In this document: positions 1-64,000 of the stretch, in pieces | Position numbering within the stretch: the stretch's first letter is position 1 | Layout: the number at the start of each line of letters is the position of its first letter | NCBI GenBank assembly: GCA_963783575.1 | Contig: CAWAOD010000011.1 | Location: 544,001-608,000 of the forward strand | From: an uncultured Spirochaetota bacterium | GTDB taxonomy: Bacteria > Spirochaetota > Brevinematia > Brevinematales > JAOACQ01 | Direction of reading: 5' to 3' | DNA length: 64,000 nucleotides | Notes under the pieces: model-generated | Told to the model about the DNA's origin: nothing | The model's input: the letters and a program-made list of their open reading frames with translations, nothing else | Databases searched by the model: none | Program-made: the position numbers and the translations under genes

Positions 1-3000
1 AATCTGGATCAATTAATTAAGGATTTAGTGGATTCTACTGGTAAAATAATAGACGAAAAATATGGCGAGGCTCTTGCTGGGTTGGCATATGTAATTTATA
101 GCAACATTTTCAAATTTATCAAAAATAAAAAAGCTAAGAAAGAAGTTGAAGAAAAGATAAAAGAAAATATCAAAAAACAAGGAAATGAAAATATTCCAAA
201 AGTAGTAATGGTGGATTCATTGCAGGTACTCTTACATATCGCCCAGAAACTAAGTAAAGATATTGATTCCAGGTTATTCCTGAATGAATTTTGTGCGGCC
301 GTGAGATCGCATTTTAAAGAATCTTTAATCCTGTTTATCGGCGAATATCATTTTCAAGATAATCAGAATTTATTTATCGGATCCGAAAGCTTTTTATGTG
401 ATACTGAAATAGTATTATTTTCCGAGCCTGTTTCAATCTCGGATTTAGCTCCTGCCGAAACCAAATATCCCAGCCCTCTTGGAAGTACAACACTTTCAAC
501 CTTCGATAAGCAAATGAAGGGAGTTCAGACACAGTCTTTTTGCCGTGTTCTTAAGTCCAGAAGTACCCCGAACCAGTGCCGAAGATGTGCCTATGATATT
601 GTAGCAGGAAAAGGGATCGAATTTTATGAAACCTACCCCGGCGATGGTCATCTTTTATTGTTTGCAGAGAATGAAAACCAGAAGAATATTTGGGAGTCAT
701 TTTTTAGTGAAGAATTGCCTCACCTTTATCCCTCGCTCAGGTATGAGTATTTTGACCGTGCCAGCCTTCAAAGAACACCTGCGGCTCAAAGACGCTTCCG
801 TTATGTTCCCCGTCGAACGGATATGTATCTGGCCAGTTTTGACAATTACTGGATCAACTGGTATTCAGAACTTTGTGTCCGGTGGCTGGTATCTTCAGTA
901 TTTGAAAATGAATTTAAAGGAAATGAATTAAGCAAAAAAGAGGAGGAAATATTCTCAAAGGCGGTCAACCATATCACGGCAATTTTGTTAAGCGATGATA
1001 AGATGGTAGAAAATATATCGGCGGCAATTAAAGTTAAAATTAAGAAGCCTTCAAAAGTATTGGAAATAACACATGAATTGATAGAAAAAATTACCACCGA
1101 CGAACGCAAAGAAAAAAAGGCGAGCAGGCAGTGTCTCCGTTGCCAATGGGGCCGACAGGTCATCCTACAGGTATGTCATCATATGAATATTACCGGAAAC
1201 TCGGAATTAGCAAAAAATTCTTTTAACATGGCAATAAATCAATTGAAGAACGCCTTGAATGATGAGATACAAGATAATAACAAGAAAGATTTAATAATTG
1301 ATATGAAAACAAAAATAATAGAAAGGGTTGAAGATAAGCAAAGAAATATCGTAAATGAATTAGAAGAAGAAGAAATTAAAGATGTCTTTATTCGCTTATT
1401 AAAATGGAGCGGTGACATCAGTTTCGCATCGGAATGCGGAATAAAAAACATTGCTTTTGCTAATAATAAATATATTGATAAGCCATGGGAAATTTTGAAG
1501 GAAGACAAAAATATTACCTGCTTTTATAAAGACAGAATAAATTCATATTTCAAAGATATTAGTATTAAAGGAATGAATATGGATGTTATCTGTCAGGACA
1601 TTATTAATAAAACGGTTATTAATCCGATTGATCGCCTATTTAAACCCGATTGTACAAAACTTGTATTACAATTTATTAACAGAAAGAATGATCTTGACGG
1701 TAAAGATATTAATTCTAGCAAAATACATGACAGGAATTTAATTTTAATTGCCGAAATAATTTTATCCGTTCTCGATGATAAAGAACGTATAATGCTGCAC
1801 CAAATCGATCCGGAAAAGTTAAGGCTTTTTGGCGAACGCAAATCCAGAATAATACCGGAACTCGAACGAGATCAACCCGGTCAGAACAGGCCAATTCACA
1901 GGCCGTACTGGCTCTTCGCCATGCAGAACAGGAATTTCTATCAGTCAATACCTTATGACGCAAATATCAGTTTTATCATTTATAAAACCGGTATCTGGAA
2001 TACCTTCATGGAAGATTTGAAAAATAATGATGAAAAATCCAGATATATGGAATTCATTAATGATATTGTTCTTGAAGAAAATCTTATTGTGAATCAGGCA
2101 ATTAATGATTATAGTGGAATCTTTAATGATATTTGTAAAATTGGTGTGGCTCATCAGGATGATATGAAACTTTCGAATGAAATCAAAAAAGAAAATATTA
2201 AGGAATATTTCAATTCTAAATTTTACAGTAAAAGCCACCCTGAAACCTGGGAAGAAATTATCGCATATTTCCTGATGAATCCTGATGAAAGATCTAATAA
2301 AAAATTTATTTTTGAAACATCCGTACTGGATTCCTGGTTTGCCACAATGCTTGAGTTTATCTGGAGCTGTGGAGGCAACCTTCGTGTGCTCCCCGATTAC
2401 AGCATAGTCAATTTAAAAGATACTTTCAAGGCTTTGACACTAGCATTCTATATTATATCTGTAATGTTCAAAAATGGAATCATACCTTATGATTCAACTT
2501 TGCAACCGGAGGAGTTTATTAATCGATACGCAGGTAATAATAAAAAAGAAAATAAAAGCAACTGGATTTTTGCGAGGCATTGGTATTCCACATTTATTGA
2601 TGTTTTATCCTTAAAGAATGAAGGCAAAAAAAAAGAATTTAGATGGAATGAGGATGAAGAAATTGACATAATGCCAATTCCACTATCCATTAATACAGTG
2701 ATTGATAAAAAAGGTAAGATAGAACATGTTTCATGCTGGGGTGATTGGCATTTTGCCCTTGTTAATGGAACTGAAAATGTCGAACTTGGCATTGATTTGA
2801 TAAACTATCTCATGAACAGCGACAGTATATGTGAACGTGCATTTGCAAGTGCAACGGTCCCGACCGTAGATGCTTTTTATGAACTTTATGGACATAACCG
2901 CTGTTTCAATGTACCCGATCAAAAAGAGAAATTGATTCCTAAAACAACATTTAACCAATTAAAACAGAATTATTTCAGGAATGCAAAATCCAGGTCGCAG

Positions 3001-3198
3001 ATATTTGATTACCACCACTGCATCCGCGAACTTCATTCGGTCCTGGAGTTTACTCGTCAGGCTAAGTATGATAACAACAATAATAATAATAAAAAATGGG
3101 ATTTGAGCTATGAATTTAAAAATAATTTAACTGTCAAAATTAAAGATGCGCTTATAAAAATAATTGAGTTCTCAGACAAGAATTTTTTGCATTCGTAA
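1..3198 (+). CDS. Large hypothetical protein, 5'-partial; C-terminus weakly resembles an extracellular solute-binding protein lobe
   Basis: The frame is open from base 1 (NLDQLIKDLV...), so the GTG at 28 is probably not the true start. >1056 aa. C-terminal SCWGDWHFALVNGTENVELGIDLINYLMN...ATVPT resembles the sugar-binding-protein GGW..i...s.n.e.A..fi.fl segment. Function not assignable. Confidence 0.6.
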   Translation, partial: NLDQLIKDLVDSTGKIIDEKYGEALAGLAYVIYSNIFKFIKNKKAKKEVEEKIKENIKKQGNENIPKVVMVDSLQVLLHIAQKLSKDIDSRLFLNEFCAAVRSHFKESLILFIGEYHFQDNQNLFIGSESFLCDTEIVLFSEPVSISDLAPAETKYPSPLGSTTLSTFDKQMKGVQTQSFCRVLKSRSTPNQCRRCAYDIVAGKGIEFYETYPGDGHLLLFAENENQKNIWESFFSEELPHLYPSLRYEYFDRASLQRTPAAQRRFRYVPRRTDMYLASFDNYWINWYSELCVRWLVSSVFENEFKGNELSKKEEEIFSKAVNHITAILLSDDKMVENISAAIKVKIKKPSKVLEITHELIEKITTDERKEKKASRQCLRCQWGRQVILQVCHHMNITGNSELAKNSFNMAINQLKNALNDEIQDNNKKDLIIDMKTKIIERVEDKQRNIVNELEEEEIKDVFIRLLKWSGDISFASECGIKNIAFANNKYIDKPWEILKEDKNITCFYKDRINSYFKDISIKGMNMDVICQDIINKTVINPIDRLFKPDCTKLVLQFINRKNDLDGKDINSSKIHDRNLILIAEIILSVLDDKERIMLHQIDPEKLRLFGERKSRIIPELERDQPGQNRPIHRPYWLFAMQNRNFYQSIPYDANISFIIYKTGIWNTFMEDLKNNDEKSRYMEFINDIVLEENLIVNQAINDYSGIFNDICKIGVAHQDDMKLSNEIKKENIKEYFNSKFYSKSHPETWEEIIAYFLMNPDERSNKKFIFETSVLDSWFATMLEFIWSCGGNLRVLPDYSIVNLKDTFKALTLAFYIISVMFKNGIIPYDSTLQPEEFINRYAGNNKKENKSNWIFARHWYSTFIDVLSLKNEGKKKEFRWNEDEEIDIMPIPLSINTVIDKKGKIEHVSCWGDWHFALVNGTENVELGIDLINYLMNSDSICERAFASATVPTVDAFYELYGHNRCFNVPDQKEKLIPKTTFNQLKQNYFRNAKSRSQIFDYHHCIRELHSVLEFTRQAKYDNNNNNNKKWDLSYEFKNNLTVKIKDALIKIIEFSDKNFLHS

Positions 3199-3240
3199 AT
3201 CATTAAAACCTTCAAAAAATAAGTTAATAGGCGGTTCTAT

Positions 3241-5394
3241 ATGTATAGTAATGAGAAAATCTATAGGGATAAATATGGTATACCTCATTTACAATGTAAT
3301 TCTAAAGAAGAATTATTCAGGGGACAGGGGTATGTTCATGCTGTTGACAGAGGCATGCAGATGATACTGATGAGAATTCTCGGGCGGGGGATGACTTCCG
3401 AACTCCTTGACTCCAGCGATGAAATGCTGGGGATTGATAAATTTTTCAGAAAAATGAACTGGGCGGGATATACTTCTGAAGAAATAGAAAAATTGACTGA
3501 GGAAACAAAACTATATTTAACAGCATATTGTAATGGAATTAATGAGGCTCTGTCAAAAAAATTTCCCTGGGAATTTAAATTGCTTGGAGTGAAATTTGAG
3601 CCTTGGGAAATAAAAGATATAATCCAGATTTCAAGGATGATCGGGTATCTGACTCTTTCGCAAGCACAGGGAGAAATGGAAAGGCTGCTTGTTGAAATGG
3701 TTCAGGCAGGAATAGGCCGTGAAAGACTGGAAGAATTGTTCCCTGGGATACTTGGGGGCCTTGATATTGAATTGATTAAAAAAGTCGTTATTCAGGAAAG
3801 AATGGTACCGAATTCAAAACTATGGAATATAGTGATTCCCAGGATGATGGCTTCAAACAACTGGGTTGTATCCGGTAAGAAAACTGTTTCAGGGAAAGCC
3901 ATGCTTGCAAATGATCCCCATCTTGAAGTAAACAGGCTTCCTAGTGTTTGGTATGACTTGTTTATTGAATTTGATGGAAGATTTATTTATGGCGCCTCAA
4001 TGCCAGGCGTTCCGGGAATTTTAATAGGCAGATCCAATGATTTATCCTGGGGAGTTACATATTCATTTATGGATGCAGAGGATTCCTGGGTTGAAAAATG
4101 TAAGGATAAAAAATATTACAGGGAAGACGGAGGCTGGTTTCCATTTCATACCAGGAAGGAAATAATTAAAAGAAAAGGAAAAGAGCCTGTAGAATCGGTT
4201 TTTTATGAAAATGACCATGGCGTGCTGGACGGTGATCCTTCGGTTGAAGGCTATTACCTGGCAACAAAATGGGCTTCAGGTAAATCCGGGGCGGATTCAG
4301 TGATTAATATTCTGAAATTATTAGACGCAACGAATGTAGAGGAGGGAATGAACTGTCTTGGGAAGGTTGAAAGCTCATGGAATTTTGTTTTAGCTGACAG
4401 CAAAGGGAATATCGGATATCAGATGAGCGGCCTGATGCCGAAAAGACGCGGGGGTGTCAGCGGTTTTGTACCTTTGCCGGGATGGGATAAACAAAACGAC
4501 TGGAATGGATTTGAAGACTTTAAAAATCTTCCGCATGTCATTAACCCGAAGGAAGGCTTTTTTGCTACTGCAAATCAGGATCTCAATCAGTACGGCAAAG
4601 TAAAACCTATCAATATGCCGATGGGAAATTACAGAGCCGAAAGAATAAAGCAGCTATTAAATCATGATAAAAAATTTGTACCGGAAGATTTTTTTCAGAT
4701 GCAAATGGATGTTTATTCTATTCAGGCGGAAGAGTTTATGAAAATATTAAAACCGCTTTTACCTGATACAGAAAATGGAAAAATTTTAAAAGACTGGGAT
4801 TGCCGTTATAATCCGGATTCCAGGGGAGCATTCCTTTTCGAAGAATTTTATAAGGAACTTTACAGGGAAGTGTTCGGCAGCAATATGGGAACTGAACTGA
4901 TGGATTTTTTAAGACAGGAAACCGGTACATTTGTGGATTTTTTCATGAACTTCGACAGGATTTTATTAAAAGAAAAATCTTTGTGGTTTAATGAGCAGGA
5001 CAGGGAAAATATATTCAAGAAGACCGCAGATAAAATTATGAAAATCAAGCCAAAACGATGGAAAGAAGTTCAGAAGGTTATTTTCAGGAATATTCTATTT
5101 GGCGGTAAATTACCGGTATTTCTGGGATTTGACAGAGGGCCGGTTACAATAATCGGAGGGCGGGCTACCATTCACCAAGGGCAGATTTACAGGAGCGCCG
5201 GGAGGGAAACAACTTTCGTTCCAACTTTCAGGTTTGTTATGGACTTTGCAGGGAAAGAATCCTATTCGGCTATGGCTGGCGGACCCAGTGACAGAAGATT
5301 TTCAAAATGGTATATATCCGGTTTAAGAGGATGGATAAATGGGAAATTTAAAACGCTAAAGCCAAACCCGGGAAGGAAAATAAAATTTAACTAA
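3241..5394 (+). CDS. Penicillin acylase family (Ntn-hydrolase), no signal peptide
   Basis: RDKYGIPH, GQGYVHAVDR, canonical beta-chain start ASNNWVVSG, MLANDPHL, ATANQ, GGPSD near the C-terminus. Confidence 0.92.
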   Translation: MYSNEKIYRDKYGIPHLQCNSKEELFRGQGYVHAVDRGMQMILMRILGRGMTSELLDSSDEMLGIDKFFRKMNWAGYTSEEIEKLTEETKLYLTAYCNGINEALSKKFPWEFKLLGVKFEPWEIKDIIQISRMIGYLTLSQAQGEMERLLVEMVQAGIGRERLEELFPGILGGLDIELIKKVVIQERMVPNSKLWNIVIPRMMASNNWVVSGKKTVSGKAMLANDPHLEVNRLPSVWYDLFIEFDGRFIYGASMPGVPGILIGRSNDLSWGVTYSFMDAEDSWVEKCKDKKYYREDGGWFPFHTRKEIIKRKGKEPVESVFYENDHGVLDGDPSVEGYYLATKWASGKSGADSVINILKLLDATNVEEGMNCLGKVESSWNFVLADSKGNIGYQMSGLMPKRRGGVSGFVPLPGWDKQNDWNGFEDFKNLPHVINPKEGFFATANQDLNQYGKVKPINMPMGNYRAERIKQLLNHDKKFVPEDFFQMQMDVYSIQAEEFMKILKPLLPDTENGKILKDWDCRYNPDSRGAFLFEEFYKELYREVFGSNMGTELMDFLRQETGTFVDFFMNFDRILLKEKSLWFNEQDRENIFKKTADKIMKIKPKRWKEVQKVIFRNILFGGKLPVFLGFDRGPVTIIGGRATIHQGQIYRSAGRETTFVPTFRFVMDFAGKESYSAMAGGPSDRRFSKWYISGLRGWINGKFKTLKPNPGRKIKFN

Positions 5395-5497
5395 CGGGAA
5401 GGCTTCGCTTATTGGATACGGAAACAATGATTGTTATAAATAGTGCATTATTTGTAATATTAGTGAATATTTATTATAATTTACCCTTAATAAAAGG

Positions 5498-5938
5498 ATG
5501 ATCAATATGAAACTGATTCAAATCTTTTATAAGACTATTTATTTTCTAACAGGTATTGTGTCTTTAGTTGTGGGTCTTTGGTTCCTTACAGCAAAGCAGT
5601 TTTTCTATTATCATGCTCAAGCAACCGGTTTGAAATGGGAACAAATCGATCAAAAGCTGCAGCTCATCATTCTGGCTTTAATGAAGGTCGGCGGCGTTGG
5701 ATATATTGCACTTTCACTTTTTTTGATTATTTTTACAATAACCGGTGATTTTGAAAAAAACCGGGTTCTTAAAATATCAATTCCAGTAATTACGATATTT
5801 TTCTATTGCGGGATTTTTGTAATCACTTTTTATGTATATATGCTGACGAAAGCAAATACTCCCTGGAATTTATCTCTTATTGAGATTATAATGCTTTTTA
5901 TTGCGATGATTTTATCTTTTATAAAAATAAAGAAATAA
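5498..5938 (+). CDS. Small integral membrane protein (about 4 TM), unknown function
   Basis: 146-aa ORF with four hydrophobic segments; AAAAGG just upstream. Confidence 0.7.
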   Translation: MINMKLIQIFYKTIYFLTGIVSLVVGLWFLTAKQFFYYHAQATGLKWEQIDQKLQLIILALMKVGGVGYIALSLFLIIFTITGDFEKNRVLKISIPVITIFFYCGIFVITFYVYMLTKANTPWNLSLIEIIMLFIAMILSFIKIKK

Positions 5939-5986
5939 TAATTTAGTTTCCTTTCCTCCAATGGTTTTGATAATAAAATAATTGGG

Positions 5987-7387
5987 TTGATTACTTCTAT
6001 GAAAAACAGTTCATTTGATGGAAAATCAATATGGATATCTACAATAAAATTAAGTTTACCGATGTTATTGTCAAATGTATTAACTACATTTTATACAATA
6101 ATTGATACATATTTTATTTCTTTAATCGATAAAAAATCGACGGCTTATATAAGTGCCGTATCAATCATTAACCCGGTGTTTTTTATTTTTATCGCTTTAA
6201 GCAGCGGTTTATTTATAGGAATAAGTTCTTTAATAGCCAGAAGTTACGGCGAGGGCGATGAGAAGAAAGAAGCAAGCGGATTAATATCGGGACTGACCAT
6301 TTCAATCATTATTTCAATCATTACACTTTTATTCGGTTATATTTTTTTAAAAGATTTGGTAAGGCTCTTTGCAGGAAAAGAATTGTCGGCAGTAGCAATC
6401 AAAAGCGCCGAGGAATTTTTATTTTATTTGCTTCCAGGGTATTGCCTGATGCTGATCGGGAGATCATTATTCGGCGTTTTACAGGGGAAAGGACAGAATT
6501 TTCATATTGCAATTGCCGTTTTAATTTCTAATATATTAAACTGCATATTGGACCCGGTATTCATATTTTATTTTAAGATGGGTGTCGGGGGCGCGGGTCT
6601 TGCGACAAGCCTATCAATACTATTTACTGCAATATATGTACTGACATTATTTGCATTTAATAAATTTAAAATATCATTTGGTATTAAATATCTGAATTTT
6701 CATACAATCAAGGAAATATTACAGATTGGGATAACTCAATCCATAGGCATCTTATCATTATCAGTTTCATTCATCATTGTAAATAAAATTGTCGGCTCTA
6801 TAGGTGAGACGGAAATGAATGCGTTTGGTCTATGCGGCAGGCTTGATCAATTAACATTTTTACCTATATTTGCGATTGCTTCATCAACAGTAACAATAAC
6901 CGGCTATTATTTCGGCAAAAAAAATTATAATATCATCAAAGAAATATTTATAAAGAATTCGATTCTTGGAATCCTTAGTATGCTGGCATTAATATTGATT
7001 TATATTATTTTTTCTCCTCAATTATTCGCTTTATTTTCCGACAATCAAACCGTAATAAATAAAGCTGTTTATCAGGCCCGGATAGTTTCATTAAGTTTCC
7101 TTGGGATAGCGCTGGAATCAATAGCAGTATCCACATTCCAGGGGATGAAATATCCCCCGCCGTCTTTTTTGCTTATAATAATCAGAATGTTTATTGTAAT
7201 CCTTCCGCTTTCTTATTTTTTTGTATTTTTTTTAAAATTAGGTATGAATGGAATATTTATTAGCTATATAATCGCTCATATCAACACAGGCATAATTTCC
7301 TGTATCTGGATTTATTATTATCTCAAGAAATATAACTTATGGAGAGAAACTGTTAAAGTTGAAAATCCGGCTCTGATCCGATTTTAA
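5987..7387 (+). CDS. MATE family efflux transporter
   Basis: LSLPMLLSN..TFYTIIDTYFIS, NCILDPVFIFYFKMGVGGAGLAT, about 12 TM with internal duplication; start may be the ATG near 6000. Confidence 0.92.
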   Translation: MITSMKNSSFDGKSIWISTIKLSLPMLLSNVLTTFYTIIDTYFISLIDKKSTAYISAVSIINPVFFIFIALSSGLFIGISSLIARSYGEGDEKKEASGLISGLTISIIISIITLLFGYIFLKDLVRLFAGKELSAVAIKSAEEFLFYLLPGYCLMLIGRSLFGVLQGKGQNFHIAIAVLISNILNCILDPVFIFYFKMGVGGAGLATSLSILFTAIYVLTLFAFNKFKISFGIKYLNFHTIKEILQIGITQSIGILSLSVSFIIVNKIVGSIGETEMNAFGLCGRLDQLTFLPIFAIASSTVTITGYYFGKKNYNIIKEIFIKNSILGILSMLALILIYIIFSPQLFALFSDNQTVINKAVYQARIVSLSFLGIALESIAVSTFQGMKYPPPSFLLIIIRMFIVILPLSYFFVFFLKLGMNGIFISYIIAHINTGIISCIWIYYYLKKYNLWRETVKVENPALIRF

Positions 7388-7484
7388 AGAACCTTCAGCT
7401 TTCAAACCTTTTGCAATATGATACATTATTATAAATACTGCAATTTTCTTTGTAATAAATCTTTCCTATAACCTTCTAAAATTA

Positions 7485-10094
7485 TCATCTCTGATCCTTC
7501 AGGCCGGAAGGTCTTAACAATAAAGTGTCAACGGCAGACTTTTCAATGCTTTCTTTACTGAACGGCATTGTATGGTACTTAAGTTCAGCCCATAACTTCA
7601 TCTGGTCCTCGCGGTGCGGATTGAAAATCTGTGCACTCTCACCGGAAGATAAAATAGTCTGCATATTATCAGGATTTTCAAGAGGGATAATATGCCTTTC
7701 ATTGGCTGCGAATGCAATGTTATATTTTAAAGGCGGAAAAGTATAACTAAATGCAAAAGCTATGGAAGTTGGGCTTCCTGCAAACGGAAGAGTCTGTATG
7801 CTGTTAAAAAACAAATTGATTACAGGAACATTGCCAAGGATCTGATGCTTTAAATTTACTGTCTGCACTTTATTCAGAGTCCATTTTGACGGATCTTTTC
7901 CATAATTTGCGGCCAGGTATTTGATTGCGCTCTTCAAGCTGATTTTTGCTATGTCATCCCTGGTTTCTATTTTATCTGTTGTAAAAACATTGTCAAACCA
8001 TGGATTATTTGCATTGGATATTATTTTAACCAGCGATTGAATATGTTTGAGCGGCAGGTAAAATCCCCATACCTGCTTTTGCTCAAGTTCATCATTGAAC
8101 GTATTCACATCCATATATGAATACCAAACAGAAAAAATAGAAGCTCCAATGCTGTTTAGATCATAACGGGCATCCCATTTCCTGGCATAATCCAGGACTT
8201 TTGCTTCCAATTCGTTATCCGGCTTTAATGCGGCTAGGTATTTATTTAAAGTTTGAGCGGCATAGGAGAAATTATCTCCCTGAATTTGCTTCATATCTTC
8301 CATAGTGATCGGTTTACGGTTCGATATTAATGTGCTTAACTGATGGACAAGGCTTCTGGCTCTGTAACCTGGGTGGAACCAGTCATAAGTGAATTTATAG
8401 GGATATGCGTCGGTTACTGTTTTATTATTTGCCGTTGCGACAAAACCTGTAGGAGGATTGAATAAATTGGGCAAAAGGCTGAATGGGATGTAACCTTTCC
8501 ACTCATATTCCCCGGTCCATCCCGGTACCGGGACGGTACCAAGGTGCTTTGAATTCCTTATTGGTATTTTCGCTGCTGCCTGGTAGCCGATATTACCCTG
8601 GATGTCGGCGTAAATGAAGCTTTCACCCAGGTTATCCCAATAGCTTAAGGCGCTGCGGAATTCATCCCAATTCCTGGCCTGGTTTAGCATAAAAATGGAT
8701 TTTATTGAGATGCAGCCGTCATGAACGGCCCAGCGAAGCGCCAGAGGTTCGCTTCCTTTCCATCTGTCCCTTTGAAGCGGCAACCATCTCCCGGCGAAAT
8801 TGGTTTTATTTTTTACATCCTGCAGGTCGTCTTTGGTAATTTTAACCAGGTCGTTTACAATAGGTCCATGGCGGGTGAAAAGAAGATCAAGTACCACGGG
8901 CTGTTGGCCTTTTACATTAATGACTTCTTTTTTCTTTTCCAGATCGTACCATTTGCCCATATAAAGATATTGTTTTGGGTTTTCCGGATTATCAAGTTTT
9001 TCCATATATAAATCCTGTACATCGGGATTTAAATTAACAAATCCCCAGGAAATATCCTTGTTATGGCCTAATAGAATGAGAGGTTCTCCGGGAAGCGAAA
9101 AACCGCTGACGTCGAAACGCCCTCCATGCAGGCCGACTTCATACCAGACGGAAGGAATATTAAGGCCCATATGTACATCACAGGCAAGGATCGGTTTGCC
9201 GGATTCTGTATATTGCCCGCTGACGGCCCATGCGCCGCTGGCCCAGCCGAATGTCGATGAACCGGTAATATAGTCTTCCAGGCTTACCGTTCCTTTGATT
9301 TTATTGTTTTTAAGCCAAATATATTTATCCGCAAAATAATTTTCCGGGATAATATTGTTTTTTTTAGATTTATCGATTCGGGATAAAATGTTTTTCCTCC
9401 AGGAATACTTTTCCAGTTCTTTTGTAATTATTTCGGGATTGTCCTCATCCCAGGCCGGAAGCGCATCATCCGTCATTTTTTCGCCAAGTTTTGCTATCAT
9501 CTGTGCCCGGAAAAGTTCATAACTGAAGTTTACGGCATTCAATAAAGCCATTACATTTCCAAAACTCATCGAATCAAGTGGCGTCCATTTTGAAGGTTTA
9601 ATTTTCAGTAAAGTAAATTCTAACGGCAAGTTATCTTTATGAGTGTCTATATAGGCGTTAATACCGTCGCAATATGCCTGCAATTGGGCTTTAATATCAT
9701 CATCCAGCAAAGGATATGATTTTTCGGCAATTCTGCGCATCCCGTATACTCGCATTGCCTTATCCGTACCGACTCCTGGTTTTCCTACCATTTCGCTTAA
9801 GGTTCCGTTTCCAAGGCGGTGATGAATTTCCAGCTGATATAAACGGTCCTGTGCATGGACATACCCCTGCGCGAAAAACAGGTCATGATCGTTTTCAGCA
9901 TATATGTTAGGTATTCCCCATTTATCCCTCCTGACAGTTACATTTGACTGAAGTCCTTTTACTTCAAGTTTCCCGCTGACCTGCGGCCAGGGTTTTGTTA
10001 TTAAGAATGTTATCATAATAGCCGCAATCAAAATGATGACAGCTATTACAATTCCTGTTATTTTAATAACTTTCAGCTTTGATTTTTTTTTCAT
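7485..10094 (-). CDS. Membrane-anchored penicillin acylase family Ntn-hydrolase, last gene of the NRPS/PKS operon
   Basis: Basic N-terminus plus one TM helix; RDKWGIPNIYA, AQGYVHAQDRL, beta-chain start ASGAWAVSG, ILACDVHMG, ATANNK, SGES; GAGGT RBS; 18-bp gap after the PKS stop. Confidence 0.9.
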   Translation of the reverse strand: MKKKSKLKVIKITGIVIAVIILIAAIMITFLITKPWPQVSGKLEVKGLQSNVTVRRDKWGIPNIYAENDHDLFFAQGYVHAQDRLYQLEIHHRLGNGTLSEMVGKPGVGTDKAMRVYGMRRIAEKSYPLLDDDIKAQLQAYCDGINAYIDTHKDNLPLEFTLLKIKPSKWTPLDSMSFGNVMALLNAVNFSYELFRAQMIAKLGEKMTDDALPAWDEDNPEIITKELEKYSWRKNILSRIDKSKKNNIIPENYFADKYIWLKNNKIKGTVSLEDYITGSSTFGWASGAWAVSGQYTESGKPILACDVHMGLNIPSVWYEVGLHGGRFDVSGFSLPGEPLILLGHNKDISWGFVNLNPDVQDLYMEKLDNPENPKQYLYMGKWYDLEKKKEVINVKGQQPVVLDLLFTRHGPIVNDLVKITKDDLQDVKNKTNFAGRWLPLQRDRWKGSEPLALRWAVHDGCISIKSIFMLNQARNWDEFRSALSYWDNLGESFIYADIQGNIGYQAAAKIPIRNSKHLGTVPVPGWTGEYEWKGYIPFSLLPNLFNPPTGFVATANNKTVTDAYPYKFTYDWFHPGYRARSLVHQLSTLISNRKPITMEDMKQIQGDNFSYAAQTLNKYLAALKPDNELEAKVLDYARKWDARYDLNSIGASIFSVWYSYMDVNTFNDELEQKQVWGFYLPLKHIQSLVKIISNANNPWFDNVFTTDKIETRDDIAKISLKSAIKYLAANYGKDPSKWTLNKVQTVNLKHQILGNVPVINLFFNSIQTLPFAGSPTSIAFAFSYTFPPLKYNIAFAANERHIIPLENPDNMQTILSSGESAQIFNPHREDQMKLWAELKYHTMPFSKESIEKSAVDTLLLRPSGLKDQR

Positions 10095-10112
10095 TTTTAT
10101 ACCTCATTTATC

Positions 10113-13100
10113 TTAAAATTCGCCTTCCACATATTTTGTTCCGGCTGGAGTTTCAGATGTTTTTTCTTTATGTGACCAGAGGATAGTTTCAATATATTCA
10201 GCCATATAAGAGACTGTAGGATCCTCAAAAATAACGTTATTGACCGGCAATTCAACTTGAAAATCCTTCCTCAGCCTTGAGATCAAACGGGCATTCATCA
10301 GGGAATCACCGCCTAACTCAAAAAAGTTGTCATAAATTCCGATGGGTTTTATGCCCAGAGTTTCTTCCCATATATTTATAATCGTTTTTTCCAGGTCATT
10401 TCGGGCGGGAGTATATTCTTTTTTCAGGTCTGGCCTGGAACCGAATGAAAGGGCTGAGTTTTCTGCGGTTGAATTATTAATTGAAAGATTAATGTCTGAA
10501 AGTATGATTTCATTCGGTTTAGATCCTGATATTACAACCTGCGGAGGTATCCCCCGGATCATAAGACGATCAAAAAGTTTTCCGGCGTTCTGTGGAATTT
10601 CGCGGCCGGTATTATCCCAATTTAACGTAATCCATTCGGTGCTGCTGAATTTATTGATTTCCCGGATAAATGAATCAAGCCAGGTATATAAAGATGAGTG
10701 AACCGGGGAATTTGAACTTCCGGTATACCCGGTAATAGCAGAGTTTACTGCGATGAAATCAGGGGGATTTTGTGAAACGGCAGTATTAAGATTATTAATC
10801 TCTTTTTTAACATTATTTATAAGACTATTAAAATCAATAATATTGAATGCGTTGAGTGAACTGATGGTTTGCTCCGCTAACAAAGCGGTTCCATACAGGA
10901 TACCGTCAACCCTGCCGGAAATCTCTGCCGCTTTTTTAAACACTTTTTCCATATCGCTTAATATTGTAAGATCTGCTTCTATAAAATCGATACCTGTAAT
11001 ATTTTTTAATTCGGCAGCATTTTCAGGAATAGTATAACCCGGGCGTTGAGTCATAATAATCTTGGCATTATACTTTTGAGCTAAATTCCGGGCAATCGAA
11101 ATTTCTATTTCATTGTGTGAATTTAGAAAAAGATAAGTGCCTTTTTCTTTCAATATACCGATATGATTAAATGGTTCTTCAAGCGTAACCGGTTCAAAAT
11201 CCTGAACCCAGCGTATATTCCTTCGATAAGCTGTTGCTTTATTTGCTTCTTCTATCATAATATCGGAAATAATGGTTTCCGCAAGACCTTCTGATTTGAT
11301 TTCTATTGCAGGATCTTCAGGGCTGATATCTATTAAACGGCATTTCAGATGCGGAAACAAAAGGGGAATAGTTTTCATTAAACCGATAACCGGCTGGAGG
11401 TTCAGATCGATCCGGTCATTAGAATTTATTTCAAATAGATTATTGAAGATCGAGGTAATCCTGATTTCTGATTTAATTTTACTTCCGGCTGTATAACTTG
11501 ATAATAAAAGAAGGTTTTGAAAATCGCTTATTCCCTCATCGGACTTCTGAAGTCCCCAAAGATATAAAATATTATCAATAGGTTTTTCCCGGTTCTGTAT
11601 TTCTTTAAATAATGTTAAATAATCTTCGGGGTTATCTGTGGATATAATGAACTGACCGCCATTGATCTTTTTATATCCTGAACCTCTTCGGATAATAATC
11701 AAATCCTGTCCCCGTTCCGATAAATTTCCGATTAATTTTTCACTAATTTCACTGTCATCAGTGAGAACCAGCCATGTGTTACCTTGCCGATAATTTTTCT
11801 TTAAAATGGGAACCATCGATTTTTTGAAAAAAGGCAGGTATATTTGTCCGGATAAATCCTGATAACCGGATGATGTTTTTTTTATTTGAGAAAGATCCGG
11901 ATAGATCCAGCATGGTTTTTTGTCGAAAGGGTAGGCCGGCAGCGATACCCTGCACCTGGATTCTTCCTTAAAATACTTGTCCCAATCAACAGTAACACCT
12001 GAGAGCCAGAGCTGCGACAAGGTTTGCTTTATGTGTAAAACCGGGCTAATATTTTCCTTTTCCTGAAGCATTGAATTCAATATGGTATGGTCTTTAGATA
12101 TCCCCGGATGCTGGCTGAGCAATGTTTTAAGAGTTCTACCCGGGCCAATTTCTAACAGAATCCAGTCGCTATTTTCCAGTAATATTCCGGAAGCATCATA
12201 AAACCTGACAGTATTCCGTAGATGATTGACCCAGTATTCCGGGTTTAAGGCATCGTCGCCCTTCATCCAGTCTCCGGTTAGAGTTGATACATAGGGAATA
12301 GTTGGTTTATTGAAACGGATTGTCTTTACTTTTTCTAAAAAAGCCGGAAGGATTTGGTCCAGCATTGAGGAATGGAATGCATGAGAAATACTGATCTTCC
12401 TGACGAAAATACCCTGGCCATCCAGATTTGTTTTTAGATTTGCGGTATTTTCTTTAGGTCCTGAAATGGCGCAAAGGGATTGACCGTTAACCGCTGCCAA
12501 TGATAAGCAACCGTTTAATAACGGAAGTATTTTCTCTTCTTCCAGAGAAACAAGCAGCATATCGCCTTCTGGAAGACTGTTAACAAGGCTTGCCATTGTT
12601 AATACAAGGTCGATGGTATCTTCTAAAGACATAACTCCGGCAAGACAGGCGGCTGTGTATTCTCCGATACTATGCCCGGTCATCGCTATTGGAATGATTC
12701 CCCATGATATCCAGAGCTTTGCAAGACTATACTCTATTATAAATATTGAAGGCTGTGAATATAACGCCGTATTTAATATTTCCATGGCTTTTTCAATATC
12801 ACCGGACTCGGGGTAAATAAATGATTTCAAATCTATCCCGGAAAACTTTGTCACGATAGTAAAACACTCATCCATTGTCTCCTTAAAAAAGGGCTCCGAT
12901 TCATACAACTCCTTCCCCATATTAACATACTGCGAGCCCTGCCCCGGAAATAAAAAGACAGTTTCTCTTCCTGTTTTCTCCTCAATTTTCCTGTATATTT
13001 TTGGAGAAGTAATATCACTCAGCGCATTCCTGGCTTCCTGTGCGTCCTTGCAGATAAATGAAAGACGGTGGCTGAAGGTTTTGCGTCCTGCGGCAAGTGT

Positions 13101-14588
13101 GAAGGAAGCATCCGGAAGGATTGAAGCTTTATCTGAACTGAAATAAACCGACATCTCCCTGGCTTTATTGACCAATGCCGTTTCAGATTTTGCAGATAGA
13201 TTGATTATATAATATTTAGAATTACCGGAATCTTTAGATTTTTCAGTAAACGGGGCTTCCTGCAAAATTACATGGGCATTTGTCCCTCCGATACCGAAAG
13301 AACTGACCCCGGCACGCCTTGGCGAGCCGATTGCAGGCCCTTGCGAATCCTTGGTTTTCCAGTCAACAGTAGTGGTATTGACGTAAAACGGGCTGTTTTT
13401 AAAATCGATCTTTGGGTTAGGAGTTTCAAAGTTCAGGCTGGCTGGAATCTTTTGGTACTTTAATGAAAGAACTGTTTTTACTAAACCTGCGACACCGGCC
13501 GCCGCGTCCAGATGCCCGATATTGGTTTTTACGGAACCGATCGCACATGAGTTTGGTTTGACATTGCCGGTATTAAAAGCCTTAGTAAGTGCGGCTATCT
13601 CAATAGGGTCGCCGATAGCCGTTCCGGTACCATGAGCTTCAATGTATGATATTGACTCGGGCTTCAAATTAGCCAGAGTTATTGCCTCGTAGATTACGGA
13701 AGCCTGTCTTTCGAGGCTGGGAGCAGTATATCCCGCTTTTAGAGAACCGTCATTATTGATTGCCGAACCTTTGATTATTGCATATATCTGATCATTGCCA
13801 TCCAGCGCTTCGGATAAAAGCTTCAGCACTACAATTCCAGCTCCGTTGCCGATTACTGTCCCCTGGGCTTTTGCATCAAAAGCACGGCAGCGGCCGTCAG
13901 GAGAAAGAACAATACCTTCGTTATAGAGGTATCCTGATTTTTGCGGAATCCTGAGGGAAACTCCTCCCGCAAGGGCCATATCGCATTCTCCAAGCCGAAT
14001 GGCCTGGCAGGCCGTATGTACTGCAACTAATGATGTTGAACAGGCTGTTTGTATTGTTAAGCTAGGGCCTTTCAGATTTAGTTTATATGAAATCCTTGTC
14101 GCAAGAAAATCTTTGTCGCTAGCAACCATTATATGATACCCGCCTCCTTCTTCCATAAGGTTCCTGTGAGACTGAAGATTATTATATAAATAAGTGTTCA
14201 TTCCTGTACCGGCATAAACTCCAATCCTGCCCCGGTAAATTTCGGGATTGTACCCTGAGTCTTCAAGAGCCTTCCAGGCTTGTTCCAAAAACAGTCTTTG
14301 CTGAGGATCCACAAAGGAGGCTTCACGCGGGCTATAATCAAAAAACGGCGCATCGAAATTTTCGATGTTGTCAATTATGCCGCTTGATCTTACATACCGC
14401 GGATTATTGTATATTTCAGAACTGATTCCGGAGGCTTTTAATTCATCATCGGTAAATGTAGAGATACAGTCCCTTCCCGCTGCAAGGTTTTTCCAGAAGA
14501 TTTCCGCATTTTCAGATTTTGGGAAACAGCAAGATAAACCAACGATTGCTATATCGTTCGGATTGATTTCTTCAATATATTTTTTCAT
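10113..14588 (-). CDS. Type I cis-AT PKS module KS-AT(malonyl)-KR(inactive)-ACP with C-terminal docking motif
   Basis: KS: DPQQR, QTACSTS, EAHGTGT, KTNIGH. AT: GQGSQ, GHSIG, HAFHS (malonyl). KR fold lacks GGxGxxG and the catalytic Tyr. ACP: GGDSL. Start placed at ATG 14588 (MKKYIEEINPNDIAIVG) rather than 14663. Confidence 0.95.
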   Translation of the reverse strand: MKKYIEEINPNDIAIVGLSCCFPKSENAEIFWKNLAAGRDCISTFTDDELKASGISSEIYNNPRYVRSSGIIDNIENFDAPFFDYSPREASFVDPQQRLFLEQAWKALEDSGYNPEIYRGRIGVYAGTGMNTYLYNNLQSHRNLMEEGGGYHIMVASDKDFLATRISYKLNLKGPSLTIQTACSTSLVAVHTACQAIRLGECDMALAGGVSLRIPQKSGYLYNEGIVLSPDGRCRAFDAKAQGTVIGNGAGIVVLKLLSEALDGNDQIYAIIKGSAINNDGSLKAGYTAPSLERQASVIYEAITLANLKPESISYIEAHGTGTAIGDPIEIAALTKAFNTGNVKPNSCAIGSVKTNIGHLDAAAGVAGLVKTVLSLKYQKIPASLNFETPNPKIDFKNSPFYVNTTTVDWKTKDSQGPAIGSPRRAGVSSFGIGGTNAHVILQEAPFTEKSKDSGNSKYYIINLSAKSETALVNKAREMSVYFSSDKASILPDASFTLAAGRKTFSHRLSFICKDAQEARNALSDITSPKIYRKIEEKTGRETVFLFPGQGSQYVNMGKELYESEPFFKETMDECFTIVTKFSGIDLKSFIYPESGDIEKAMEILNTALYSQPSIFIIEYSLAKLWISWGIIPIAMTGHSIGEYTAACLAGVMSLEDTIDLVLTMASLVNSLPEGDMLLVSLEEEKILPLLNGCLSLAAVNGQSLCAISGPKENTANLKTNLDGQGIFVRKISISHAFHSSMLDQILPAFLEKVKTIRFNKPTIPYVSTLTGDWMKGDDALNPEYWVNHLRNTVRFYDASGILLENSDWILLEIGPGRTLKTLLSQHPGISKDHTILNSMLQEKENISPVLHIKQTLSQLWLSGVTVDWDKYFKEESRCRVSLPAYPFDKKPCWIYPDLSQIKKTSSGYQDLSGQIYLPFFKKSMVPILKKNYRQGNTWLVLTDDSEISEKLIGNLSERGQDLIIIRRGSGYKKINGGQFIISTDNPEDYLTLFKEIQNREKPIDNILYLWGLQKSDEGISDFQNLLLLSSYTAGSKIKSEIRITSIFNNLFEINSNDRIDLNLQPVIGLMKTIPLLFPHLKCRLIDISPEDPAIEIKSEGLAETIISDIMIEEANKATAYRRNIRWVQDFEPVTLEEPFNHIGILKEKGTYLFLNSHNEIEISIARNLAQKYNAKIIMTQRPGYTIPENAAELKNITGIDFIEADLTILSDMEKVFKKAAEISGRVDGILYGTALLAEQTISSLNAFNIIDFNSLINNVKKEINNLNTAVSQNPPDFIAVNSAITGYTGSSNSPVHSSLYTWLDSFIREINKFSSTEWITLNWDNTGREIPQNAGKLFDRLMIRGIPPQVVISGSKPNEIILSDINLSINNSTAENSALSFGSRPDLKKEYTPARNDLEKTIINIWEETLGIKPIGIYDNFFELGGDSLMNARLISRLRKDFQVELPVNNVIFEDPTVSYMAEYIETILWSHKEKTSETPAGTKYVEGEF

Positions 14589-14697
14589 ATATTTACCATC
14601 CAATTTTCTTATTCGATATAAAGAGGAAGCCTGTTTGATTGTCAATTCCTCAATTTTAATCAAGAAAGAATTATATCTGGATCAAACGGCATGTTTG

Positions 14698-17600
14698 TTA
14701 AAAATCAAGACGGCTCTTTTTTCTCAAATCCCTCTGGGAATCTATTTGAGAAATTTTATTTTTCCTGGCCTCCACATTTTCTTCATCGAGAGTTTTTCCT
14801 GCATATGATGTATTTTGCGAAAGGTAAACCGCCAGAGAAGAAATTGTCGGATATTGAAACATCTCGACTATGCTGATGGGTTTTTCGGGAAATTCCGGTT
14901 CTAACTTTGTATGCATCTGTACCATAAGCATAGAGTTTCCGCCAAGCTCAAAAAAATTATCATTAACACCGATCTTATCAAGCTTAAGTGCATCCTGCCA
15001 GATAAGTGCGATCTTTTGTTCCATATGGCTTTTTGGTGCAACATAAACGCTTTCCAGTTCCGGCCTGATATAGTCCGGCACCGGCAGTGTTTTCCGGTCT
15101 ATCTTTCCATTTGGTGTTTTTGGAAATTCTTTTAAAAACACGAAATAAGAAGGGATCATATATTCAGGAAGTTTCTCTATAAGATAATGCCGCAGACCGC
15201 TTGTAGTAACCCCTGGATTTGAGCAGATGCAATATGCGATTAGCCTTTTGTCCTGAGGTTTATCCTCACGGACTATGACTATCGACTCTTTTATCGATTC
15301 ATGCTTTGAAAGCACGCTTTCAATTTCTCCAAGTTCTATCCGAAATCCTCGGATCTTCACCTGAAAATCGCTGCGTGATAAGAATTCAATATTGCCATCC
15401 GGCAGGTATCTGGCAAGATCTCCTGTTTTATATATTCTTGATTCATTATCATTAATAAAAGGATTTTTAATAAACCGTTCATCCGTTAATTCTTTCCTGT
15501 TGTAATATCCGCGGGCAACTCCATCCCCGCCGATGTAAAGATCTCCGGTTACTCCAACCGGTACCGGATTAAACCTGCTGTCCAGGATATACATTTGGGT
15601 ATTGTCAATCGGTTTTCCGATAGGGATTGGATACCGCACTTCTTCAATTTTGTAAATACTTGACCAGACTGTGGTTTCAGTAGGGCCGTACATATTCCAG
15701 ACTTCACCTGAACATTGCACGAGCTTTTCTGCAAGCTCCGGTGGAAAAGCCTCTCCGCCGCAGAGAATTTTCAAAGTTTTGCTGCCCTTCCAGCCGTTAT
15801 CCAGTAGAAGTCTCCAGACAGAAGGTGTTGCCTGCATAACTGTCACGTTGTTTTTATCGATTTCTTCAGCAAGGGCTTTTCCATCAGTAATAGTTTTCTG
15901 GTTCATAAGAATAACCTTAGCCCCTGTTGTAAGAGGCAGGAAGATTTCAAGGCCAGCGATATCGAATGAAATGGTTGTGACTGACAATAAGGTATCTTCC
16001 TCTATTAGACCGGGATTCTTCCGCATTGAGTTAAGAAAATTTACTATTGCGCGGTGAGGAATCTGAACGCCTTTCGGCTTTCCTGTTGAACCGGAAGTAT
16101 ATATCATATAAGCCAGGTTATGAAGGCTAACTTTTATATCCGGATTCAGTGAACTTTCTTTATTAATGTCTTCATTATCTTTATCCAGGCAGACCGGCTT
16201 GATAAAAGGGAAAGAAAAATAGTGCAGGAATTTTTCCTCGGTGATGGAAGGAATAGCGCCATTCTGCGAAATATCTTCAAGAATCAATGCGATTCTGTCT
16301 TTCGGATAAATGGGGTCAAGCGGCAAATAATAGCCTCCGGCCTTTAATATCCCTAATAATGCTGCGATAAGATTTAGCGAGCGTTCAAGGCAGACCGGCA
16401 CTACCGATTCTTCCTTAACACCAATCCGCTTCAGATAATGTGCGATACGGTTTGCTCTTTGGTTAAGTTCGCTGTATGTAATGGATTCTCCTTCAAAAAG
16501 GATTGCTATCGCGTCCGGTCTTTTATCTGCCTGTGCTTCGAAAAGTTTGAACAACGGCTTGTTCGGGTATTCTGCTTTTGTAGAATTCCATTCCCGCAAG
16601 AGTTGATCTTTTTTCGAATCGGGAAGAAATTGCATTGATGTTAACGGGTTTTTCATATCCCGGCAGACAACATCAAGTAATGTGATAAACTCAGTGCTCA
16701 TTCGCTGTATTGTATCTTTTGTGAAAAGACCGGTATTATACTGGAATGAAAAAGCAAATCGATTTTCAATGTCTGCTGCCAGAAGGGTCAGATCAAATTG
16801 AGATGATTGGCATCCAAGCGGAAGAAGCCTGACTTTTAGTCCCGAAATATCTGTATCTATAGGCATTTCGTTCAATGAAAACCCTGATAAACCTGCAAGT
16901 TCCGGGTTCGGTGATTTCTGGTATGAAAACATAATTTGAAAAATCGGCGAGCGGCTTAAATCACGGGCCGACTGGAGCTTGTCCACAATAAGTTTAAAAG
17001 GATAATATTGGTTTTCAAATACTCTAAGTACATTGGTCCTTACAGTTTCTAGTAAATTCCGGAAGCTTTCGCTGCCTTCAAACCGAGTCCTGATAGGTAT
17101 TGGGTTTATGAAATAACCGCTAATCGGGAAAAACTGCGCGCTTTTACGGCTTGCGCTGGGCGTACCGACAATAATATCCATCTGTCCGGTATAGCGGTAT
17201 AAAAAAACATAAAAAACCGACAGCAAAAATACAAAAGGCGTGCAATTGTATTGACCGCATAACCGTCTGATTTCATCACTCAATGGCTTTCCTGTTTCTG
17301 TAAATACCGAATCTCCTTTAAATGTCTGAACGGGAGGTCGCGGCAAGTCCGTATTTATGCTCACAGGTTGAATATCTCCGCTTAATTCTTTCTTCCAGAA
17401 TTCTTCCGCCGGCTGATTTTTTTCAAGGTATTCCCGTTGCCATTCTATAAAATGATAATATGATCCGCTTTCTTTTATTTCTCCTGCTGTTCCGGTTTTT
17501 TTTATCCTTGAGTAATACCCGCCAAGGTCTGAAGCTAAATAAGACAGCGACCAGAAATCGGTAATAATATGGTGGAACACTAACAACAGCAGATAATCCC

Positions 17601-20076
17601 CGGTGTTCTGCTTTCCGATGAAAACTCTCCATAAGGGTAATGTTTCCAGATCGAAAGGTTCGTTAGCTTTTTGGATCAACAATTCTTTGCAGGCTGATTC
17701 GCTTAAATTCATAAGATCAAGTTTTTTCATTTCAAAAACAAATTCTTTTTCAATTTTTTGCAGTACATTGCCGTCTTTCATGATAAACCTTGTCCTGAGA
17801 GCAGGATGCATTCGTGTCAAGGCGGTAAAAGCTTTTTCCAGGGCATTGCAGTCAAGTGGTTCGATCATTTTAAAAGCATATGATAAATTATACGCGGAAT
17901 TTGCCGGCGACATCTTCTGGATGAACCAGAGTGCCTGTTGACCCTGAGACAAAGGATATTCATCCGGTATAACTTTATCTGCGCTGGAACGAATGACTTC
18001 AGCGATATTTTCCATGCGGTCCAGAATAAGCCCGCTCATTTTTTGTATGCTGATTCCTTCAAGAATTTCAGCCATAGAAATATTAACCCTTAACGAAACC
18101 TCGATTAAATGAGTCAGATCAATAGTCATCAGCGAATCAAGACCATAAACCGCCAGATTTTCCAGGATATCGATTTCATCCTCACGTCTCTTCAGGATTT
18201 TTGAAATTTTCTTCCTGAGATACATCGAAATAATATTCTGTTTGTCGGCTTTCTGACTGACCAGTTTTAATGTTGATAAAATGAAATCATCTACCTCAGG
18301 TGATTCAGCTTTAGTATTAGTTTCTATAATTTCAGGCTGATTTTGGTTCATTTCTTCAATAATACTTTTGCCGATAATCTGCAGATCATCTTCCAGGAAT
18401 TTCTTTTTGCAAAGCTGCCTCTGGATTTTACCGCTGGAGGTCTTGGGTATGCTCATAAAGCGGATAAAAACGATGGTATAAAGCTGTATTTCAAATTGTT
18501 CCGAAACCGCTTTTCTCGCAGCATCTACGATTTCTTTTAAATCTTGCTTCGCGAAATCACGCTTTATCTCAAACACTCCTGCCAGCTTTTCTTCGCCCTC
18601 AGCCTCAATTGAAAAAGCCGCGGAACTTCCGGGAACAAAACCAGGATGGCTTTTTTCAATAACGTATTCAATATCCTGAGGGTAGAAATTTCTTCCTCGG
18701 ATAATTATCAAATCTTTAATCCGGCCAGAAATATACAGTTCACCGTTCCTTAAGAAGCCAAGGTCGCCGGTCCGTAAAAACGGGCCTTCTCCGTCAGATA
18801 AAACCGCTCCGAATGTCTTTGTAGTTTGTTCTTCCTGTTTCCAGTAACCGCCGGCCACGCTCTTACTTGCTGTCCAGACTTCACCGATTTCCGAATCGCC
18901 GCATTCCGTCAGTTTCTCCGGATCTACGATTTTTACTTTTACATCTTTAAAAACCTTGCCGGAACTGACTAAAGTCTTGCTGTTATCACCTGTAGAAATT
19001 TCTACCAGATTTCTGCCGAGTTTATCTGCGTCAATATCGATAGAAAGATGTAGTTCAAGATAGTTTTTACCAGTAACTATTAGTGTTCCTTCAGCCAGGC
19101 CGTGACATGGGTGAAACGCTTCCTTTCTGAATCCGTATTCCTTGAATGTGTCATAAAACTTAAGCATTGTATCTTCGCGGACCGGTTCTGCCCCGTTAAA
19201 TGCAACTTCCCAGGATGAAAGATCAAGTTGTTTTTTTTCTTCTTCCGTGATCTTTTGAACGCAAAGTTCATAGGCAAAATTCGGACCCCCGCTGGTTGTG
19301 GCTTTGTAGTCGCTAACCGCTTTAAGCCAGGTAAAAGGTTTCTGTAAAAATGAGAACGGCGACATTAATGTTACGGGAAAGCCTCCGTATATTGGCTCAA
19401 GAATTCCTCCGACAAGACCCATATCATGATAAGGAGGCAGCCAGACAACACCACGGCTTTGGTTATTTAGCCCGAAATTATTATGAATCGTTTCAAGGTT
19501 ATGTATGACATTTTCATAGGTTATCATTACACCTTTCGGGTTGGAAGTCGATCCGGAAGTATATTGCAGATAAGCCAGTTCATTCTGACGGACGTTTACA
19601 GGTTTATAATTATTAATCGAATCATTGGGAATAGCTTCAAAATCAATCCATTCAATGTTCTTTAATGCCGGTTTTGTTTCAAATAATTTATCCATTTTCA
19701 TTAATATGCTTTGTACGGTCAATACAATAGCTGCACCGGCGTCCTGAAGCATGGTTTCGATTCTTATGTCAGCCCGGTTGATTTTTGGCGGGTACGACGG
19801 CACCGGGACCATACCGGCGTATAAACATGCGAAAAATCCTGTAATATAATCAAGTCCAGGCTGGAAGAAAAGCAGGATCCGGTCGTTTCTTTTACCGATC
19901 ATCTGAAGGTATCCGGCGGTATTTCTGACCCGCTTGTCAAACTCCGCGTAAGTATATATTAATGGAACTTCCGAAGCATCGGTTATGAAAGTGTATGCCG
20001 TCTTGTCCGGGTCACTTAAAGCAAGATTTTTTAAAATATCCGGAATGGATAATTGCTTTTGATTATCTTGTTTCAC
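14698..20076 (-). CDS. NRPS initiation protein FAAL-ACP-C-A(Gly)-PCP
   Basis: FAAL: YLQYTSGSTSNPKG, WLPPYHDMGL, GGPNFAY, GRNFYPQDIE, PKTSSGKIQR. ACP: GLDSL. C: HHIITD. A: FDIAGLE, MQATPS, NMYGPTETTVWS, giving a by-eye code DILQLGMVWK (Gly type). PCP: GGNSM. GTG start with GAGGG upstream. Confidence 0.95.
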   Translation of the reverse strand: MKQDNQKQLSIPDILKNLALSDPDKTAYTFITDASEVPLIYTYAEFDKRVRNTAGYLQMIGKRNDRILLFFQPGLDYITGFFACLYAGMVPVPSYPPKINRADIRIETMLQDAGAAIVLTVQSILMKMDKLFETKPALKNIEWIDFEAIPNDSINNYKPVNVRQNELAYLQYTSGSTSNPKGVMITYENVIHNLETIHNNFGLNNQSRGVVWLPPYHDMGLVGGILEPIYGGFPVTLMSPFSFLQKPFTWLKAVSDYKATTSGGPNFAYELCVQKITEEEKKQLDLSSWEVAFNGAEPVREDTMLKFYDTFKEYGFRKEAFHPCHGLAEGTLIVTGKNYLELHLSIDIDADKLGRNLVEISTGDNSKTLVSSGKVFKDVKVKIVDPEKLTECGDSEIGEVWTASKSVAGGYWKQEEQTTKTFGAVLSDGEGPFLRTGDLGFLRNGELYISGRIKDLIIIRGRNFYPQDIEYVIEKSHPGFVPGSSAAFSIEAEGEEKLAGVFEIKRDFAKQDLKEIVDAARKAVSEQFEIQLYTIVFIRFMSIPKTSSGKIQRQLCKKKFLEDDLQIIGKSIIEEMNQNQPEIIETNTKAESPEVDDFILSTLKLVSQKADKQNIISMYLRKKISKILKRREDEIDILENLAVYGLDSLMTIDLTHLIEVSLRVNISMAEILEGISIQKMSGLILDRMENIAEVIRSSADKVIPDEYPLSQGQQALWFIQKMSPANSAYNLSYAFKMIEPLDCNALEKAFTALTRMHPALRTRFIMKDGNVLQKIEKEFVFEMKKLDLMNLSESACKELLIQKANEPFDLETLPLWRVFIGKQNTGDYLLLLVFHHIITDFWSLSYLASDLGGYYSRIKKTGTAGEIKESGSYYHFIEWQREYLEKNQPAEEFWKKELSGDIQPVSINTDLPRPPVQTFKGDSVFTETGKPLSDEIRRLCGQYNCTPFVFLLSVFYVFLYRYTGQMDIIVGTPSASRKSAQFFPISGYFINPIPIRTRFEGSESFRNLLETVRTNVLRVFENQYYPFKLIVDKLQSARDLSRSPIFQIMFSYQKSPNPELAGLSGFSLNEMPIDTDISGLKVRLLPLGCQSSQFDLTLLAADIENRFAFSFQYNTGLFTKDTIQRMSTEFITLLDVVCRDMKNPLTSMQFLPDSKKDQLLREWNSTKAEYPNKPLFKLFEAQADKRPDAIAILFEGESITYSELNQRANRIAHYLKRIGVKEESVVPVCLERSLNLIAALLGILKAGGYYLPLDPIYPKDRIALILEDISQNGAIPSITEEKFLHYFSFPFIKPVCLDKDNEDINKESSLNPDIKVSLHNLAYMIYTSGSTGKPKGVQIPHRAIVNFLNSMRKNPGLIEEDTLLSVTTISFDIAGLEIFLPLTTGAKVILMNQKTITDGKALAEEIDKNNVTVMQATPSVWRLLLDNGWKGSKTLKILCGGEAFPPELAEKLVQCSGEVWNMYGPTETTVWSSIYKIEEVRYPIPIGKPIDNTQMYILDSRFNPVPVGVTGDLYIGGDGVARGYYNRKELTDERFIKNPFINDNESRIYKTGDLARYLPDGNIEFLSRSDFQVKIRGFRIELGEIESVLSKHESIKESIVIVREDKPQDKRLIAYCICSNPGVTTSGLRHYLIEKLPEYMIPSYFVFLKEFPKTPNGKIDRKTLPVPDYIRPELESVYVAPKSHMEQKIALIWQDALKLDKIGVNDNFFELGGNSMLMVQMHTKLEPEFPEKPISIVEMFQYPTISSLAVYLSQNTSYAGKTLDEENVEARKNKISQIDSQRDLRKKSRLDF

Positions 20077-20120
20077 ATTGATGCCCTCTTTTTTTCTTTT
20101 TCACAATGATGCTAACAGCT

Positions 20121-21590
20121 TCAAACGGCGTCAATTATTATCTTTAAAATTGACAGGTAATTTCCGGCAATGCTTTCAATAGTAGACTGCCGGTAATAAT
20201 TACTGCTGTAAACCCATTGTAGGAAAAGTTGTTCATGGCTTATAAAGCAAATACATTCAAGCGGAAAAAAGTAATCTTCATCGGGTCCGGCGCGCATACC
20301 TGGATTTTCTTTAGCCACCCTTATATTTGGAACTTCATAATCTACACGGCCAAGGTAGTTGAATAACAATTTACAGCCTTTGAATTCCATCATTAATTTT
20401 TTAATCCGTATTTTATTTTCATCACCAAACCTGCACAATAATGCATAGCCTAATCCGGAATTGGGCGCTTTTTTAAACTGCTCATCTATAAATCTTACCT
20501 TTTCGAATATCGAATCATTTTGTATTGAATTCATATCCGACTTCTTTACAATAAGCGACCGGCTTGTGGCAAGAAAACCGACTGTCCTGCTAAGATCCAT
20601 ATCTTTTGTAAAAGGATAACCGATGCGCCCCGAATCGGTAGCTTCAAAATAAACCCAGTCCTCATTCATCCGCTGGCAGACGGATTCTACTAATGGCACC
20701 ATTAGCAAATTATCAAAAGAAGTTTGATAATAAGCCGGAATATCCTTGAAGAGTTTTTGAGTTTCATTTTCAGAAAGAGCCATAGTATACTTTTTAAGAG
20801 AACCTTCGGTAATTTTTGCCGAACCCGGAAAATCAGATTTCAAATTTAAAGTTTTATCCCAGGGTAGTTTTGACCAATATTCAACTTCAGATTCTAACTC
20901 CTTCGAATAGCAATACGAATTGAGAGCTGCAACGTAATCGGAAAAAGGAGTGATTTCTCCCGGAAGATAAATCTTGCCATCCTGCAGGATTTGCTGATAA
21001 GCGGTTAAAAAATCATTCAGCAGAATTGTAAGAGAGGTTATATCGCAGAGCAGGTGGTGCGCTACTATTAAAAAGCGGTTTGGCCGGCCTTTACCCATAT
21101 TAAAATAAGCTATCCGGATCAGCGGTCCGTTAGTTATATCAAGTGAATTTTGTATCTTTTCGGCAGCCGCTTCAATGGCATTTTTTTGATCGTCTTCTTT
21201 GATATCAGAGTAATCGAATGCTTCAAAAGGAACATCTTCAATGGAATTTTTTATATACTGTTTCCATATTCCATTTTCCTTGACAAACCTGGCTTTCAAT
21301 ACTTCATGACAATCGAGCAGATATGAAAAAACCTGTTTTATTAGAGACGGCTCTAAAGGAAGATCTGTTTCCAATAATCTGCACATATTATAGCGCGCTG
21401 GATTTATCCTGTGTATGATTGAATCTAAAAAAGTAAACTGGTTGTAGCTCAGAGGGATTGATCTTTCTATTCCTGTTTTCTCTTTTTCTGCAACTATAAC
21501 TTTTTTCATAGAATCAAGTTTTTTAATATCAGCCAATTTGGCTAATTTTGCAATAGTTGGGTTTTTTGACAAATCACCGGGATTAATCAT
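20121..21590 (-). CDS. C-terminal part of the upstream NRPS: end of the PCP plus an epimerization-like condensation-superfamily domain
   Basis: Starts with PCP-terminal sequence (DLSKNPTIAKLA). E-domain hallmarks HHLLCD, DLSRTVGF, PNSGLGY, FNYLG. In frame with 21597-25868 across one TAG. Confidence 0.88.
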   Translation of the reverse strand: MINPGDLSKNPTIAKLAKLADIKKLDSMKKVIVAEKEKTGIERSIPLSYNQFTFLDSIIHRINPARYNMCRLLETDLPLEPSLIKQVFSYLLDCHEVLKARFVKENGIWKQYIKNSIEDVPFEAFDYSDIKEDDQKNAIEAAAEKIQNSLDITNGPLIRIAYFNMGKGRPNRFLIVAHHLLCDITSLTILLNDFLTAYQQILQDGKIYLPGEITPFSDYVAALNSYCYSKELESEVEYWSKLPWDKTLNLKSDFPGSAKITEGSLKKYTMALSENETQKLFKDIPAYYQTSFDNLLMVPLVESVCQRMNEDWVYFEATDSGRIGYPFTKDMDLSRTVGFLATSRSLIVKKSDMNSIQNDSIFEKVRFIDEQFKKAPNSGLGYALLCRFGDENKIRIKKLMMEFKGCKLLFNYLGRVDYEVPNIRVAKENPGMRAGPDEDYFFPLECICFISHEQLFLQWVYSSNYYRQSTIESIAGNYLSILKIIIDAV

Positions 21591-21596
21591 TAATCC

Positions 21597-24500
21597 CTAA
21601 TGATGTGCCATATCAATTACTCTCAAGCCTGTAAGTGAATCACCTCCAATCTGAAAGAAATCATCATAAATTCCAATTTGCTCAAGTTTCATAACAGTCT
21701 GCCAGATGGATACGAGTTTCTTTTCTGTATCGTTTCTTGGAGCAGTATATTTAGATTCCCTGCTTAAGCCCGTACCACCCCTGGATTTTAATTTTTTTCT
21801 ATCAATTTTACCTGTAAGAGTTAAAGGCAAAGAATTCATTTTAATAAATGAAACCGGGATCATATATTCAGGCAGGCGAACTTTGAGAAAATCGACAATT
21901 TCACCCAGCTTAATTTCTACATTATTTTCCGGAACGAAATATGTTATTAACTGTTTTTCACCCTGATTTTTATCCTCAGCCATTACCACGGCCTCTTTTA
22001 TACCAGGAAACCCAAGCATAACAGTTTCTATCTCCGATGATTCGATCCTTATTCCTTTGATTTTTAATTGCAGGTCCCTACGGCCAAGATGTTCCAGACA
22101 ACCGTCCGTACGAAGCCGGCCAATGTCTCCGGTAAAATACATTCTTTCCGGACCGCCGTCCGGATTTTTCTTGAAAGATTTTTCCGTCTGGTCATCCAGT
22201 TCCCAATATCCCGGAGATAGGTAAGCGCTTTTTATAACTATCTCGCCCGGCCTGTTGTAATGTACCGGATTGCCGGCTTCGTCAACCAGCAGAATTTCGG
22301 TATCCGTAACTTTGTAACCTACTGGAACAAGGTTCCCGATAAGTTTTGTGTTTTTATCAATGGGATATTGCCTTATAACATTCAATTCCGTTGCACCTAA
22401 ACCGTTCACCAGAACGCAACTATCCGCGAAATATTTTTTATATGAATCCACGTCAAAAGACGAGACTGGTTCTCCTCCAAAATCAATTATCCTGAGCTTT
22501 GGAAAGGATGACACATCCTTAGATGACATATCTTCAATCGAAGTAACAAAGTGCCTGAAAACCGTCGGGACAGAATGGTATATTGTAATATCATTATCAT
22601 TCAGCCAACCGGCGAGTTTTTGCGGGCCGTTTTCTTTAATGTTATAAAGACACAACGTAGCTCCGTTCGATAATGCAGCAAAAACATCCATCATAGCAGC
22701 GCTGAAACTGAATGACGGGATCAGTGAAAGCTTGTCATCCCTGCCGATATGCAGCCCGTTTGTATAGTTCATAATAAAATGCAGGACATTCCTGTGTTTT
22801 TGCATTACGCCTTTAGGATGTCCGGTTGAGCCGGAAGTGTACATTATATATGCCAGATCTTCAGGCCCGGAAAAGTCTTCCTTGCTTTCGTCAGTCTTGT
22901 CATCTTTATAAATTTCTTTAATATTCAAAATCTTAATATTTTTATTTACCGGGTTTCTGATTTCGTATGCCAATTCCTCATTTTCATCATCAGTTATAAT
23001 CAAATGCGTGTTAGTGTCATCCAGGATATAACTCAAACGTTCTTTCGGATAGTCGGGATCTAACGTGACAAAAGAATTGCCGCTTTTAAGCACTCCCATA
23101 ATTCCGGCTACAATCCTAATGCTGTGGCCTATCAGGAGCGCGATTATGCTAGGTTTATAATTATCCATCTTTTTCGTATCAATGGATTGTATGAATAAAG
23201 ATTCTTTGGGTATTTTATCCTCTATTGACGAGCACAAAGGGCAATGGGGGTCTTTTTCGATTTCGATTTCCTCTATAAATCGCCCGGTAAATCCCTTTTC
23301 CCAGTCAAAACCGTTCTTTTTGCAGGTTTCGATAAAATGCCTGCTGAAAGGGTAGGTGACAATCTTATAACCTCTTGTCTGGGAAAGTCTGTCCGATCCC
23401 TGGTTATTAAAGAAGAAATATTTATTGTAGGAAGGGTTTTCAAATCCCAGGACTATTTTCAATGCTTCATTTACAGCGAACCCTGTGCTCAGAAATAGTG
23501 CCGGAGAAGAAACACAATTGGCTACTTTATTCCAGCCGCTGTTTTCTTTCCGGAGTTCCATGACAGTGTCCAGTTTTTTTATATCATAACAGCAGTGGAA
23601 ACAGGGAGTGTAAGGCGAATGGAATATAACGGCATAAGAGCTCCTTTCGATCATTGACGATAGAACATGCGGAATGCGCTTTGCCACAGCGTATTCCGAC
23701 AATGCAAATTTCGCTTCTATACTGTCAACATTATCAAATATTATTGCCGAGTTTCCCACCAAGTCGGAAACAGTATTTTTGTCTATTTTTTCTTTTCTTA
23801 CAATTACTTTTACATTTGGGTTTATTCTTTGAACCGATATGGCCGCAGATTCGGCTTTATTCATACCGATCCTGGATTCGTCATGAAGAACCTGCCGGTT
23901 TAGGTTGGACAGTTCAACATTATCGAAATCACAGATTATGATTGTACCGACTCCCAATAATGCTAGCTGCATAATAACAGGCGACCCTGATCCGCCGGCT
24001 CCTGCCGCAAATACTGTCAGGCCTTTCAATTTTTCCTGTGATTCTATTCCCCATTGATCCAGGATAAGCTGCCTGGTATACCGTATTTTTTCTTTTTTTG
24101 AAAGCCCGGGTAAATTATCAATACTGTTTTTTATTATATAACTTAAACGACCGGACAAAGTCTTTAATTCAAGGTATGTTAATTTCTCATCATCCATTTC
24201 TATTGCAATTTGCTCTGGATTTTCAAGTACCTGTATTTCAAATCTTCCGATGATTGACTGCTCAATCTCTTCCTTCCGGAATGGAATAAATTGGTGATCG
24301 ATTATCACCGGTTTCGGTTCGATCGGGATTAATTCTGGGAGTTCGTTTATAAAAAGTTCCGGTTGATCCGCCAGCCGGGCCGTTAGAATTTCAAAATGAT
24401 TTACCAGCCAATTTACGGTATTTTCAGAATATAAATCAGCTTTAAAAGAGAAATCCATCTGGATCCCAAGCTCGTGTTCAATCGCAAGCAAGGTGATGTC

Positions 24501-25868
24501 GAATTTGGAATTGATATTTTGGGCCCCGATGATATCCCGGTTGTATGGTTCTATTTCAAGCCCGGGGAGTTTCCAATTATACCTGGCGCTGTACATATTG
24601 AATAAAACTTGAAATATAGGAGTTTTATTCCGCTGTCGCGGCGGTTTTAGTTCCTCAACCAATAAATCAAAAGGGATTTCCTGGTTTGATAAAGCCCCGG
24701 ATGAAGATTCCTTAACAGATTCAAGAAGATCTGTAAAGCGGATATTATCGCTTATTCCCGTACGTATAACGACCGTATTGAAAAATAACCCGATTAACGG
24801 TTCGAGATCACCTCTGTTTCTGCCTGCAATAGGTGACCCAACAACAATATCCCTGATCCCGGAGTATTGATGAAGCAATACCTTAAAAATAGATAAAATT
24901 GTAACATAAAGCGAATAACCGTATTTTTTACTGACCGATTTTAATTTAGCTGTGATATTACCGGTAATCATATAGTTTTTACGGATACTTTTATAGGATA
25001 AGACTTCAGGACGATTAAAATCGCCGTAAATTTCCGGTATATTCTCAATATTATTCAGTTTGTCTTTCCAATAGGATAACTGGAGTTCCTTTAATCCGCC
25101 GTTAAGCCTGTCATTCTGCCATTTGGCATAATCGGCATATTGAATTGACAATTCAGGCAGTACCGCGGTTTCACCGGTAACATATTCCGTATAAAAAGCT
25201 ATTAATTCCTGAACGAAAATATACAACGATTGATTGTCGCATATGATATGATGAAATCCAAGCACCAGAACATGTTCATTTTCTGATACTTGAAGCAGTC
25301 TGGCACGAATCAGCGGGCCTTCGGCAAGGTTAAAAGGTGAGCTTAATTCTTCATTGTATTCGGCTATTACTTTTAAGTCTTTTTCGTTTTCTGATAATTT
25401 AATTATGTCGATAAGAGGCATATCTATTTTTAAATCCCGCGATATGATTTGATTCACTTCGCCATTGTTATTTATATAATTGGTTCGAAGTACTTCATGC
25501 CTTTGAATGATCCGGTTCATACTTTTATGGAGAGCTTTATAATTGAGTTTTCCTCTAAGACGGAACGCTATCGGAATATTGAAAGCACTGCTTTTTTCAT
25601 CCATCTGGCTGTGAAGCCATAGCCATTTTTGGCCGTAGGATACTGGAATATCTTCATTACGTGGGATTGGTTTTATTGGAGAAAAAAACGAGCTCTCCCC
25701 ATTCAGAGATTCAACAAAGCGGATGATTTCTTCCTTGTTATCTGTGATTTCTGCTTTAATTTCATCATTCAGGGCTCCGGCAGGTGCTTTATATTTAAGA
25801 GTTCCTTCTTCAACCCAGATTTGTATTCCTAGATTTTTCACCCTATATAATAAATTTACTATATTCAT
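21597..25868 (-). CDS. NRPS: TubC_N/beta-hairpin docking domain - C - A (interrupted by a ThiF/MoeB domain) - PCP (cut by TAG)
   Basis: N-terminal LGIQIWVEEGTLKYKAPAGAL. C: HHIICD. A1 LTYLEL, then ThiF insert (RYTRQ, GAGGSGS, DFDNVELSNLNRQ, two CxxC), then A2 LKSG..LDPDYP, A3 YTSGSTGHPKG, TGD, GRRDLQLKIKG, PLTLTGKIDR. PCP GGDSL. AAGGA RBS. Confidence 0.93.
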   Translation of the reverse strand: MNIVNLLYRVKNLGIQIWVEEGTLKYKAPAGALNDEIKAEITDNKEEIIRFVESLNGESSFFSPIKPIPRNEDIPVSYGQKWLWLHSQMDEKSSAFNIPIAFRLRGKLNYKALHKSMNRIIQRHEVLRTNYINNNGEVNQIISRDLKIDMPLIDIIKLSENEKDLKVIAEYNEELSSPFNLAEGPLIRARLLQVSENEHVLVLGFHHIICDNQSLYIFVQELIAFYTEYVTGETAVLPELSIQYADYAKWQNDRLNGGLKELQLSYWKDKLNNIENIPEIYGDFNRPEVLSYKSIRKNYMITGNITAKLKSVSKKYGYSLYVTILSIFKVLLHQYSGIRDIVVGSPIAGRNRGDLEPLIGLFFNTVVIRTGISDNIRFTDLLESVKESSSGALSNQEIPFDLLVEELKPPRQRNKTPIFQVLFNMYSARYNWKLPGLEIEPYNRDIIGAQNINSKFDITLLAIEHELGIQMDFSFKADLYSENTVNWLVNHFEILTARLADQPELFINELPELIPIEPKPVIIDHQFIPFRKEEIEQSIIGRFEIQVLENPEQIAIEMDDEKLTYLELKTLSGRLSYIIKNSIDNLPGLSKKEKIRYTRQLILDQWGIESQEKLKGLTVFAAGAGGSGSPVIMQLALLGVGTIIICDFDNVELSNLNRQVLHDESRIGMNKAESAAISVQRINPNVKVIVRKEKIDKNTVSDLVGNSAIIFDNVDSIEAKFALSEYAVAKRIPHVLSSMIERSSYAVIFHSPYTPCFHCCYDIKKLDTVMELRKENSGWNKVANCVSSPALFLSTGFAVNEALKIVLGFENPSYNKYFFFNNQGSDRLSQTRGYKIVTYPFSRHFIETCKKNGFDWEKGFTGRFIEEIEIEKDPHCPLCSSIEDKIPKESLFIQSIDTKKMDNYKPSIIALLIGHSIRIVAGIMGVLKSGNSFVTLDPDYPKERLSYILDDTNTHLIITDDENEELAYEIRNPVNKNIKILNIKEIYKDDKTDESKEDFSGPEDLAYIMYTSGSTGHPKGVMQKHRNVLHFIMNYTNGLHIGRDDKLSLIPSFSFSAAMMDVFAALSNGATLCLYNIKENGPQKLAGWLNDNDITIYHSVPTVFRHFVTSIEDMSSKDVSSFPKLRIIDFGGEPVSSFDVDSYKKYFADSCVLVNGLGATELNVIRQYPIDKNTKLIGNLVPVGYKVTDTEILLVDEAGNPVHYNRPGEIVIKSAYLSPGYWELDDQTEKSFKKNPDGGPERMYFTGDIGRLRTDGCLEHLGRRDLQLKIKGIRIESSEIETVMLGFPGIKEAVVMAEDKNQGEKQLITYFVPENNVEIKLGEIVDFLKVRLPEYMIPVSFIKMNSLPLTLTGKIDRKKLKSRGGTGLSRESKYTAPRNDTEKKLVSIWQTVMKLEQIGIYDDFFQIGGDSLTGLRVIDMAHH

Positions 25869-25924
25869 GATTATTTCCTTTTTTAATCTAAATAAATCAT
25901 TTTTAACACATGCCCCTTCGGGTT

Positions 25925-25947
25925 CCTTCGATAAACTCAGGGCAGGC
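25925..25947 (+). repeat. REP-like palindromic repeat half-unit (CCTTCGATAAACTCAGGGCAGGC)
   Basis: Shares the CTTCG..AA.CTCAG core with copies at 26731-26803 and 53334-53353. Confidence 0.55.
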
Positions 25948-26114
25948 TGCTTGACCAGGTTTAGATTCCTTACGCAACAAAGTTGCGTATAGCTATGTGG
26001 AGTTATCCCGAGCAGAGACTGCCTTGAAGGGTCGAGGGAATTCCTATAGAAGAAGCTTTCAGTTTTCTTATTTTAATACTACGAGGCTCTGTCCCGAGGA
26101 TCATAACTTAACAA

Positions 26115-26149
26115 ACTTATAAAAAGACTTATAAAAAGACTTATAAAAA
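26115..26149 (+). repeat. 12-bp tandem repeat ACTTATAAAAAG x about 3
   Basis: acttataaaaag acttataaaaag acttataaaaa read directly, in the region upstream of the NRPS operon. Confidence 0.9.
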
Positions 26150-26376
26150 TTTTTATAGAAAGTATTATAATGAATTAAATAAAATATAGCAAATAACCTT
26201 TTGTTCAATAATCCTTAAACCTTTTATTGATTAAAAATAACAAACATTTCAGTTAGTATTCAAATTAAGGGGGAAAACACAAAACTAAGATTATTATTGG
26301 TTCTCTTATAACTTTGACAGCTTTAACTTTCATTTAAATACAGGCAGATTAAATAAAACCACGATCTGCTGTTTAT

Positions 26377-26405
26377 TTGACAAAAAAATGATTTATTTAT
26401 AAATT
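26377..26405 (+). promoter_or_regulatory. Putative sigma70 promoter for the small Lys-rich ORF
   Basis: TTGACA (26377-26382), 17-bp spacer, TAAATT (26400-26405). Confidence 0.45.
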
Positions 26406-26459
26406 TTATCCTGCTAAAATATATGAATTTTGAAAATTATTTTTTATTGAGGAGTTTTT

Positions 26460-26567
26460 ATGGGTGAAAAGAATAAGATTACTAAAGAAGCAAAAAAACC
26501 GCCCCAAAAAACATTGAAGGAAAAAAGAAAGGAAAAGAAAGATAAAAAAGCGGAAAAAAACTATTAG
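26460..26567 (+). CDS. 35-aa lysine-rich small protein (MGEKNKITKEAKKPPQKTLKEKRKEKKDKKAEKNY)
   Basis: Strong GAGGAG RBS 5 nt before the ATG, upstream promoter-like element, TAG stop; below the ORF-track length cut-off. Confidence 0.7.
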   Translation: MGEKNKITKEAKKPPQKTLKEKRKEKKDKKAEKNY

Positions 26568-26730
26568 CGAGCGAACAGCTTAAGGGTTGTTTTTCTTACT
26601 TTGATAGTTTTTATACTTATCTTTAATTAATTATCCTGTTAAGTTTAATTCACGCAAATAATTTTGATTATTAATAAAGTATTTTTGTAATTTTAGTCGA
26701 TTTATTTAGGATTTTAAAAACTCAATAAAA

Positions 26731-26803
26731 GTCACCCTGAGCTTGACGAATGGGTGACAAGTTTTGAGGTAATTGTAACCATACTTCGTCGAGCTTAGTA
26801 TGA
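26731..26803. repeat. REP-like inverted-repeat pair
   Basis: GTCACCCTGAGCTTGACGAA...CTTCGTCGAGCTTAGTATGA imperfect inverted repeat, plus an internal GTCACCC/GGGTGAC palindrome. Confidence 0.6.
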
Positions 26804-26846
26804 TGATGACAGTAAAAAAAGAGTTTTAAGAACTGCCCTTTATTAA

Positions 26847-27257
26847 ATGGGGTATATTATGAATGAAGTTGATGATATAAGGATAGATAAATGGTTAAAA
26901 ACTGCACGTATTTTTAAAAAAAGAGAAGATGCGGCGGATGCCGTTGAAAATGGAATGGTTAAACTAAACGGAATAAAGGTTAAACCATCCAAGAATGTAA
27001 TTCCCGGAGATAAACTTACTGTAAAAATCGATTCCAAATATAAAACCCTGATAATCAAAACTATTACAAAAAAATCACTCAGTTCAAGCCTTGCAAGAGA
27101 ATTGTATGAATTCGAAAAACCGGCTGGGGTAACACCTGAAATGGAAGAAACAATAAGACTTCTCGAAGAACAGGAAAATGCGATAAGAAAAAGCCGGAAA
27201 GGTAAACCTAATAAGAAAGAGAGAAGGGATATCAATAAATTCAAATACGGCGATTAA
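26847..27257 (+). CDS. hslR: S4-domain RNA-binding protein, Hsp15/HslR-like
   Basis: IRIDKWLKTARIFKKR..A, KVKPSKNVIPGD, C-terminal GKPNKKERR. Confidence 0.88.
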   Translation: MGYIMNEVDDIRIDKWLKTARIFKKREDAADAVENGMVKLNGIKVKPSKNVIPGDKLTVKIDSKYKTLIIKTITKKSLSSSLARELYEFEKPAGVTPEMEETIRLLEEQENAIRKSRKGKPNKKERRDINKFKYGD

Positions 27258-27273
27258 CCCTTCGCTGTCTGCC

Positions 27274-27302
27274 GTCTACCTGCCGGAAATCCCGGCATAG
27301 GC
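27274..27302. terminator. GC-rich hairpin between convergent genes, possible bidirectional terminator
   Basis: TGCCGG-aaatc-CCGGCA stem, extendable by GTCTA/TAGGC; no clear U-tract. Confidence 0.35.
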
Positions 27303-27306
27303 AGGC

Positions 27307-27561
27307 TTATTCCTGCTCGGATTTTTCAACAACGATTGTATAATTTGCCGCTAGCGCGGCGATCGCTCCTATTGCTGCCCATACAGGCAATAGAAGGGCG
27401 CCGATAACTCCAATTGTAAGCGGTATTTCAATTAAAGTTTTACCCTCGTCGTTTTTAATTGATATCCTGCGGATGTTTCCTTCATGAAGTATTTTTTTGA
27501 TTGTTGCGATAAGATCTTCACCATTAACCATAAACTCTTCGGTTCGAAATTTTTCGGGCAT
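27307..27561 (-). CDS. DUF4342 family small protein
   Basis: EEFMVNGEDLIATIKKILHEGNIRRISIK...LIEIPLTIGVIGALLLP..AAIGAIAAL; GGAGG RBS. Confidence 0.8.
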   Translation of the reverse strand: MPEKFRTEEFMVNGEDLIATIKKILHEGNIRRISIKNDEGKTLIEIPLTIGVIGALLLPVWAAIGAIAALAANYTIVVEKSEQE

Positions 27562-27684
27562 TGGATGCCTCCTTTAGTATATCTTGATTTTACTTATAAA
27601 CATTTCAAGAAGTTTCAACCGCACGGCTCGCTTTGCAGCATTATGTCGTATCTTGTTTATATAATGGTCAAGCGGAACGCTTGT

Positions 27685-30600
27685 TTATTCGGTAATATCA
27701 TTCATAAATCCAGTTAAACGTTTTACCTTAATCGTGATATTACTGTCGAAGCTTTTATAGTATAATTTATGTTTTTCATGGGGTTTGACAACAATTTCAT
27801 GCTTATTTTCAGCCTTTATACGCATAACCTTCACGGCATCGACCTTTGAGAACTTTGAAAAATTAATCTCTATGTACTCTCCTTTTTCAATAATTGATTC
27901 GATACCCAGATTTTCAGCCTTTATTTTCAACCTGGAAATCTCAAATAAAGTTCCGACCTCCGCCGGTACTTTTCCGAATCTGTCAACAAGTTCTTCTGAA
28001 AGCATTCTTATTTCTTCTTCATTCCTTACAGAAAGAATTTTCTTATACACTTCCATTTTTGTGCCATTGTCCGGTATTAATTCATCGGGAATATAAGCAT
28101 CATAATTCAAATCTATAAGAGTTTCCACTTTCTCATGGAAATCCCCCTTCAATTTTTCAACCTCTTCACGGAGAAGCCGCATATATACATCATACCCGAC
28201 AGCGATCATATTTCCATGCTGTTCCCTTCCCAGGATGTTACCGGCTCCGCGGATTTCAAGATCCTGTAAGGCTATATTAAAACCGGCACCAAGATCGGTA
28301 TATTCATTAATCACAAAAAGCCTCTTTTGAGCGGTTTCTGTCAAAGCCCTGTTCTGAGGATAGAGAAAATATGCATAGCCCTGCTTTTTAGCCCTTCCAA
28401 CCCTTCCTTTGAGTTGATAAAGCTGTGAAAGGCCGAAACGATGAGCATCGCTAACTATAATAGTATTGGCGTTGGGAATGTCAAGGCCGGAATCGATTAT
28501 TGTCGTACAGACAAATACATTATACTCACCCCTTACAAAACCCATAAATGCCTTATCCAGCTCCTCTTCTTCCATCTGGCCATGTCCGATAGTTACTTTT
28601 GCCTGGGGCAACATTCTTTCAATCAGAAAGGCATATTCTGGAAGCCGTTTGATTGTATTATGCACAAAAAAAACCTGGCCGTTTCTGTTAATTTCCTTTT
28701 CGATTGCATATTTAACAAGATCCATAGAAAAGTCAGAGACATAGGTTTCAACAGGAATTCTCATATCAGGCGGAGTCTGGAGCAGGCTGATATCACGGAT
28801 ATTCGCCATCGCCATATTGAGGGTTCTTGGAATAGGTGTCGCGGATAGCGATAGGAAATCAACAAGGGGATATCTTGATTTTAAAATCTCCTTATGAATT
28901 ACTCCGAATTTATGTTCTTCATCTATAATAACCAGTCCCAGTGCATGAAACCGGATTTTGTCCGAAAATAGTAGATGCGTACCGATAAGAATATCGATCC
29001 GATGATGTTCAACGGCTTTAATTGTTTCCTTCAGTTTTTGACTTTCGGTAAAACGTGAAATATATTCTACTCTTACTGGAAAATTCTTAAACCTTTCGAT
29101 AAATGTATAATAATGCTGTTCCACAAGGACGGTTGTCGGTGCGATTAAAGCCACCTGTTTACCGTCCATCACGGCTTTGAATGCCGAACGCATCGCGACT
29201 TCCGTTTTACCGAATCCCACATCGCCGCATAGAAGCCTGTCCATAGGTTTTGCTGATTCCATGTCTTTCTTGATTTCCTCAATCACTTTGACCTGATCCG
29301 GCGTTTCAATATACTCGAATTTATCCTCAAAATCTTTCTGCCAGAGTGTGTCCTTGCCGAATGTATGTCCCGATAGTGAAAGTCTTTTAGCATAGATTGC
29401 TACAAGCTTTTCGGCGAAGTCTTCAATACTTTTTTTAACCCTATCACGCTTTTTAGCCCAGCTTTTCCCGCCAAGTGAATCGAGAGGAGGTTTTTTTGCG
29501 CTTCCTCCGATATATTTTCCTATCAGGTTTGATTGTTCCAAGGGCACAAAGAGTTTTTCATTTTCGGCATATTCCAAAAGAATATAATCTTTTTCCTTTC
29601 CCAGAACACTAATACGTTCGATTCCTTTAAAGATTCCAATGCCGTAATTCAGATGTACAACCGATTCCCCTTCTTTTATGCTCTCAATATCCTCAAATAT
29701 CGTATCAATCTGGCGTATTCTCTTCCTGAAAAGCCTTTTTTTACCGCTTATATCGCTTTCAGTCAGCACCAGTATTTTTGTATTATCATTTCTCAACTCA
29801 AAGCCATGTTCAAAGTTCAGAATTAAAATAAAAAGATTTCCATCTCCAATATTTTTATCATTTTCTAATATGGACGGACTGAATTTTTTTAGGATATTCA
29901 TAAGTTTTTCCGCCAGGTCTTTGTATTCCACAAGTATGAATATCCTGTAACCCTGCGCGAGATAAACATTTTCAATATCCGTTACAAATCTTGAAAATCC
30001 TTCGCCGAACTCAGGAGGATTCTGGATGTTAACCGGAAATTTACTATCACCTATCATATTTTTAATTATAATTTTTTTCAAGCCTTTGTTTCTTGAGAAA
30101 ACCTCTTCTAAAGGCAGGAGGAGCATACCTTCTTTTTCCGGTGTATATTTTTTAAAACGTTCAATTAAATTAGCCGATTCCGCTTTCAAGCTCTCATGGT
30201 ATATTACAATACCCGGTCCCGGTGAATATTCCAGGATTGTTGAAAAACTGTTATAAAATTTTAAAAAATGAGAATGAATGTGACTTTCTTCAAGAAGATC
30301 TATAAATTCTTCTTTGATTATATCTTTTATTATTGCGAATTCGCTTGCAGGAATAAGCTTGAAAGAATCTATGTTCTGCGTTGAAAGCTGTGTCATCGGA
30401 TTGAACAATTTTATGCTCTCAATCTCATCGCCGAAAAGATTTATACGAATGGCTTCCCTGTAATTTGGAGGGAATATGTCGACAATATCGCCGCGAACTG
30501 AAAAGCTTCCCTGCTGTGTCACTTTAAAATCCCTTATATAGGAAAATTGTACAAGCATTTTTGAGAGAATATTTCTTTCAATCAAACCGCCGGTTTTGAA

Positions 30601-31074
30601 TTCATATATACTTTGACAGAAAAAACTCTCGGGGGGTAATTTTCTCATTAGAGATTCCAAGGTTAATACAACAATTGGATTTTCATCTTTTGAAAGGGTA
30701 TACAGGGTATTAATCCTGTCGGAAAGTTTATCTGCCGAGGGAAAAACATTAGAAAATGGTATAACATCAATATCCGGAAAGAATAAAGCATGCGCGCCAA
30801 TAGATAGAAGGCTTTCGAAAACCTCTTCAGCTTCGATATCATCGCGGGTAATATAATAGCAAGTATTTTTCCCTTTTGCATAAACATTTTGATCAACAAA
30901 CCCGCTATTAGAAACATTTTTATTTGATGAGTCAGAGCCATTCAGTTCTGATAGGATAAAGGGACTCGCACCGATCGGTAAATTTATCTCTACCGAATCG
31001 TTTCGTGTTAATTCCGATATCAGTTCGTTTGTCCTGATATGAGAGTGAATATATTCAATAAAATTTTGTTTCAT
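27685..31074 (-). CDS. mfd: Transcription-repair coupling factor
   Basis: RGDIVDIF, CarD-like VVHLNYGIG, CGDVGFGKTEVAMR, DEEHKFGV, SATPIPRTL, QLKGRVGR, DLEIRGAGNILG, TRCF C-terminal domain. Confidence 0.97.
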   Translation of the reverse strand: MKQNFIEYIHSHIRTNELISELTRNDSVEINLPIGASPFILSELNGSDSSNKNVSNSGFVDQNVYAKGKNTCYYITRDDIEAEEVFESLLSIGAHALFFPDIDVIPFSNVFPSADKLSDRINTLYTLSKDENPIVVLTLESLMRKLPPESFFCQSIYEFKTGGLIERNILSKMLVQFSYIRDFKVTQQGSFSVRGDIVDIFPPNYREAIRINLFGDEIESIKLFNPMTQLSTQNIDSFKLIPASEFAIIKDIIKEEFIDLLEESHIHSHFLKFYNSFSTILEYSPGPGIVIYHESLKAESANLIERFKKYTPEKEGMLLLPLEEVFSRNKGLKKIIIKNMIGDSKFPVNIQNPPEFGEGFSRFVTDIENVYLAQGYRIFILVEYKDLAEKLMNILKKFSPSILENDKNIGDGNLFILILNFEHGFELRNDNTKILVLTESDISGKKRLFRKRIRQIDTIFEDIESIKEGESVVHLNYGIGIFKGIERISVLGKEKDYILLEYAENEKLFVPLEQSNLIGKYIGGSAKKPPLDSLGGKSWAKKRDRVKKSIEDFAEKLVAIYAKRLSLSGHTFGKDTLWQKDFEDKFEYIETPDQVKVIEEIKKDMESAKPMDRLLCGDVGFGKTEVAMRSAFKAVMDGKQVALIAPTTVLVEQHYYTFIERFKNFPVRVEYISRFTESQKLKETIKAVEHHRIDILIGTHLLFSDKIRFHALGLVIIDEEHKFGVIHKEILKSRYPLVDFLSLSATPIPRTLNMAMANIRDISLLQTPPDMRIPVETYVSDFSMDLVKYAIEKEINRNGQVFFVHNTIKRLPEYAFLIERMLPQAKVTIGHGQMEEEELDKAFMGFVRGEYNVFVCTTIIDSGLDIPNANTIIVSDAHRFGLSQLYQLKGRVGRAKKQGYAYFLYPQNRALTETAQKRLFVINEYTDLGAGFNIALQDLEIRGAGNILGREQHGNMIAVGYDVYMRLLREEVEKLKGDFHEKVETLIDLNYDAYIPDELIPDNGTKMEVYKKILSVRNEEEIRMLSEELVDRFGKVPAEVGTLFEISRLKIKAENLGIESIIEKGEYIEINFSKFSKVDAVKVMRIKAENKHEIVVKPHEKHKLYYKSFDSNITIKVKRLTGFMNDITE

Positions 31075-31173
31075 TAAAAACCTTTAGTATAATTTTAAAT
31101 GGATTTGTTGGAATTTTCAAGAAGATATTTGTTTATGGTAAGTCATCTTAAAATATTATTATTAAATTTAATT

Positions 31174-31398
31174 TTAGATCAATTCTTCAATTTCACTTTT
31201 TTTTGAGTTCAGGATTTCAAGGACTTCAAGGAATTGATCCTTATTCAAAGCAATGCCCTTTTTTGTCGGCTTAAGTTGATCCTGGTCATCCTTAAAGAAT
31301 TTTCGGATATCGAGGAATTTTTTACCGTTAAATTCCGAAATTGTGATCAATTTTGATCCGTTTTTAATTTCACCAATGATCCTGGTATTTGAATCCAT
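31174..31398 (-). CDS. PC4/YdbC-family single-stranded DNA-binding protein
   Basis: ISEFNGKKFLDIRKFF...KPTKKGIAL; GAGG RBS. Confidence 0.85.
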   Translation of the reverse strand: MDSNTRIIGEIKNGSKLITISEFNGKKFLDIRKFFKDDQDQLKPTKKGIALNKDQFLEVLEILNSKKSEIEELI

Positions 31399-31424
31399 TG
31401 AATTACCTCAAAAATATTTTGATA

Positions 31425-33506
31425 TTATTGTTGCGATTTAAATTGATTGTTAAGCCATTTTTGTTTTGAATCGGATTCCGAAATTGCCTCGTTCATTTTA
31501 CCGTATTTCATCCTTTGCTGTAGTTCATAATCGCTTAAAGATTTGTTCATCTTATCGATTTCAGTTTGATTTTCCTTTATTTTATTATCATTAAATGAAA
31601 TTCTTCTTTCTATAAAATTTCCAACTCCTAATGCAATTTTCAAACTCTGGTTAGCTGCTACAGCAGCCCCGGAATTCTTAGTCATATCGCCTATCAGATC
31701 ATTTGCGAATAATTGTTCTACACCGTCAAATTTGGTCTTCAGCACTGATTTTAGTCTATCTCCATCGATATTAAGCAGCCCGGTTTTTGTTGAGGCCCAT
31801 TCCTCTGAGGTGCTGCTGAAGCTGCCCGCTTTTTTTGTATATACTCCTATCTGTTCCAGTACAGATAATTCATTTCCGTAAGATGTCTTATAGTAATCGA
31901 TTGCGACATTTCTCAGCCTGTTTTTAAGAAGAATAAAGCTGGTTTCAGTTTGATAAATACCATCCTTTAAATTCTGCTGGTTTCTTTCGCTTAATGGAGT
32001 TCTGTCCTGGTTTGGTTTGGTCAATGTAGCTAAATAGGACATTGTTTGATTGTAACTGTCAACCCATGCCTGAATATCATCAGTTATTTTCTGGTAATTA
32101 TGATCTATATTTAATGTGACCGGATCTTTCGATTCCTTTTTTAGGTTTAAAGAAACTCCGTCAATAAGATCATCGATCTTGTTGTTATCACGTTGTATTT
32201 CAACACCATCCATATTGACATTTGCATCGCATGCCTCTGAAATCGGATTTTTTGGTTTAATCCCGCCTTCTTCAATTTTTGTTAAAAATTCTGTGTCTTG
32301 AAGCTCTATTTCCCTGTCGGTGTTTTGATTTCTTAGAAGAACCTTATCAATCGTTTTATCTTTGTTTGAAGAAAGAGAATTTGTAAATTTACCATCCGAA
32401 TCTATGTTGATATTGTTACTTGTACCGTCTTTAAAAATCAAAGTAATTATTTCCGTAAAATTCGATACTGCAACCTGGGGCTTCTTTTTCTCTTCAAAAT
32501 TAGCTATTAGGCTGCCGCCATCAACGGAAACATTGCTGACCTTTACCGGTTCCATTGTTGAAATATCAATAGGAGGTAAATTTGCCCCTTCAGTGTTTGA
32601 TAATAAAGATGTCAATTTATTAATATGAGTATCATAAATAAAATAAGAATTTTCTGTCATCTTGATGTTTTTGTCGCTTAAACCTATTTCTCCCGAAGCG
32701 CCCGGTTTAATAACCGCATTATTTGTATTGCCGGCTGTAATATTTGAATTGTCTGAACCCCGCATTAAATCGACCGGAAATTCTTCCGATTTTTCAACTC
32801 CGGTTGTCAGTGAGCCGATATCGTAAAAAGTTTTTAAATCACCGCCGAAATTTATTTTGTTTTTTTTACCGGTGTTTTTTCCGCTGATTACAAGGATTGA
32901 AGTATCGGAAGTATCGTTAATGATTTTTGTGTCAATATTCGTTCCGGCCTGGTCCTGTATTATTTTTATGAATTGTGCCGGTGTACCGCCCTGGAATTTT
33001 ATCTTCGAAGTTTCTCCTCCGGTAGTTAATGTGAATTCTGAAGGGGATAAATATTTATTTTTTGGAATAGATGAACTCATAAATGAATCCGGTTTTGCAA
33101 GTTGATTCACGGTTAATTTATAAATTTGTTTTTTCGATTTTCTGCCTGCCGTAGCTTCCATAACAGATGCATCGGAAGATTCCCCGGTCATTTCCCTGAA
33201 AGGAGACTGGAAATCATACAAATTTCTTGATTTTGTATCCAGATCCCTTAAATATTTGGATAGATCCTTTATAATATCATTTTCAATTTTATAATCCTGG
33301 CTTTCCATTTCAAGCTTATTAATAGGGATTTTTTTTACCATCAATAATTTCTGGATGATATCTTCGGTATTCATTTTATCGGAAACTCCCGGAATTGGTA
33401 TAAAAACTTTGCCGGTACTATCCTTTTTATCGCTTGTATTATCAGCGGCGGAAAGCGGTATGACAATAAAAAAAATAATGCTTGAAAATATTATTATTCT
33501 CTTCAT
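31425..33506 (-). CDS. fliD: Flagellar filament cap protein FliD (HAP2), spirochaete type, with a signal-peptide-like N-terminus
   Basis: IPGVSDKMNTEDIIQKLL, VNQLAKPDSF, DGVEIQRDNNKIDDLIDGVSLNL, C-terminal coiled coil ..KYGKMNEAI; GAGGT RBS. Confidence 0.9.
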   Translation of the reverse strand: MKRIIIFSSIIFFIVIPLSAADNTSDKKDSTGKVFIPIPGVSDKMNTEDIIQKLLMVKKIPINKLEMESQDYKIENDIIKDLSKYLRDLDTKSRNLYDFQSPFREMTGESSDASVMEATAGRKSKKQIYKLTVNQLAKPDSFMSSSIPKNKYLSPSEFTLTTGGETSKIKFQGGTPAQFIKIIQDQAGTNIDTKIINDTSDTSILVISGKNTGKKNKINFGGDLKTFYDIGSLTTGVEKSEEFPVDLMRGSDNSNITAGNTNNAVIKPGASGEIGLSDKNIKMTENSYFIYDTHINKLTSLLSNTEGANLPPIDISTMEPVKVSNVSVDGGSLIANFEEKKKPQVAVSNFTEIITLIFKDGTSNNINIDSDGKFTNSLSSNKDKTIDKVLLRNQNTDREIELQDTEFLTKIEEGGIKPKNPISEACDANVNMDGVEIQRDNNKIDDLIDGVSLNLKKESKDPVTLNIDHNYQKITDDIQAWVDSYNQTMSYLATLTKPNQDRTPLSERNQQNLKDGIYQTETSFILLKNRLRNVAIDYYKTSYGNELSVLEQIGVYTKKAGSFSSTSEEWASTKTGLLNIDGDRLKSVLKTKFDGVEQLFANDLIGDMTKNSGAAVAANQSLKIALGVGNFIERRISFNDNKIKENQTEIDKMNKSLSDYELQQRMKYGKMNEAISESDSKQKWLNNQFKSQQ

Positions 33507-33564
33507 TTTAACCTCGCTTCTTTGAAAACTAACTTGCTATTGACCTTAATTATATTGATATAAT

Positions 33565-33593
33565 AAAATACCAAAAATAAATAAAAACTTCAA
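33565..33593 (-). promoter_or_regulatory. Possible sigma70-type promoter of fliD
   Basis: Minus strand TTGAAG, 17 bp, TG-extended TATTTT; AT-rich context lowers significance. Confidence 0.3.
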
Positions 33594-33875
33594 GTTATAA
33601 TATATTTATTAATCATTTAAAATTATTTTTTATTTTTATTATTGATTTGTTGAAAAAATAATAAATTAGAAAAATACCTGGAATTCAGTATATTTATTTT
33701 TCGGAATTATTGCTAATATTATAAGATTAAATATATATATAAAAAATTTGAAAATTTATCTTATGAGTTATATAGTATTTGAATGTCAATGGATGGAAAT
33801 ACCCGGTTTAAATTTATAATAACCCGAAAAATATTGAATTTTAATTATAATGAAATTATTATTTGAAGGAAATAT

Positions 33876-34400
33876 ATGCGTTTTCTAATTTTATTTATTA
33901 TATTAATTTTTACATTAACAATATTTCAGTCATGTGCTGAGGAAGAAAATAAGGAAATAGCTGCCGAAAAATTAACCAGGATTAAATCCGGCGATAAATA
34001 CGGTTATATTGGAGTTATTAATGGGAAAAAGATATTTATCGAGCCGCAGTATGATTTTGCCTGGGATTTCTCAGAAGGTCTTGCCGTGATTGAAATTGCC
34101 GGGAAACAAGGATTCATAGATATAAATGGGGAAACTGTAATTCAGCCGATATTTGATAAAGCTTACAGTTTCTCAGAGGGTTTTGCAAAAATAAAAATGG
34201 GCGGAAAATACGGATATATCGATAAAAATGGTAAGATTGTCATCGGGGTTCAATTTGATGATGCCGGTGATTTTAATAGAGGGATAGCCAGAGTACTAAT
34301 GGGCAAAGAAAAATATTTTATTGATAAAGCAGGCAATAAAGTAACCAATAATGATATTAATAAATTTCAATATCATCCGTTGAATTATAATGAATTATAA
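33876..34400 (+). CDS. WG/KWG-repeat putative lipoprotein
   Basis: Signal with IFQS-C lipobox-like site; repeats FSEGLA..GKQGFIDING, FSEGFA..GKYGYIDKNG, FNRGIA. Confidence 0.85.
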   Translation: MRFLILFIILIFTLTIFQSCAEEENKEIAAEKLTRIKSGDKYGYIGVINGKKIFIEPQYDFAWDFSEGLAVIEIAGKQGFIDINGETVIQPIFDKAYSFSEGFAKIKMGGKYGYIDKNGKIVIGVQFDDAGDFNRGIARVLMGKEKYFIDKAGNKVTNNDINKFQYHPLNYNEL

Positions 34401-34444
34401 TAAACCATATATCTGCTTTAATATGAATATTCGCGTGGATTAAG

Positions 34445-35200
34445 ATGAAACCAATAAAAAAATCGGCATTAAAGTTAATTGTTTATTTACCTGTTCATAT
34501 ATCCTTCCTGATTTTTTTGTTTTCTGTTATTTTATCTTTCATTGAATCCCGATCAATTGATATCAATTTAAAGGAGGGTGATAAAATCCCGTTAATGGAA
34601 ATCGAACACCGGCTGGGATTAAATTCAGGTAGTAATGTATATTTTAACGGCTCTGTCATTGAACTTGATGAATTTGAAGCGGTCAACCCCAAAAATTTAC
34701 AGCCCACATACATTTCAAGAGGAAAATTAATCCGGGGGATCATAACAAATATGATTCTAATTTCTGTCAATAATCCGATAAAATTAGGCGCTATTGCATT
34801 ATACCAGAAGGGGTGGAGCCTTGGGTTCCGTGATTTACGTTTTCGTTTCGAGGGTAAAGATTTCGGTCCTGATGATATAACAAACCGTTTTATCACTAAA
34901 AGCGGATTGTTTTTCCGGTTTTATCCCGCAGACGTTGCCGGAAGACAATTACGCTATTACTGGGAAATATCTTCGGAATCCGCCATACAGGGAAAAGGAT
35001 ATTTTATTAATAGCACAATACCGGATATTTTAAAAGATAATGGTTTTTCTATTTTAAAAGAGGACTTTTATTTTATAAGCACACTTCAGGCAAATTATAA
35101 GCCGTATAATGGTATTTTAGCTTTTTGCGCAGTTTTATTTATAATTACGCTTGGATATTCTCTTATTTTGTCAGGCTTCGAAAAAAATCATGGTAAATAA
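34445..35200 (+). CDS. Putative cytochrome c biogenesis ResB/CcsB-like protein
   Basis: TM helix with His (PVHISF), Y.S....ISVNNP....IALYQ.GW pattern of ResB, C-terminal TM; directly upstream of ccsA. Confidence 0.6.
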   Translation: MKPIKKSALKLIVYLPVHISFLIFLFSVILSFIESRSIDINLKEGDKIPLMEIEHRLGLNSGSNVYFNGSVIELDEFEAVNPKNLQPTYISRGKLIRGIITNMILISVNNPIKLGAIALYQKGWSLGFRDLRFRFEGKDFGPDDITNRFITKSGLFFRFYPADVAGRQLRYYWEISSESAIQGKGYFINSTIPDILKDNGFSILKEDFYFISTLQANYKPYNGILAFCAVLFIITLGYSLILSGFEKNHGK

Positions 35201-35203
35201 ATT

Positions 35204-35950
35204 ATGGAATTTAATATTGAATTATTAATATTGACAGCCTTAATTTTCTGGCTTATATATTTTGTCTTGGCTTTCCTTTTTCCTACAAAAAAATATTCTT
35301 TTTTCCCAATAATTGCCTTATGTTTTCAACTGGTCTGGGTTGTATTCAGGGCTTATTCCTCAGGACATGCACCATTCTCGGGAATATATGAAACTATTAT
35401 ATTTTTCAGTCTTTTGTATTCTATTAAAATAATTTTTTTGACCGGTTTTGAAGGTAGAATTCGTTTGTTATTGCTGGTTCCGGTTCCGGTATTAATAATA
35501 ACCGCGATATTATTGCCTATAAACTTAAAAACATCCGGTATGGTAATGCCGGCTCTTAAATCGGCTTGGATTTTTATCCATGTTCCTCTGATATTTATTG
35601 GGTATGTTTCGTTAACTGTAGGGTTTATCCAATCCTGGATACTTTTTTTTACCGGAAATAACATTGACCGGGCTGATAATGAAATTAAACTGGCTCTTTT
35701 TTTTATCGTTGCTGGAATAATTACCGGTGGATTCTGGGCGGAGGCCGCATGGGGATCTTTCTGGACATGGGATCCAAAAGAAACTTGGGCATTAATAGCT
35801 TGGCTTTTTTTGGTATTAGTTATTCATTTTAGAAATATGCGTAATGCATTAGTAATAAGGCTTATCATTATAACGCTCGCTTTTCTATCAATGCTTTTTA
35901 CATACTTCGGAGTGACATTTTTATTGCCGGGTTTGCATTCTTATTTATAG
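35204..35950 (+). CDS. ccsA: Cytochrome c biogenesis protein CcsA/ResC (system II)
   Basis: GHAPF, PALKSAWIFIHV, WWD motif WAEAAWGSFWTWDPKETW, C-terminal GLHSY. Confidence 0.95.
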   Translation: MEFNIELLILTALIFWLIYFVLAFLFPTKKYSFFPIIALCFQLVWVVFRAYSSGHAPFSGIYETIIFFSLLYSIKIIFLTGFEGRIRLLLLVPVPVLIITAILLPINLKTSGMVMPALKSAWIFIHVPLIFIGYVSLTVGFIQSWILFFTGNNIDRADNEIKLALFFIVAGIITGGFWAEAAWGSFWTWDPKETWALIAWLFLVLVIHFRNMRNALVIRLIIITLAFLSMLFTYFGVTFLLPGLHSYL

Positions 35951-36000
35951 GGAGACTTTATCCTAAATTGAGCGATTTTTTATATCAAATATAGTTTTTT

Positions 36001-36094
36001 TTTATAAAGAAACTTTATTTATAAAGAAACTTTATTTATAAAGAAACTTTATTTATAAAGAAACTTTATTTATAAAGAAACTTTATTTATAAAG
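36001..36094 (+). repeat. 17-bp VNTR TTTATAAAGAAACTTTA x5 plus a partial copy
   Basis: Five identical head-to-tail units at 36001, 36018, 36035, 36052 and 36069, plus a partial copy from 36086 overlapping the flcA-like stop codon. Confidence 0.95.
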
Positions 36095-39000
36095 TAGAGA
36101 TCATATTGTCCTTGAACTCATCGATTAGTTTTGTCAATGTTGTTCTCTTAGTAAGTTCATCGTCAAAGGCGGGATTATCATTTCTAATATTTTTGTTTAA
36201 CAGGTATTTAATATTATATTCCGAGAAATTATAAATGACATTTATTTTATTGGCGTATTCTTTGGATTGGTAAAAATCCAGCAATGCGCGTTGTTCGTAT
36301 TCCGGATTCCTGGTCTGTTTAGCAAAGAGGGAATATACAACTCCTCTATTGTTAAAACTGCGAGCAAGCTGAGTATAAATTTCTTTATGTCTCTGAAGAC
36401 CGGGATTGATATACTGTACCTTGCCTGCAATTACTCTGTAGTACTCAATCGCTTTATCATACTGTACCTTGGCAAGGTTTAATTTGTTCAAATAATAATA
36501 AGTATTCCCGAGAACATAGGATAATACAGGATCATAAGGTTCATCAACATAGAGTTTTGCAAACTCATTGAAAGCATTTTCATAATCCTTATATTTATAA
36601 TAAAGCCAGCCAAGATTATAAGATAAAAGATAATCCTTTTTATCTTTATCGATAAGCGACATTGCCATTTTATAATTATAAAATGCGTCGGAATAAGCTT
36701 TCTCCGGATCATTAAAATTCAGGCTGTTATAATAGTATATATGACCCAGATTGGCATAAGGCTTATAATAATTCGGGTCGTATTTTATAGCATTTTCAAA
36801 TTGTTCTTTTGCCAGTATTATATTGTTTTGGATCACTTCCGTGACAAAATATATTTCTCCCAATAAATTATAAGATTTTGCGCTTTTACCGTTTAAAATA
36901 ATTGCATTGGAAATTGCTTTGATTGCCCTGAAAAAATCATAATTTATGGTCAGATACCTGGCATATTCATAATAAGCTTCATCATATTGGGGATTGGGGG
37001 GAATTAGTTTATTAAATACCAATTTTGCCCTATCAAGTCTTCTTCTGTCGGTATAAAATTTGGCGAGTTCAGTCATGGTTTTTACATTTACGGCTTTATT
37101 ATTAATATGGTCTATGGTATCATAAAGTATGTCGATTCTGTCCTCTTTTTTCAAACGGAGGGCAATATCAAGAAGCCTAAAATAGCTTGCCGTGTGTTTG
37201 GGATAATAAGTCAGATATCCCTCATAAAGTTTGTTTGCTTCGGCATAACGGGCAATCTGGTCATTTGGATCGGTTGTCCTGTCAGCCCAATCAATATATG
37301 TCATAGCGACTTTATCTATATAATCAAAATTCTTAGGTGATTTTTTCAGCAGGCGACCGTAAAGTTTTATGGCTTCGTCAAATCTTGGAGGGTAGATTAT
37401 TTTGTAGTAATCTGCAAAGTTATAAATAGTTTCTTGATCCATTGGATTATAATCAAGTGCATCGATAAATTTCTTTTTTGCCATATCAAATTGTTTTTTT
37501 TCAATATATGAATTTGCAAAGATATTGAACCATTTCAAATTAGGTCCAGCGGTCCTTTTTGCAATTTCAAATTTTGATTCACTTGATATGAAATCGTTTC
37601 TTTTCAAAGCTGCCAGACCTTGACTATAATATCGGTTTGCAATTGCCGGTGTCCAGATAATTTGCCAGAAAATGAATCCCAGTAAAATAATAATTATAAA
37701 AAAAACAAAAGAATATTTAGTAACATTCTGGAATTCTTTTGTAAATTCTTTACCTTTATGAATTTCTTCGGTGTATATAATTTTTCTTCCGGGAATACCG
37801 GCTCCTTTAAATTCTTCAGTTGTTTTTTTCTTTTTTGTCTCAATTTCTTTTTCTTTTTCTTTTTTTACCATCTGTTCTATTTCAATAACTTTTGTATCCG
37901 GAATTAATGGATCAATAAAGGCTTGAATCTCATCATCTTCCGCATTTAAAATAAGAAAAGCAATTAATTGCTGAAGAATATGATCCGGAAGCTTTGCCTC
38001 CAAAATAGCCTGACGAATTTTTTTTCTTAATAGTGGATTTACAATTTTATTGATCCTGCTTCTGACTTTGGCTGCTTTTTCCTGGTCCAATTCAATACCG
38101 CCTGACTCAGCGGCAAATTTAATGGGAGTTTTTTCCTTTGGAGATTCTAAAAAAGATGGTTTTTCAATTGGTTTTTGCTGTTGAAAGGATTCCATTTGTT
38201 TTGAAATATCGGCAAATTCATGGATCTCAGCCGGTGGAAATTCTTCCGGTGCTTCAACATTCTCTGATAATGGCTGTTTCATGCCTTCTTTTGTTTCAAT
38301 AGGAGCTTCAAATTCTGGAAGATTTGACCCCGCGGCTTCAAATTTCGGCATTTCGAATTCAGGCAATTCCATCTCCGTTGATCCCAAATCTGGCATCTCC
38401 GTTTCAGAAGAGGGTTTTTCAACAGGTTTTTCCATTTCAGGAATTTCTAAATTAGGAAATTCAGCAGTCTCTTCAATGGCGGTTTCTGGTAAACCTATCT
38501 CAGGAAAAGCTTCTTCTTGTGGGTTTTCCACATTATCAGGAAAAGCTGTTTCTAATACTGTCCCGGCTTCTTCGGGAGTTTCTTCTTTAACTGAAAGATC
38601 CTGAAAAAAATCCGTTAATTCCGGTTCCTGCATCTCCGCTGAAGACGGAACAAATTCCGGCATTTCTTCACCAGGGAATTCCTTCTTTTCCGGTTCCTGT
38701 TCCTTTAATTCTTCTTCGGGTAGAGGAGTTTCTTCGCCGGATGGCATCTGCATAAACTGAGGCTCTAATATATTTTCCGGGGTTGATTCACCACCGGCTT
38801 CTTCTTCAATGACAGGTGTTTCTGCTGTCTCCTGCTCTAAAAAACTGAGTTCCTCAGCCGGAGTCAGGGGTTTATCATAATTTGTAACCTGAATTCTTGA
38901 TTTCAATTCTTCCACATTTGAAGGCGCTGTGTCAAGATTTTCAATTTCTTTTAAAACATCGGGATCGATTTCCGATACATCAGTTTCATCAGGAGCTGGC

Positions 39001-39191
39001 GCTGACTGTGTAGAAACCTGTTTTTCAGCTCCTATTAACTTTTCTACATTAGCCATATTTTCCAATGGAACGTTTGTCAGGTCATTTAAATCATCCATTT
39101 TCTCCTGAATTTCCATACCCTTTATTATCTGGTCAGGAGAAAACGAATCTTCTTTACCTAAGTATTTTACCAGACCGTCATATTTGCCCAT
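36087..39191 (-). CDS. Periplasmic flagellar collar protein FlcA-like: acidic cytoplasmic N-terminus, one TM, TPR array
   Basis: Long E/P-rich low-complexity region, TM (FVFFIIIILLGFIFW), many TPR units; architecture matches spirochaete FlcA, but orthology is not shown. Confidence 0.7.
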   Translation of the reverse strand: MGKYDGLVKYLGKEDSFSPDQIIKGMEIQEKMDDLNDLTNVPLENMANVEKLIGAEKQVSTQSAPAPDETDVSEIDPDVLKEIENLDTAPSNVEELKSRIQVTNYDKPLTPAEELSFLEQETAETPVIEEEAGGESTPENILEPQFMQMPSGEETPLPEEELKEQEPEKKEFPGEEMPEFVPSSAEMQEPELTDFFQDLSVKEETPEEAGTVLETAFPDNVENPQEEAFPEIGLPETAIEETAEFPNLEIPEMEKPVEKPSSETEMPDLGSTEMELPEFEMPKFEAAGSNLPEFEAPIETKEGMKQPLSENVEAPEEFPPAEIHEFADISKQMESFQQQKPIEKPSFLESPKEKTPIKFAAESGGIELDQEKAAKVRSRINKIVNPLLRKKIRQAILEAKLPDHILQQLIAFLILNAEDDEIQAFIDPLIPDTKVIEIEQMVKKEKEKEIETKKKKTTEEFKGAGIPGRKIIYTEEIHKGKEFTKEFQNVTKYSFVFFIIIILLGFIFWQIIWTPAIANRYYSQGLAALKRNDFISSESKFEIAKRTAGPNLKWFNIFANSYIEKKQFDMAKKKFIDALDYNPMDQETIYNFADYYKIIYPPRFDEAIKLYGRLLKKSPKNFDYIDKVAMTYIDWADRTTDPNDQIARYAEANKLYEGYLTYYPKHTASYFRLLDIALRLKKEDRIDILYDTIDHINNKAVNVKTMTELAKFYTDRRRLDRAKLVFNKLIPPNPQYDEAYYEYARYLTINYDFFRAIKAISNAIILNGKSAKSYNLLGEIYFVTEVIQNNIILAKEQFENAIKYDPNYYKPYANLGHIYYYNSLNFNDPEKAYSDAFYNYKMAMSLIDKDKKDYLLSYNLGWLYYKYKDYENAFNEFAKLYVDEPYDPVLSYVLGNTYYYLNKLNLAKVQYDKAIEYYRVIAGKVQYINPGLQRHKEIYTQLARSFNNRGVVYSLFAKQTRNPEYEQRALLDFYQSKEYANKINVIYNFSEYNIKYLLNKNIRNDNPAFDDELTKRTTLTKLIDEFKDNMISTL

Positions 39192-39226
39192 GCAGCTATC
39201 CTATTATTGATAGGTATATTAATTGA

Positions 39227-39253
39227 ATATCGGATAAATAAGGGATTTTATTA
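39227..39253 (-). promoter_or_regulatory. Possible sigma28-type promoter upstream of the FlcA-like gene
   Basis: Minus strand TAAT-N15-TCCGATAT versus consensus TAAA-N15-GCCGATAA. Confidence 0.25.
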
Positions 39254-39398
39254 AAATTATAAGATTTCTGGGGTTTAATTTGATTTACCGGATCGGCAAC
39301 ATCATTATACCAATCGGATAAGTATATACCGTACTTATTAAAACCGCAAGTAATTAGCCTATCCTGAAGCAGGTTATCCATATTTATCAGTAGACTGA

Positions 39399-40103
39399 TC
39401 AATCTTTAAAAAACGTAAGAACATCAACAGTTTCCGCTAGATTATTCTTAACTATCGAGCTGATTTCATTGACTGTATTGCCAGTTGTAAAAATATCATC
39501 AATGATAATAACTGACTTTCCGGTAAAATCAAAGTTTGTTTTAAAATCGAATTGTCCTTTGATCCATTCCCTTCTTTCATTTGCGCTTAATTCACTTTGA
39601 TGTTTTTTATGTTTTTTTCTAATAAGAGAATCCATAAAAGGTATACCGCATTTTTTCAATAGGAATTCAACTTGGTTAAATCCCCTGATTTTATAAGATT
39701 CTTTTGATAAAGGGGTGATTAATACGATATCATAATCTTTTTCAATAAAAAACTTATCAATTTCAGGCTTTATGATAAGATACAAATCATTACCCGCATA
39801 CAAATTGGATTTAAACTTAAATAATTGCATTAATTTTTGTATTATTGGGTCTTTGTAATAAAATAAGGATGTATTACTTTTGAATGAATAATCTGTCCGG
39901 CTGCAGTTATAACAGTAATCAAGATTCGATATATAAAGTTCATCGCAGCATTTTTTACATTTTTTGCCGCCTTCTTGATGTATTGGCTTAATAGTCCCGG
40001 TACAATCCGGGCATATCATATTAAATTTTAAGCTTTTATTGGTATTATTAATTAATTTTCTACCACATGAAAAGCATTTTATAGGAAAGAGAATATCAAG
40101 CAT
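39399..40103 (-). CDS. comF: ComF family protein (Zn ribbon plus phosphoribosyltransferase)
   Basis: LFPIKCFSC, CPDC, CKKC, CYNC, RGFNQ, IIDDIFTTGNT. Confidence 0.92.
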   Translation of the reverse strand: MLDILFPIKCFSCGRKLINNTNKSLKFNMICPDCTGTIKPIHQEGGKKCKKCCDELYISNLDYCYNCSRTDYSFKSNTSLFYYKDPIIQKLMQLFKFKSNLYAGNDLYLIIKPEIDKFFIEKDYDIVLITPLSKESYKIRGFNQVEFLLKKCGIPFMDSLIRKKHKKHQSELSANERREWIKGQFDFKTNFDFTGKSVIIIDDIFTTGNTVNEISSIVKNNLAETVDVLTFFKD

Positions 40104-40119
40104 ATTTATCCTTATTGAA

Positions 40120-41082
40120 TTATTCTTTAACTGAACCCAATTTGAAATTATTTATAAGGTTTATAAGAGCTATTTTACTATTGACACCTGTTTTTTTATA
40201 GATGCTGTAAGCATAATTTTTGATTGTTCCGGCAGAAATAAATAGTTTATTTCCGATCTCATTATAATTCATACCTCTTAGTATCATAGTCAATACTTCA
40301 GTTTCCCTTTCTGTGATCTCAAAATTCTTAATAAATTCTCCGGATAAATTGATACTGGATAAGTTAGTAAATGGATCCATTTTTTTAAAAAAATCTTTTA
40401 TGCTGTAAATTAAACTTATAATGCTCCATGAAAAATAGAATACCGGCATAAGATTAAAATTTCTGGGAAATAATTTCAACTTAACCTGAAAAATTTTCCA
40501 ATAGCCGTCAACTATAAAAGCCGGGAAAAAAATTATTCCTAATATAAGGATGGTTTTTAAAATCTTTCTTATCTCAATATCTTGTATGGTTTTTAAATTC
40601 TTAATAATAAGTAATATAATATATATAATCTCAATGTATAATATATTTAAATAAATTGAATAGAATTCATAACAAATCAAATCAAACGTTTTGTATTGAT
40701 CTCCGCCGGCAAAATAAGGTATTAACAGCATTATGACAGGAAGCAAAGTAATAGAACCGAAAAACACTTTTTTCTTTCCTGAAAATGTTTTCCCTATTAA
40801 CAAATGCAGAGTATATGGAATTATATAGATCAGTGCTCCGTCAATAAGGAAAAATAGCATAGTGAATAATATTTCCAGATATATATTCTGATATGAAATA
40901 ATTGTAAATATATAAAAATAGAATGTATAAGTTACAATTAAAATAGTTAATAGTATGAGAAAAATTAAATAATATTTAGCGATCTTTTTTTTTGTTATAA
41001 AATATATTATCAATGTGGAAATTATTGCGGCAAAACCGGCAGTAAAGGTTATAATATAATAAAATACGATAAGATGCTTCAT
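40120..41082 (-). CDS. Membrane-bound LuxR-type HTH transcriptional regulator
   Basis: About 7 TM N-terminal region; C-terminal ITERETEVL..ILRGMNYNEIGNKLFISAGTIKNY..SIYKKTGV. Confidence 0.9.
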   Translation of the reverse strand: MKHLIVFYYIITFTAGFAAIISTLIIYFITKKKIAKYYLIFLILLTILIVTYTFYFYIFTIISYQNIYLEILFTMLFFLIDGALIYIIPYTLHLLIGKTFSGKKKVFFGSITLLPVIMLLIPYFAGGDQYKTFDLICYEFYSIYLNILYIEIIYIILLIIKNLKTIQDIEIRKILKTILILGIIFFPAFIVDGYWKIFQVKLKLFPRNFNLMPVFYFSWSIISLIYSIKDFFKKMDPFTNLSSINLSGEFIKNFEITERETEVLTMILRGMNYNEIGNKLFISAGTIKNYAYSIYKKTGVNSKIALINLINNFKLGSVKE

Positions 41083-41496
41083 ATAACTTATTAACTCCGG
41101 TATATTAATTACTAAGTTTTATAAATAATTCAGCATTGATCAATATTTTGTTTTGAAGATAATTATATAGATAATTCTATATTATAAATATAATTTCTGT
41201 CAAGATTAAATCAAAAAAGTTAATTGATAATTTGCAAAAAAGTTTCCAGATAAATTTAAGGTTCCATGTATTTTCATTAAGAATTTTACTATAACTTGAT
41301 TAGTAATTAATATATTATTAAAGTATAATATTTTAGTATAATAAAAATAAAATTGAAAATTTAAATCCCATTCTCAATGTAAATATTTGTTTTATTAATA
41401 AATTTGCAATCATATTTGAATATATAAAGAATTATAATTTGCTTTATTGGATTATTTAATATAAATTTGTATGGAAATTTATAGGAGGCTGTAATT

Positions 41497-43191
41497 ATGA
41501 GATTAATGATTAAGGATGATGTTTCAATTGTTCTGGCCGGTGAAGCAGGGCAGGGGCTGCAGTCAATTGAAGCTATTCTGATAAAGGTTTTGAAAAAAAA
41601 CGGATATAATGTTTTTTCAACAAAGGAATATATGTCCAGGGTCAGGGGCGGAATTAATTCCACAGAGATTAGGGTTTCGTCTGAAAGGGTAGCATCTTTT
41701 GTCGAACGGATAGACATTCTTATTGTTTTGAACCAGGATGGGATCAATCATTTAAAGAATAGGATTTCAGAAAACACTTTGGTGATCGGTGAAAAAGAAA
41801 AAATAAATTACAGCAGGATTACGGATATTCCGCTTACTAAAATTGCCATAGATGTCGGAAACGCTATTTATTCCAACTCGGTTGCAGCGGGGCTTATTTG
41901 TGGATTATTTGATACGGATCTGGAAATAGCGAAAAATGTCATCAGCCAATATTTCAGCGGAAAATCAGCCGAAATCCGGGATTACAATTATCTTGCCCTT
42001 GAAAAAGGTTTTAATCTTGCCAAAACTATGTTTAAAGGTATAATAGATATAAACATACAAAAAAATCAGGATATAACCGGTGAAACTATAATGAGTGCAT
42101 CGGAAGCAATTGCTTTAGGAGCTCTTGCCGGCGGATGCAGTTACGCCTGCGGATACCCGATGACACCTTCAACCGGCATTCTGGCAAATCTCGCGGCATA
42201 TTCGAAATCGGTTGATTTGATTGTCGAACAGGTGGAAGATGAGATAGGTGTTATCAATATGGCGCTTGGCGCGTGGTATGCCGGGGCCAGAGCAATAGCC
42301 GCGACTGCAGGCGGCGGTTTTGCCTTGATGGGCGAAGGAGTTAGCCTCTGCGGTATGATCGAATCGCCGCTTGTTGTCAGCGTAGGACAAAGGCCTGCCC
42401 CTGCGACCGGGCTTCCGACAAGAACAGAACAGGGAGATCTGAATTTAATTCTTTATGCGGGGCATGGCACTTTTCCAAGGATTATTTTTGCTCCGGGGGA
42501 CATAAAAGAAGCGTTTTATCTTACACAGAAAGCTTTTAATCTGGCCGAAAAATACCAGGTTCCTGTATTTATTCTATCGGATCAATATCTTGTTGACTGT
42601 TATTATAACAACCCTGAATTTGAAACCGGGCAGTTAAAAATAGAGAAATCCATTATCAAAACAGAGACTGGGTATAAAAGATTCCTTTTTTCTGAAAATG
42701 GTTTATCTTCAAGAGGTATACCGGGTTATGGAGAAGGCCTGGTTTGTATAGACAGTGATGAACATGATGAAGAAGGCCGCATTACAGAGGATTTTGAAGT
42801 AAGAAAAAGAATGGTGGATAAAAGGATGTCCAAAATAAGCTTAATTAAGAATGAAATTATTGAACCGAGCTTTTTCGGTAATGATAATTTCAGGACCCTT
42901 ATAATTTCATGGGGATCGAATTTAAATACGATTCTTGAAGCCATGAAGGTTCTGAAAGCGGATGACATTGCTTTCCTTCATTATTCACAGCTTTATCCTT
43001 TCCCGGAGAATTCAGGAAAAATACTAAAGAAGGCTAAAAAATTGATTCTTATTGAAAATAATGTTAATGCTCAATTCGGACAACTTGTATTGGTTTCAAC
43101 CGGGATTGAAATTCCTGACAGGATTCTGAAATACGACGGAATGCCTTTCTCTGTTGAAGAAATTGTTGAAAAAATAAGTCAAATAATATAG
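41497..43191 (+). CDS. korA: 2-oxoacid:ferredoxin oxidoreductase alpha subunit (gamma-alpha fusion)
   Basis: GEAGQG, SRVRGG, GYPMTPST, QVEDEI, TAGGGFALMGE, QRPAPATGLPTRTEQGDL; substrate specificity not determinable. Confidence 0.9.
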   Translation: MRLMIKDDVSIVLAGEAGQGLQSIEAILIKVLKKNGYNVFSTKEYMSRVRGGINSTEIRVSSERVASFVERIDILIVLNQDGINHLKNRISENTLVIGEKEKINYSRITDIPLTKIAIDVGNAIYSNSVAAGLICGLFDTDLEIAKNVISQYFSGKSAEIRDYNYLALEKGFNLAKTMFKGIIDINIQKNQDITGETIMSASEAIALGALAGGCSYACGYPMTPSTGILANLAAYSKSVDLIVEQVEDEIGVINMALGAWYAGARAIAATAGGGFALMGEGVSLCGMIESPLVVSVGQRPAPATGLPTRTEQGDLNLILYAGHGTFPRIIFAPGDIKEAFYLTQKAFNLAEKYQVPVFILSDQYLVDCYYNNPEFETGQLKIEKSIIKTETGYKRFLFSENGLSSRGIPGYGEGLVCIDSDEHDEEGRITEDFEVRKRMVDKRMSKISLIKNEIIEPSFFGNDNFRTLIISWGSNLNTILEAMKVLKADDIAFLHYSQLYPFPENSGKILKKAKKLILIENNVNAQFGQLVLVSTGIEIPDRILKYDGMPFSVEEIVEKISQII

Positions 43192-43200
43192 GAGCGGATT

Positions 43201-44063
43201 ATGGGAAATAATAGTTTTGAATTAGAGAATATTGATATTGCCTGGTGCCCGGGGTGCGGTAATTTTGGGATAAGGAAAACAATAATTGCAACGCTTGAAG
43301 AATTGAATCTGAAACCTCAAAATGTCGTAATGACTTCAGGGATAGGACAGGCTGCAAAAATGCCCCAATATATTAACTTAAATTATTTTAACGGGCTGCA
43401 TGGCAGGTCAATACCTCCCGCAACAGCGATAAAGGCCAGTAATCCCGAATTGACAGTGATCGCGGAAGGAGGTGACGGCGATATGTACGGTGAGGGGGGA
43501 ATCATTTTATCCATGCCATACGGCGGAATCCGGATATAACAATCATTGTTCATGACAATATGGTTTACGGCCTTACAAAAGGCCAGGCTGCCCCAACGAC
43601 TATGATTGGGATGGAAACGCCGGTGCAGGTGTTCGGTGTTTTTGAGGAGCCGCTTAATCCTATCGCGCTATCAGTTTCAATGGACGCTTCATTTGTCGCC
43701 AGGGCTTTTTCCGGCGATATCGATAAAACAAAAGAAATCATAAAAAAGGCGATTCTTCATAAAGGATTGTCGGTTGTCGATATTTATCAGCCATGCGTTT
43801 CATTCAACAAATTGAACACATTCAAATGGTTCAAAGACCATATCTATTACCTGGAGGACAGTTATGACCCATACAACAGGGTCAATGCCTTCGGAAGGGC
43901 AGTTGAGGAAGATCCGCTGCCCCTGGGGATTTTTTATATTAATGATAAAAAGAAAACATTTGAAGAAAACCAGAGAATATACTTGAATAGCCGGACACCG
44001 CTTTATAAAAGAGAAAGAAATCTTAAAGAAATTAATGATTTAATAAACAATTATTATAAATAA
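43201..44063 (+). pseudogene. korB: 2-oxoacid:ferredoxin oxidoreductase beta subunit, frameshifted (or a sequencing error)
   Basis: [17 protein letters not shown] in ORF 43201-43539; [29 protein letters not shown] continues in another frame; one base missing at GAGGGGGGAAT (about 43494-43502). Confidence 0.9.
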
Positions 44064-44102
44064 TTGTACAAAACTATTGTTATATAACAGAAGGAGCTGC
44101 TG

Positions 44103-46742
44103 ATGAATAGATTTTTGGAAGTCAAAAAAGATCTATACTGGGTAGGAGCATTAAACCCGGAATTAAGGGTTTTTGATGTGGTTATGTATACCCCGTACGG
44201 AACAACATATAATTCATACATCTTAAAAGGCAGTGATAAGATTGTTTTGTTTGAAACAGTGAAGGAAAAGTATTATGATGAATTTGTTGAAAAAATTGAG
44301 TCCTGCATAGGCAAGGCTCCGGTTGATTATATTGTATTGAATCACACCGAACCTGATCATTCCGGTGCCGCGTACAGGTTATGGAAGGAAAAGTATCCGG
44401 GCGTAAAAATTATTGGAACAAAAACAAGCGCTATGTTTTTTAAAAAGATTTCCAATGCCGGTGAGGGTCCGGAACAAATTACTGTGACAGATGAAACCGT
44501 AATTGATACTGGGGGTTATACATTACATTTTATACAGGCACCGTTTCTTCACTGGCCTGATACGATGTTTACATACATTCCGGAAATGGAAACCCTTGTG
44601 ACCTGTGATTTTTTAGGAATGCATTACTGCGATGAAAGGATATTTAATGATTTTACCGGTTGGATTGAAGGAAAGTATCTAGAATCTTATAAATATTATT
44701 TTGATATGATTATGGGACCATTCAAACAGCATGTAAGGAATGCTCTGAAAAAAATATCCCAATTGAAAATCACAACTGTTTGCACAGGGCATGGGCCTGT
44801 CATCCGCGAAAATATAGAGCAATATATCAGGTATTATGATGAATGGTCGAAAGAAGTAGAAATCATAGATCAGGTTGTTATACCTTATGTTTCCGCTTAC
44901 GGTTATACAAGGGGTATGGCCGTACAAATAGCTTCAGGCATTGAGTCAACAGGGAAGTTGAAATCAATTCTAATAGATTTGACTGATCAAGGGCATGGAG
45001 GTAGCGATAAGGATAAAATAAAGCAAGCGATTAATGAAATTTCAATATCAAAAGCATTTCTCCTGGGAACGCCTACAATAGTCGGTGATGCTCTATCACC
45101 CGTATGGGAAGTCGCGGTTTCACTTAACCCGTTTATTCATGCGGGGAAAAAAGCCGGCGTTTTCGGAAGTTACGGCTGGTCTGGCGAAGGCACACGCAAT
45201 ATTGAGGAGAGATTAAAACAGTTACGTTTCCAAATTCCTCTACCAGCATTAAAAGTAAACTTTAAACCGTCTGAAAAAGAATTAAAGGATTGTTTTGATT
45301 ATGGAGTTAAATTCGCAAAAGCAGTGATGGGAGAAAACATTGTAACGGATGTTCAGAGAGAAGCTCAAAAAACCGCCTCAATAGAAAAGCCGGTGCAAAA
45401 AGGGATCAGAAGATGGAAATGCCTTGTCTGCGGTGAAGTTTTCGATGGGTTGGAACCTCCGGATATCTGCCCGGCGTGCGGCGCAAAAAAAGAAATGTTT
45501 GTTCCCGCAGAGGAAGAAAAAATTAAAGCAAGCGATTTCAAAGGCAGGATTGTAATAATTGGCGGTGGAGCCGCATCCGATTCCGCGATACGTTTTATCC
45601 GCGATCACAATTCCGAAGCTTTGATTACTCTTATCTGTGCCGAAAAATACATGCCTTATTACAGGCCTATGCTTTCGGATTATTTATCCGATGAAAATAT
45701 CGCCAATCAGTCGAAATTTTATCTTCATCCTGAATCATGGTATATTGAGAGAGGAATCGAACTTAGACTTGGAGAGAAGGCAGTTAAAATAAATACGAAT
45801 GATAAAATTATACTAACGGAAAAAAATAATCCTTACAATTATGATCGTCTTATTCTTGCACATGGAAGCTACCCTTTCATCCCTGTTAATAATGCGCTTT
45901 CATTAAAGGGAGTATTTTGTCTGAGAAGTTTTGATGACGCAAAGGCGATAGCCGAAAAGGTAAAAAATTCAAAAAAAGCCGTTGTAGTCGGAGGCGGGAT
46001 ACTTGGCCTTGAAATCGTTTCGGCATTGATTGATAAAGGGCTTTCAGTCAGTGTTATCGAGTTTCTCAATCGTATTATGCCCGTTCAGCTTGATCCTGAG
46101 GGTTCCGAATTATTTGAAAAAATTATCCGCAATCTGAATATTGATCTTTATCTGGGAAAAGCTGTAAAGGAATTAACCGGAGACAATAATAATAAGGTTA
46201 CAGGAGTTGTTCTTTCAAGCGGTGAAGAACTGCCTGCCGAGTTAGTCGTATTCAGTTCCGGGGTCAGGCCAAATATTGATATTGCAAAAGATGCCGGTAT
46301 TGCAGTAAATAAAGGAATTTTAGTAAATGAAAGAATGCAGACAAATTATCACGACATTTATGCCTGCGGTGATATCGCAGAATTTGGAGGTAGAAATTTT
46401 GCGCTCTGGATGCCGGCAATACAGCAGGGAAAGATTGCTGGAGCTAACGCTATCGGGATTGAAATGGAATATAAGATAGAAGAGGCCGCGGCTCTCCTGA
46501 GTGCATTTGGTACCAATATTTACTCGGCAGGCGATATAGTAAAAATTGCTGTTAAAGATAGTGTTGAATATCAGCAGCTTTCATTTATGGATAAGGCTGC
46601 CAATAAATATAAAAAACTATTTTTGTCGAACGGTAAATTATGCGGAGGGATTTTATTGGGCGATATATCCGCATCACTTAAACTTATGAATGGAATTAAT
46701 AACAAAGTTGATTTTATTGAAGCAATAAAAATAATCGGGTAA
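44103..46742 (+). CDS. Multidomain flavodiiron protein: metallo-beta-lactamase, flavodoxin, rubredoxin and NADH:rubredoxin oxidoreductase (class F-like)
   Basis: HTEPDH, HWPD, TCD, GHG; flavodoxin SAYGYT, FGSYGWSGE; rubredoxin CLVC/CPAC; pyridine-nucleotide GGGILGLE, IYACGD. Confidence 0.92.
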   Translation: MNRFLEVKKDLYWVGALNPELRVFDVVMYTPYGTTYNSYILKGSDKIVLFETVKEKYYDEFVEKIESCIGKAPVDYIVLNHTEPDHSGAAYRLWKEKYPGVKIIGTKTSAMFFKKISNAGEGPEQITVTDETVIDTGGYTLHFIQAPFLHWPDTMFTYIPEMETLVTCDFLGMHYCDERIFNDFTGWIEGKYLESYKYYFDMIMGPFKQHVRNALKKISQLKITTVCTGHGPVIRENIEQYIRYYDEWSKEVEIIDQVVIPYVSAYGYTRGMAVQIASGIESTGKLKSILIDLTDQGHGGSDKDKIKQAINEISISKAFLLGTPTIVGDALSPVWEVAVSLNPFIHAGKKAGVFGSYGWSGEGTRNIEERLKQLRFQIPLPALKVNFKPSEKELKDCFDYGVKFAKAVMGENIVTDVQREAQKTASIEKPVQKGIRRWKCLVCGEVFDGLEPPDICPACGAKKEMFVPAEEEKIKASDFKGRIVIIGGGAASDSAIRFIRDHNSEALITLICAEKYMPYYRPMLSDYLSDENIANQSKFYLHPESWYIERGIELRLGEKAVKINTNDKIILTEKNNPYNYDRLILAHGSYPFIPVNNALSLKGVFCLRSFDDAKAIAEKVKNSKKAVVVGGGILGLEIVSALIDKGLSVSVIEFLNRIMPVQLDPEGSELFEKIIRNLNIDLYLGKAVKELTGDNNNKVTGVVLSSGEELPAELVVFSSGVRPNIDIAKDAGIAVNKGILVNERMQTNYHDIYACGDIAEFGGRNFALWMPAIQQGKIAGANAIGIEMEYKIEEAAALLSAFGTNIYSAGDIVKIAVKDSVEYQQLSFMDKAANKYKKLFLSNGKLCGGILLGDISASLKLMNGINNKVDFIEAIKIIG

Positions 46743-46776
46743 ATTAAAGATAGAAATAATTATTAAGGAGAATGCT

Positions 46777-47334
46777 ATGGCTGTAAAGAAGACTGAATTA
46801 AAGCCGATAAAAAAAGTAAAAATGAAAAGAAGAATCGGAAGGGACGATACGCTTGTTTCCGCGTCGATGCTGAATGAAGCGGTTGGAAGAATACTCAGTA
46901 AAACAAAACTCGACCGGGCATGGGACATTCCTTATCTTGCCGGATACAGCCGTGATTTTAAAACAATTTATATTGACAGGCATCTGCCGAAAACACTTGA
47001 AACCGGCGGTAAAAGATATTCAGTCGATCCGTTTTTAATCCTTCATGAATCGGTTGAGAAATCCCTTATCGATGAGATTCATCTTGTTTATCAGCATGCT
47101 CATCAAATCGCTTTGCGAGCCGAAGAAGCCGCAGTCAGGGCTTCCGGGATTTCCTGGAAGGAATATGACCGTTTTATGCAGAAACATATCAAGAGCGCAG
47201 GGCATGAAAATTTAAAGAGAATTCCTCCTGATCTCGATATTAAACCATATCATGATGAAGAAGATACCGCTCTATTGAAAAAGATGCAGGATGTTATCCG
47301 AAGAGAAATTAAAAAAAATAAAATCGCAAAATAA
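46777..47334 (+). CDS. Hypothetical protein with a possible metal-binding site
   Basis: AGGAG RBS; DIPYLAGYS, IYIDRHLP, LHESVE, YQHAHQIA. Confidence 0.7.
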   Translation: MAVKKTELKPIKKVKMKRRIGRDDTLVSASMLNEAVGRILSKTKLDRAWDIPYLAGYSRDFKTIYIDRHLPKTLETGGKRYSVDPFLILHESVEKSLIDEIHLVYQHAHQIALRAEEAAVRASGISWKEYDRFMQKHIKSAGHENLKRIPPDLDIKPYHDEEDTALLKKMQDVIRREIKKNKIAK

Positions 47335-47355
47335 CCCAGTTTTATTTTCCTGCTA

Positions 47356-49206
47356 TTATTCAACAGTTACACTTTTTGCAAGATTCCTGGGTTTATCGAC
47401 ATCAAGTGATTTTTCACGGGCAATATAATAAGCTAAAAGCTGGAGCGGTATTACATTAATAATTGGCGAGTATTCTTCAATAGTCTGAGGAACAATGATA
47501 ATATCGTCCACATAATCTTTGATCGCTCCGGTTTCCTCATTTGTCACGGCGATAATTCGGCCATTCCTTGCCTTAACTTCCATGATGTTGCTTACGATTT
47601 TTTCATAAAGCTGATCTTTTGGTGCTATGAAGACTATCGGCATATTTTCGTCTATTAAAGCAATCGGTCCATGCTTCATTTCTGCCGCTGGGTAACCTTC
47701 CGCATGAATATAGGATATTTCCTTCAGCTTCAATGCTCCTTCAAGCGCTATCGGATAATTGAAGCCCCTGCCCAGGTAAAGAAAGTTCCTTTCCTTACTG
47801 TACTTTTTTGCAATCTTTTTAATCTTTTCAAACTGGCTCAATACAAGTGAGATTTTGTCGGGTATTGCAGTTAATTCTTTTAATAAATTCTCTCCCTCAT
47901 ATAGGGGCATGTTTTTTAACCTGGCGAGGTATATGGAAAGCATTATTAATGAAACCACCTGGTTTGTAAACGCCTTTGTCGAAGCGACACCTATCTCAGG
48001 ACCCGCATGGAGATAAATTCCACTGCTGCTTTCCCGTGCTATCGTGCTGCCAATAACATTGGTAAGCCCGAATACTTTCGCTCCCTTTCTTTTTGCTTCC
48101 CTGAGGGCTTCAAGCGTATCCGCAGTTTCTCCCGACTGGCTGATAACGATCACAACATTATTTTCCTGGATTATCGGGTTCCTGTACCGGAACTCAGAAG
48201 CGTAATCAATTTCAACAGGAATTTCAGCGAATCTCTCAATCAAATACTTTCCTATTATTCCGGCATGCCAGCTTGTACCGCAAGCAGTTATAATAACCTT
48301 ACTAATCTGGCGGGCCTGGCTTTCACTAATATCAAGGCCTCCGAATTTAACCGTCCCTTCGGAAACTATAACCCTCCCGCGAAGAGCTGTATTGACAGCC
48401 TCAGGCTGTTCAAATATCTCTTTAAGCATATAGGTCTCAAAACCGTTTTTAGAAATTGCTTCAACATCCCAATCAATTACCGATATGTTCTTCTCGATTT
48501 TTTCATAATTCAAATCGTATGTTTTGAACATTTCTTCTTCGGATTTAATAACCACTACTTCCCCGTCTTCCATATAAACAACATTTTTTGTATAGGGCAT
48601 AATTGCGTTAACATCGGAGGCGAGGAACATTTCATGCTCACCCATTCCAACAACCAAAGGGCTTCCGTTTCTGGCCCCGACAATTTTATACGGTTCATCA
48701 ATGGAAATTACAGCGATTCCATATGTTCCATCAACAAGCTTTAACGCTTCCATAACGGCAGACTGAAGGTTCTGCTTTTTTTCGCTGTAAGCCTGTTCGA
48801 TTAAATGGACAAGAATCTCGGTGTCTGTTTCAGATTTGAATATATGTCCTTTTTTTATAAGTAGTTCTTTCAACACCCTGTAATTCTCAATAATTCCATT
48901 ATGAACAAGGGTTATTTTATTTCCGCAATCACAATGGGGATGAGAGTTTTCCTGAGTAACTCCGCCATGAGTTGCCCAGCGTGTGTGCCCGATACCTAAA
49001 TTGCTTTTTATCTCATGAAGGTTTTTATTTACCAGATTCCTTAAATTATTGATCCTGCCGACATCTTTTTGTATTTTTAAGGAATTATCTTTCGCTATGA
49101 TAGCTATGCCTGCAGAATCATAACCTCTGTATTCGAGCCGTTGAAGCGATTCCAGAAGTATTTCTTTAGCATCCCTATTTCCAATATAACCTATAATACC
49201 GCACAT
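47356..49206 (-). CDS. glmS: Glutamine-fructose-6-phosphate transaminase (isomerizing)
   Basis: MCGIIG, LEYRGYDSAG, GHTRWATHG, SQSGETADT, GALKLKEISYIHAEG, PRNLAKSVTVE. Confidence 0.98.
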   Translation of the reverse strand: MCGIIGYIGNRDAKEILLESLQRLEYRGYDSAGIAIIAKDNSLKIQKDVGRINNLRNLVNKNLHEIKSNLGIGHTRWATHGGVTQENSHPHCDCGNKITLVHNGIIENYRVLKELLIKKGHIFKSETDTEILVHLIEQAYSEKKQNLQSAVMEALKLVDGTYGIAVISIDEPYKIVGARNGSPLVVGMGEHEMFLASDVNAIMPYTKNVVYMEDGEVVVIKSEEEMFKTYDLNYEKIEKNISVIDWDVEAISKNGFETYMLKEIFEQPEAVNTALRGRVIVSEGTVKFGGLDISESQARQISKVIITACGTSWHAGIIGKYLIERFAEIPVEIDYASEFRYRNPIIQENNVVIVISQSGETADTLEALREAKRKGAKVFGLTNVIGSTIARESSSGIYLHAGPEIGVASTKAFTNQVVSLIMLSIYLARLKNMPLYEGENLLKELTAIPDKISLVLSQFEKIKKIAKKYSKERNFLYLGRGFNYPIALEGALKLKEISYIHAEGYPAAEMKHGPIALIDENMPIVFIAPKDQLYEKIVSNIMEVKARNGRIIAVTNEETGAIKDYVDDIIIVPQTIEEYSPIINVIPLQLLAYYIAREKSLDVDKPRNLAKSVTVE

Positions 49207-49273
49207 ATTAACTCCTCAGGGTCTGTATTTTCATATATTATAATCTATCATAACAACATTGAATTTTAAACTA

Positions 49274-50406
49274 GTGCTTAATTGCGTAAGTTAACGATAG
49301 TATTTCTTAATTGAGAACCTTTCACTTCCCGTTTTCTCCACACAAAAGGTTTTGCGGTTTCAGTGTATGCTTTAACAAATGCATCTATTGCTTCTCTCAA
49401 TTCTTCCGTGTTTTTAAAACTGGCGCCTCTAAGAGCTTTTCGGCTCATAATACCAAACCATATTTCCACCTGATTTAACCAACTTGCCGAAGTAGGCGTG
49501 TAATGAAAAAAAACATTCTTATTCCGGGATAACCATTCATCGTTCTTTTTGTGAATACAATAATTGTCTAAAATTACATGAATTTCTTTATCTTTTGAAA
49601 CATCTACCACCACTCTATCCATAAACTCAAGAAATTCAATACGTCTTTTGTATTCAGTAGTTTGGGTGTGTATTAACCCTGTAGCTACTTCCAGCGCAGC
49701 AAATAGGTTCAGCGTTCCATTTCTTTTATATGTACTTTTGTATCCTCTTACAATTTTTCCATTATCCGTCTCTACATAGCCGGTTGTCCTTTCCAACGCT
49801 TGAATACCAGGTTTTTCGTCTACAGATATAACCAATGCATTCATCGGCGGATTTAAATACAACCCAATAATATTTGTGGCTTTTGTCGAAAATTCAGGAT
49901 CAGTGCTGACACACCAACTTCGCTGTCGGGATAAGCAAATTCCTTCTTTTCTTAAAACCCTCCATACCGCATGCGTTGATGTGTTTAAATGTTTTGCTAA
50001 AGCCGGACCATCCCAAATTGCCTGCCCGATAGGCGGTGTTTTTTCCAGAGTTTCTAAAACTTTGTCCCTGAAATTCTGCCCATATATTTTTGGCTTTCCT
50101 GACCTGGGCAGATCATACAATCCATCAATTCCTTTTTGCTGAAATCTTTTTTTCCAATCAATAACCGTATTTGGTCTTATGTGAAGGTCAGCCGCAATCT
50201 CAGATACATTTTGTCCTTTCAGGCTATTGACAATTATTTTCGCCCTCTCTACAAGTCGCGCTTCCATAGTTCGGCTTCTCACCCAACTATCAAGAATAAT
50301 TTCATCCGCTTTGGTGCATGTTATAACTTGCGTTTTCTTAGACATACAACCTCCTTTTTTATGTCTAAGATTATAATTAATAACGCTTATTATTGCAATT
50401 AAGCAC
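49274..50406 (-). mobile_element. IS630-family insertion sequence, complete
   Basis: Terminal IRs GTGCTTAATTGC / GCAATTAAGCAC flanked by duplicated TA (49272-49273, 50407-50408); reconstructed target ACTAGT. Confidence 0.93.
49278..50345 (-). CDS. IS630 family transposase
   Basis: HTH region, DLPRSGKP, DDE motifs ISVDEKP / HVILDN / SWLNQVEIWF; GGAGG RBS; stop codon lies in the IR. Confidence 0.96.
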   Translation of the reverse strand: MSKKTQVITCTKADEIILDSWVRSRTMEARLVERAKIIVNSLKGQNVSEIAADLHIRPNTVIDWKKRFQQKGIDGLYDLPRSGKPKIYGQNFRDKVLETLEKTPPIGQAIWDGPALAKHLNTSTHAVWRVLRKEGICLSRQRSWCVSTDPEFSTKATNIIGLYLNPPMNALVISVDEKPGIQALERTTGYVETDNGKIVRGYKSTYKRNGTLNLFAALEVATGLIHTQTTEYKRRIEFLEFMDRVVVDVSKDKEIHVILDNYCIHKKNDEWLSRNKNVFFHYTPTSASWLNQVEIWFGIMSRKALRGASFKNTEELREAIDAFVKAYTETAKPFVWRKREVKGSQLRNTIVNLRN

Positions 50407-50449
50407 TAGTATTTGCTTTTCCATATAAACTGATATCAAAGCAATATTT

Positions 50450-51724
50450 TTAGAATGAAAAAATACCGGATTTAAATTTGATTATTGCCGCAATTTTCTT
50501 TTTTTCAACTTCATTCAGAATCGACCATTTTTCAGATTTAATTAACATAATCTTCATTTTTACGATTCTATAAAGAGATTGATTAATCATATCATCCGAT
50601 ATTTCTCCGTTATCATATGCATCCATCAATGAATTATGCAAGTCTGCAGCATTTTCAAACCATTTATCCCTGTCAAGCGTTACGCTGAGGATTATATCAC
50701 ATCCGGCTTTGATTGCTTCAACAGCAGCTTTTTTATAATTATAAATATCTGTAATGGACTTCATCTGTATGTCGTCTGTAATTATCACATTTGAAAACCT
50801 GCTGTTTCTAAGATAGGAAAGAACAGGTTTAGAAAGAGTAGCCGGTAAATTATCATATTTTGAATATATCACATGCGAACTCATTATGGCCTGGCTGTTA
50901 AGGAGTTTTATGAAAGGCTCCGCCATTTTACCGATTGAACTTGTGTCATCACGGCATATTTCTTCATGAGGGTCTGCTGATATGTTGCCGTAACCCGGGT
51001 AGTGTTTTGGAACGGCAATTACGTTATATTTCAGCATCTTATCTATTACTATTCTGCCGAGTTCGGAATTTAGTCCGGCGTTTGACGAAAAGCTTCTGTT
51101 ATAAACTATAGAATTTGTTTTTATTATAATATCGATTACAGGTGAGAAATTCATATTGATGTTCAATTCATTCAGTTTTTGTGCCGTATAATCGGCTATT
51201 TCCGCAATTCCTTCACTGCCTTTCTGCAGGTAAAGCTCTCCGGGAGAAGGATAGCTTTTTAATATTCCATCAAGACGGGCAACATTTCCGCCTTCCTGAT
51301 CAACAGAAATTATCATCGGAATTCTCGGAGAATTTTTTTGTAAAAACAGATTCCGGTTTTTAACATCTTCAAAACTTTTATTTTTAATATTTTCACTTTT
51401 TAAAATTATACCCGAGATTGAATAATTTGATATTAAATCACATATTTTATTTAAATCATCGCCATAATAATTTACAATTATCATCTGGCCTATTTTTTCC
51501 TTTATGCTCATTCTTGAAATTACCGTCTCAATTAATGAATCGAGTGTAATATTTTCATTCTTATTTTTAACGGACCTGGCTGAAATAGAACCGGTATTAA
51601 TATGCATAAATATTGACAGGTTGAAAATAATTATAAATCCTGATAGTATAATTAATAGGAATTTTACTGATTTGATAAATTTACTTCTTTTGCGGATCAT
51701 AAAAGATTTTCTCCTGACGGCCAT
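50450..51724 (-). CDS. nagZ: GH3 beta-N-acetylhexosaminidase, NagZ-like, N-terminally anchored
   Basis: EKIGQM, DQEGG, NFSPVID, KHYPGYG....DPH, ITDDIQM. Confidence 0.85.
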   Translation of the reverse strand: MAVRRKSFMIRKRSKFIKSVKFLLIILSGFIIIFNLSIFMHINTGSISARSVKNKNENITLDSLIETVISRMSIKEKIGQMIIVNYYGDDLNKICDLISNYSISGIILKSENIKNKSFEDVKNRNLFLQKNSPRIPMIISVDQEGGNVARLDGILKSYPSPGELYLQKGSEGIAEIADYTAQKLNELNINMNFSPVIDIIIKTNSIVYNRSFSSNAGLNSELGRIVIDKMLKYNVIAVPKHYPGYGNISADPHEEICRDDTSSIGKMAEPFIKLLNSQAIMSSHVIYSKYDNLPATLSKPVLSYLRNSRFSNVIITDDIQMKSITDIYNYKKAAVEAIKAGCDIILSVTLDRDKWFENAADLHNSLMDAYDNGEISDDMINQSLYRIVKMKIMLIKSEKWSILNEVEKKKIAAIIKFKSGIFSF

Positions 51725-51918
51725 AAAACAGACTTATGAATTCCCATTATTTGTAAATAACGATTTGATGAAAAGTATGTAATAACAGCTTTTAGAAGAA
51801 ATATTCTAATAAAAATATGGTTAATTGTCAAAGATTATAAGCCTGAAGTTTTCATTTGAAATTTGCCGAAAATACATACCATATTTATACTATAACTAGC
51901 TTCTAATCGGGAGGATTT

Positions 51919-53325
51919 ATGTTTAAAAATCTTCGAATGCTTAACAGACTTTTTGCCGGGACAGTAATAATACTTTTACTTGTGTTTTTTGTCCTTTTTA
52001 TCATCATTTCCAATACTTTTAATAATTCTGATAAACTTCAGTTAATAATGGTTTTATTTCCAATTGTCGGAATAATAGCAATTGTTTTGCTGGCTTTGAT
52101 CTTTAATATGGCGGCCAAGGGCATTACTGTGCCGGTTGAAAAAGTATCGATGGCTATGATTGATATTTCTGAAGGTAAGGGCGACCTTACAAAGAGAATT
52201 AATTTTGTGTCAAATGACAGGCTGGGTCTATTGGCAGAAAATTTCAACATGTTTGCGGCAAAATTGAACGATGACATGGTTGAGGTTGAGAATGTATCGG
52301 CAAATATTAGAGTATCTACCGATCAATCGACTAATTTAATGTCTAACAGCCTTAAAAATATTGAAGTAATTAAATCCAGCATTGGAAATATCGGTAAACA
52401 AACGGAGAATGCGACATCCGGTATTGAACAATTAACGGCAACTCTTGAGGAAATGTCCAGAAATATTGACAGTATAATGAACAATATGGTTAAGCAGGCT
52501 TCATCGGTAGAGGAAGGGGCAAGTTCAATTGAGGAAATGGTCAGAAACATTGATAATACTGCATCTATGTCAAAAAGGACATTTGATCTTTCAAATAACT
52601 TGAATAATGTGGCTAATGAAGGAGGAACCGCGGTAAAAAACTCGATCCAGTCAATTAAGGATGTCGCCGAATATTCTCAGCAGATACTCAAGCTTCTGGG
52701 ATTGATTACAAACATAGCAAAACAGACAAACCTTCTCGCGATGAATGCCGCAATAGAAGCGGCACATGCGGGCGATGCCGGAAAGGGTTTTGCAATTGTA
52801 GCGGATGAAATCCGAAGGCTTTCCGAAGATACAAATAAAAACGCTAAGGATATAGGCGATGTGGTTGGAACCATTGTTGGAAGAATAGATGATTCGGTTA
52901 AACTTGCAGAAAAAGCAGGAGTAGGGCTTGATATGATAACGTCATATTCCCAACAGAATGTACAGATCATAAATCAACTTAATGTGGCTATGGCTGAACA
53001 GAATAATGGAGCAAAAGAGATACTCAAAGCTACCGAAGATATGGTTAAAATCACTGATGAAGTGAAGCTGTCAATGACTGAACAAAAAGGCGCAACGGAT
53101 GATTTTGGCGAGGCCCTGCGGCATCTACGAGACCTGTTTATTGAAAATAAAGATAATATTAAAAGCCATCTTCTTAATATGAATGAATTGATTGCCTCAA
53201 TGGAAGAAATAAAAAAAATTGTTTCGGAAAATCAAACTCAATCCGTTCTTCTTGGAAAGCTGGTGAATAAATTTGTTCTTGAGAAAAAAAGCGATGAAGT
53301 TACGGGCTTAAAGCTTGTGGAATGA
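51919..53325 (+). CDS. Methyl-accepting chemotaxis protein (2 TM, HAMP, MA domain)
   Basis: [66 protein letters not shown]. Confidence 0.96.
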
Positions 53326-53333
53326 AGCATGAT

Positions 53334-53353
53334 CTTCGTAAAGCTCAGTGACC
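53334..53353 (+). repeat. REP-like half-unit (CTTCGTAAAGCTCAGTGACC)
   Basis: Same core as the copies at 25925 and 26784; lies between convergent MCP and folD. Confidence 0.5.
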
Positions 53354-53378
53354 CAGGTATAGTTCGGCAAATAACCAA

Positions 53379-54233
53379 TCAAGCGTGGATTATATTGAAT
53401 TTCTTTTCGGCGGCTTCCACAGTTTGCGTTATCAATGAAATCCTTGTCATTGGTCCGACGCCTCCCGGAACAGGTGTAAAAGCATAACTTTTGGAAGAGG
53501 CATTCTCAAGGTCAATATCGCCAATATTGCCTGGATTATACCCTGCATCAATAAGAATTGCCCCCTCTTTAATCCAATCGCCTTTTATGAATTTTGGTTT
53601 ACCTACCGCTCCCACAACAATATCAGCTCTTTTGACGATTTCCGGCAGATCTATAGTTTTTGAATGGCATATAGTTACAGTGGCATTCTCATTAAGCAGC
53701 AGCATAGCAACCGGTTTTCCCAGAATCGGGCTTCTGCCTACAACAACAGCTTCCCTGCCTCCTACGAGAATTCCATATTCCTTCAAAATTGTCATTATTG
53801 CAAGCGGGGTGGCGCTTTTATAAGATTTCAAATTCATTGACATCCTTCCGAATGAATCGGTGTTAACACCGTCTACATCTTTTTCAACAGATATTGTGTT
53901 AAAGCATAACTGTTCATCGACATGTTTGGGTACCGGATGCTGAAGCAATATGCCATGCACATTTTCATTATTATTAAGTTCAATAATTTTATCTATGATT
54001 TCTTTAGTGCCTGTTTGTTCAGGCAGTTCAATTTTCAAGGGCTCTATTCCGACCCTTCTGCAGTCATTTCCTTTCATATTCACATAAGTGACCGAAGATG
54101 GGTTTGTTCCTACAAGAATTGTAGCCAGGATAGGGGTTGCCCTGGTTTTTTCAATTATAGCAGCGACCCTTGTCTTCAGGTTTTCTTCAAATTTCTTTGC
54201 AAGCGCTTTACCGTCAAGAATTATTGGTTCCAT
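53379..54233 (-). CDS. folD: Methylenetetrahydrofolate dehydrogenase/cyclohydrolase
   Basis: [47 protein letters not shown]. Confidence 0.97.
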
Positions 54234-54508
54234 ATAATACTGCTCCTGTGAATTAATAAGAGTAATATTTTAATAGTCATTTAAAGATATGTCAATAATG
54301 ATATGTGCCTATGTGCCTATAAAAAATTTGAAGAAACGGTGGGGTATCTTTATACTAATCAAAAGATATAATTTATCATAAAAAAATCTTACAAAATTTA
54401 TAATTTATTCATTTTATGATAGTATAATATGGGCAGTTAAAAGTATCATATTTACCGGTTTTATAATCAGAAGTGACAATATAAAATAAAAATAACGGAT
54501 GATAAGAC

Positions 54509-56056
54509 ATGAAAAAAGAAAAATTAATCGCTGTAATTGATATCGGTTCCCATTCGATCAAAATGCACATTGGTGAAATTTTGAAAAAAAATGATATCAA
54601 GCATGTTGAATACCTGTGGGCGCCCGTAGCAATAGGTAAAGATATTTTCAGCAAGGGTATGGTGTCGAATTCTACCATACTTGATGTCACAAATGCGATA
54701 AATAATTTCAAAGAAGTGCTTGATTCTTATCAGATTAAAAATTTTAAGGCATTCTCCAGCAGCGTTATAAAAGAGGCTGACAATTCGGATGTTTTGCTGG
54801 AAAGGGTTTTTAAAACTACCGGAATCAGGATTAATATTATTGAACCGATCGAGGAAACTGAAGTAATTTATGAAGGAATCAAAAATGTATTGAAAGAAAG
54901 ATACGGCTTTCAGGATAAAAATGTGCTGATTCTTGCTATCGGAGGAGGATCAACCCAGATTGTAATGCAGTCAAAAGGCAGGATAATATTTTCAGAAACA
55001 CATCATATAGGGTCATTGCGCATGGTCAGGAACAACGACTTCAATGGCAAATCATATCAATTTACCCTAAAACCCTTCTCACTTAGTTTTCTCAATACAA
55101 TGAAGCGCTTTCCCGATATAAAGAATATTAATGGGTTTGTAGCTTTGAATGATGATATTCTTGTAATCCTTCAAAATGTATTTAATGACTTTTTGATAAA
55201 AGGTGTTTTTAAAATTCCCAGGAAAGAATTTAACAGGATTTATTATCAAATAGATTCAATGAGCCTGGAAAAAATCCGGGAAAAGTTCCAGCTCAACGAT
55301 AATGTTTTAAAAACAACGAAAGTCGCTTTTCTTATGCTCGGAATCTTTTTTAATCTCACATCAGCGAAATTTATATTGATACCAAATATAAGCACATCTT
55401 ACTTTTTATTATACAAACTTGCTTTTTTATACAATAAAAATAAATTTCCGGATAAAAATCTAAGAGATAATATTCTTTCTTCGGCTATGGCAATTGGAAG
55501 AAAATATCAATTCGACAAAGAGCATGCTCTACAGGTTTATAAACTGTCGCTTATGATCTTTGATAAACTGCAGGAAATTTATGGATTTGGAAACAGGGAA
55601 AGGCTTTATCTGGAAGTAGCGTCTATCCTTCATGATATAGGTGTTTTTGTAAGCGCAGGAAATCATCACAAGCATTCCGCGCAATTGATTGTTTCTGCTG
55701 AAATTATGGGATTACAACAGAATGATATGAAAATCATTTCTCAGATTGCCAGATATCATAGAAAATCACCTCCCAAACCCTCTCATTTCGATTATAACGA
55801 ACTTCAGATGGAGGACAGGCTTATCGTTTCAAGGCTGGCTTCGATTCTTAGAGTAGGAGACGCTCTCGATAATACACATACTCAGGTTGTTGAAGATCTA
55901 AAATTGAACATTGATGAGGAAAAAATTGAAATTTCGGTTAAGCTGAAAGATAATCTTTTTGAATATATGGATATTTTGAAGGAAGCAGTTCAAAAAAAGA
56001 GCGATCTTTTCGAGGGATTTTTTGGTATTTCAGTAAGATTGGAGAAATGGTTATGA
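54509..56056 (+). CDS. ppx: Ppx/GppA family exopolyphosphatase-like protein with HD domain
   Basis: VIDIGSHS, EET, IGGGSTQ, ILHDIG, HHKHS, RYHRK; overlaps ppk. Confidence 0.85.
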   Translation: MKKEKLIAVIDIGSHSIKMHIGEILKKNDIKHVEYLWAPVAIGKDIFSKGMVSNSTILDVTNAINNFKEVLDSYQIKNFKAFSSSVIKEADNSDVLLERVFKTTGIRINIIEPIEETEVIYEGIKNVLKERYGFQDKNVLILAIGGGSTQIVMQSKGRIIFSETHHIGSLRMVRNNDFNGKSYQFTLKPFSLSFLNTMKRFPDIKNINGFVALNDDILVILQNVFNDFLIKGVFKIPRKEFNRIYYQIDSMSLEKIREKFQLNDNVLKTTKVAFLMLGIFFNLTSAKFILIPNISTSYFLLYKLAFLYNKNKFPDKNLRDNILSSAMAIGRKYQFDKEHALQVYKLSLMIFDKLQEIYGFGNRERLYLEVASILHDIGVFVSAGNHHKHSAQLIVSAEIMGLQQNDMKIISQIARYHRKSPPKPSHFDYNELQMEDRLIVSRLASILRVGDALDNTHTQVVEDLKLNIDEEKIEISVKLKDNLFEYMDILKEAVQKKSDLFEGFFGISVRLEKWL

Positions 56057-58191
56057 AAAAGCATAATATTTCTACGAATATGATAAATCGTGAATTCAGC
56101 TGGCTGGAATTCAATAAAAGGGTATTATTTGAAGCGGAAGAAATAAAAAACCCGGTTCTAGAGAGATTAAAATTTTTATCCATTGTCTCTTCTAATCTTG
56201 AAGAATTTTTTATGATACGTGTGGCGGTGTTGAGAAAGCAGAAGGAGGCGAATATCAGTGAAAGTTCCGATGAATCAATGACTCCTGCGGAACAGCTTTC
56301 CATAATACGCGGCCGCGTTCTTGAACTGCTGAAAAGGCAGTATGATCTTCTTTATAACCAAATTCTTCCCGAATTACGGAATTACGGGATAAACATCCTG
56401 GTAAATACTGATGAAGCCGAATTGATTAAAGAATTGCTTGCCCCAGTTTTTGATAATGAAATGCTGCCTATGCTGACCCCTCTCTCAGTCGGTCCTGCAC
56501 ATCCTTTTCCAACGCTTGTAACCGGCAGGCTGTATCTTGCGGTAGGATTAAGACCGCTTGAAAATAATTTTTTTATTGAAAAGAGTGACCTTTCTTTTAT
56601 TGAGATTCCGACTAATATATACGGCAGATTTATGAGCATTGATTCCGGCGATACCCTTATACCGGTTGAAAACATAATTAAGATTTTCATAAATAAGGTA
56701 TTTAACGGGTACATTGTTACATCAGCGCATATCATACGTGTGACCAGGGATGCTGATTTAAGCGTTCAAGAGGATGGAGCATCGGATTTGCTAAAAGAAA
56801 TCGAATCAACAATTAAAAGAATGCACAGGCGCTCAGTTGTAAAAATTGAATATGAAAGCGGTATTCCGCCTGAGATATTAAATACAATCCGGGAGAAAAA
56901 CTTAATGGAATCCGAGGAATTATATGAAATTTCCGGTATTTTCAATCTGAAGGATTTAATGGAACTTTATGAGAAGAAATCATCCGAAGCAAAAACAGAC
57001 AAAAGTTTGATTTTTAAGCCTATAACGCCAATTTATTCATCCGAATTTTATAAAAAAGACATCTTTAAGGTAATAGATGAAAGCGACATAATCCTATTCC
57101 ATCCCTATCATTCCTTCGATCCTGTTCTGGACCTGTTAAACCGGGCAGCCGTGGATCCTGATGTTATGGCGATAAAGCAGACCCTTTACCGGACAAGCTC
57201 CAATTCAGCCATCATTCAGGCACTGATTAAAGCTGCGGAAAACGGCAAATACGTTTCAGTTATTGATGAACTTAAAGCCAGGTTTGATGAAAAACGCAAC
57301 ATAGAATGGGCCAGAAGGCTTGAGGATTCAGGCGCTCATGTCACTTACGGCGTGGCCGGGTTAAAGACCCATGCAAAAGCGCTTATAATAGTGAGGAAGG
57401 AGGAAAGGGGAATAAAAAGGTATGTACATCTTGGGACGGGGAATTACAATGAATCAACTGCCAAGCTTTACACTGATTTCAGTTTCTTTACTTCCGACGA
57501 TAAATTCGGAGAAGATATATCTTCATTCTTTAACCTTTTAACCGGTTTTTCTCTTTCTGACAGGTGGAACTATATAACAATTGCACCATTGGAGCTGAGG
57601 CAGAAATTTATTAATCTAATAGTCCGGGAAAAAAATAATGCATTAAACGGTCTCAAGGCAAAAATAACGGCCAAGCTTAATTCTCTTGTCGATGATGAAA
57701 TAATATCAGTTCTTTACGATGCTTCAAAGGCTGGGGTTAAGATAAATTTGATTGTCCGCGGCATATGTTCCCTGAAACCGGGACTACCCGGCTTAAGCGA
57801 AAATATAAGGATTGCAAGCATAATCGGGCGCTATCTTGAACATTCACGGATATTCTGTTTTCAAAATGCCGGGGATGAGGAAATATACTTATCAAGCGCC
57901 GACTGGATGAGCAGGAATCTTGACAGAAGGGTGGAAATTTTATTTCCCATTCGGAATGAAAAGAACAGGGCTTTTATCCGAAAAATTCTAACACTGCAGT
58001 TTGATGATAACGTCAATAAATGGGACTTGTTGGGAGATAAATACTCACATATAATTAACGATAATAAAAAAGTTACCTCGGAAAAGGATAGTTTTAAGGA
58101 AATCTATGAATTAATAAAGAAAAATGATTATAACTATAATAAAAAAAACACTGTAGAATTAAAACCTGTTAAAAGCGAACAGGACAGATAA
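56047..58191 (+). CDS. ppk1: Polyphosphate kinase 1
   Basis: NREFSWLEFNKRVL, LERLKFLSI.SSNLEEFFM.RVA, HPY.SF, IKQTLYR, ELKARFDE, KTHAK, GTGNYN, EHSR, SADWMSRNLDRRVE. Confidence 0.97.
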   Translation: MVMKKHNISTNMINREFSWLEFNKRVLFEAEEIKNPVLERLKFLSIVSSNLEEFFMIRVAVLRKQKEANISESSDESMTPAEQLSIIRGRVLELLKRQYDLLYNQILPELRNYGINILVNTDEAELIKELLAPVFDNEMLPMLTPLSVGPAHPFPTLVTGRLYLAVGLRPLENNFFIEKSDLSFIEIPTNIYGRFMSIDSGDTLIPVENIIKIFINKVFNGYIVTSAHIIRVTRDADLSVQEDGASDLLKEIESTIKRMHRRSVVKIEYESGIPPEILNTIREKNLMESEELYEISGIFNLKDLMELYEKKSSEAKTDKSLIFKPITPIYSSEFYKKDIFKVIDESDIILFHPYHSFDPVLDLLNRAAVDPDVMAIKQTLYRTSSNSAIIQALIKAAENGKYVSVIDELKARFDEKRNIEWARRLEDSGAHVTYGVAGLKTHAKALIIVRKEERGIKRYVHLGTGNYNESTAKLYTDFSFFTSDDKFGEDISSFFNLLTGFSLSDRWNYITIAPLELRQKFINLIVREKNNALNGLKAKITAKLNSLVDDEIISVLYDASKAGVKINLIVRGICSLKPGLPGLSENIRIASIIGRYLEHSRIFCFQNAGDEEIYLSSADWMSRNLDRRVEILFPIRNEKNRAFIRKILTLQFDDNVNKWDLLGDKYSHIINDNKKVTSEKDSFKEIYELIKKNDYNYNKKNTVELKPVKSEQDR

Positions 58192-58230
58192 AAATTAGGG
58201 CTGCTAAGCTCTTTTGAATTGGAGGTTAAT

Positions 58231-58884
58231 ATGACCGAAGCTTCGAGAATGGCATTAACCGGCCTGAGGGATCTTTCAGCATTAAAATGGTATGTGATAC
58301 CAATGCTTTCAGTTGTCTTTTATATTTATGTTAAAGAAATCAAGCGCTCAAGAAAGACGGGAAATTGGGATGCGATTATTGCCGGATTGACTCTCTTTGG
58401 AATGGATTTTTTTAATGAGACCTGGAATGGTTTGATTCTTCATTTTACAAATTATTCAGCGCTTTGGACTGTTCCTGGAGATACAGCCCTCCGGACATTG
58501 GTCGGCTGGAATATTGAAATAATGTTTATGTTCGCGATATCGGGCATCATTTATTATCACTCCTGTTCGGAAAATGCTTCTGATAAAATCATAGGCATTC
58601 CTAACCGGTGGTTCTGGGGTATTGTTTATTCTCTGATCAGTGTTTTTGTCGAATGCCTTCTGAACAAAGGCGGATTATTAATCTGGGCATACCCATTGTG
58701 GAATCTGTCTTTCGGCGGTATATGGCTGATATTTTTAATCGGCTATTTTTATTTTTATATTGCTGTCATTCTTGTGCTCGGAATTAAAAAAATGACCGGT
58801 AAGATTACTGCATTGTCTGTAATTTATGGTGTTCCAATCATAGTCAATTTCATCTGCCTCGGTATTCTTGGATGGAAATATTAA
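58231..58884 (+). CDS. Conserved-looking integral membrane protein, unknown function
   Basis: About 6 TM; GGAGG RBS before ATG 58231; motifs DFFNETWN, GWNIEI. Confidence 0.7.
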   Translation: MTEASRMALTGLRDLSALKWYVIPMLSVVFYIYVKEIKRSRKTGNWDAIIAGLTLFGMDFFNETWNGLILHFTNYSALWTVPGDTALRTLVGWNIEIMFMFAISGIIYYHSCSENASDKIIGIPNRWFWGIVYSLISVFVECLLNKGGLLIWAYPLWNLSFGGIWLIFLIGYFYFYIAVILVLGIKKMTGKITALSVIYGVPIIVNFICLGILGWKY

Positions 58885-58956
58885 TAAGCATATGTTCAGC
58901 CTGAGTGTAAGCATCTCATTCTTTTACATGAAGACGGGAAGACATGAAGATCCTTT

Positions 58957-61257
58957 TTACCGGAAATATAGAAAACTTTCATTGCCTTTAGCTTCCGATA
59001 AATCTGTAATCCCGATAAATGCCATTGCCTTTTTAAGTTCCAAAGAGATTTTGTTAAAGTACTGCCTTACACCCTGCACACCTCCGCCGACGGCGGCTAT
59101 CATTACCGGACGGCCTATCATTACAATATCTGCGCCCAATGCAAGACATTTCAATACATCGCCTCCGCTTCTGACTCCGCCATCAAGAATAATCATTGCA
59201 TCGCTTCCGACTGCGGATTTGATATCTTTTAAAGCGTCAATAGGTGCGATAAGACTGTCGCTTACCCTACCGCCATGATTTGAAACAATTATTCCCTTAA
59301 CACCGGATTTTACCGCCTTTTCCGCATCGCGGGGTGAAAGTATTCCTTTTAGAATAAATGGTATTTCTGCGTAATCAACTAATTCCCTGATTTCATCAAA
59401 GGTTTTGGTTGACGTATTTTGTCCTTTCAATTCCATTGTCATAAAAGATGCGGCATCGATATCGATTCCTACCGCCAAAGCTCCGGCCGATTTTGACGCC
59501 TCGATTCTTTCCATTATAGTTTTATTATCATACCGAGGCTTAAATATTGGGACAGCCTGTCCGAAATTTTCCAGTATGACCCTAACACCTATCCTGTATT
59601 TTGAAGATGCTGCGCCGTCACCGACAAATCCGATAGAACCCGCCTGATTTGCTCCTTTAACAACAGACCTTGCCAATTCAAGTTCGCTAACTGCACCGCC
59701 AAGATTTGTGATTGATCCGGTAAGAGGAGCAGGTACAACCGGAAAATCAATCGGTAAACCAAAAAAGACGATTTTTGTTTTAATTATTTTTGCGTCATTG
59801 ATGTAACTTGGGATAATATCAATTCTACGGACCCTGTCTATTGCATTAGTGAACCCATTACCGGTGGCTATTCCCCCAACACCCGGCATCATACCCCTGC
59901 ACTTCCTGCCATCACAGTCGGGGCATACAAAACAGCGGCCGTTAAATTTATTCTTTGCTTTTTCAAAAAGAGCATTATCCTGAATAAGCTGGTCATCATC
60001 TTCAATAGTTGTAATTTTGATAGTCTGAACGGCTTTATGCGATGCAAATAAAGCTTCCTTAAATGTCGGCGCTGTCACAATTATATGTCCGGATTTATCT
60101 AGATTGTTTTGCGGCGGTTTGATCTTATCCCCTATCTTAGAATCAAAAAAAACATTTTTGACAAACTTTATCTTTCCGGCTTCCTCCAGCCCTTCAATGG
60201 ATTTTATAATTCCAGGCGGGGCTATTATGGCACGTTCAATTGAAACCAAATTAAAAACAGGTTTTAAATTTTCAGGCGGAAAACCGAGTGAAATCAAAAT
60301 AATATTCGACATTAAATCAACGCCTGAGGAGTAGGGGTATGTGTATGAAGACATAAATCCGCCTGAGAGCCTTGCTGCTATTTCTCCGATATAACAACCG
60401 CTGTTTGAAACTTTTATATCTCCTTTAGCGGCTCCAACTGTAATACCGAGCGCTTTTATTCCGTTTTTAAAAGTATCTATTGCATAGGTAACTAGGTCTT
60501 CTGGAAGGCTTGTCGGCATAACATGGCCTGTTTCGACAAAGTAGGGATCATATTCGATAATTCTGTCAGCAACGCCTGTTATATGGATTTCATTATTGAA
60601 TATAAGGGCGTCGATGCTCAGTTCCGGTGCATCAATATACTGTTCGATTATTACCTTTCCATTTTTGGAATAATGAAGGGCATTATCAAAACCCTCCTTA
60701 AGTTCTTCCAGATTGAATACTCTTCTGACGCCTCGTGCGCCCATATTGTTTGCAGGTTTGATTACACAATCACTGCCAAGCCTTTCCATGGATTCTGCCG
60801 CTCTTGTGTAGCTGTCCACAAGTTCGAAGTCCGGTACAGGAACTTTTGCCGTACGGAGAGCATTCCTCATAAGAAATTTATCAGTGGCTTTCAATGCAGC
60901 TTCAGGTTCGATTCCTATCAACCCCAATTTTTTTGCGCAATAAGCAACTGTATATGAAGCATCAGTCCCTACTGTAAGGATACCGTCAATTTTTCCATTT
61001 TCATTACAGAATTTTTCAAGCATAAGAAAAGTGAATTCAGCGTCCATTGTACTTGAATTGATATGATAATTGCCTTCTTTTACTCCCGGAGCCGCCGGAT
61101 TAATATCTATTACAGCAGTTTTAATCTTCATTTTCTTCGCTGCCAGAATTACCGGAAGCTGCAATAATCCTCCGCCAACAACTGCTATTTTTTTACCGGC
61201 TAAGATATCTGTGTTTAATTGAATATTTAAAGTGCTTTTATTGATTTGATTTTCCAT
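58957..61257 (-). CDS. Fusion of an ATP-grasp ligase and an FMN-dependent alpha-hydroxy acid dehydrogenase-like domain
   Basis: N-half: GGGLLQ, DKFLMR, VIKP..NMGARGV, EQYIDAPELSID, KGDIK, GEIAARLSGG. C-half: CFVCPDCDGRKC, APLTG, LKGIL, VSNHGGR, DGGVRSG.D, IGRP. Confidence 0.9.
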   Translation of the reverse strand: MENQINKSTLNIQLNTDILAGKKIAVVGGGLLQLPVILAAKKMKIKTAVIDINPAAPGVKEGNYHINSSTMDAEFTFLMLEKFCNENGKIDGILTVGTDASYTVAYCAKKLGLIGIEPEAALKATDKFLMRNALRTAKVPVPDFELVDSYTRAAESMERLGSDCVIKPANNMGARGVRRVFNLEELKEGFDNALHYSKNGKVIIEQYIDAPELSIDALIFNNEIHITGVADRIIEYDPYFVETGHVMPTSLPEDLVTYAIDTFKNGIKALGITVGAAKGDIKVSNSGCYIGEIAARLSGGFMSSYTYPYSSGVDLMSNIILISLGFPPENLKPVFNLVSIERAIIAPPGIIKSIEGLEEAGKIKFVKNVFFDSKIGDKIKPPQNNLDKSGHIIVTAPTFKEALFASHKAVQTIKITTIEDDDQLIQDNALFEKAKNKFNGRCFVCPDCDGRKCRGMMPGVGGIATGNGFTNAIDRVRRIDIIPSYINDAKIIKTKIVFFGLPIDFPVVPAPLTGSITNLGGAVSELELARSVVKGANQAGSIGFVGDGAASSKYRIGVRVILENFGQAVPIFKPRYDNKTIMERIEASKSAGALAVGIDIDAASFMTMELKGQNTSTKTFDEIRELVDYAEIPFILKGILSPRDAEKAVKSGVKGIIVSNHGGRVSDSLIAPIDALKDIKSAVGSDAMIILDGGVRSGGDVLKCLALGADIVMIGRPVMIAAVGGGVQGVRQYFNKISLELKKAMAFIGITDLSEAKGNESFLYFR

Positions 61258-61380
61258 TGAAAACCCCTCGGGCAGATGATAGTAATAATTGCATTTTATT
61301 TTGCCAAAGAACTGCCCATATCATAATCGGCAATTTGAGAATTATTTTTAATATTTCATAAGCTTATAGAATCAAAATTA

Positions 61381-61407
61381 AAAAAGGGGCTTATTAAGCC
61401 CCTTTTT
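61381..61407 (-). terminator. Rho-independent terminator of trpB2
   Basis: AAAAAGGGGCTTA-T-TAAGCCCCTTTTT perfect inverted repeat with A/T tails, just after the stop codon. Confidence 0.9.
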
Positions 61408-61412
61408 GGAAT

Positions 61413-62780
61413 TTATTTTTTAGAGAAAGGTAAGTCTTTCAATGCTTTTTTAACTTCATCTTCCGGATATTCATAATCCTCAAGTTTTCCATCAAGATAT
61501 AACTGATATGAAGAAAGATCAAAGAAACCATGACCGCTGAAATTAAAGAGAATGGTTTTTTCCTTACCTTCCTTTTTGGCAAGTAAAGCCTCGTCAATTG
61601 CGCCCTTTATCGCATGATTTGTTTCCGGAGCTGCGACAATACCTTCGGTCCTGGCAAAAAGGACTCCTGCTTCAAAAACTTCATTTTGATGATAAGCTCT
61701 TGCTTCCGCAAATCCCTGTTTAACAAGTGCGCTGACAAGAGGAGCCATACCGTGGTAGCGTAAACCGCCGGCATGAATTGAAGGGGGCATAAATCCATGA
61801 CCCAGGGTAAACATTTTGACAATCGGCGCCATTCCGGCAGTGTCGCCGTAATCGTATTCGTATGCTCCCTTTGTTACAGAAGGGCAGGCTTTGGGTTCAA
61901 CAGCAAGGATTTTTACTTTTTTATTGTTCTGTATTTTATCCATAGCAAACGGGAATGAGATTCCTGCGAAATTACTGCCTCCGCCAATACAACCGACAAC
62001 TACATCGGGATATTCATTAATAGATGCCAGCTGTTTTTTCGCTTCCAGGCCGATTATTGTCTGGTGCAGGAGAACATGGTTTAATACACTTCCAAGTGAG
62101 TAATTAGTATCTTTCCGGTTTACCGCTTCTTCAATAGCCTCGCTGATGGCGATGCCAAGACTTCCCGGATTATCAGGATCTTTTGCCAGCAATTCTCTTC
62201 CAAATGCCGTTTCTTTACTTGGGCTTGGAATGCATTCCGCACCCCAGACGGCCATTATCTGCTTTCTGGCAGGTTTCATATTATAACTTGCTTTAACCAT
62301 AAAGACCCGGACTTCTATGCCGAAAAGACTGCCGGCTAAAGCAAGGGCGCTTCCCCATTGACCCGCGCCTGTTTCCGTTGTCAATCTTTTTACACCCTCC
62401 ATCTTGTTATAATAAGCCTGTGCTATTGAAGTGTTAGGCTTATGCGAGCCTGCAGGCGAACAGCCTTCATATTTATAATATATTTTTGCCGGAGTACCGA
62501 GGACTTTTTCAAGGTGTATTGCCCTGAAAATCGGTGACGGTCTCCAACGGCTGTATACGTCCAGAACGGGATCGGGTATTTTAATCCATCTGTCGGCGGA
62601 CATTTCCTGACCGATCAATGCCATCGGAAAAATCTTTCCTATCACACCTAAATCATTTGGGGTAACAGGTTTTCCATCCGGTCCAAAAGGAGGATCGGGT
62701 AATTTGGGTAAATCAGCCTGAATATTGTACCATTCAGTAGGAATATCTTTCTGAAGCAAATCGATTTTTTGGATTTCCAT
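61413..62780 (-). CDS. trpB2: TrpB-like PLP-dependent enzyme (TrpB2)
   Basis: [15 protein letters not shown] (PLP Lys), [31 protein letters not shown]; no trpA adjacent. Confidence 0.95.
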
Positions 62781-62954
62781 AAATATAACACCTCCTTCAG
62801 TGTTTTTTGAAATAAAATATTACCATACAAAAAAAGTCATCTATTATAATTATTTCCTATAAGATTCTGTAGTCTAGACTAAATACATAGATAAGTCCAT
62901 TGAAAGAATAGTATCAAAGAGGATATATGGAATGTTTTGGTAAGAACTTATCTT

Positions 62955-63290
62955 TTATTTAAAAGCAGCCAGAGCATCGGATTCATTGTCATAGATATCG
63001 AAAAAGCTTGTTAATTTTGTTAATTCAAATACCTTTCTTACAGAAGCATAAACATTTATCAATTTAAGAGCGCCGCCGACTTTTTTTAAATTAGAAAGGC
63101 TTGAAATTAGTACGCCGATTCCGGAACTGTCAATATAGCTCACTTTATCAAGGTTTATAATAATATTAACCTTTCCTTTATTCATTTCTTCTTTTATTTT
63201 GTCCTTTATTTCCGGAGCATTGTAAAGATCTATTTCTCCATTGATATCAAAAACTGCGATCTCGCCAATTTCCCTTCTGTTTATCTCCAT
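62955..63290 (-). CDS. STAS-domain anti-sigma factor antagonist
   Basis: GEIDLYNAP, VSYIDSSGIGVL; start moved to ATG 63290 with GGAGG RBS. Confidence 0.95.
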   Translation of the reverse strand: MEINRREIGEIAVFDINGEIDLYNAPEIKDKIKEEMNKGKVNIIINLDKVSYIDSSGIGVLISSLSNLKKVGGALKLINVYASVRKVFELTKLTSFFDIYDNESDALAAFK

Positions 63291-63349
63291 AAAATCCTCC
63301 TTTATTTTAATCAAAACCAAACTTTCTTAAATATCAAACTTTATTATAA

Positions 63350-64000
63350 TTATTTAAACTTCAATATTAAAATTGTCTCATCATCATGCTGAGGTGCAAA
63401 CCCTACAAAATTAACTATTGATTCCAGTAGCTTACTAGCAATGTCTTTAGCATTTTCTCTTTTATTCTTTCTTATTATTTCTTTGACGCGCTCAATCCCG
63501 AATTCTTCATTAGCCATATTATAAGCTTCTGTGATGCCATCCGTATATAATAAAATAATATCGCCTTTTTCCAAAACGGTATAATTCTGTCCATACTCTG
63601 CGCCCGACATTATCCCGATCGGCATTCCTTCTGTGTCCAGAAACTCAAGTGAATCAGTCTCCGCGCGGTATATTAGAATCGGGCCATGACCGGCATTTGT
63701 ATAATTCATTATACCCTTTTCCGCATCAAAAAGCAAGTATATTCCGGTTGCGTATCTGTCTTCAACAATTTCCTTAGAAATTGTATTGTTCAAAGTTGAC
63801 ATAATTTCCTTTGATTCTTCATTCAATGACGCAATAGTCCTAAGTATGCTTCTGATCATAACCATTATCAGTGAAGCGGGTACGCCTTTCCCGGAGACAT
63901 CGAACATTGTAAGCGCTATTTTATTATTGCCGAAATCAATATAGTCATAAAAATCACCGCCTACTCCTTTTGCCGGAATGGAATACCCGTAAATATCATA
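63350..64000 (-). CDS. SpoIIE/RsbU-type PP2C phosphatase, 5'-partial
   Basis: Frame is open to the window end: PAKGVGGDFYD, DVSGKG, NAGH, LYTDGITEA, HDDETI. Confidence 0.95.
   Translation of the reverse strand, partial: YDIYGYSIPAKGVGGDFYDYIDFGNNKIALTMFDVSGKGVPASLIMVMIRSILRTIASLNEESKEIMSTLNNTISKEIVEDRYATGIYLLFDAEKGIMNYTNAGHGPILIYRAETDSLEFLDTEGMPIGIMSGAEYGQNYTVLEKGDIILLYTDGITEAYNMANEEFGIERVKEIIRKNKRENAKDIASKLLESIVNFVGFAPQHDDETILILKFK

Follow-up and report, generated by a model that had tools for sequence, protein, structure and literature searches.

The window, that is, the whole stretch of 64,000 nucleotides analysed here (positions 544,001 to 608,000 of contig CAWAOD010000011.1, assembly GCA_963783575.1, from an uncultured Spirochaetota bacterium), carries an NRPS gene whose A domain is interrupted. 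The source genome, in 18 contigs and 89.85% complete, is probably a MAG. The ORF concerned, P0001, encodes 1423 aa in the order docking-C-A(ThiF)-PCP according to Pfam, and lies on the reverse strand from 21597 to 25868, as do all features given below unless otherwise indicated. It begins with a TubC_N-type N-terminal docking domain (aa 3-51, 25716-25862, Pfam E = 1.8e-16), followed by a condensation domain (aa 72-510, 24339-25655, Pfam E = 2.3e-94). Further along, AMP-binding is matched at aa 907-1222, over profile positions 47-384 only, and AMP-binding_C at aa 1279-1354, while the PP-binding match is incomplete (aa 1384-1420).

The first part of the PCP (21609-21719 by Pfam, with GGDSL at 21633-21647) is cut by an in-frame TAG at 21597-21599, a codon that specifies Gln in the closest relative. 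Because the PCP is truncated, the window copy is probably inactive. Recoding of TAG was considered and rejected, since TAG also closes two further long frames in the window and the relative carries Gln there; among the stop codons of the window's long frames, TAA occurs 20 times, TGA 6 times and TAG 3 times. Beyond the TAG, P0002 (20121-21590) continues in the same frame with the rest of the PCP and a terminal condensation-superfamily domain. The latter is possibly epimerase-like, and scores 52 bits against TIGR01720, under the cut-off of 74.2.

The neighbouring NRPS gene (14698-20076) encodes a fatty-acyl-AMP-ligase-like domain, an ACP, a C domain, an A domain with a Gly-like code (DILQ) and a PCP. 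Next come a PKS module, KS-AT-KR-ACP (10113-14663, Pfam), and a cluster acylase of the penicillin-amidase family (7485-10094, Pfam). On the forward strand, a second penicillin-amidase gene (3241-5394) is accompanied by a MATE exporter (5987-7387), the pair spanning 3241-7387. The cluster of Ruminiclostridium hungatei holds the same gene set (penicillin-amidase and MATE exporter).

The neighbouring gene, whose A domain is uninterrupted, served to delimit the insert. In BLASTP, aa 543-580 of P0001, including A1, aligned with that domain, and the alignment restarted at aa 907; where P0001 carries aa 581-906, the neighbour has just 7 residues. The insert therefore corresponds to aa 581-906 (23151-24128), on Pfam, BLASTP and alignment evidence: a ThiF/MoeB-type domain stands in place of a 7-residue loop between A1 and A2. 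It consists of a complete ThiF/MoeB-type domain, a C-terminal extension and a linker. The N-terminal piece of the A domain (aa 530-580, 24129-24281; BLASTP, model pLDDT 90-96) ends ahead of it with A1, LTYLEL, at 24165-24182, and the remainder of the A domain (21807-23150; Pfam, BLASTP, alignments) lies behind it, with A2 at 23055-23090, A3 at 22809-22841 and A10 at 21795-21815. A1 to A10 are thus complete in one reading frame, with A1 on one side of the insert and A2 to A10 on the other.

Within the insert, Pfam returned PF00899 and no other family. The ThiF match covers aa 597-824 (23397-24080) and profile positions 1-221 of 238, with E = 6.1e-53 and 179.9 bits against a gathering cut-off of 28.1. 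A previous sequence-only reading of this DNA had claimed a ThiF/MoeB domain inside an A domain, between A1 and A2. The Pfam matches (ThiF, AMP-binding and Condensation, all found in the ORF) and the BLASTP boundaries bear this out, and each motif that it named (LTYLEL, RYTRQ, GAGGSGS, DFDNVELSNLNRQ, GMNKAESA, FDNVD, CFHC, ANCVSS, CPLC, A2, and A3 to A10) lies where it had been placed. The closure of the A fold around the insert, a point raised by the same reading, agrees with an AlphaFold model in which both the ThiF and the A parts fold (mean pLDDT 83.7, pTM 0.75), and whose A part can be superposed on GrsA (1amu_B; target-normalised TM 0.76, rmsd 3.2 A).

All elements of an E1-like adenylation site are present in the window insert: the N-terminal Arg finger (R..RQ; RYTRQ at 24069-24083), the Gly loop (GAGGSGS, 23982-24002), the NRQ and NK phosphate binders and the catalytic Asp residues. 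The segment DFDNVELSNLNRQ lies at 23892-23930, FDNVD at 23724-23738, and the two Cys pairs, CFHC and CPLC, at 23592-23603 and 23232-23243. Across 119 aligned inserts, whose overall identity falls to about 40%, RY.RQ, GAGG.GS, D.D.VELSNLNRQ, NKA, FDN.D and both CxxC pairs are conserved, and the four Cys of these pairs are invariant in a 44-row alignment. In 46 A1|ThiF|A2 proteins, the host domain conserves A3, A7, A8 and the Lys of A10; the window, too, has this Lys, the counterpart of Lys517. Judging from these motifs, both adenylating units look intact and under selection. The suggestion that one module holds two ATP-activating chemistries thus stands as regards the conservation of both motif sets, with the reservation that the window copy is cut by the TAG.

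The A1-A2 site is one of several used by the family to which the insert belongs. ThiF and AMP-binding were found together in one protein in 119 of the 120 homologues listed, which come from independent assemblies and include the isolate R. hungatei DSM 14427. Among 121 ThiF occurrences, 49 were located at A1|A2, 16 at A2|A3 and 42 at A8|A9, 4 were N-terminal fusions and 10 were unclear. In relatives, one and the same ThiF clade occupies A1|A2, A2|A3, A8|A9 or a place N-terminal to the A domain, and the ThiF-bearing modules are of the starter, elongation and termination types; such a distribution is the behaviour of a monomer-tailoring domain. The family comprises at least 234 clusters at 90% identity in one length band, and 63 top representatives at 50% identity among the matches listed. 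Carriers belong mostly to anaerobic-type lineages (Aminicenantes, Bacillota, Spirochaetota). In the ThiF tree, obtained by a quick FastTree run, rooted at the midpoint and with long branches to the outgroup, ThiF clades track the code of the A domain.

The substrate of the host A domain was approached through its pocket codes. At A4 of the window (22686-22712), the place of Asp235, which binds the alpha-amine, is taken by a Ser; LgrA and the neighbouring A domain both align an Asp here. This Ser is common to 24 proteins of the window's clade, and the sister clades have Asp. With pocket positions set by GrsA numbering, a placement whose sole internal control is the Gly-type code that it yields for the neighbouring A domain, the window pocket is SAMHIFGVI. 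SAMH is not known to match any described code, and the full 10-letter specificity codes had no match in the full-text literature. Among the ThiF-bearing A domains, DLTK or DLSK was read 24 times and DAKD 11 times. According to two papers, the surfactin Asp code is DLTKVGHI and the surfactin Glu code DAKDLGVV (PMC3207962, PMC10548584). Of the 111 ThiF-bearing A domains that could be classed, 109 have a basic residue (Lys, Arg or His) at 239 or 278, compared to 4 of 25 other A domains of the same proteins; the two exceptions read DAWD and DSWD. The host A domains of the relatives can therefore be read as Asp-like (DLTK), Glu-like (DAKD) or of other codes with a basic residue. As SAMHIFGVI lacks Asp235, the monomer of the window clade is probably a Glu-like diacid with no free alpha-amine, its acidity being extrapolated from the relatives. 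The activation of a second carboxylate, as previously put forward, gains support from the codes of the relatives, and is extended to the window itself by this extrapolation.

The explanation we prefer, to which we give an even chance, is that the insert would be a catalytically competent E1-like adenylating domain, tailoring in cis, as inserted methyltransferase domains do in other interrupted A domains, and acting on the distal carboxylate of an acidic monomer. Two synthetase chains would probably associate through their ThiF parts, as MoeB does, making the module dimeric. We infer its substrate, its timing on the PCP and its product as follows. The A domain would load an acidic (dicarboxylic) monomer on the PCP of the module via one carboxylate; the phosphopantetheine arm would then bring the remaining carboxylate into the ThiF site, in the manner of a ubiquitin-like tail entering MoeB, and the ThiF domain would adenylate it with a second ATP. 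The acyl-adenylate could react with a backbone or alpha nitrogen to form a lactam or imide, with an external amine, or with a hydroxyl. Against this explanation counts the fact that a lactam formed with the alpha-amine would, in elongation modules, block chain growth.

The order of events might also be different. ThiF could act before the A domain, converting a free substrate, such as Glu into a lactam, which the A domain would then load, or instead of it, itself adenylating the monomer and transferring this to the thiol of phosphopantetheine, as an E1 transfers ubiquitin to its Cys. The loss of Asp235 in the window clade fits a monomer with no basic amine, and A5 of the window (22386-22406) reads NGLGATE, with Leu in place of the usual aromatic residue. 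Moreover, vestigial A1'/A2' flanks are retained in 32 of the 42 A8|A9 forms, and these 32 flanked forms, together with P0054, indicate that the A core can be lost from the A-like scaffold surrounding ThiF, so the host A domain need not be active in every case, which also counts against the preferred explanation. However, these degenerate scaffolds are always adjoined by a complete Asp- or Glu-type A domain, and the conservation of A3, A7, A8 and the A10 Lys in the A1|A2 proteins also speaks against this reading. We consider this order of events unlikely.

Sulfur chemistry, which had been among the earlier suggestions, would follow the example of ThiF and MoeB: the ThiF domain would adenylate a carboxylate, and a persulfide or sulfide would convert it to a thiocarboxylate, the product being a thioacid or, at a later stage, a thioamide. 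The solved relatives closest to the insert are indeed MoeB, Uba4 and ThiF, the first being E. coli MoeB (1jw9_B, E = 6.8e-27, residues 4-225 of 249), ThiF and MoeB models head the NCBIfam matches, and the anaerobic type of the carrier lineages goes in the same direction. The insert aligns with E. coli MoeB and ThiF (1jw9, 1zfn) over the whole fold, and has in common with them the catalytic Asp residues, the Gly loop, the Arg finger and four Zn-binding Cys. It differs from them in being embedded in a synthetase and in having, on its C-terminal side and ahead of the second CxxC, an additional conserved stretch of about 50 residues (YPFS...GFDW). Its scores are also far below every NCBIfam equivalog cut-off (151.4 compared to 275.25 bits for TIGR02356, 148.5 to 266 for NF004281, and 124.5 to 376.55 for TIGR02355). 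A MoaD/ThiS partner (PF02597) had no match at E <= 0.01 in the 89.85% complete host genome, compared to matches in 12 of 14 control genomes, and no rhodanese or desulfurase domain was found in the ThiF-bearing protein or its cluster. As for the crossover-loop Cys, which is conserved in ThiF proper and forms an acyl-disulfide there, the sequence-only reading had hinted at it in ANCVSS, but this Cys (Cys785) is not conserved among the 119 sequences, where the family consensus is Pro. Sulfur insertion, disfavoured by the unmatched PF02597, appears to us quite improbable.

The possibility that the ThiF fold was retained for dimerisation or docking, with its adenylating activity lost, draws on the predicted quaternary structure. 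The ThiF homodimer was predicted with an ipSAE of 0.89 (best control 0.00), a value that shows likeness to the solved MoeB and ThiF dimers and may, since these exist, reflect recall by the model; among solved pairs, 20 of 30 attained this ipSAE mark, as did 1 of 23 single chains. The runs agreed in at least 97% of contacts, with a partner pLDDT of at least 89. In the predicted dimer, RYTRQ of one copy contacts LSNLNR of the other, so that the predicted homodimer, with the Arg finger in trans, would be like that of MoeB and ThiF. Another NRPS subunit, PchE, dimerises via an inserted domain (PMC8807600). A pure scaffold would not need the ATP site, however, and this site (Gly loop, Arg finger, NRQ, NK and both Asp) is invariant or nearly so in the 119 sequences. 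There is, in our view, only a slight chance that the insert is a scaffold and nothing else.

Characterised ThiF-like enzymes act mostly on peptide or protein C-termini, as reviewed in PMC12596934, and one may imagine a RiPP-like substrate, a small protein or ribosomal peptide that the ThiF domain would adenylate at its C-terminus and that would be linked to the NRPS product. The insert, like the free-standing relatives, starts directly at RY.RQ, though, and MccB aligns only from residue 88-91, so that its N-terminal peptide-binding part has no counterpart here; no convincing precursor ORF was found in the 1.8 kb upstream, and the 89.85% complete host genome gave no ThiS-like gene. This proposal is very improbable.

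A chimeric assembly or chance juxtaposition, conceivable for a window taken from an 18-contig, ~90% complete genome that is probably a MAG, is ruled out by the same junctions in 49 proteins of independent assemblies, as the architecture search suggested earlier made clear, and by the intact architecture in the isolate R. hungatei DSM 14427, as a single ORF of 2047 aa. As for public reads, a single run contained 5% of the sampled words, and its contigs cover short conserved stretches, bridging neither the junctions nor the TAG.

Returning to the embedded E1-like domain as a tailoring enzyme, parallels are offered by ThiF-fold enzymes that close rings. PaaA (pantocin A) and MccB (microcin C7) adenylate a peptide carboxylate, and an amide nitrogen closes the ring; the substrate residues of PaaA are Glu, while the product of MccB is a succinimide. 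Unlike the insert, both are free-standing, with an N-terminal peptide-binding part and a ribosomal substrate, and in the PDB search, where both were hit, they match it much more weakly than MoeB does (E = 1.6e-16 and 1.5e-12). A 2025 review of ThiF-like chemistry describes carboxylate adenylation and ring closure as the general mechanism of these enzymes in RiPP pathways, gives OxzB, a ThiF-nitroreductase oxazolone synthetase, as the sole validated non-RiPP ThiF-like enzyme, and says that a role in NRPS pathways 'stands to reason' (PMC12596934). OxzB resembles the present case by its fusion to another catalytic domain and by its small substrate, an N-acyl amino acid whose carboxylate is adenylated before cyclisation. 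It differs in that its substrate is free, outside an assembly line, and in its nitroreductase partner, a domain absent from the Pfam matches of P0001.

Interrupted A domains are a main route by which NRPS modules acquire extra chemistry, and redox domains (ketoreductase, oxidase or monooxygenase) are among the known inserts. The arrangement with methyltransferase inserts is the same as here, with a foreign catalytic domain in one A domain, A motifs on both sides and one ORF, and relatives of the window insert also use a2-a3 and a8-a9. Lundy, Mori and Garneau-Tsodikova (2020, PMC8341866) divide methyltransferase-interrupted domains into families 1-7, with sites a2-a3, a6-a7 and a8-a9; the a1-a2 site of the window insert, which is ATP-dependent and E1-like, lies outside that list, and the terms 'ThiF', 'MoeB' and 'a1-a2' do not occur in the text of that paper. 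In the full-text-searchable literature, we found no description of a ThiF insert in an A domain or of an A1-A2 insertion site. This agrees with the earlier reading, to which no described example was known, yet the same insert turns out to be widespread, and at other sites too.

More tentatively, and with the balance somewhat against it, the family could represent a new class of assembly-line tailoring, in which an E1-like domain would spend a second ATP to activate the side-chain carboxylate of a carrier-bound Asp, Glu or Glu-like monomer. On-line rings (pyroglutamyl, imide, even beta-lactam-type), branching or macrocyclisation might result, in an obligately dimeric, ThiF-paired module, and the window clade, lacking Asp235, would handle a non-amino diacid. 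If true, ATP-driven activation of a second carboxylate would be added to the NRPS repertoire, by the first ThiF-like enzyme linked to nonribosomal synthesis, in a large family spread across uncultured anaerobic lineages. The intact copy in R. hungatei DSM 14427, which is cultured and non-pathogenic, makes the question directly testable.

Free-standing ThiF relatives were also noted (P0150, P0156, P0163 and P0169). A metagenome scan with P0150 returned 37 loci, which were generic ThiF/MoeB genes, 29-43% identical.

The NRPS ORF carrying the insert (21597-25868, minus strand, 1423 residues) contains, according to Pfam, a TubC-type docking domain (residues 3-51), a condensation domain (72-510), a ThiF domain (PF00899, 597-824, E = 6.1e-53), an AMP-binding domain matching profile positions 47-384 only (907-1222), AMP-binding_C (1279-1354) and a truncated PP-binding domain (1384-1420). 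In a BLASTP comparison with the A domain of the neighbouring NRPS, which has no insert, residues 543-580, which include A1 (LTYLEL), were aligned, and the alignment picked up again at residue 907. The insert was therefore placed at residues 581-906 (window 23151-24128), which correspond to seven residues in the neighbouring domain; the insertion point is the loop behind the A domain's first helix. The sequence-only reading had described a ThiF/MoeB-type domain inside the A domain, and this is borne out, with A1 before the PF00899 match, A2 to A10 after it, and all the motifs it named at their positions.

At least 234 proteins among 8000 scored candidates matched residues 545-960 at E ≤ 1e-3, and PF00899 and PF00501 were both present in 119 of 120 homologues among the matches listed. 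The sources were NCBI, ENA, JGI and Logan assemblies, and included Aminicenantes, Acidobacteriota, Omnitrophota and Bacillota, with the isolates Ruminiclostridium hungatei DSM 14427, Wukongibacter sp. M2B1 and Clostridiaceae bacterium M8S5. A chimeric assembly is ruled out as the source of the insert, because homologues come from many assemblies and the R. hungatei gene is a single intact ORF of 2047 aa with the order A1-ThiF-A2, as in the window. Whether this architecture recurs, and whether the A fold closes around the insert, had been raised from the sequence; the same order was found in R. hungatei and in a set of 46 proteins, and the fold was addressed with an AlphaFold2 model of residues 530-1380 (44-row alignment; mean pLDDT 83.7, pTM 0.75). 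In this model the A1 piece has a pLDDT of 90-96, the linker behind ThiF (889-903) is the sole poorly defined stretch, and structural superposition matches the A part to GrsA PheA (1amu_B; target-normalised TM 0.76, rmsd 3.2 Å, 458 columns).

The sequence-only reading knew of no described insert or site of this kind, and a full-text literature search, with subscription journals outside its scope, likewise yielded no description of a ThiF/MoeB/E1-like domain in an NRPS. For methyltransferase inserts, a 2020 catalogue of interrupted A domains (PMC8341866) gives the sites a2-a3, a6-a7 and a8-a9, whereas the present insert is a ThiF-type domain between A1 and A2; a term search of that catalogue found no 'ThiF', 'MoeB' or 'a1-a2'. 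According to a 2025 review of ThiF-like chemistry, OxzB is the only validated non-RiPP example; the review also regards a part for such enzymes in NRPS pathways as reasonable to expect (PMC12596934).

Among solved structures, E. coli MoeB is closest to the insert (E = 6.8e-27, covering residues 4-225 of its 249), with Uba4 and ThiF next; PaaA, TcdA and MccB are far weaker matches. The insert scores under the cut-off of each NCBIfam ThiF or MoeB equivalog. Across 119 aligned inserts, RY.RQ, GAGG.GS, D.D.VELSNLNRQ, NKA, FDN.D and both CxxC pairs are kept. Four proteins of about 300 aa (P0150, P0156, P0163 and P0169) are free-standing relatives; they start at a Met just ahead of RY.RQ and stop just past the second CxxC. 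In extent, the insert equals a complete ThiF-type protein. Two copies are predicted to pair as in MoeB (ipSAE 0.89 versus 0.00 for the best control), which shows likeness only, since solved MoeB and ThiF dimers exist; of 30 solved pairs, 20 attained this ipSAE mark, as did 1 of 23 single chains. Contacts agree between runs to at least 97%, the pLDDT of the partner does not fall below 89, and RYTRQ in one copy is in contact with LSNLNR in its partner. The host A domain is conserved as well: A3 (YTSGSTG.PKGV), A7, A8 and the A10 Lys are kept in the 46 A1-ThiF-A2 proteins. Their A5 reads NGLG(A/P)TE, in which Leu replaces the usual aromatic residue (NGLGATE in the window, 22386-22406, minus strand, versus the usual N.YGPTE), a substitution common to the whole DAMH/SAMH group.

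Classed by distance to A cores, 121 ThiF occurrences fell between A1 and A2 (49), A2 and A3 (16) or A8 and A9 (10, plus 32 with vestigial A1' and A2' pieces around ThiF), or stood ahead of an entire A domain, on its N-terminal side (4); the position of 10 was unclear. Pfam results on ten representatives were consistent with these classes. The protein P0054 is an intermediate form: in it, ThiF comes after an Asp-type A domain and sits within a degenerate A core (A5 = TGLGTDL). A FastTree phylogeny (119 inserts, 4 free-standing relatives and 4 outgroups, all rows kept) united the NRPS inserts with P0150 and P0156 in one clade (support 99). The A2-A3 forms were monophyletic (98), 44 of 48 A1-A2 forms made up a single group (83), and ThiF clades tracked the A-domain pocket code; because of the midpoint root and long outgroup branches, the direction of evolution was not read from this tree. 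In a representative library of 1.84 billion proteins, the insert matched 24,099 proteins at E ≤ 1e-3 and just 107 at E ≤ 1e-30; the best 63 rows (E ≤ 1e-80) were 390-6216 aa long, 61 of them above 800 aa.

Pocket codes were read at nine positions of HMM-aligned A cores (136 in all), placed by what we take to be the GrsA numbering; as a sanity check on placement, the neighbouring A domain reads DILQ....W, a Gly-type code, under that numbering. By their first four letters, the A8-A9 forms read DLTK/DLSK (24), DAKD (9), DARH (5) or others (4), the A2-A3 forms DPRH (13) or DARH (3), and the A1-A2 forms DAMH (22), SAMH/SAVH (24) or others (3). DAMH resembles what is presumably a second Glu code, starting DAWH. 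DLTKVGHI is the Asp code of surfactin and DAKDLGVV its Glu code (PMC3207962, Table 2; PMC10548584). Lys, Arg or His occupies position 239 or 278 in 109 of 111 classed ThiF-bearing A domains, and in 4 of the 25 further A domains that these proteins contain (three of the four being DLTK, in unclassed proteins). The pocket of the window's clade is SAMHIFGVI, with Ser in the place of the alpha-amine-binding Asp, so the monomer of this clade, judged from this residue, probably lacks a free alpha-amine.

ThiF-type enzymes adenylate carboxylates, and in a thioester-bound Asp- or Glu-type monomer the distal carboxylate is the only free one. The ThiF domain accompanies an A-PCP pair wherever the module stands in the assembly line, be it a starter, an elongation or a TE-terminated module. 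On these grounds we give roughly even chances to the insert being an in-cis tailoring domain: the A domain and PCP would hold the monomer as a thioester, ThiF would adenylate its distal carboxylate, and the adenylate could go on to ring closure on nitrogen, to amide or ester formation, or to sulfur. The last of these fates is disfavoured. The Cys noted from the sequence near the MoeB crossover-loop position is present in the window (ANCVSS), but it is not kept in the 119 aligned inserts, where the consensus is Pro; no sulfur-transfer domain was found in the protein or cluster, and the genome (89.85% complete) yielded no match to ThiS/MoaD, as against matches in 12 of 14 control genomes. In the rest of this genome PF00899 has a single weak match (on contig 14, at 32.7 bits), and the roughly 90% covered appears to lack canonical ThiF/MoeB systems. 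In some ThiF-bearing modules a B12-binding or radical-SAM domain lies between C and A; in many relatives (the proteins P0034, P0045, P0054 and others) one protein contains the ThiF insert and this further unusual in-line tailoring domain, which is fused ahead of an Asp-/Glu-type A domain.

In the window, an in-frame TAG (21597-21599, minus strand) ends the NRPS ORF within the PCP, and the frame past it (20121-21590, minus strand) encodes the remaining PCP and a terminal condensation-family (C/E-like) domain. The closest relative has Gln (CAG-type) at this codon. Recoding is unlikely, as TAG also terminates two other long frames in the window; that leaves a nonsense mutation or a base error as the origin of this codon. 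In the nearest genome, a Spirochaetota MAG whose ThiF part is 90% identical, the gene is split by a frame change near the ThiF start into two overlapping frames (8245-10071 and 9992-13978, within 8245-13978 of locus L001), owing to either a frameshift or a sequencing error.

The cluster further encodes a fatty-acyl-ligase-ACP-C-A(Gly-like)-PCP protein, a PKS (KS-AT-KR-ACP), two proteins of the penicillin-amidase family (3241-5394, plus strand; 7485-10094, minus strand) and a MATE exporter (5987-7387, plus strand). The R. hungatei ThiF NRPS locus also holds a PKS, a penicillin amidase and a MATE exporter. The amidase and exporter genes may point to an acyl-prodrug step. At 406-7157 of the R. 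hungatei locus, one amidase, the MATE exporter, an NAD-binding protein and an unannotated ORF of 411 aa adjoin the ThiF NRPS. The plus-strand ORF at window 1-3198 runs in from beyond the window start and is at least 1065 aa long; its only match is a weak, sub-threshold one to a KaiC-type ATPase.
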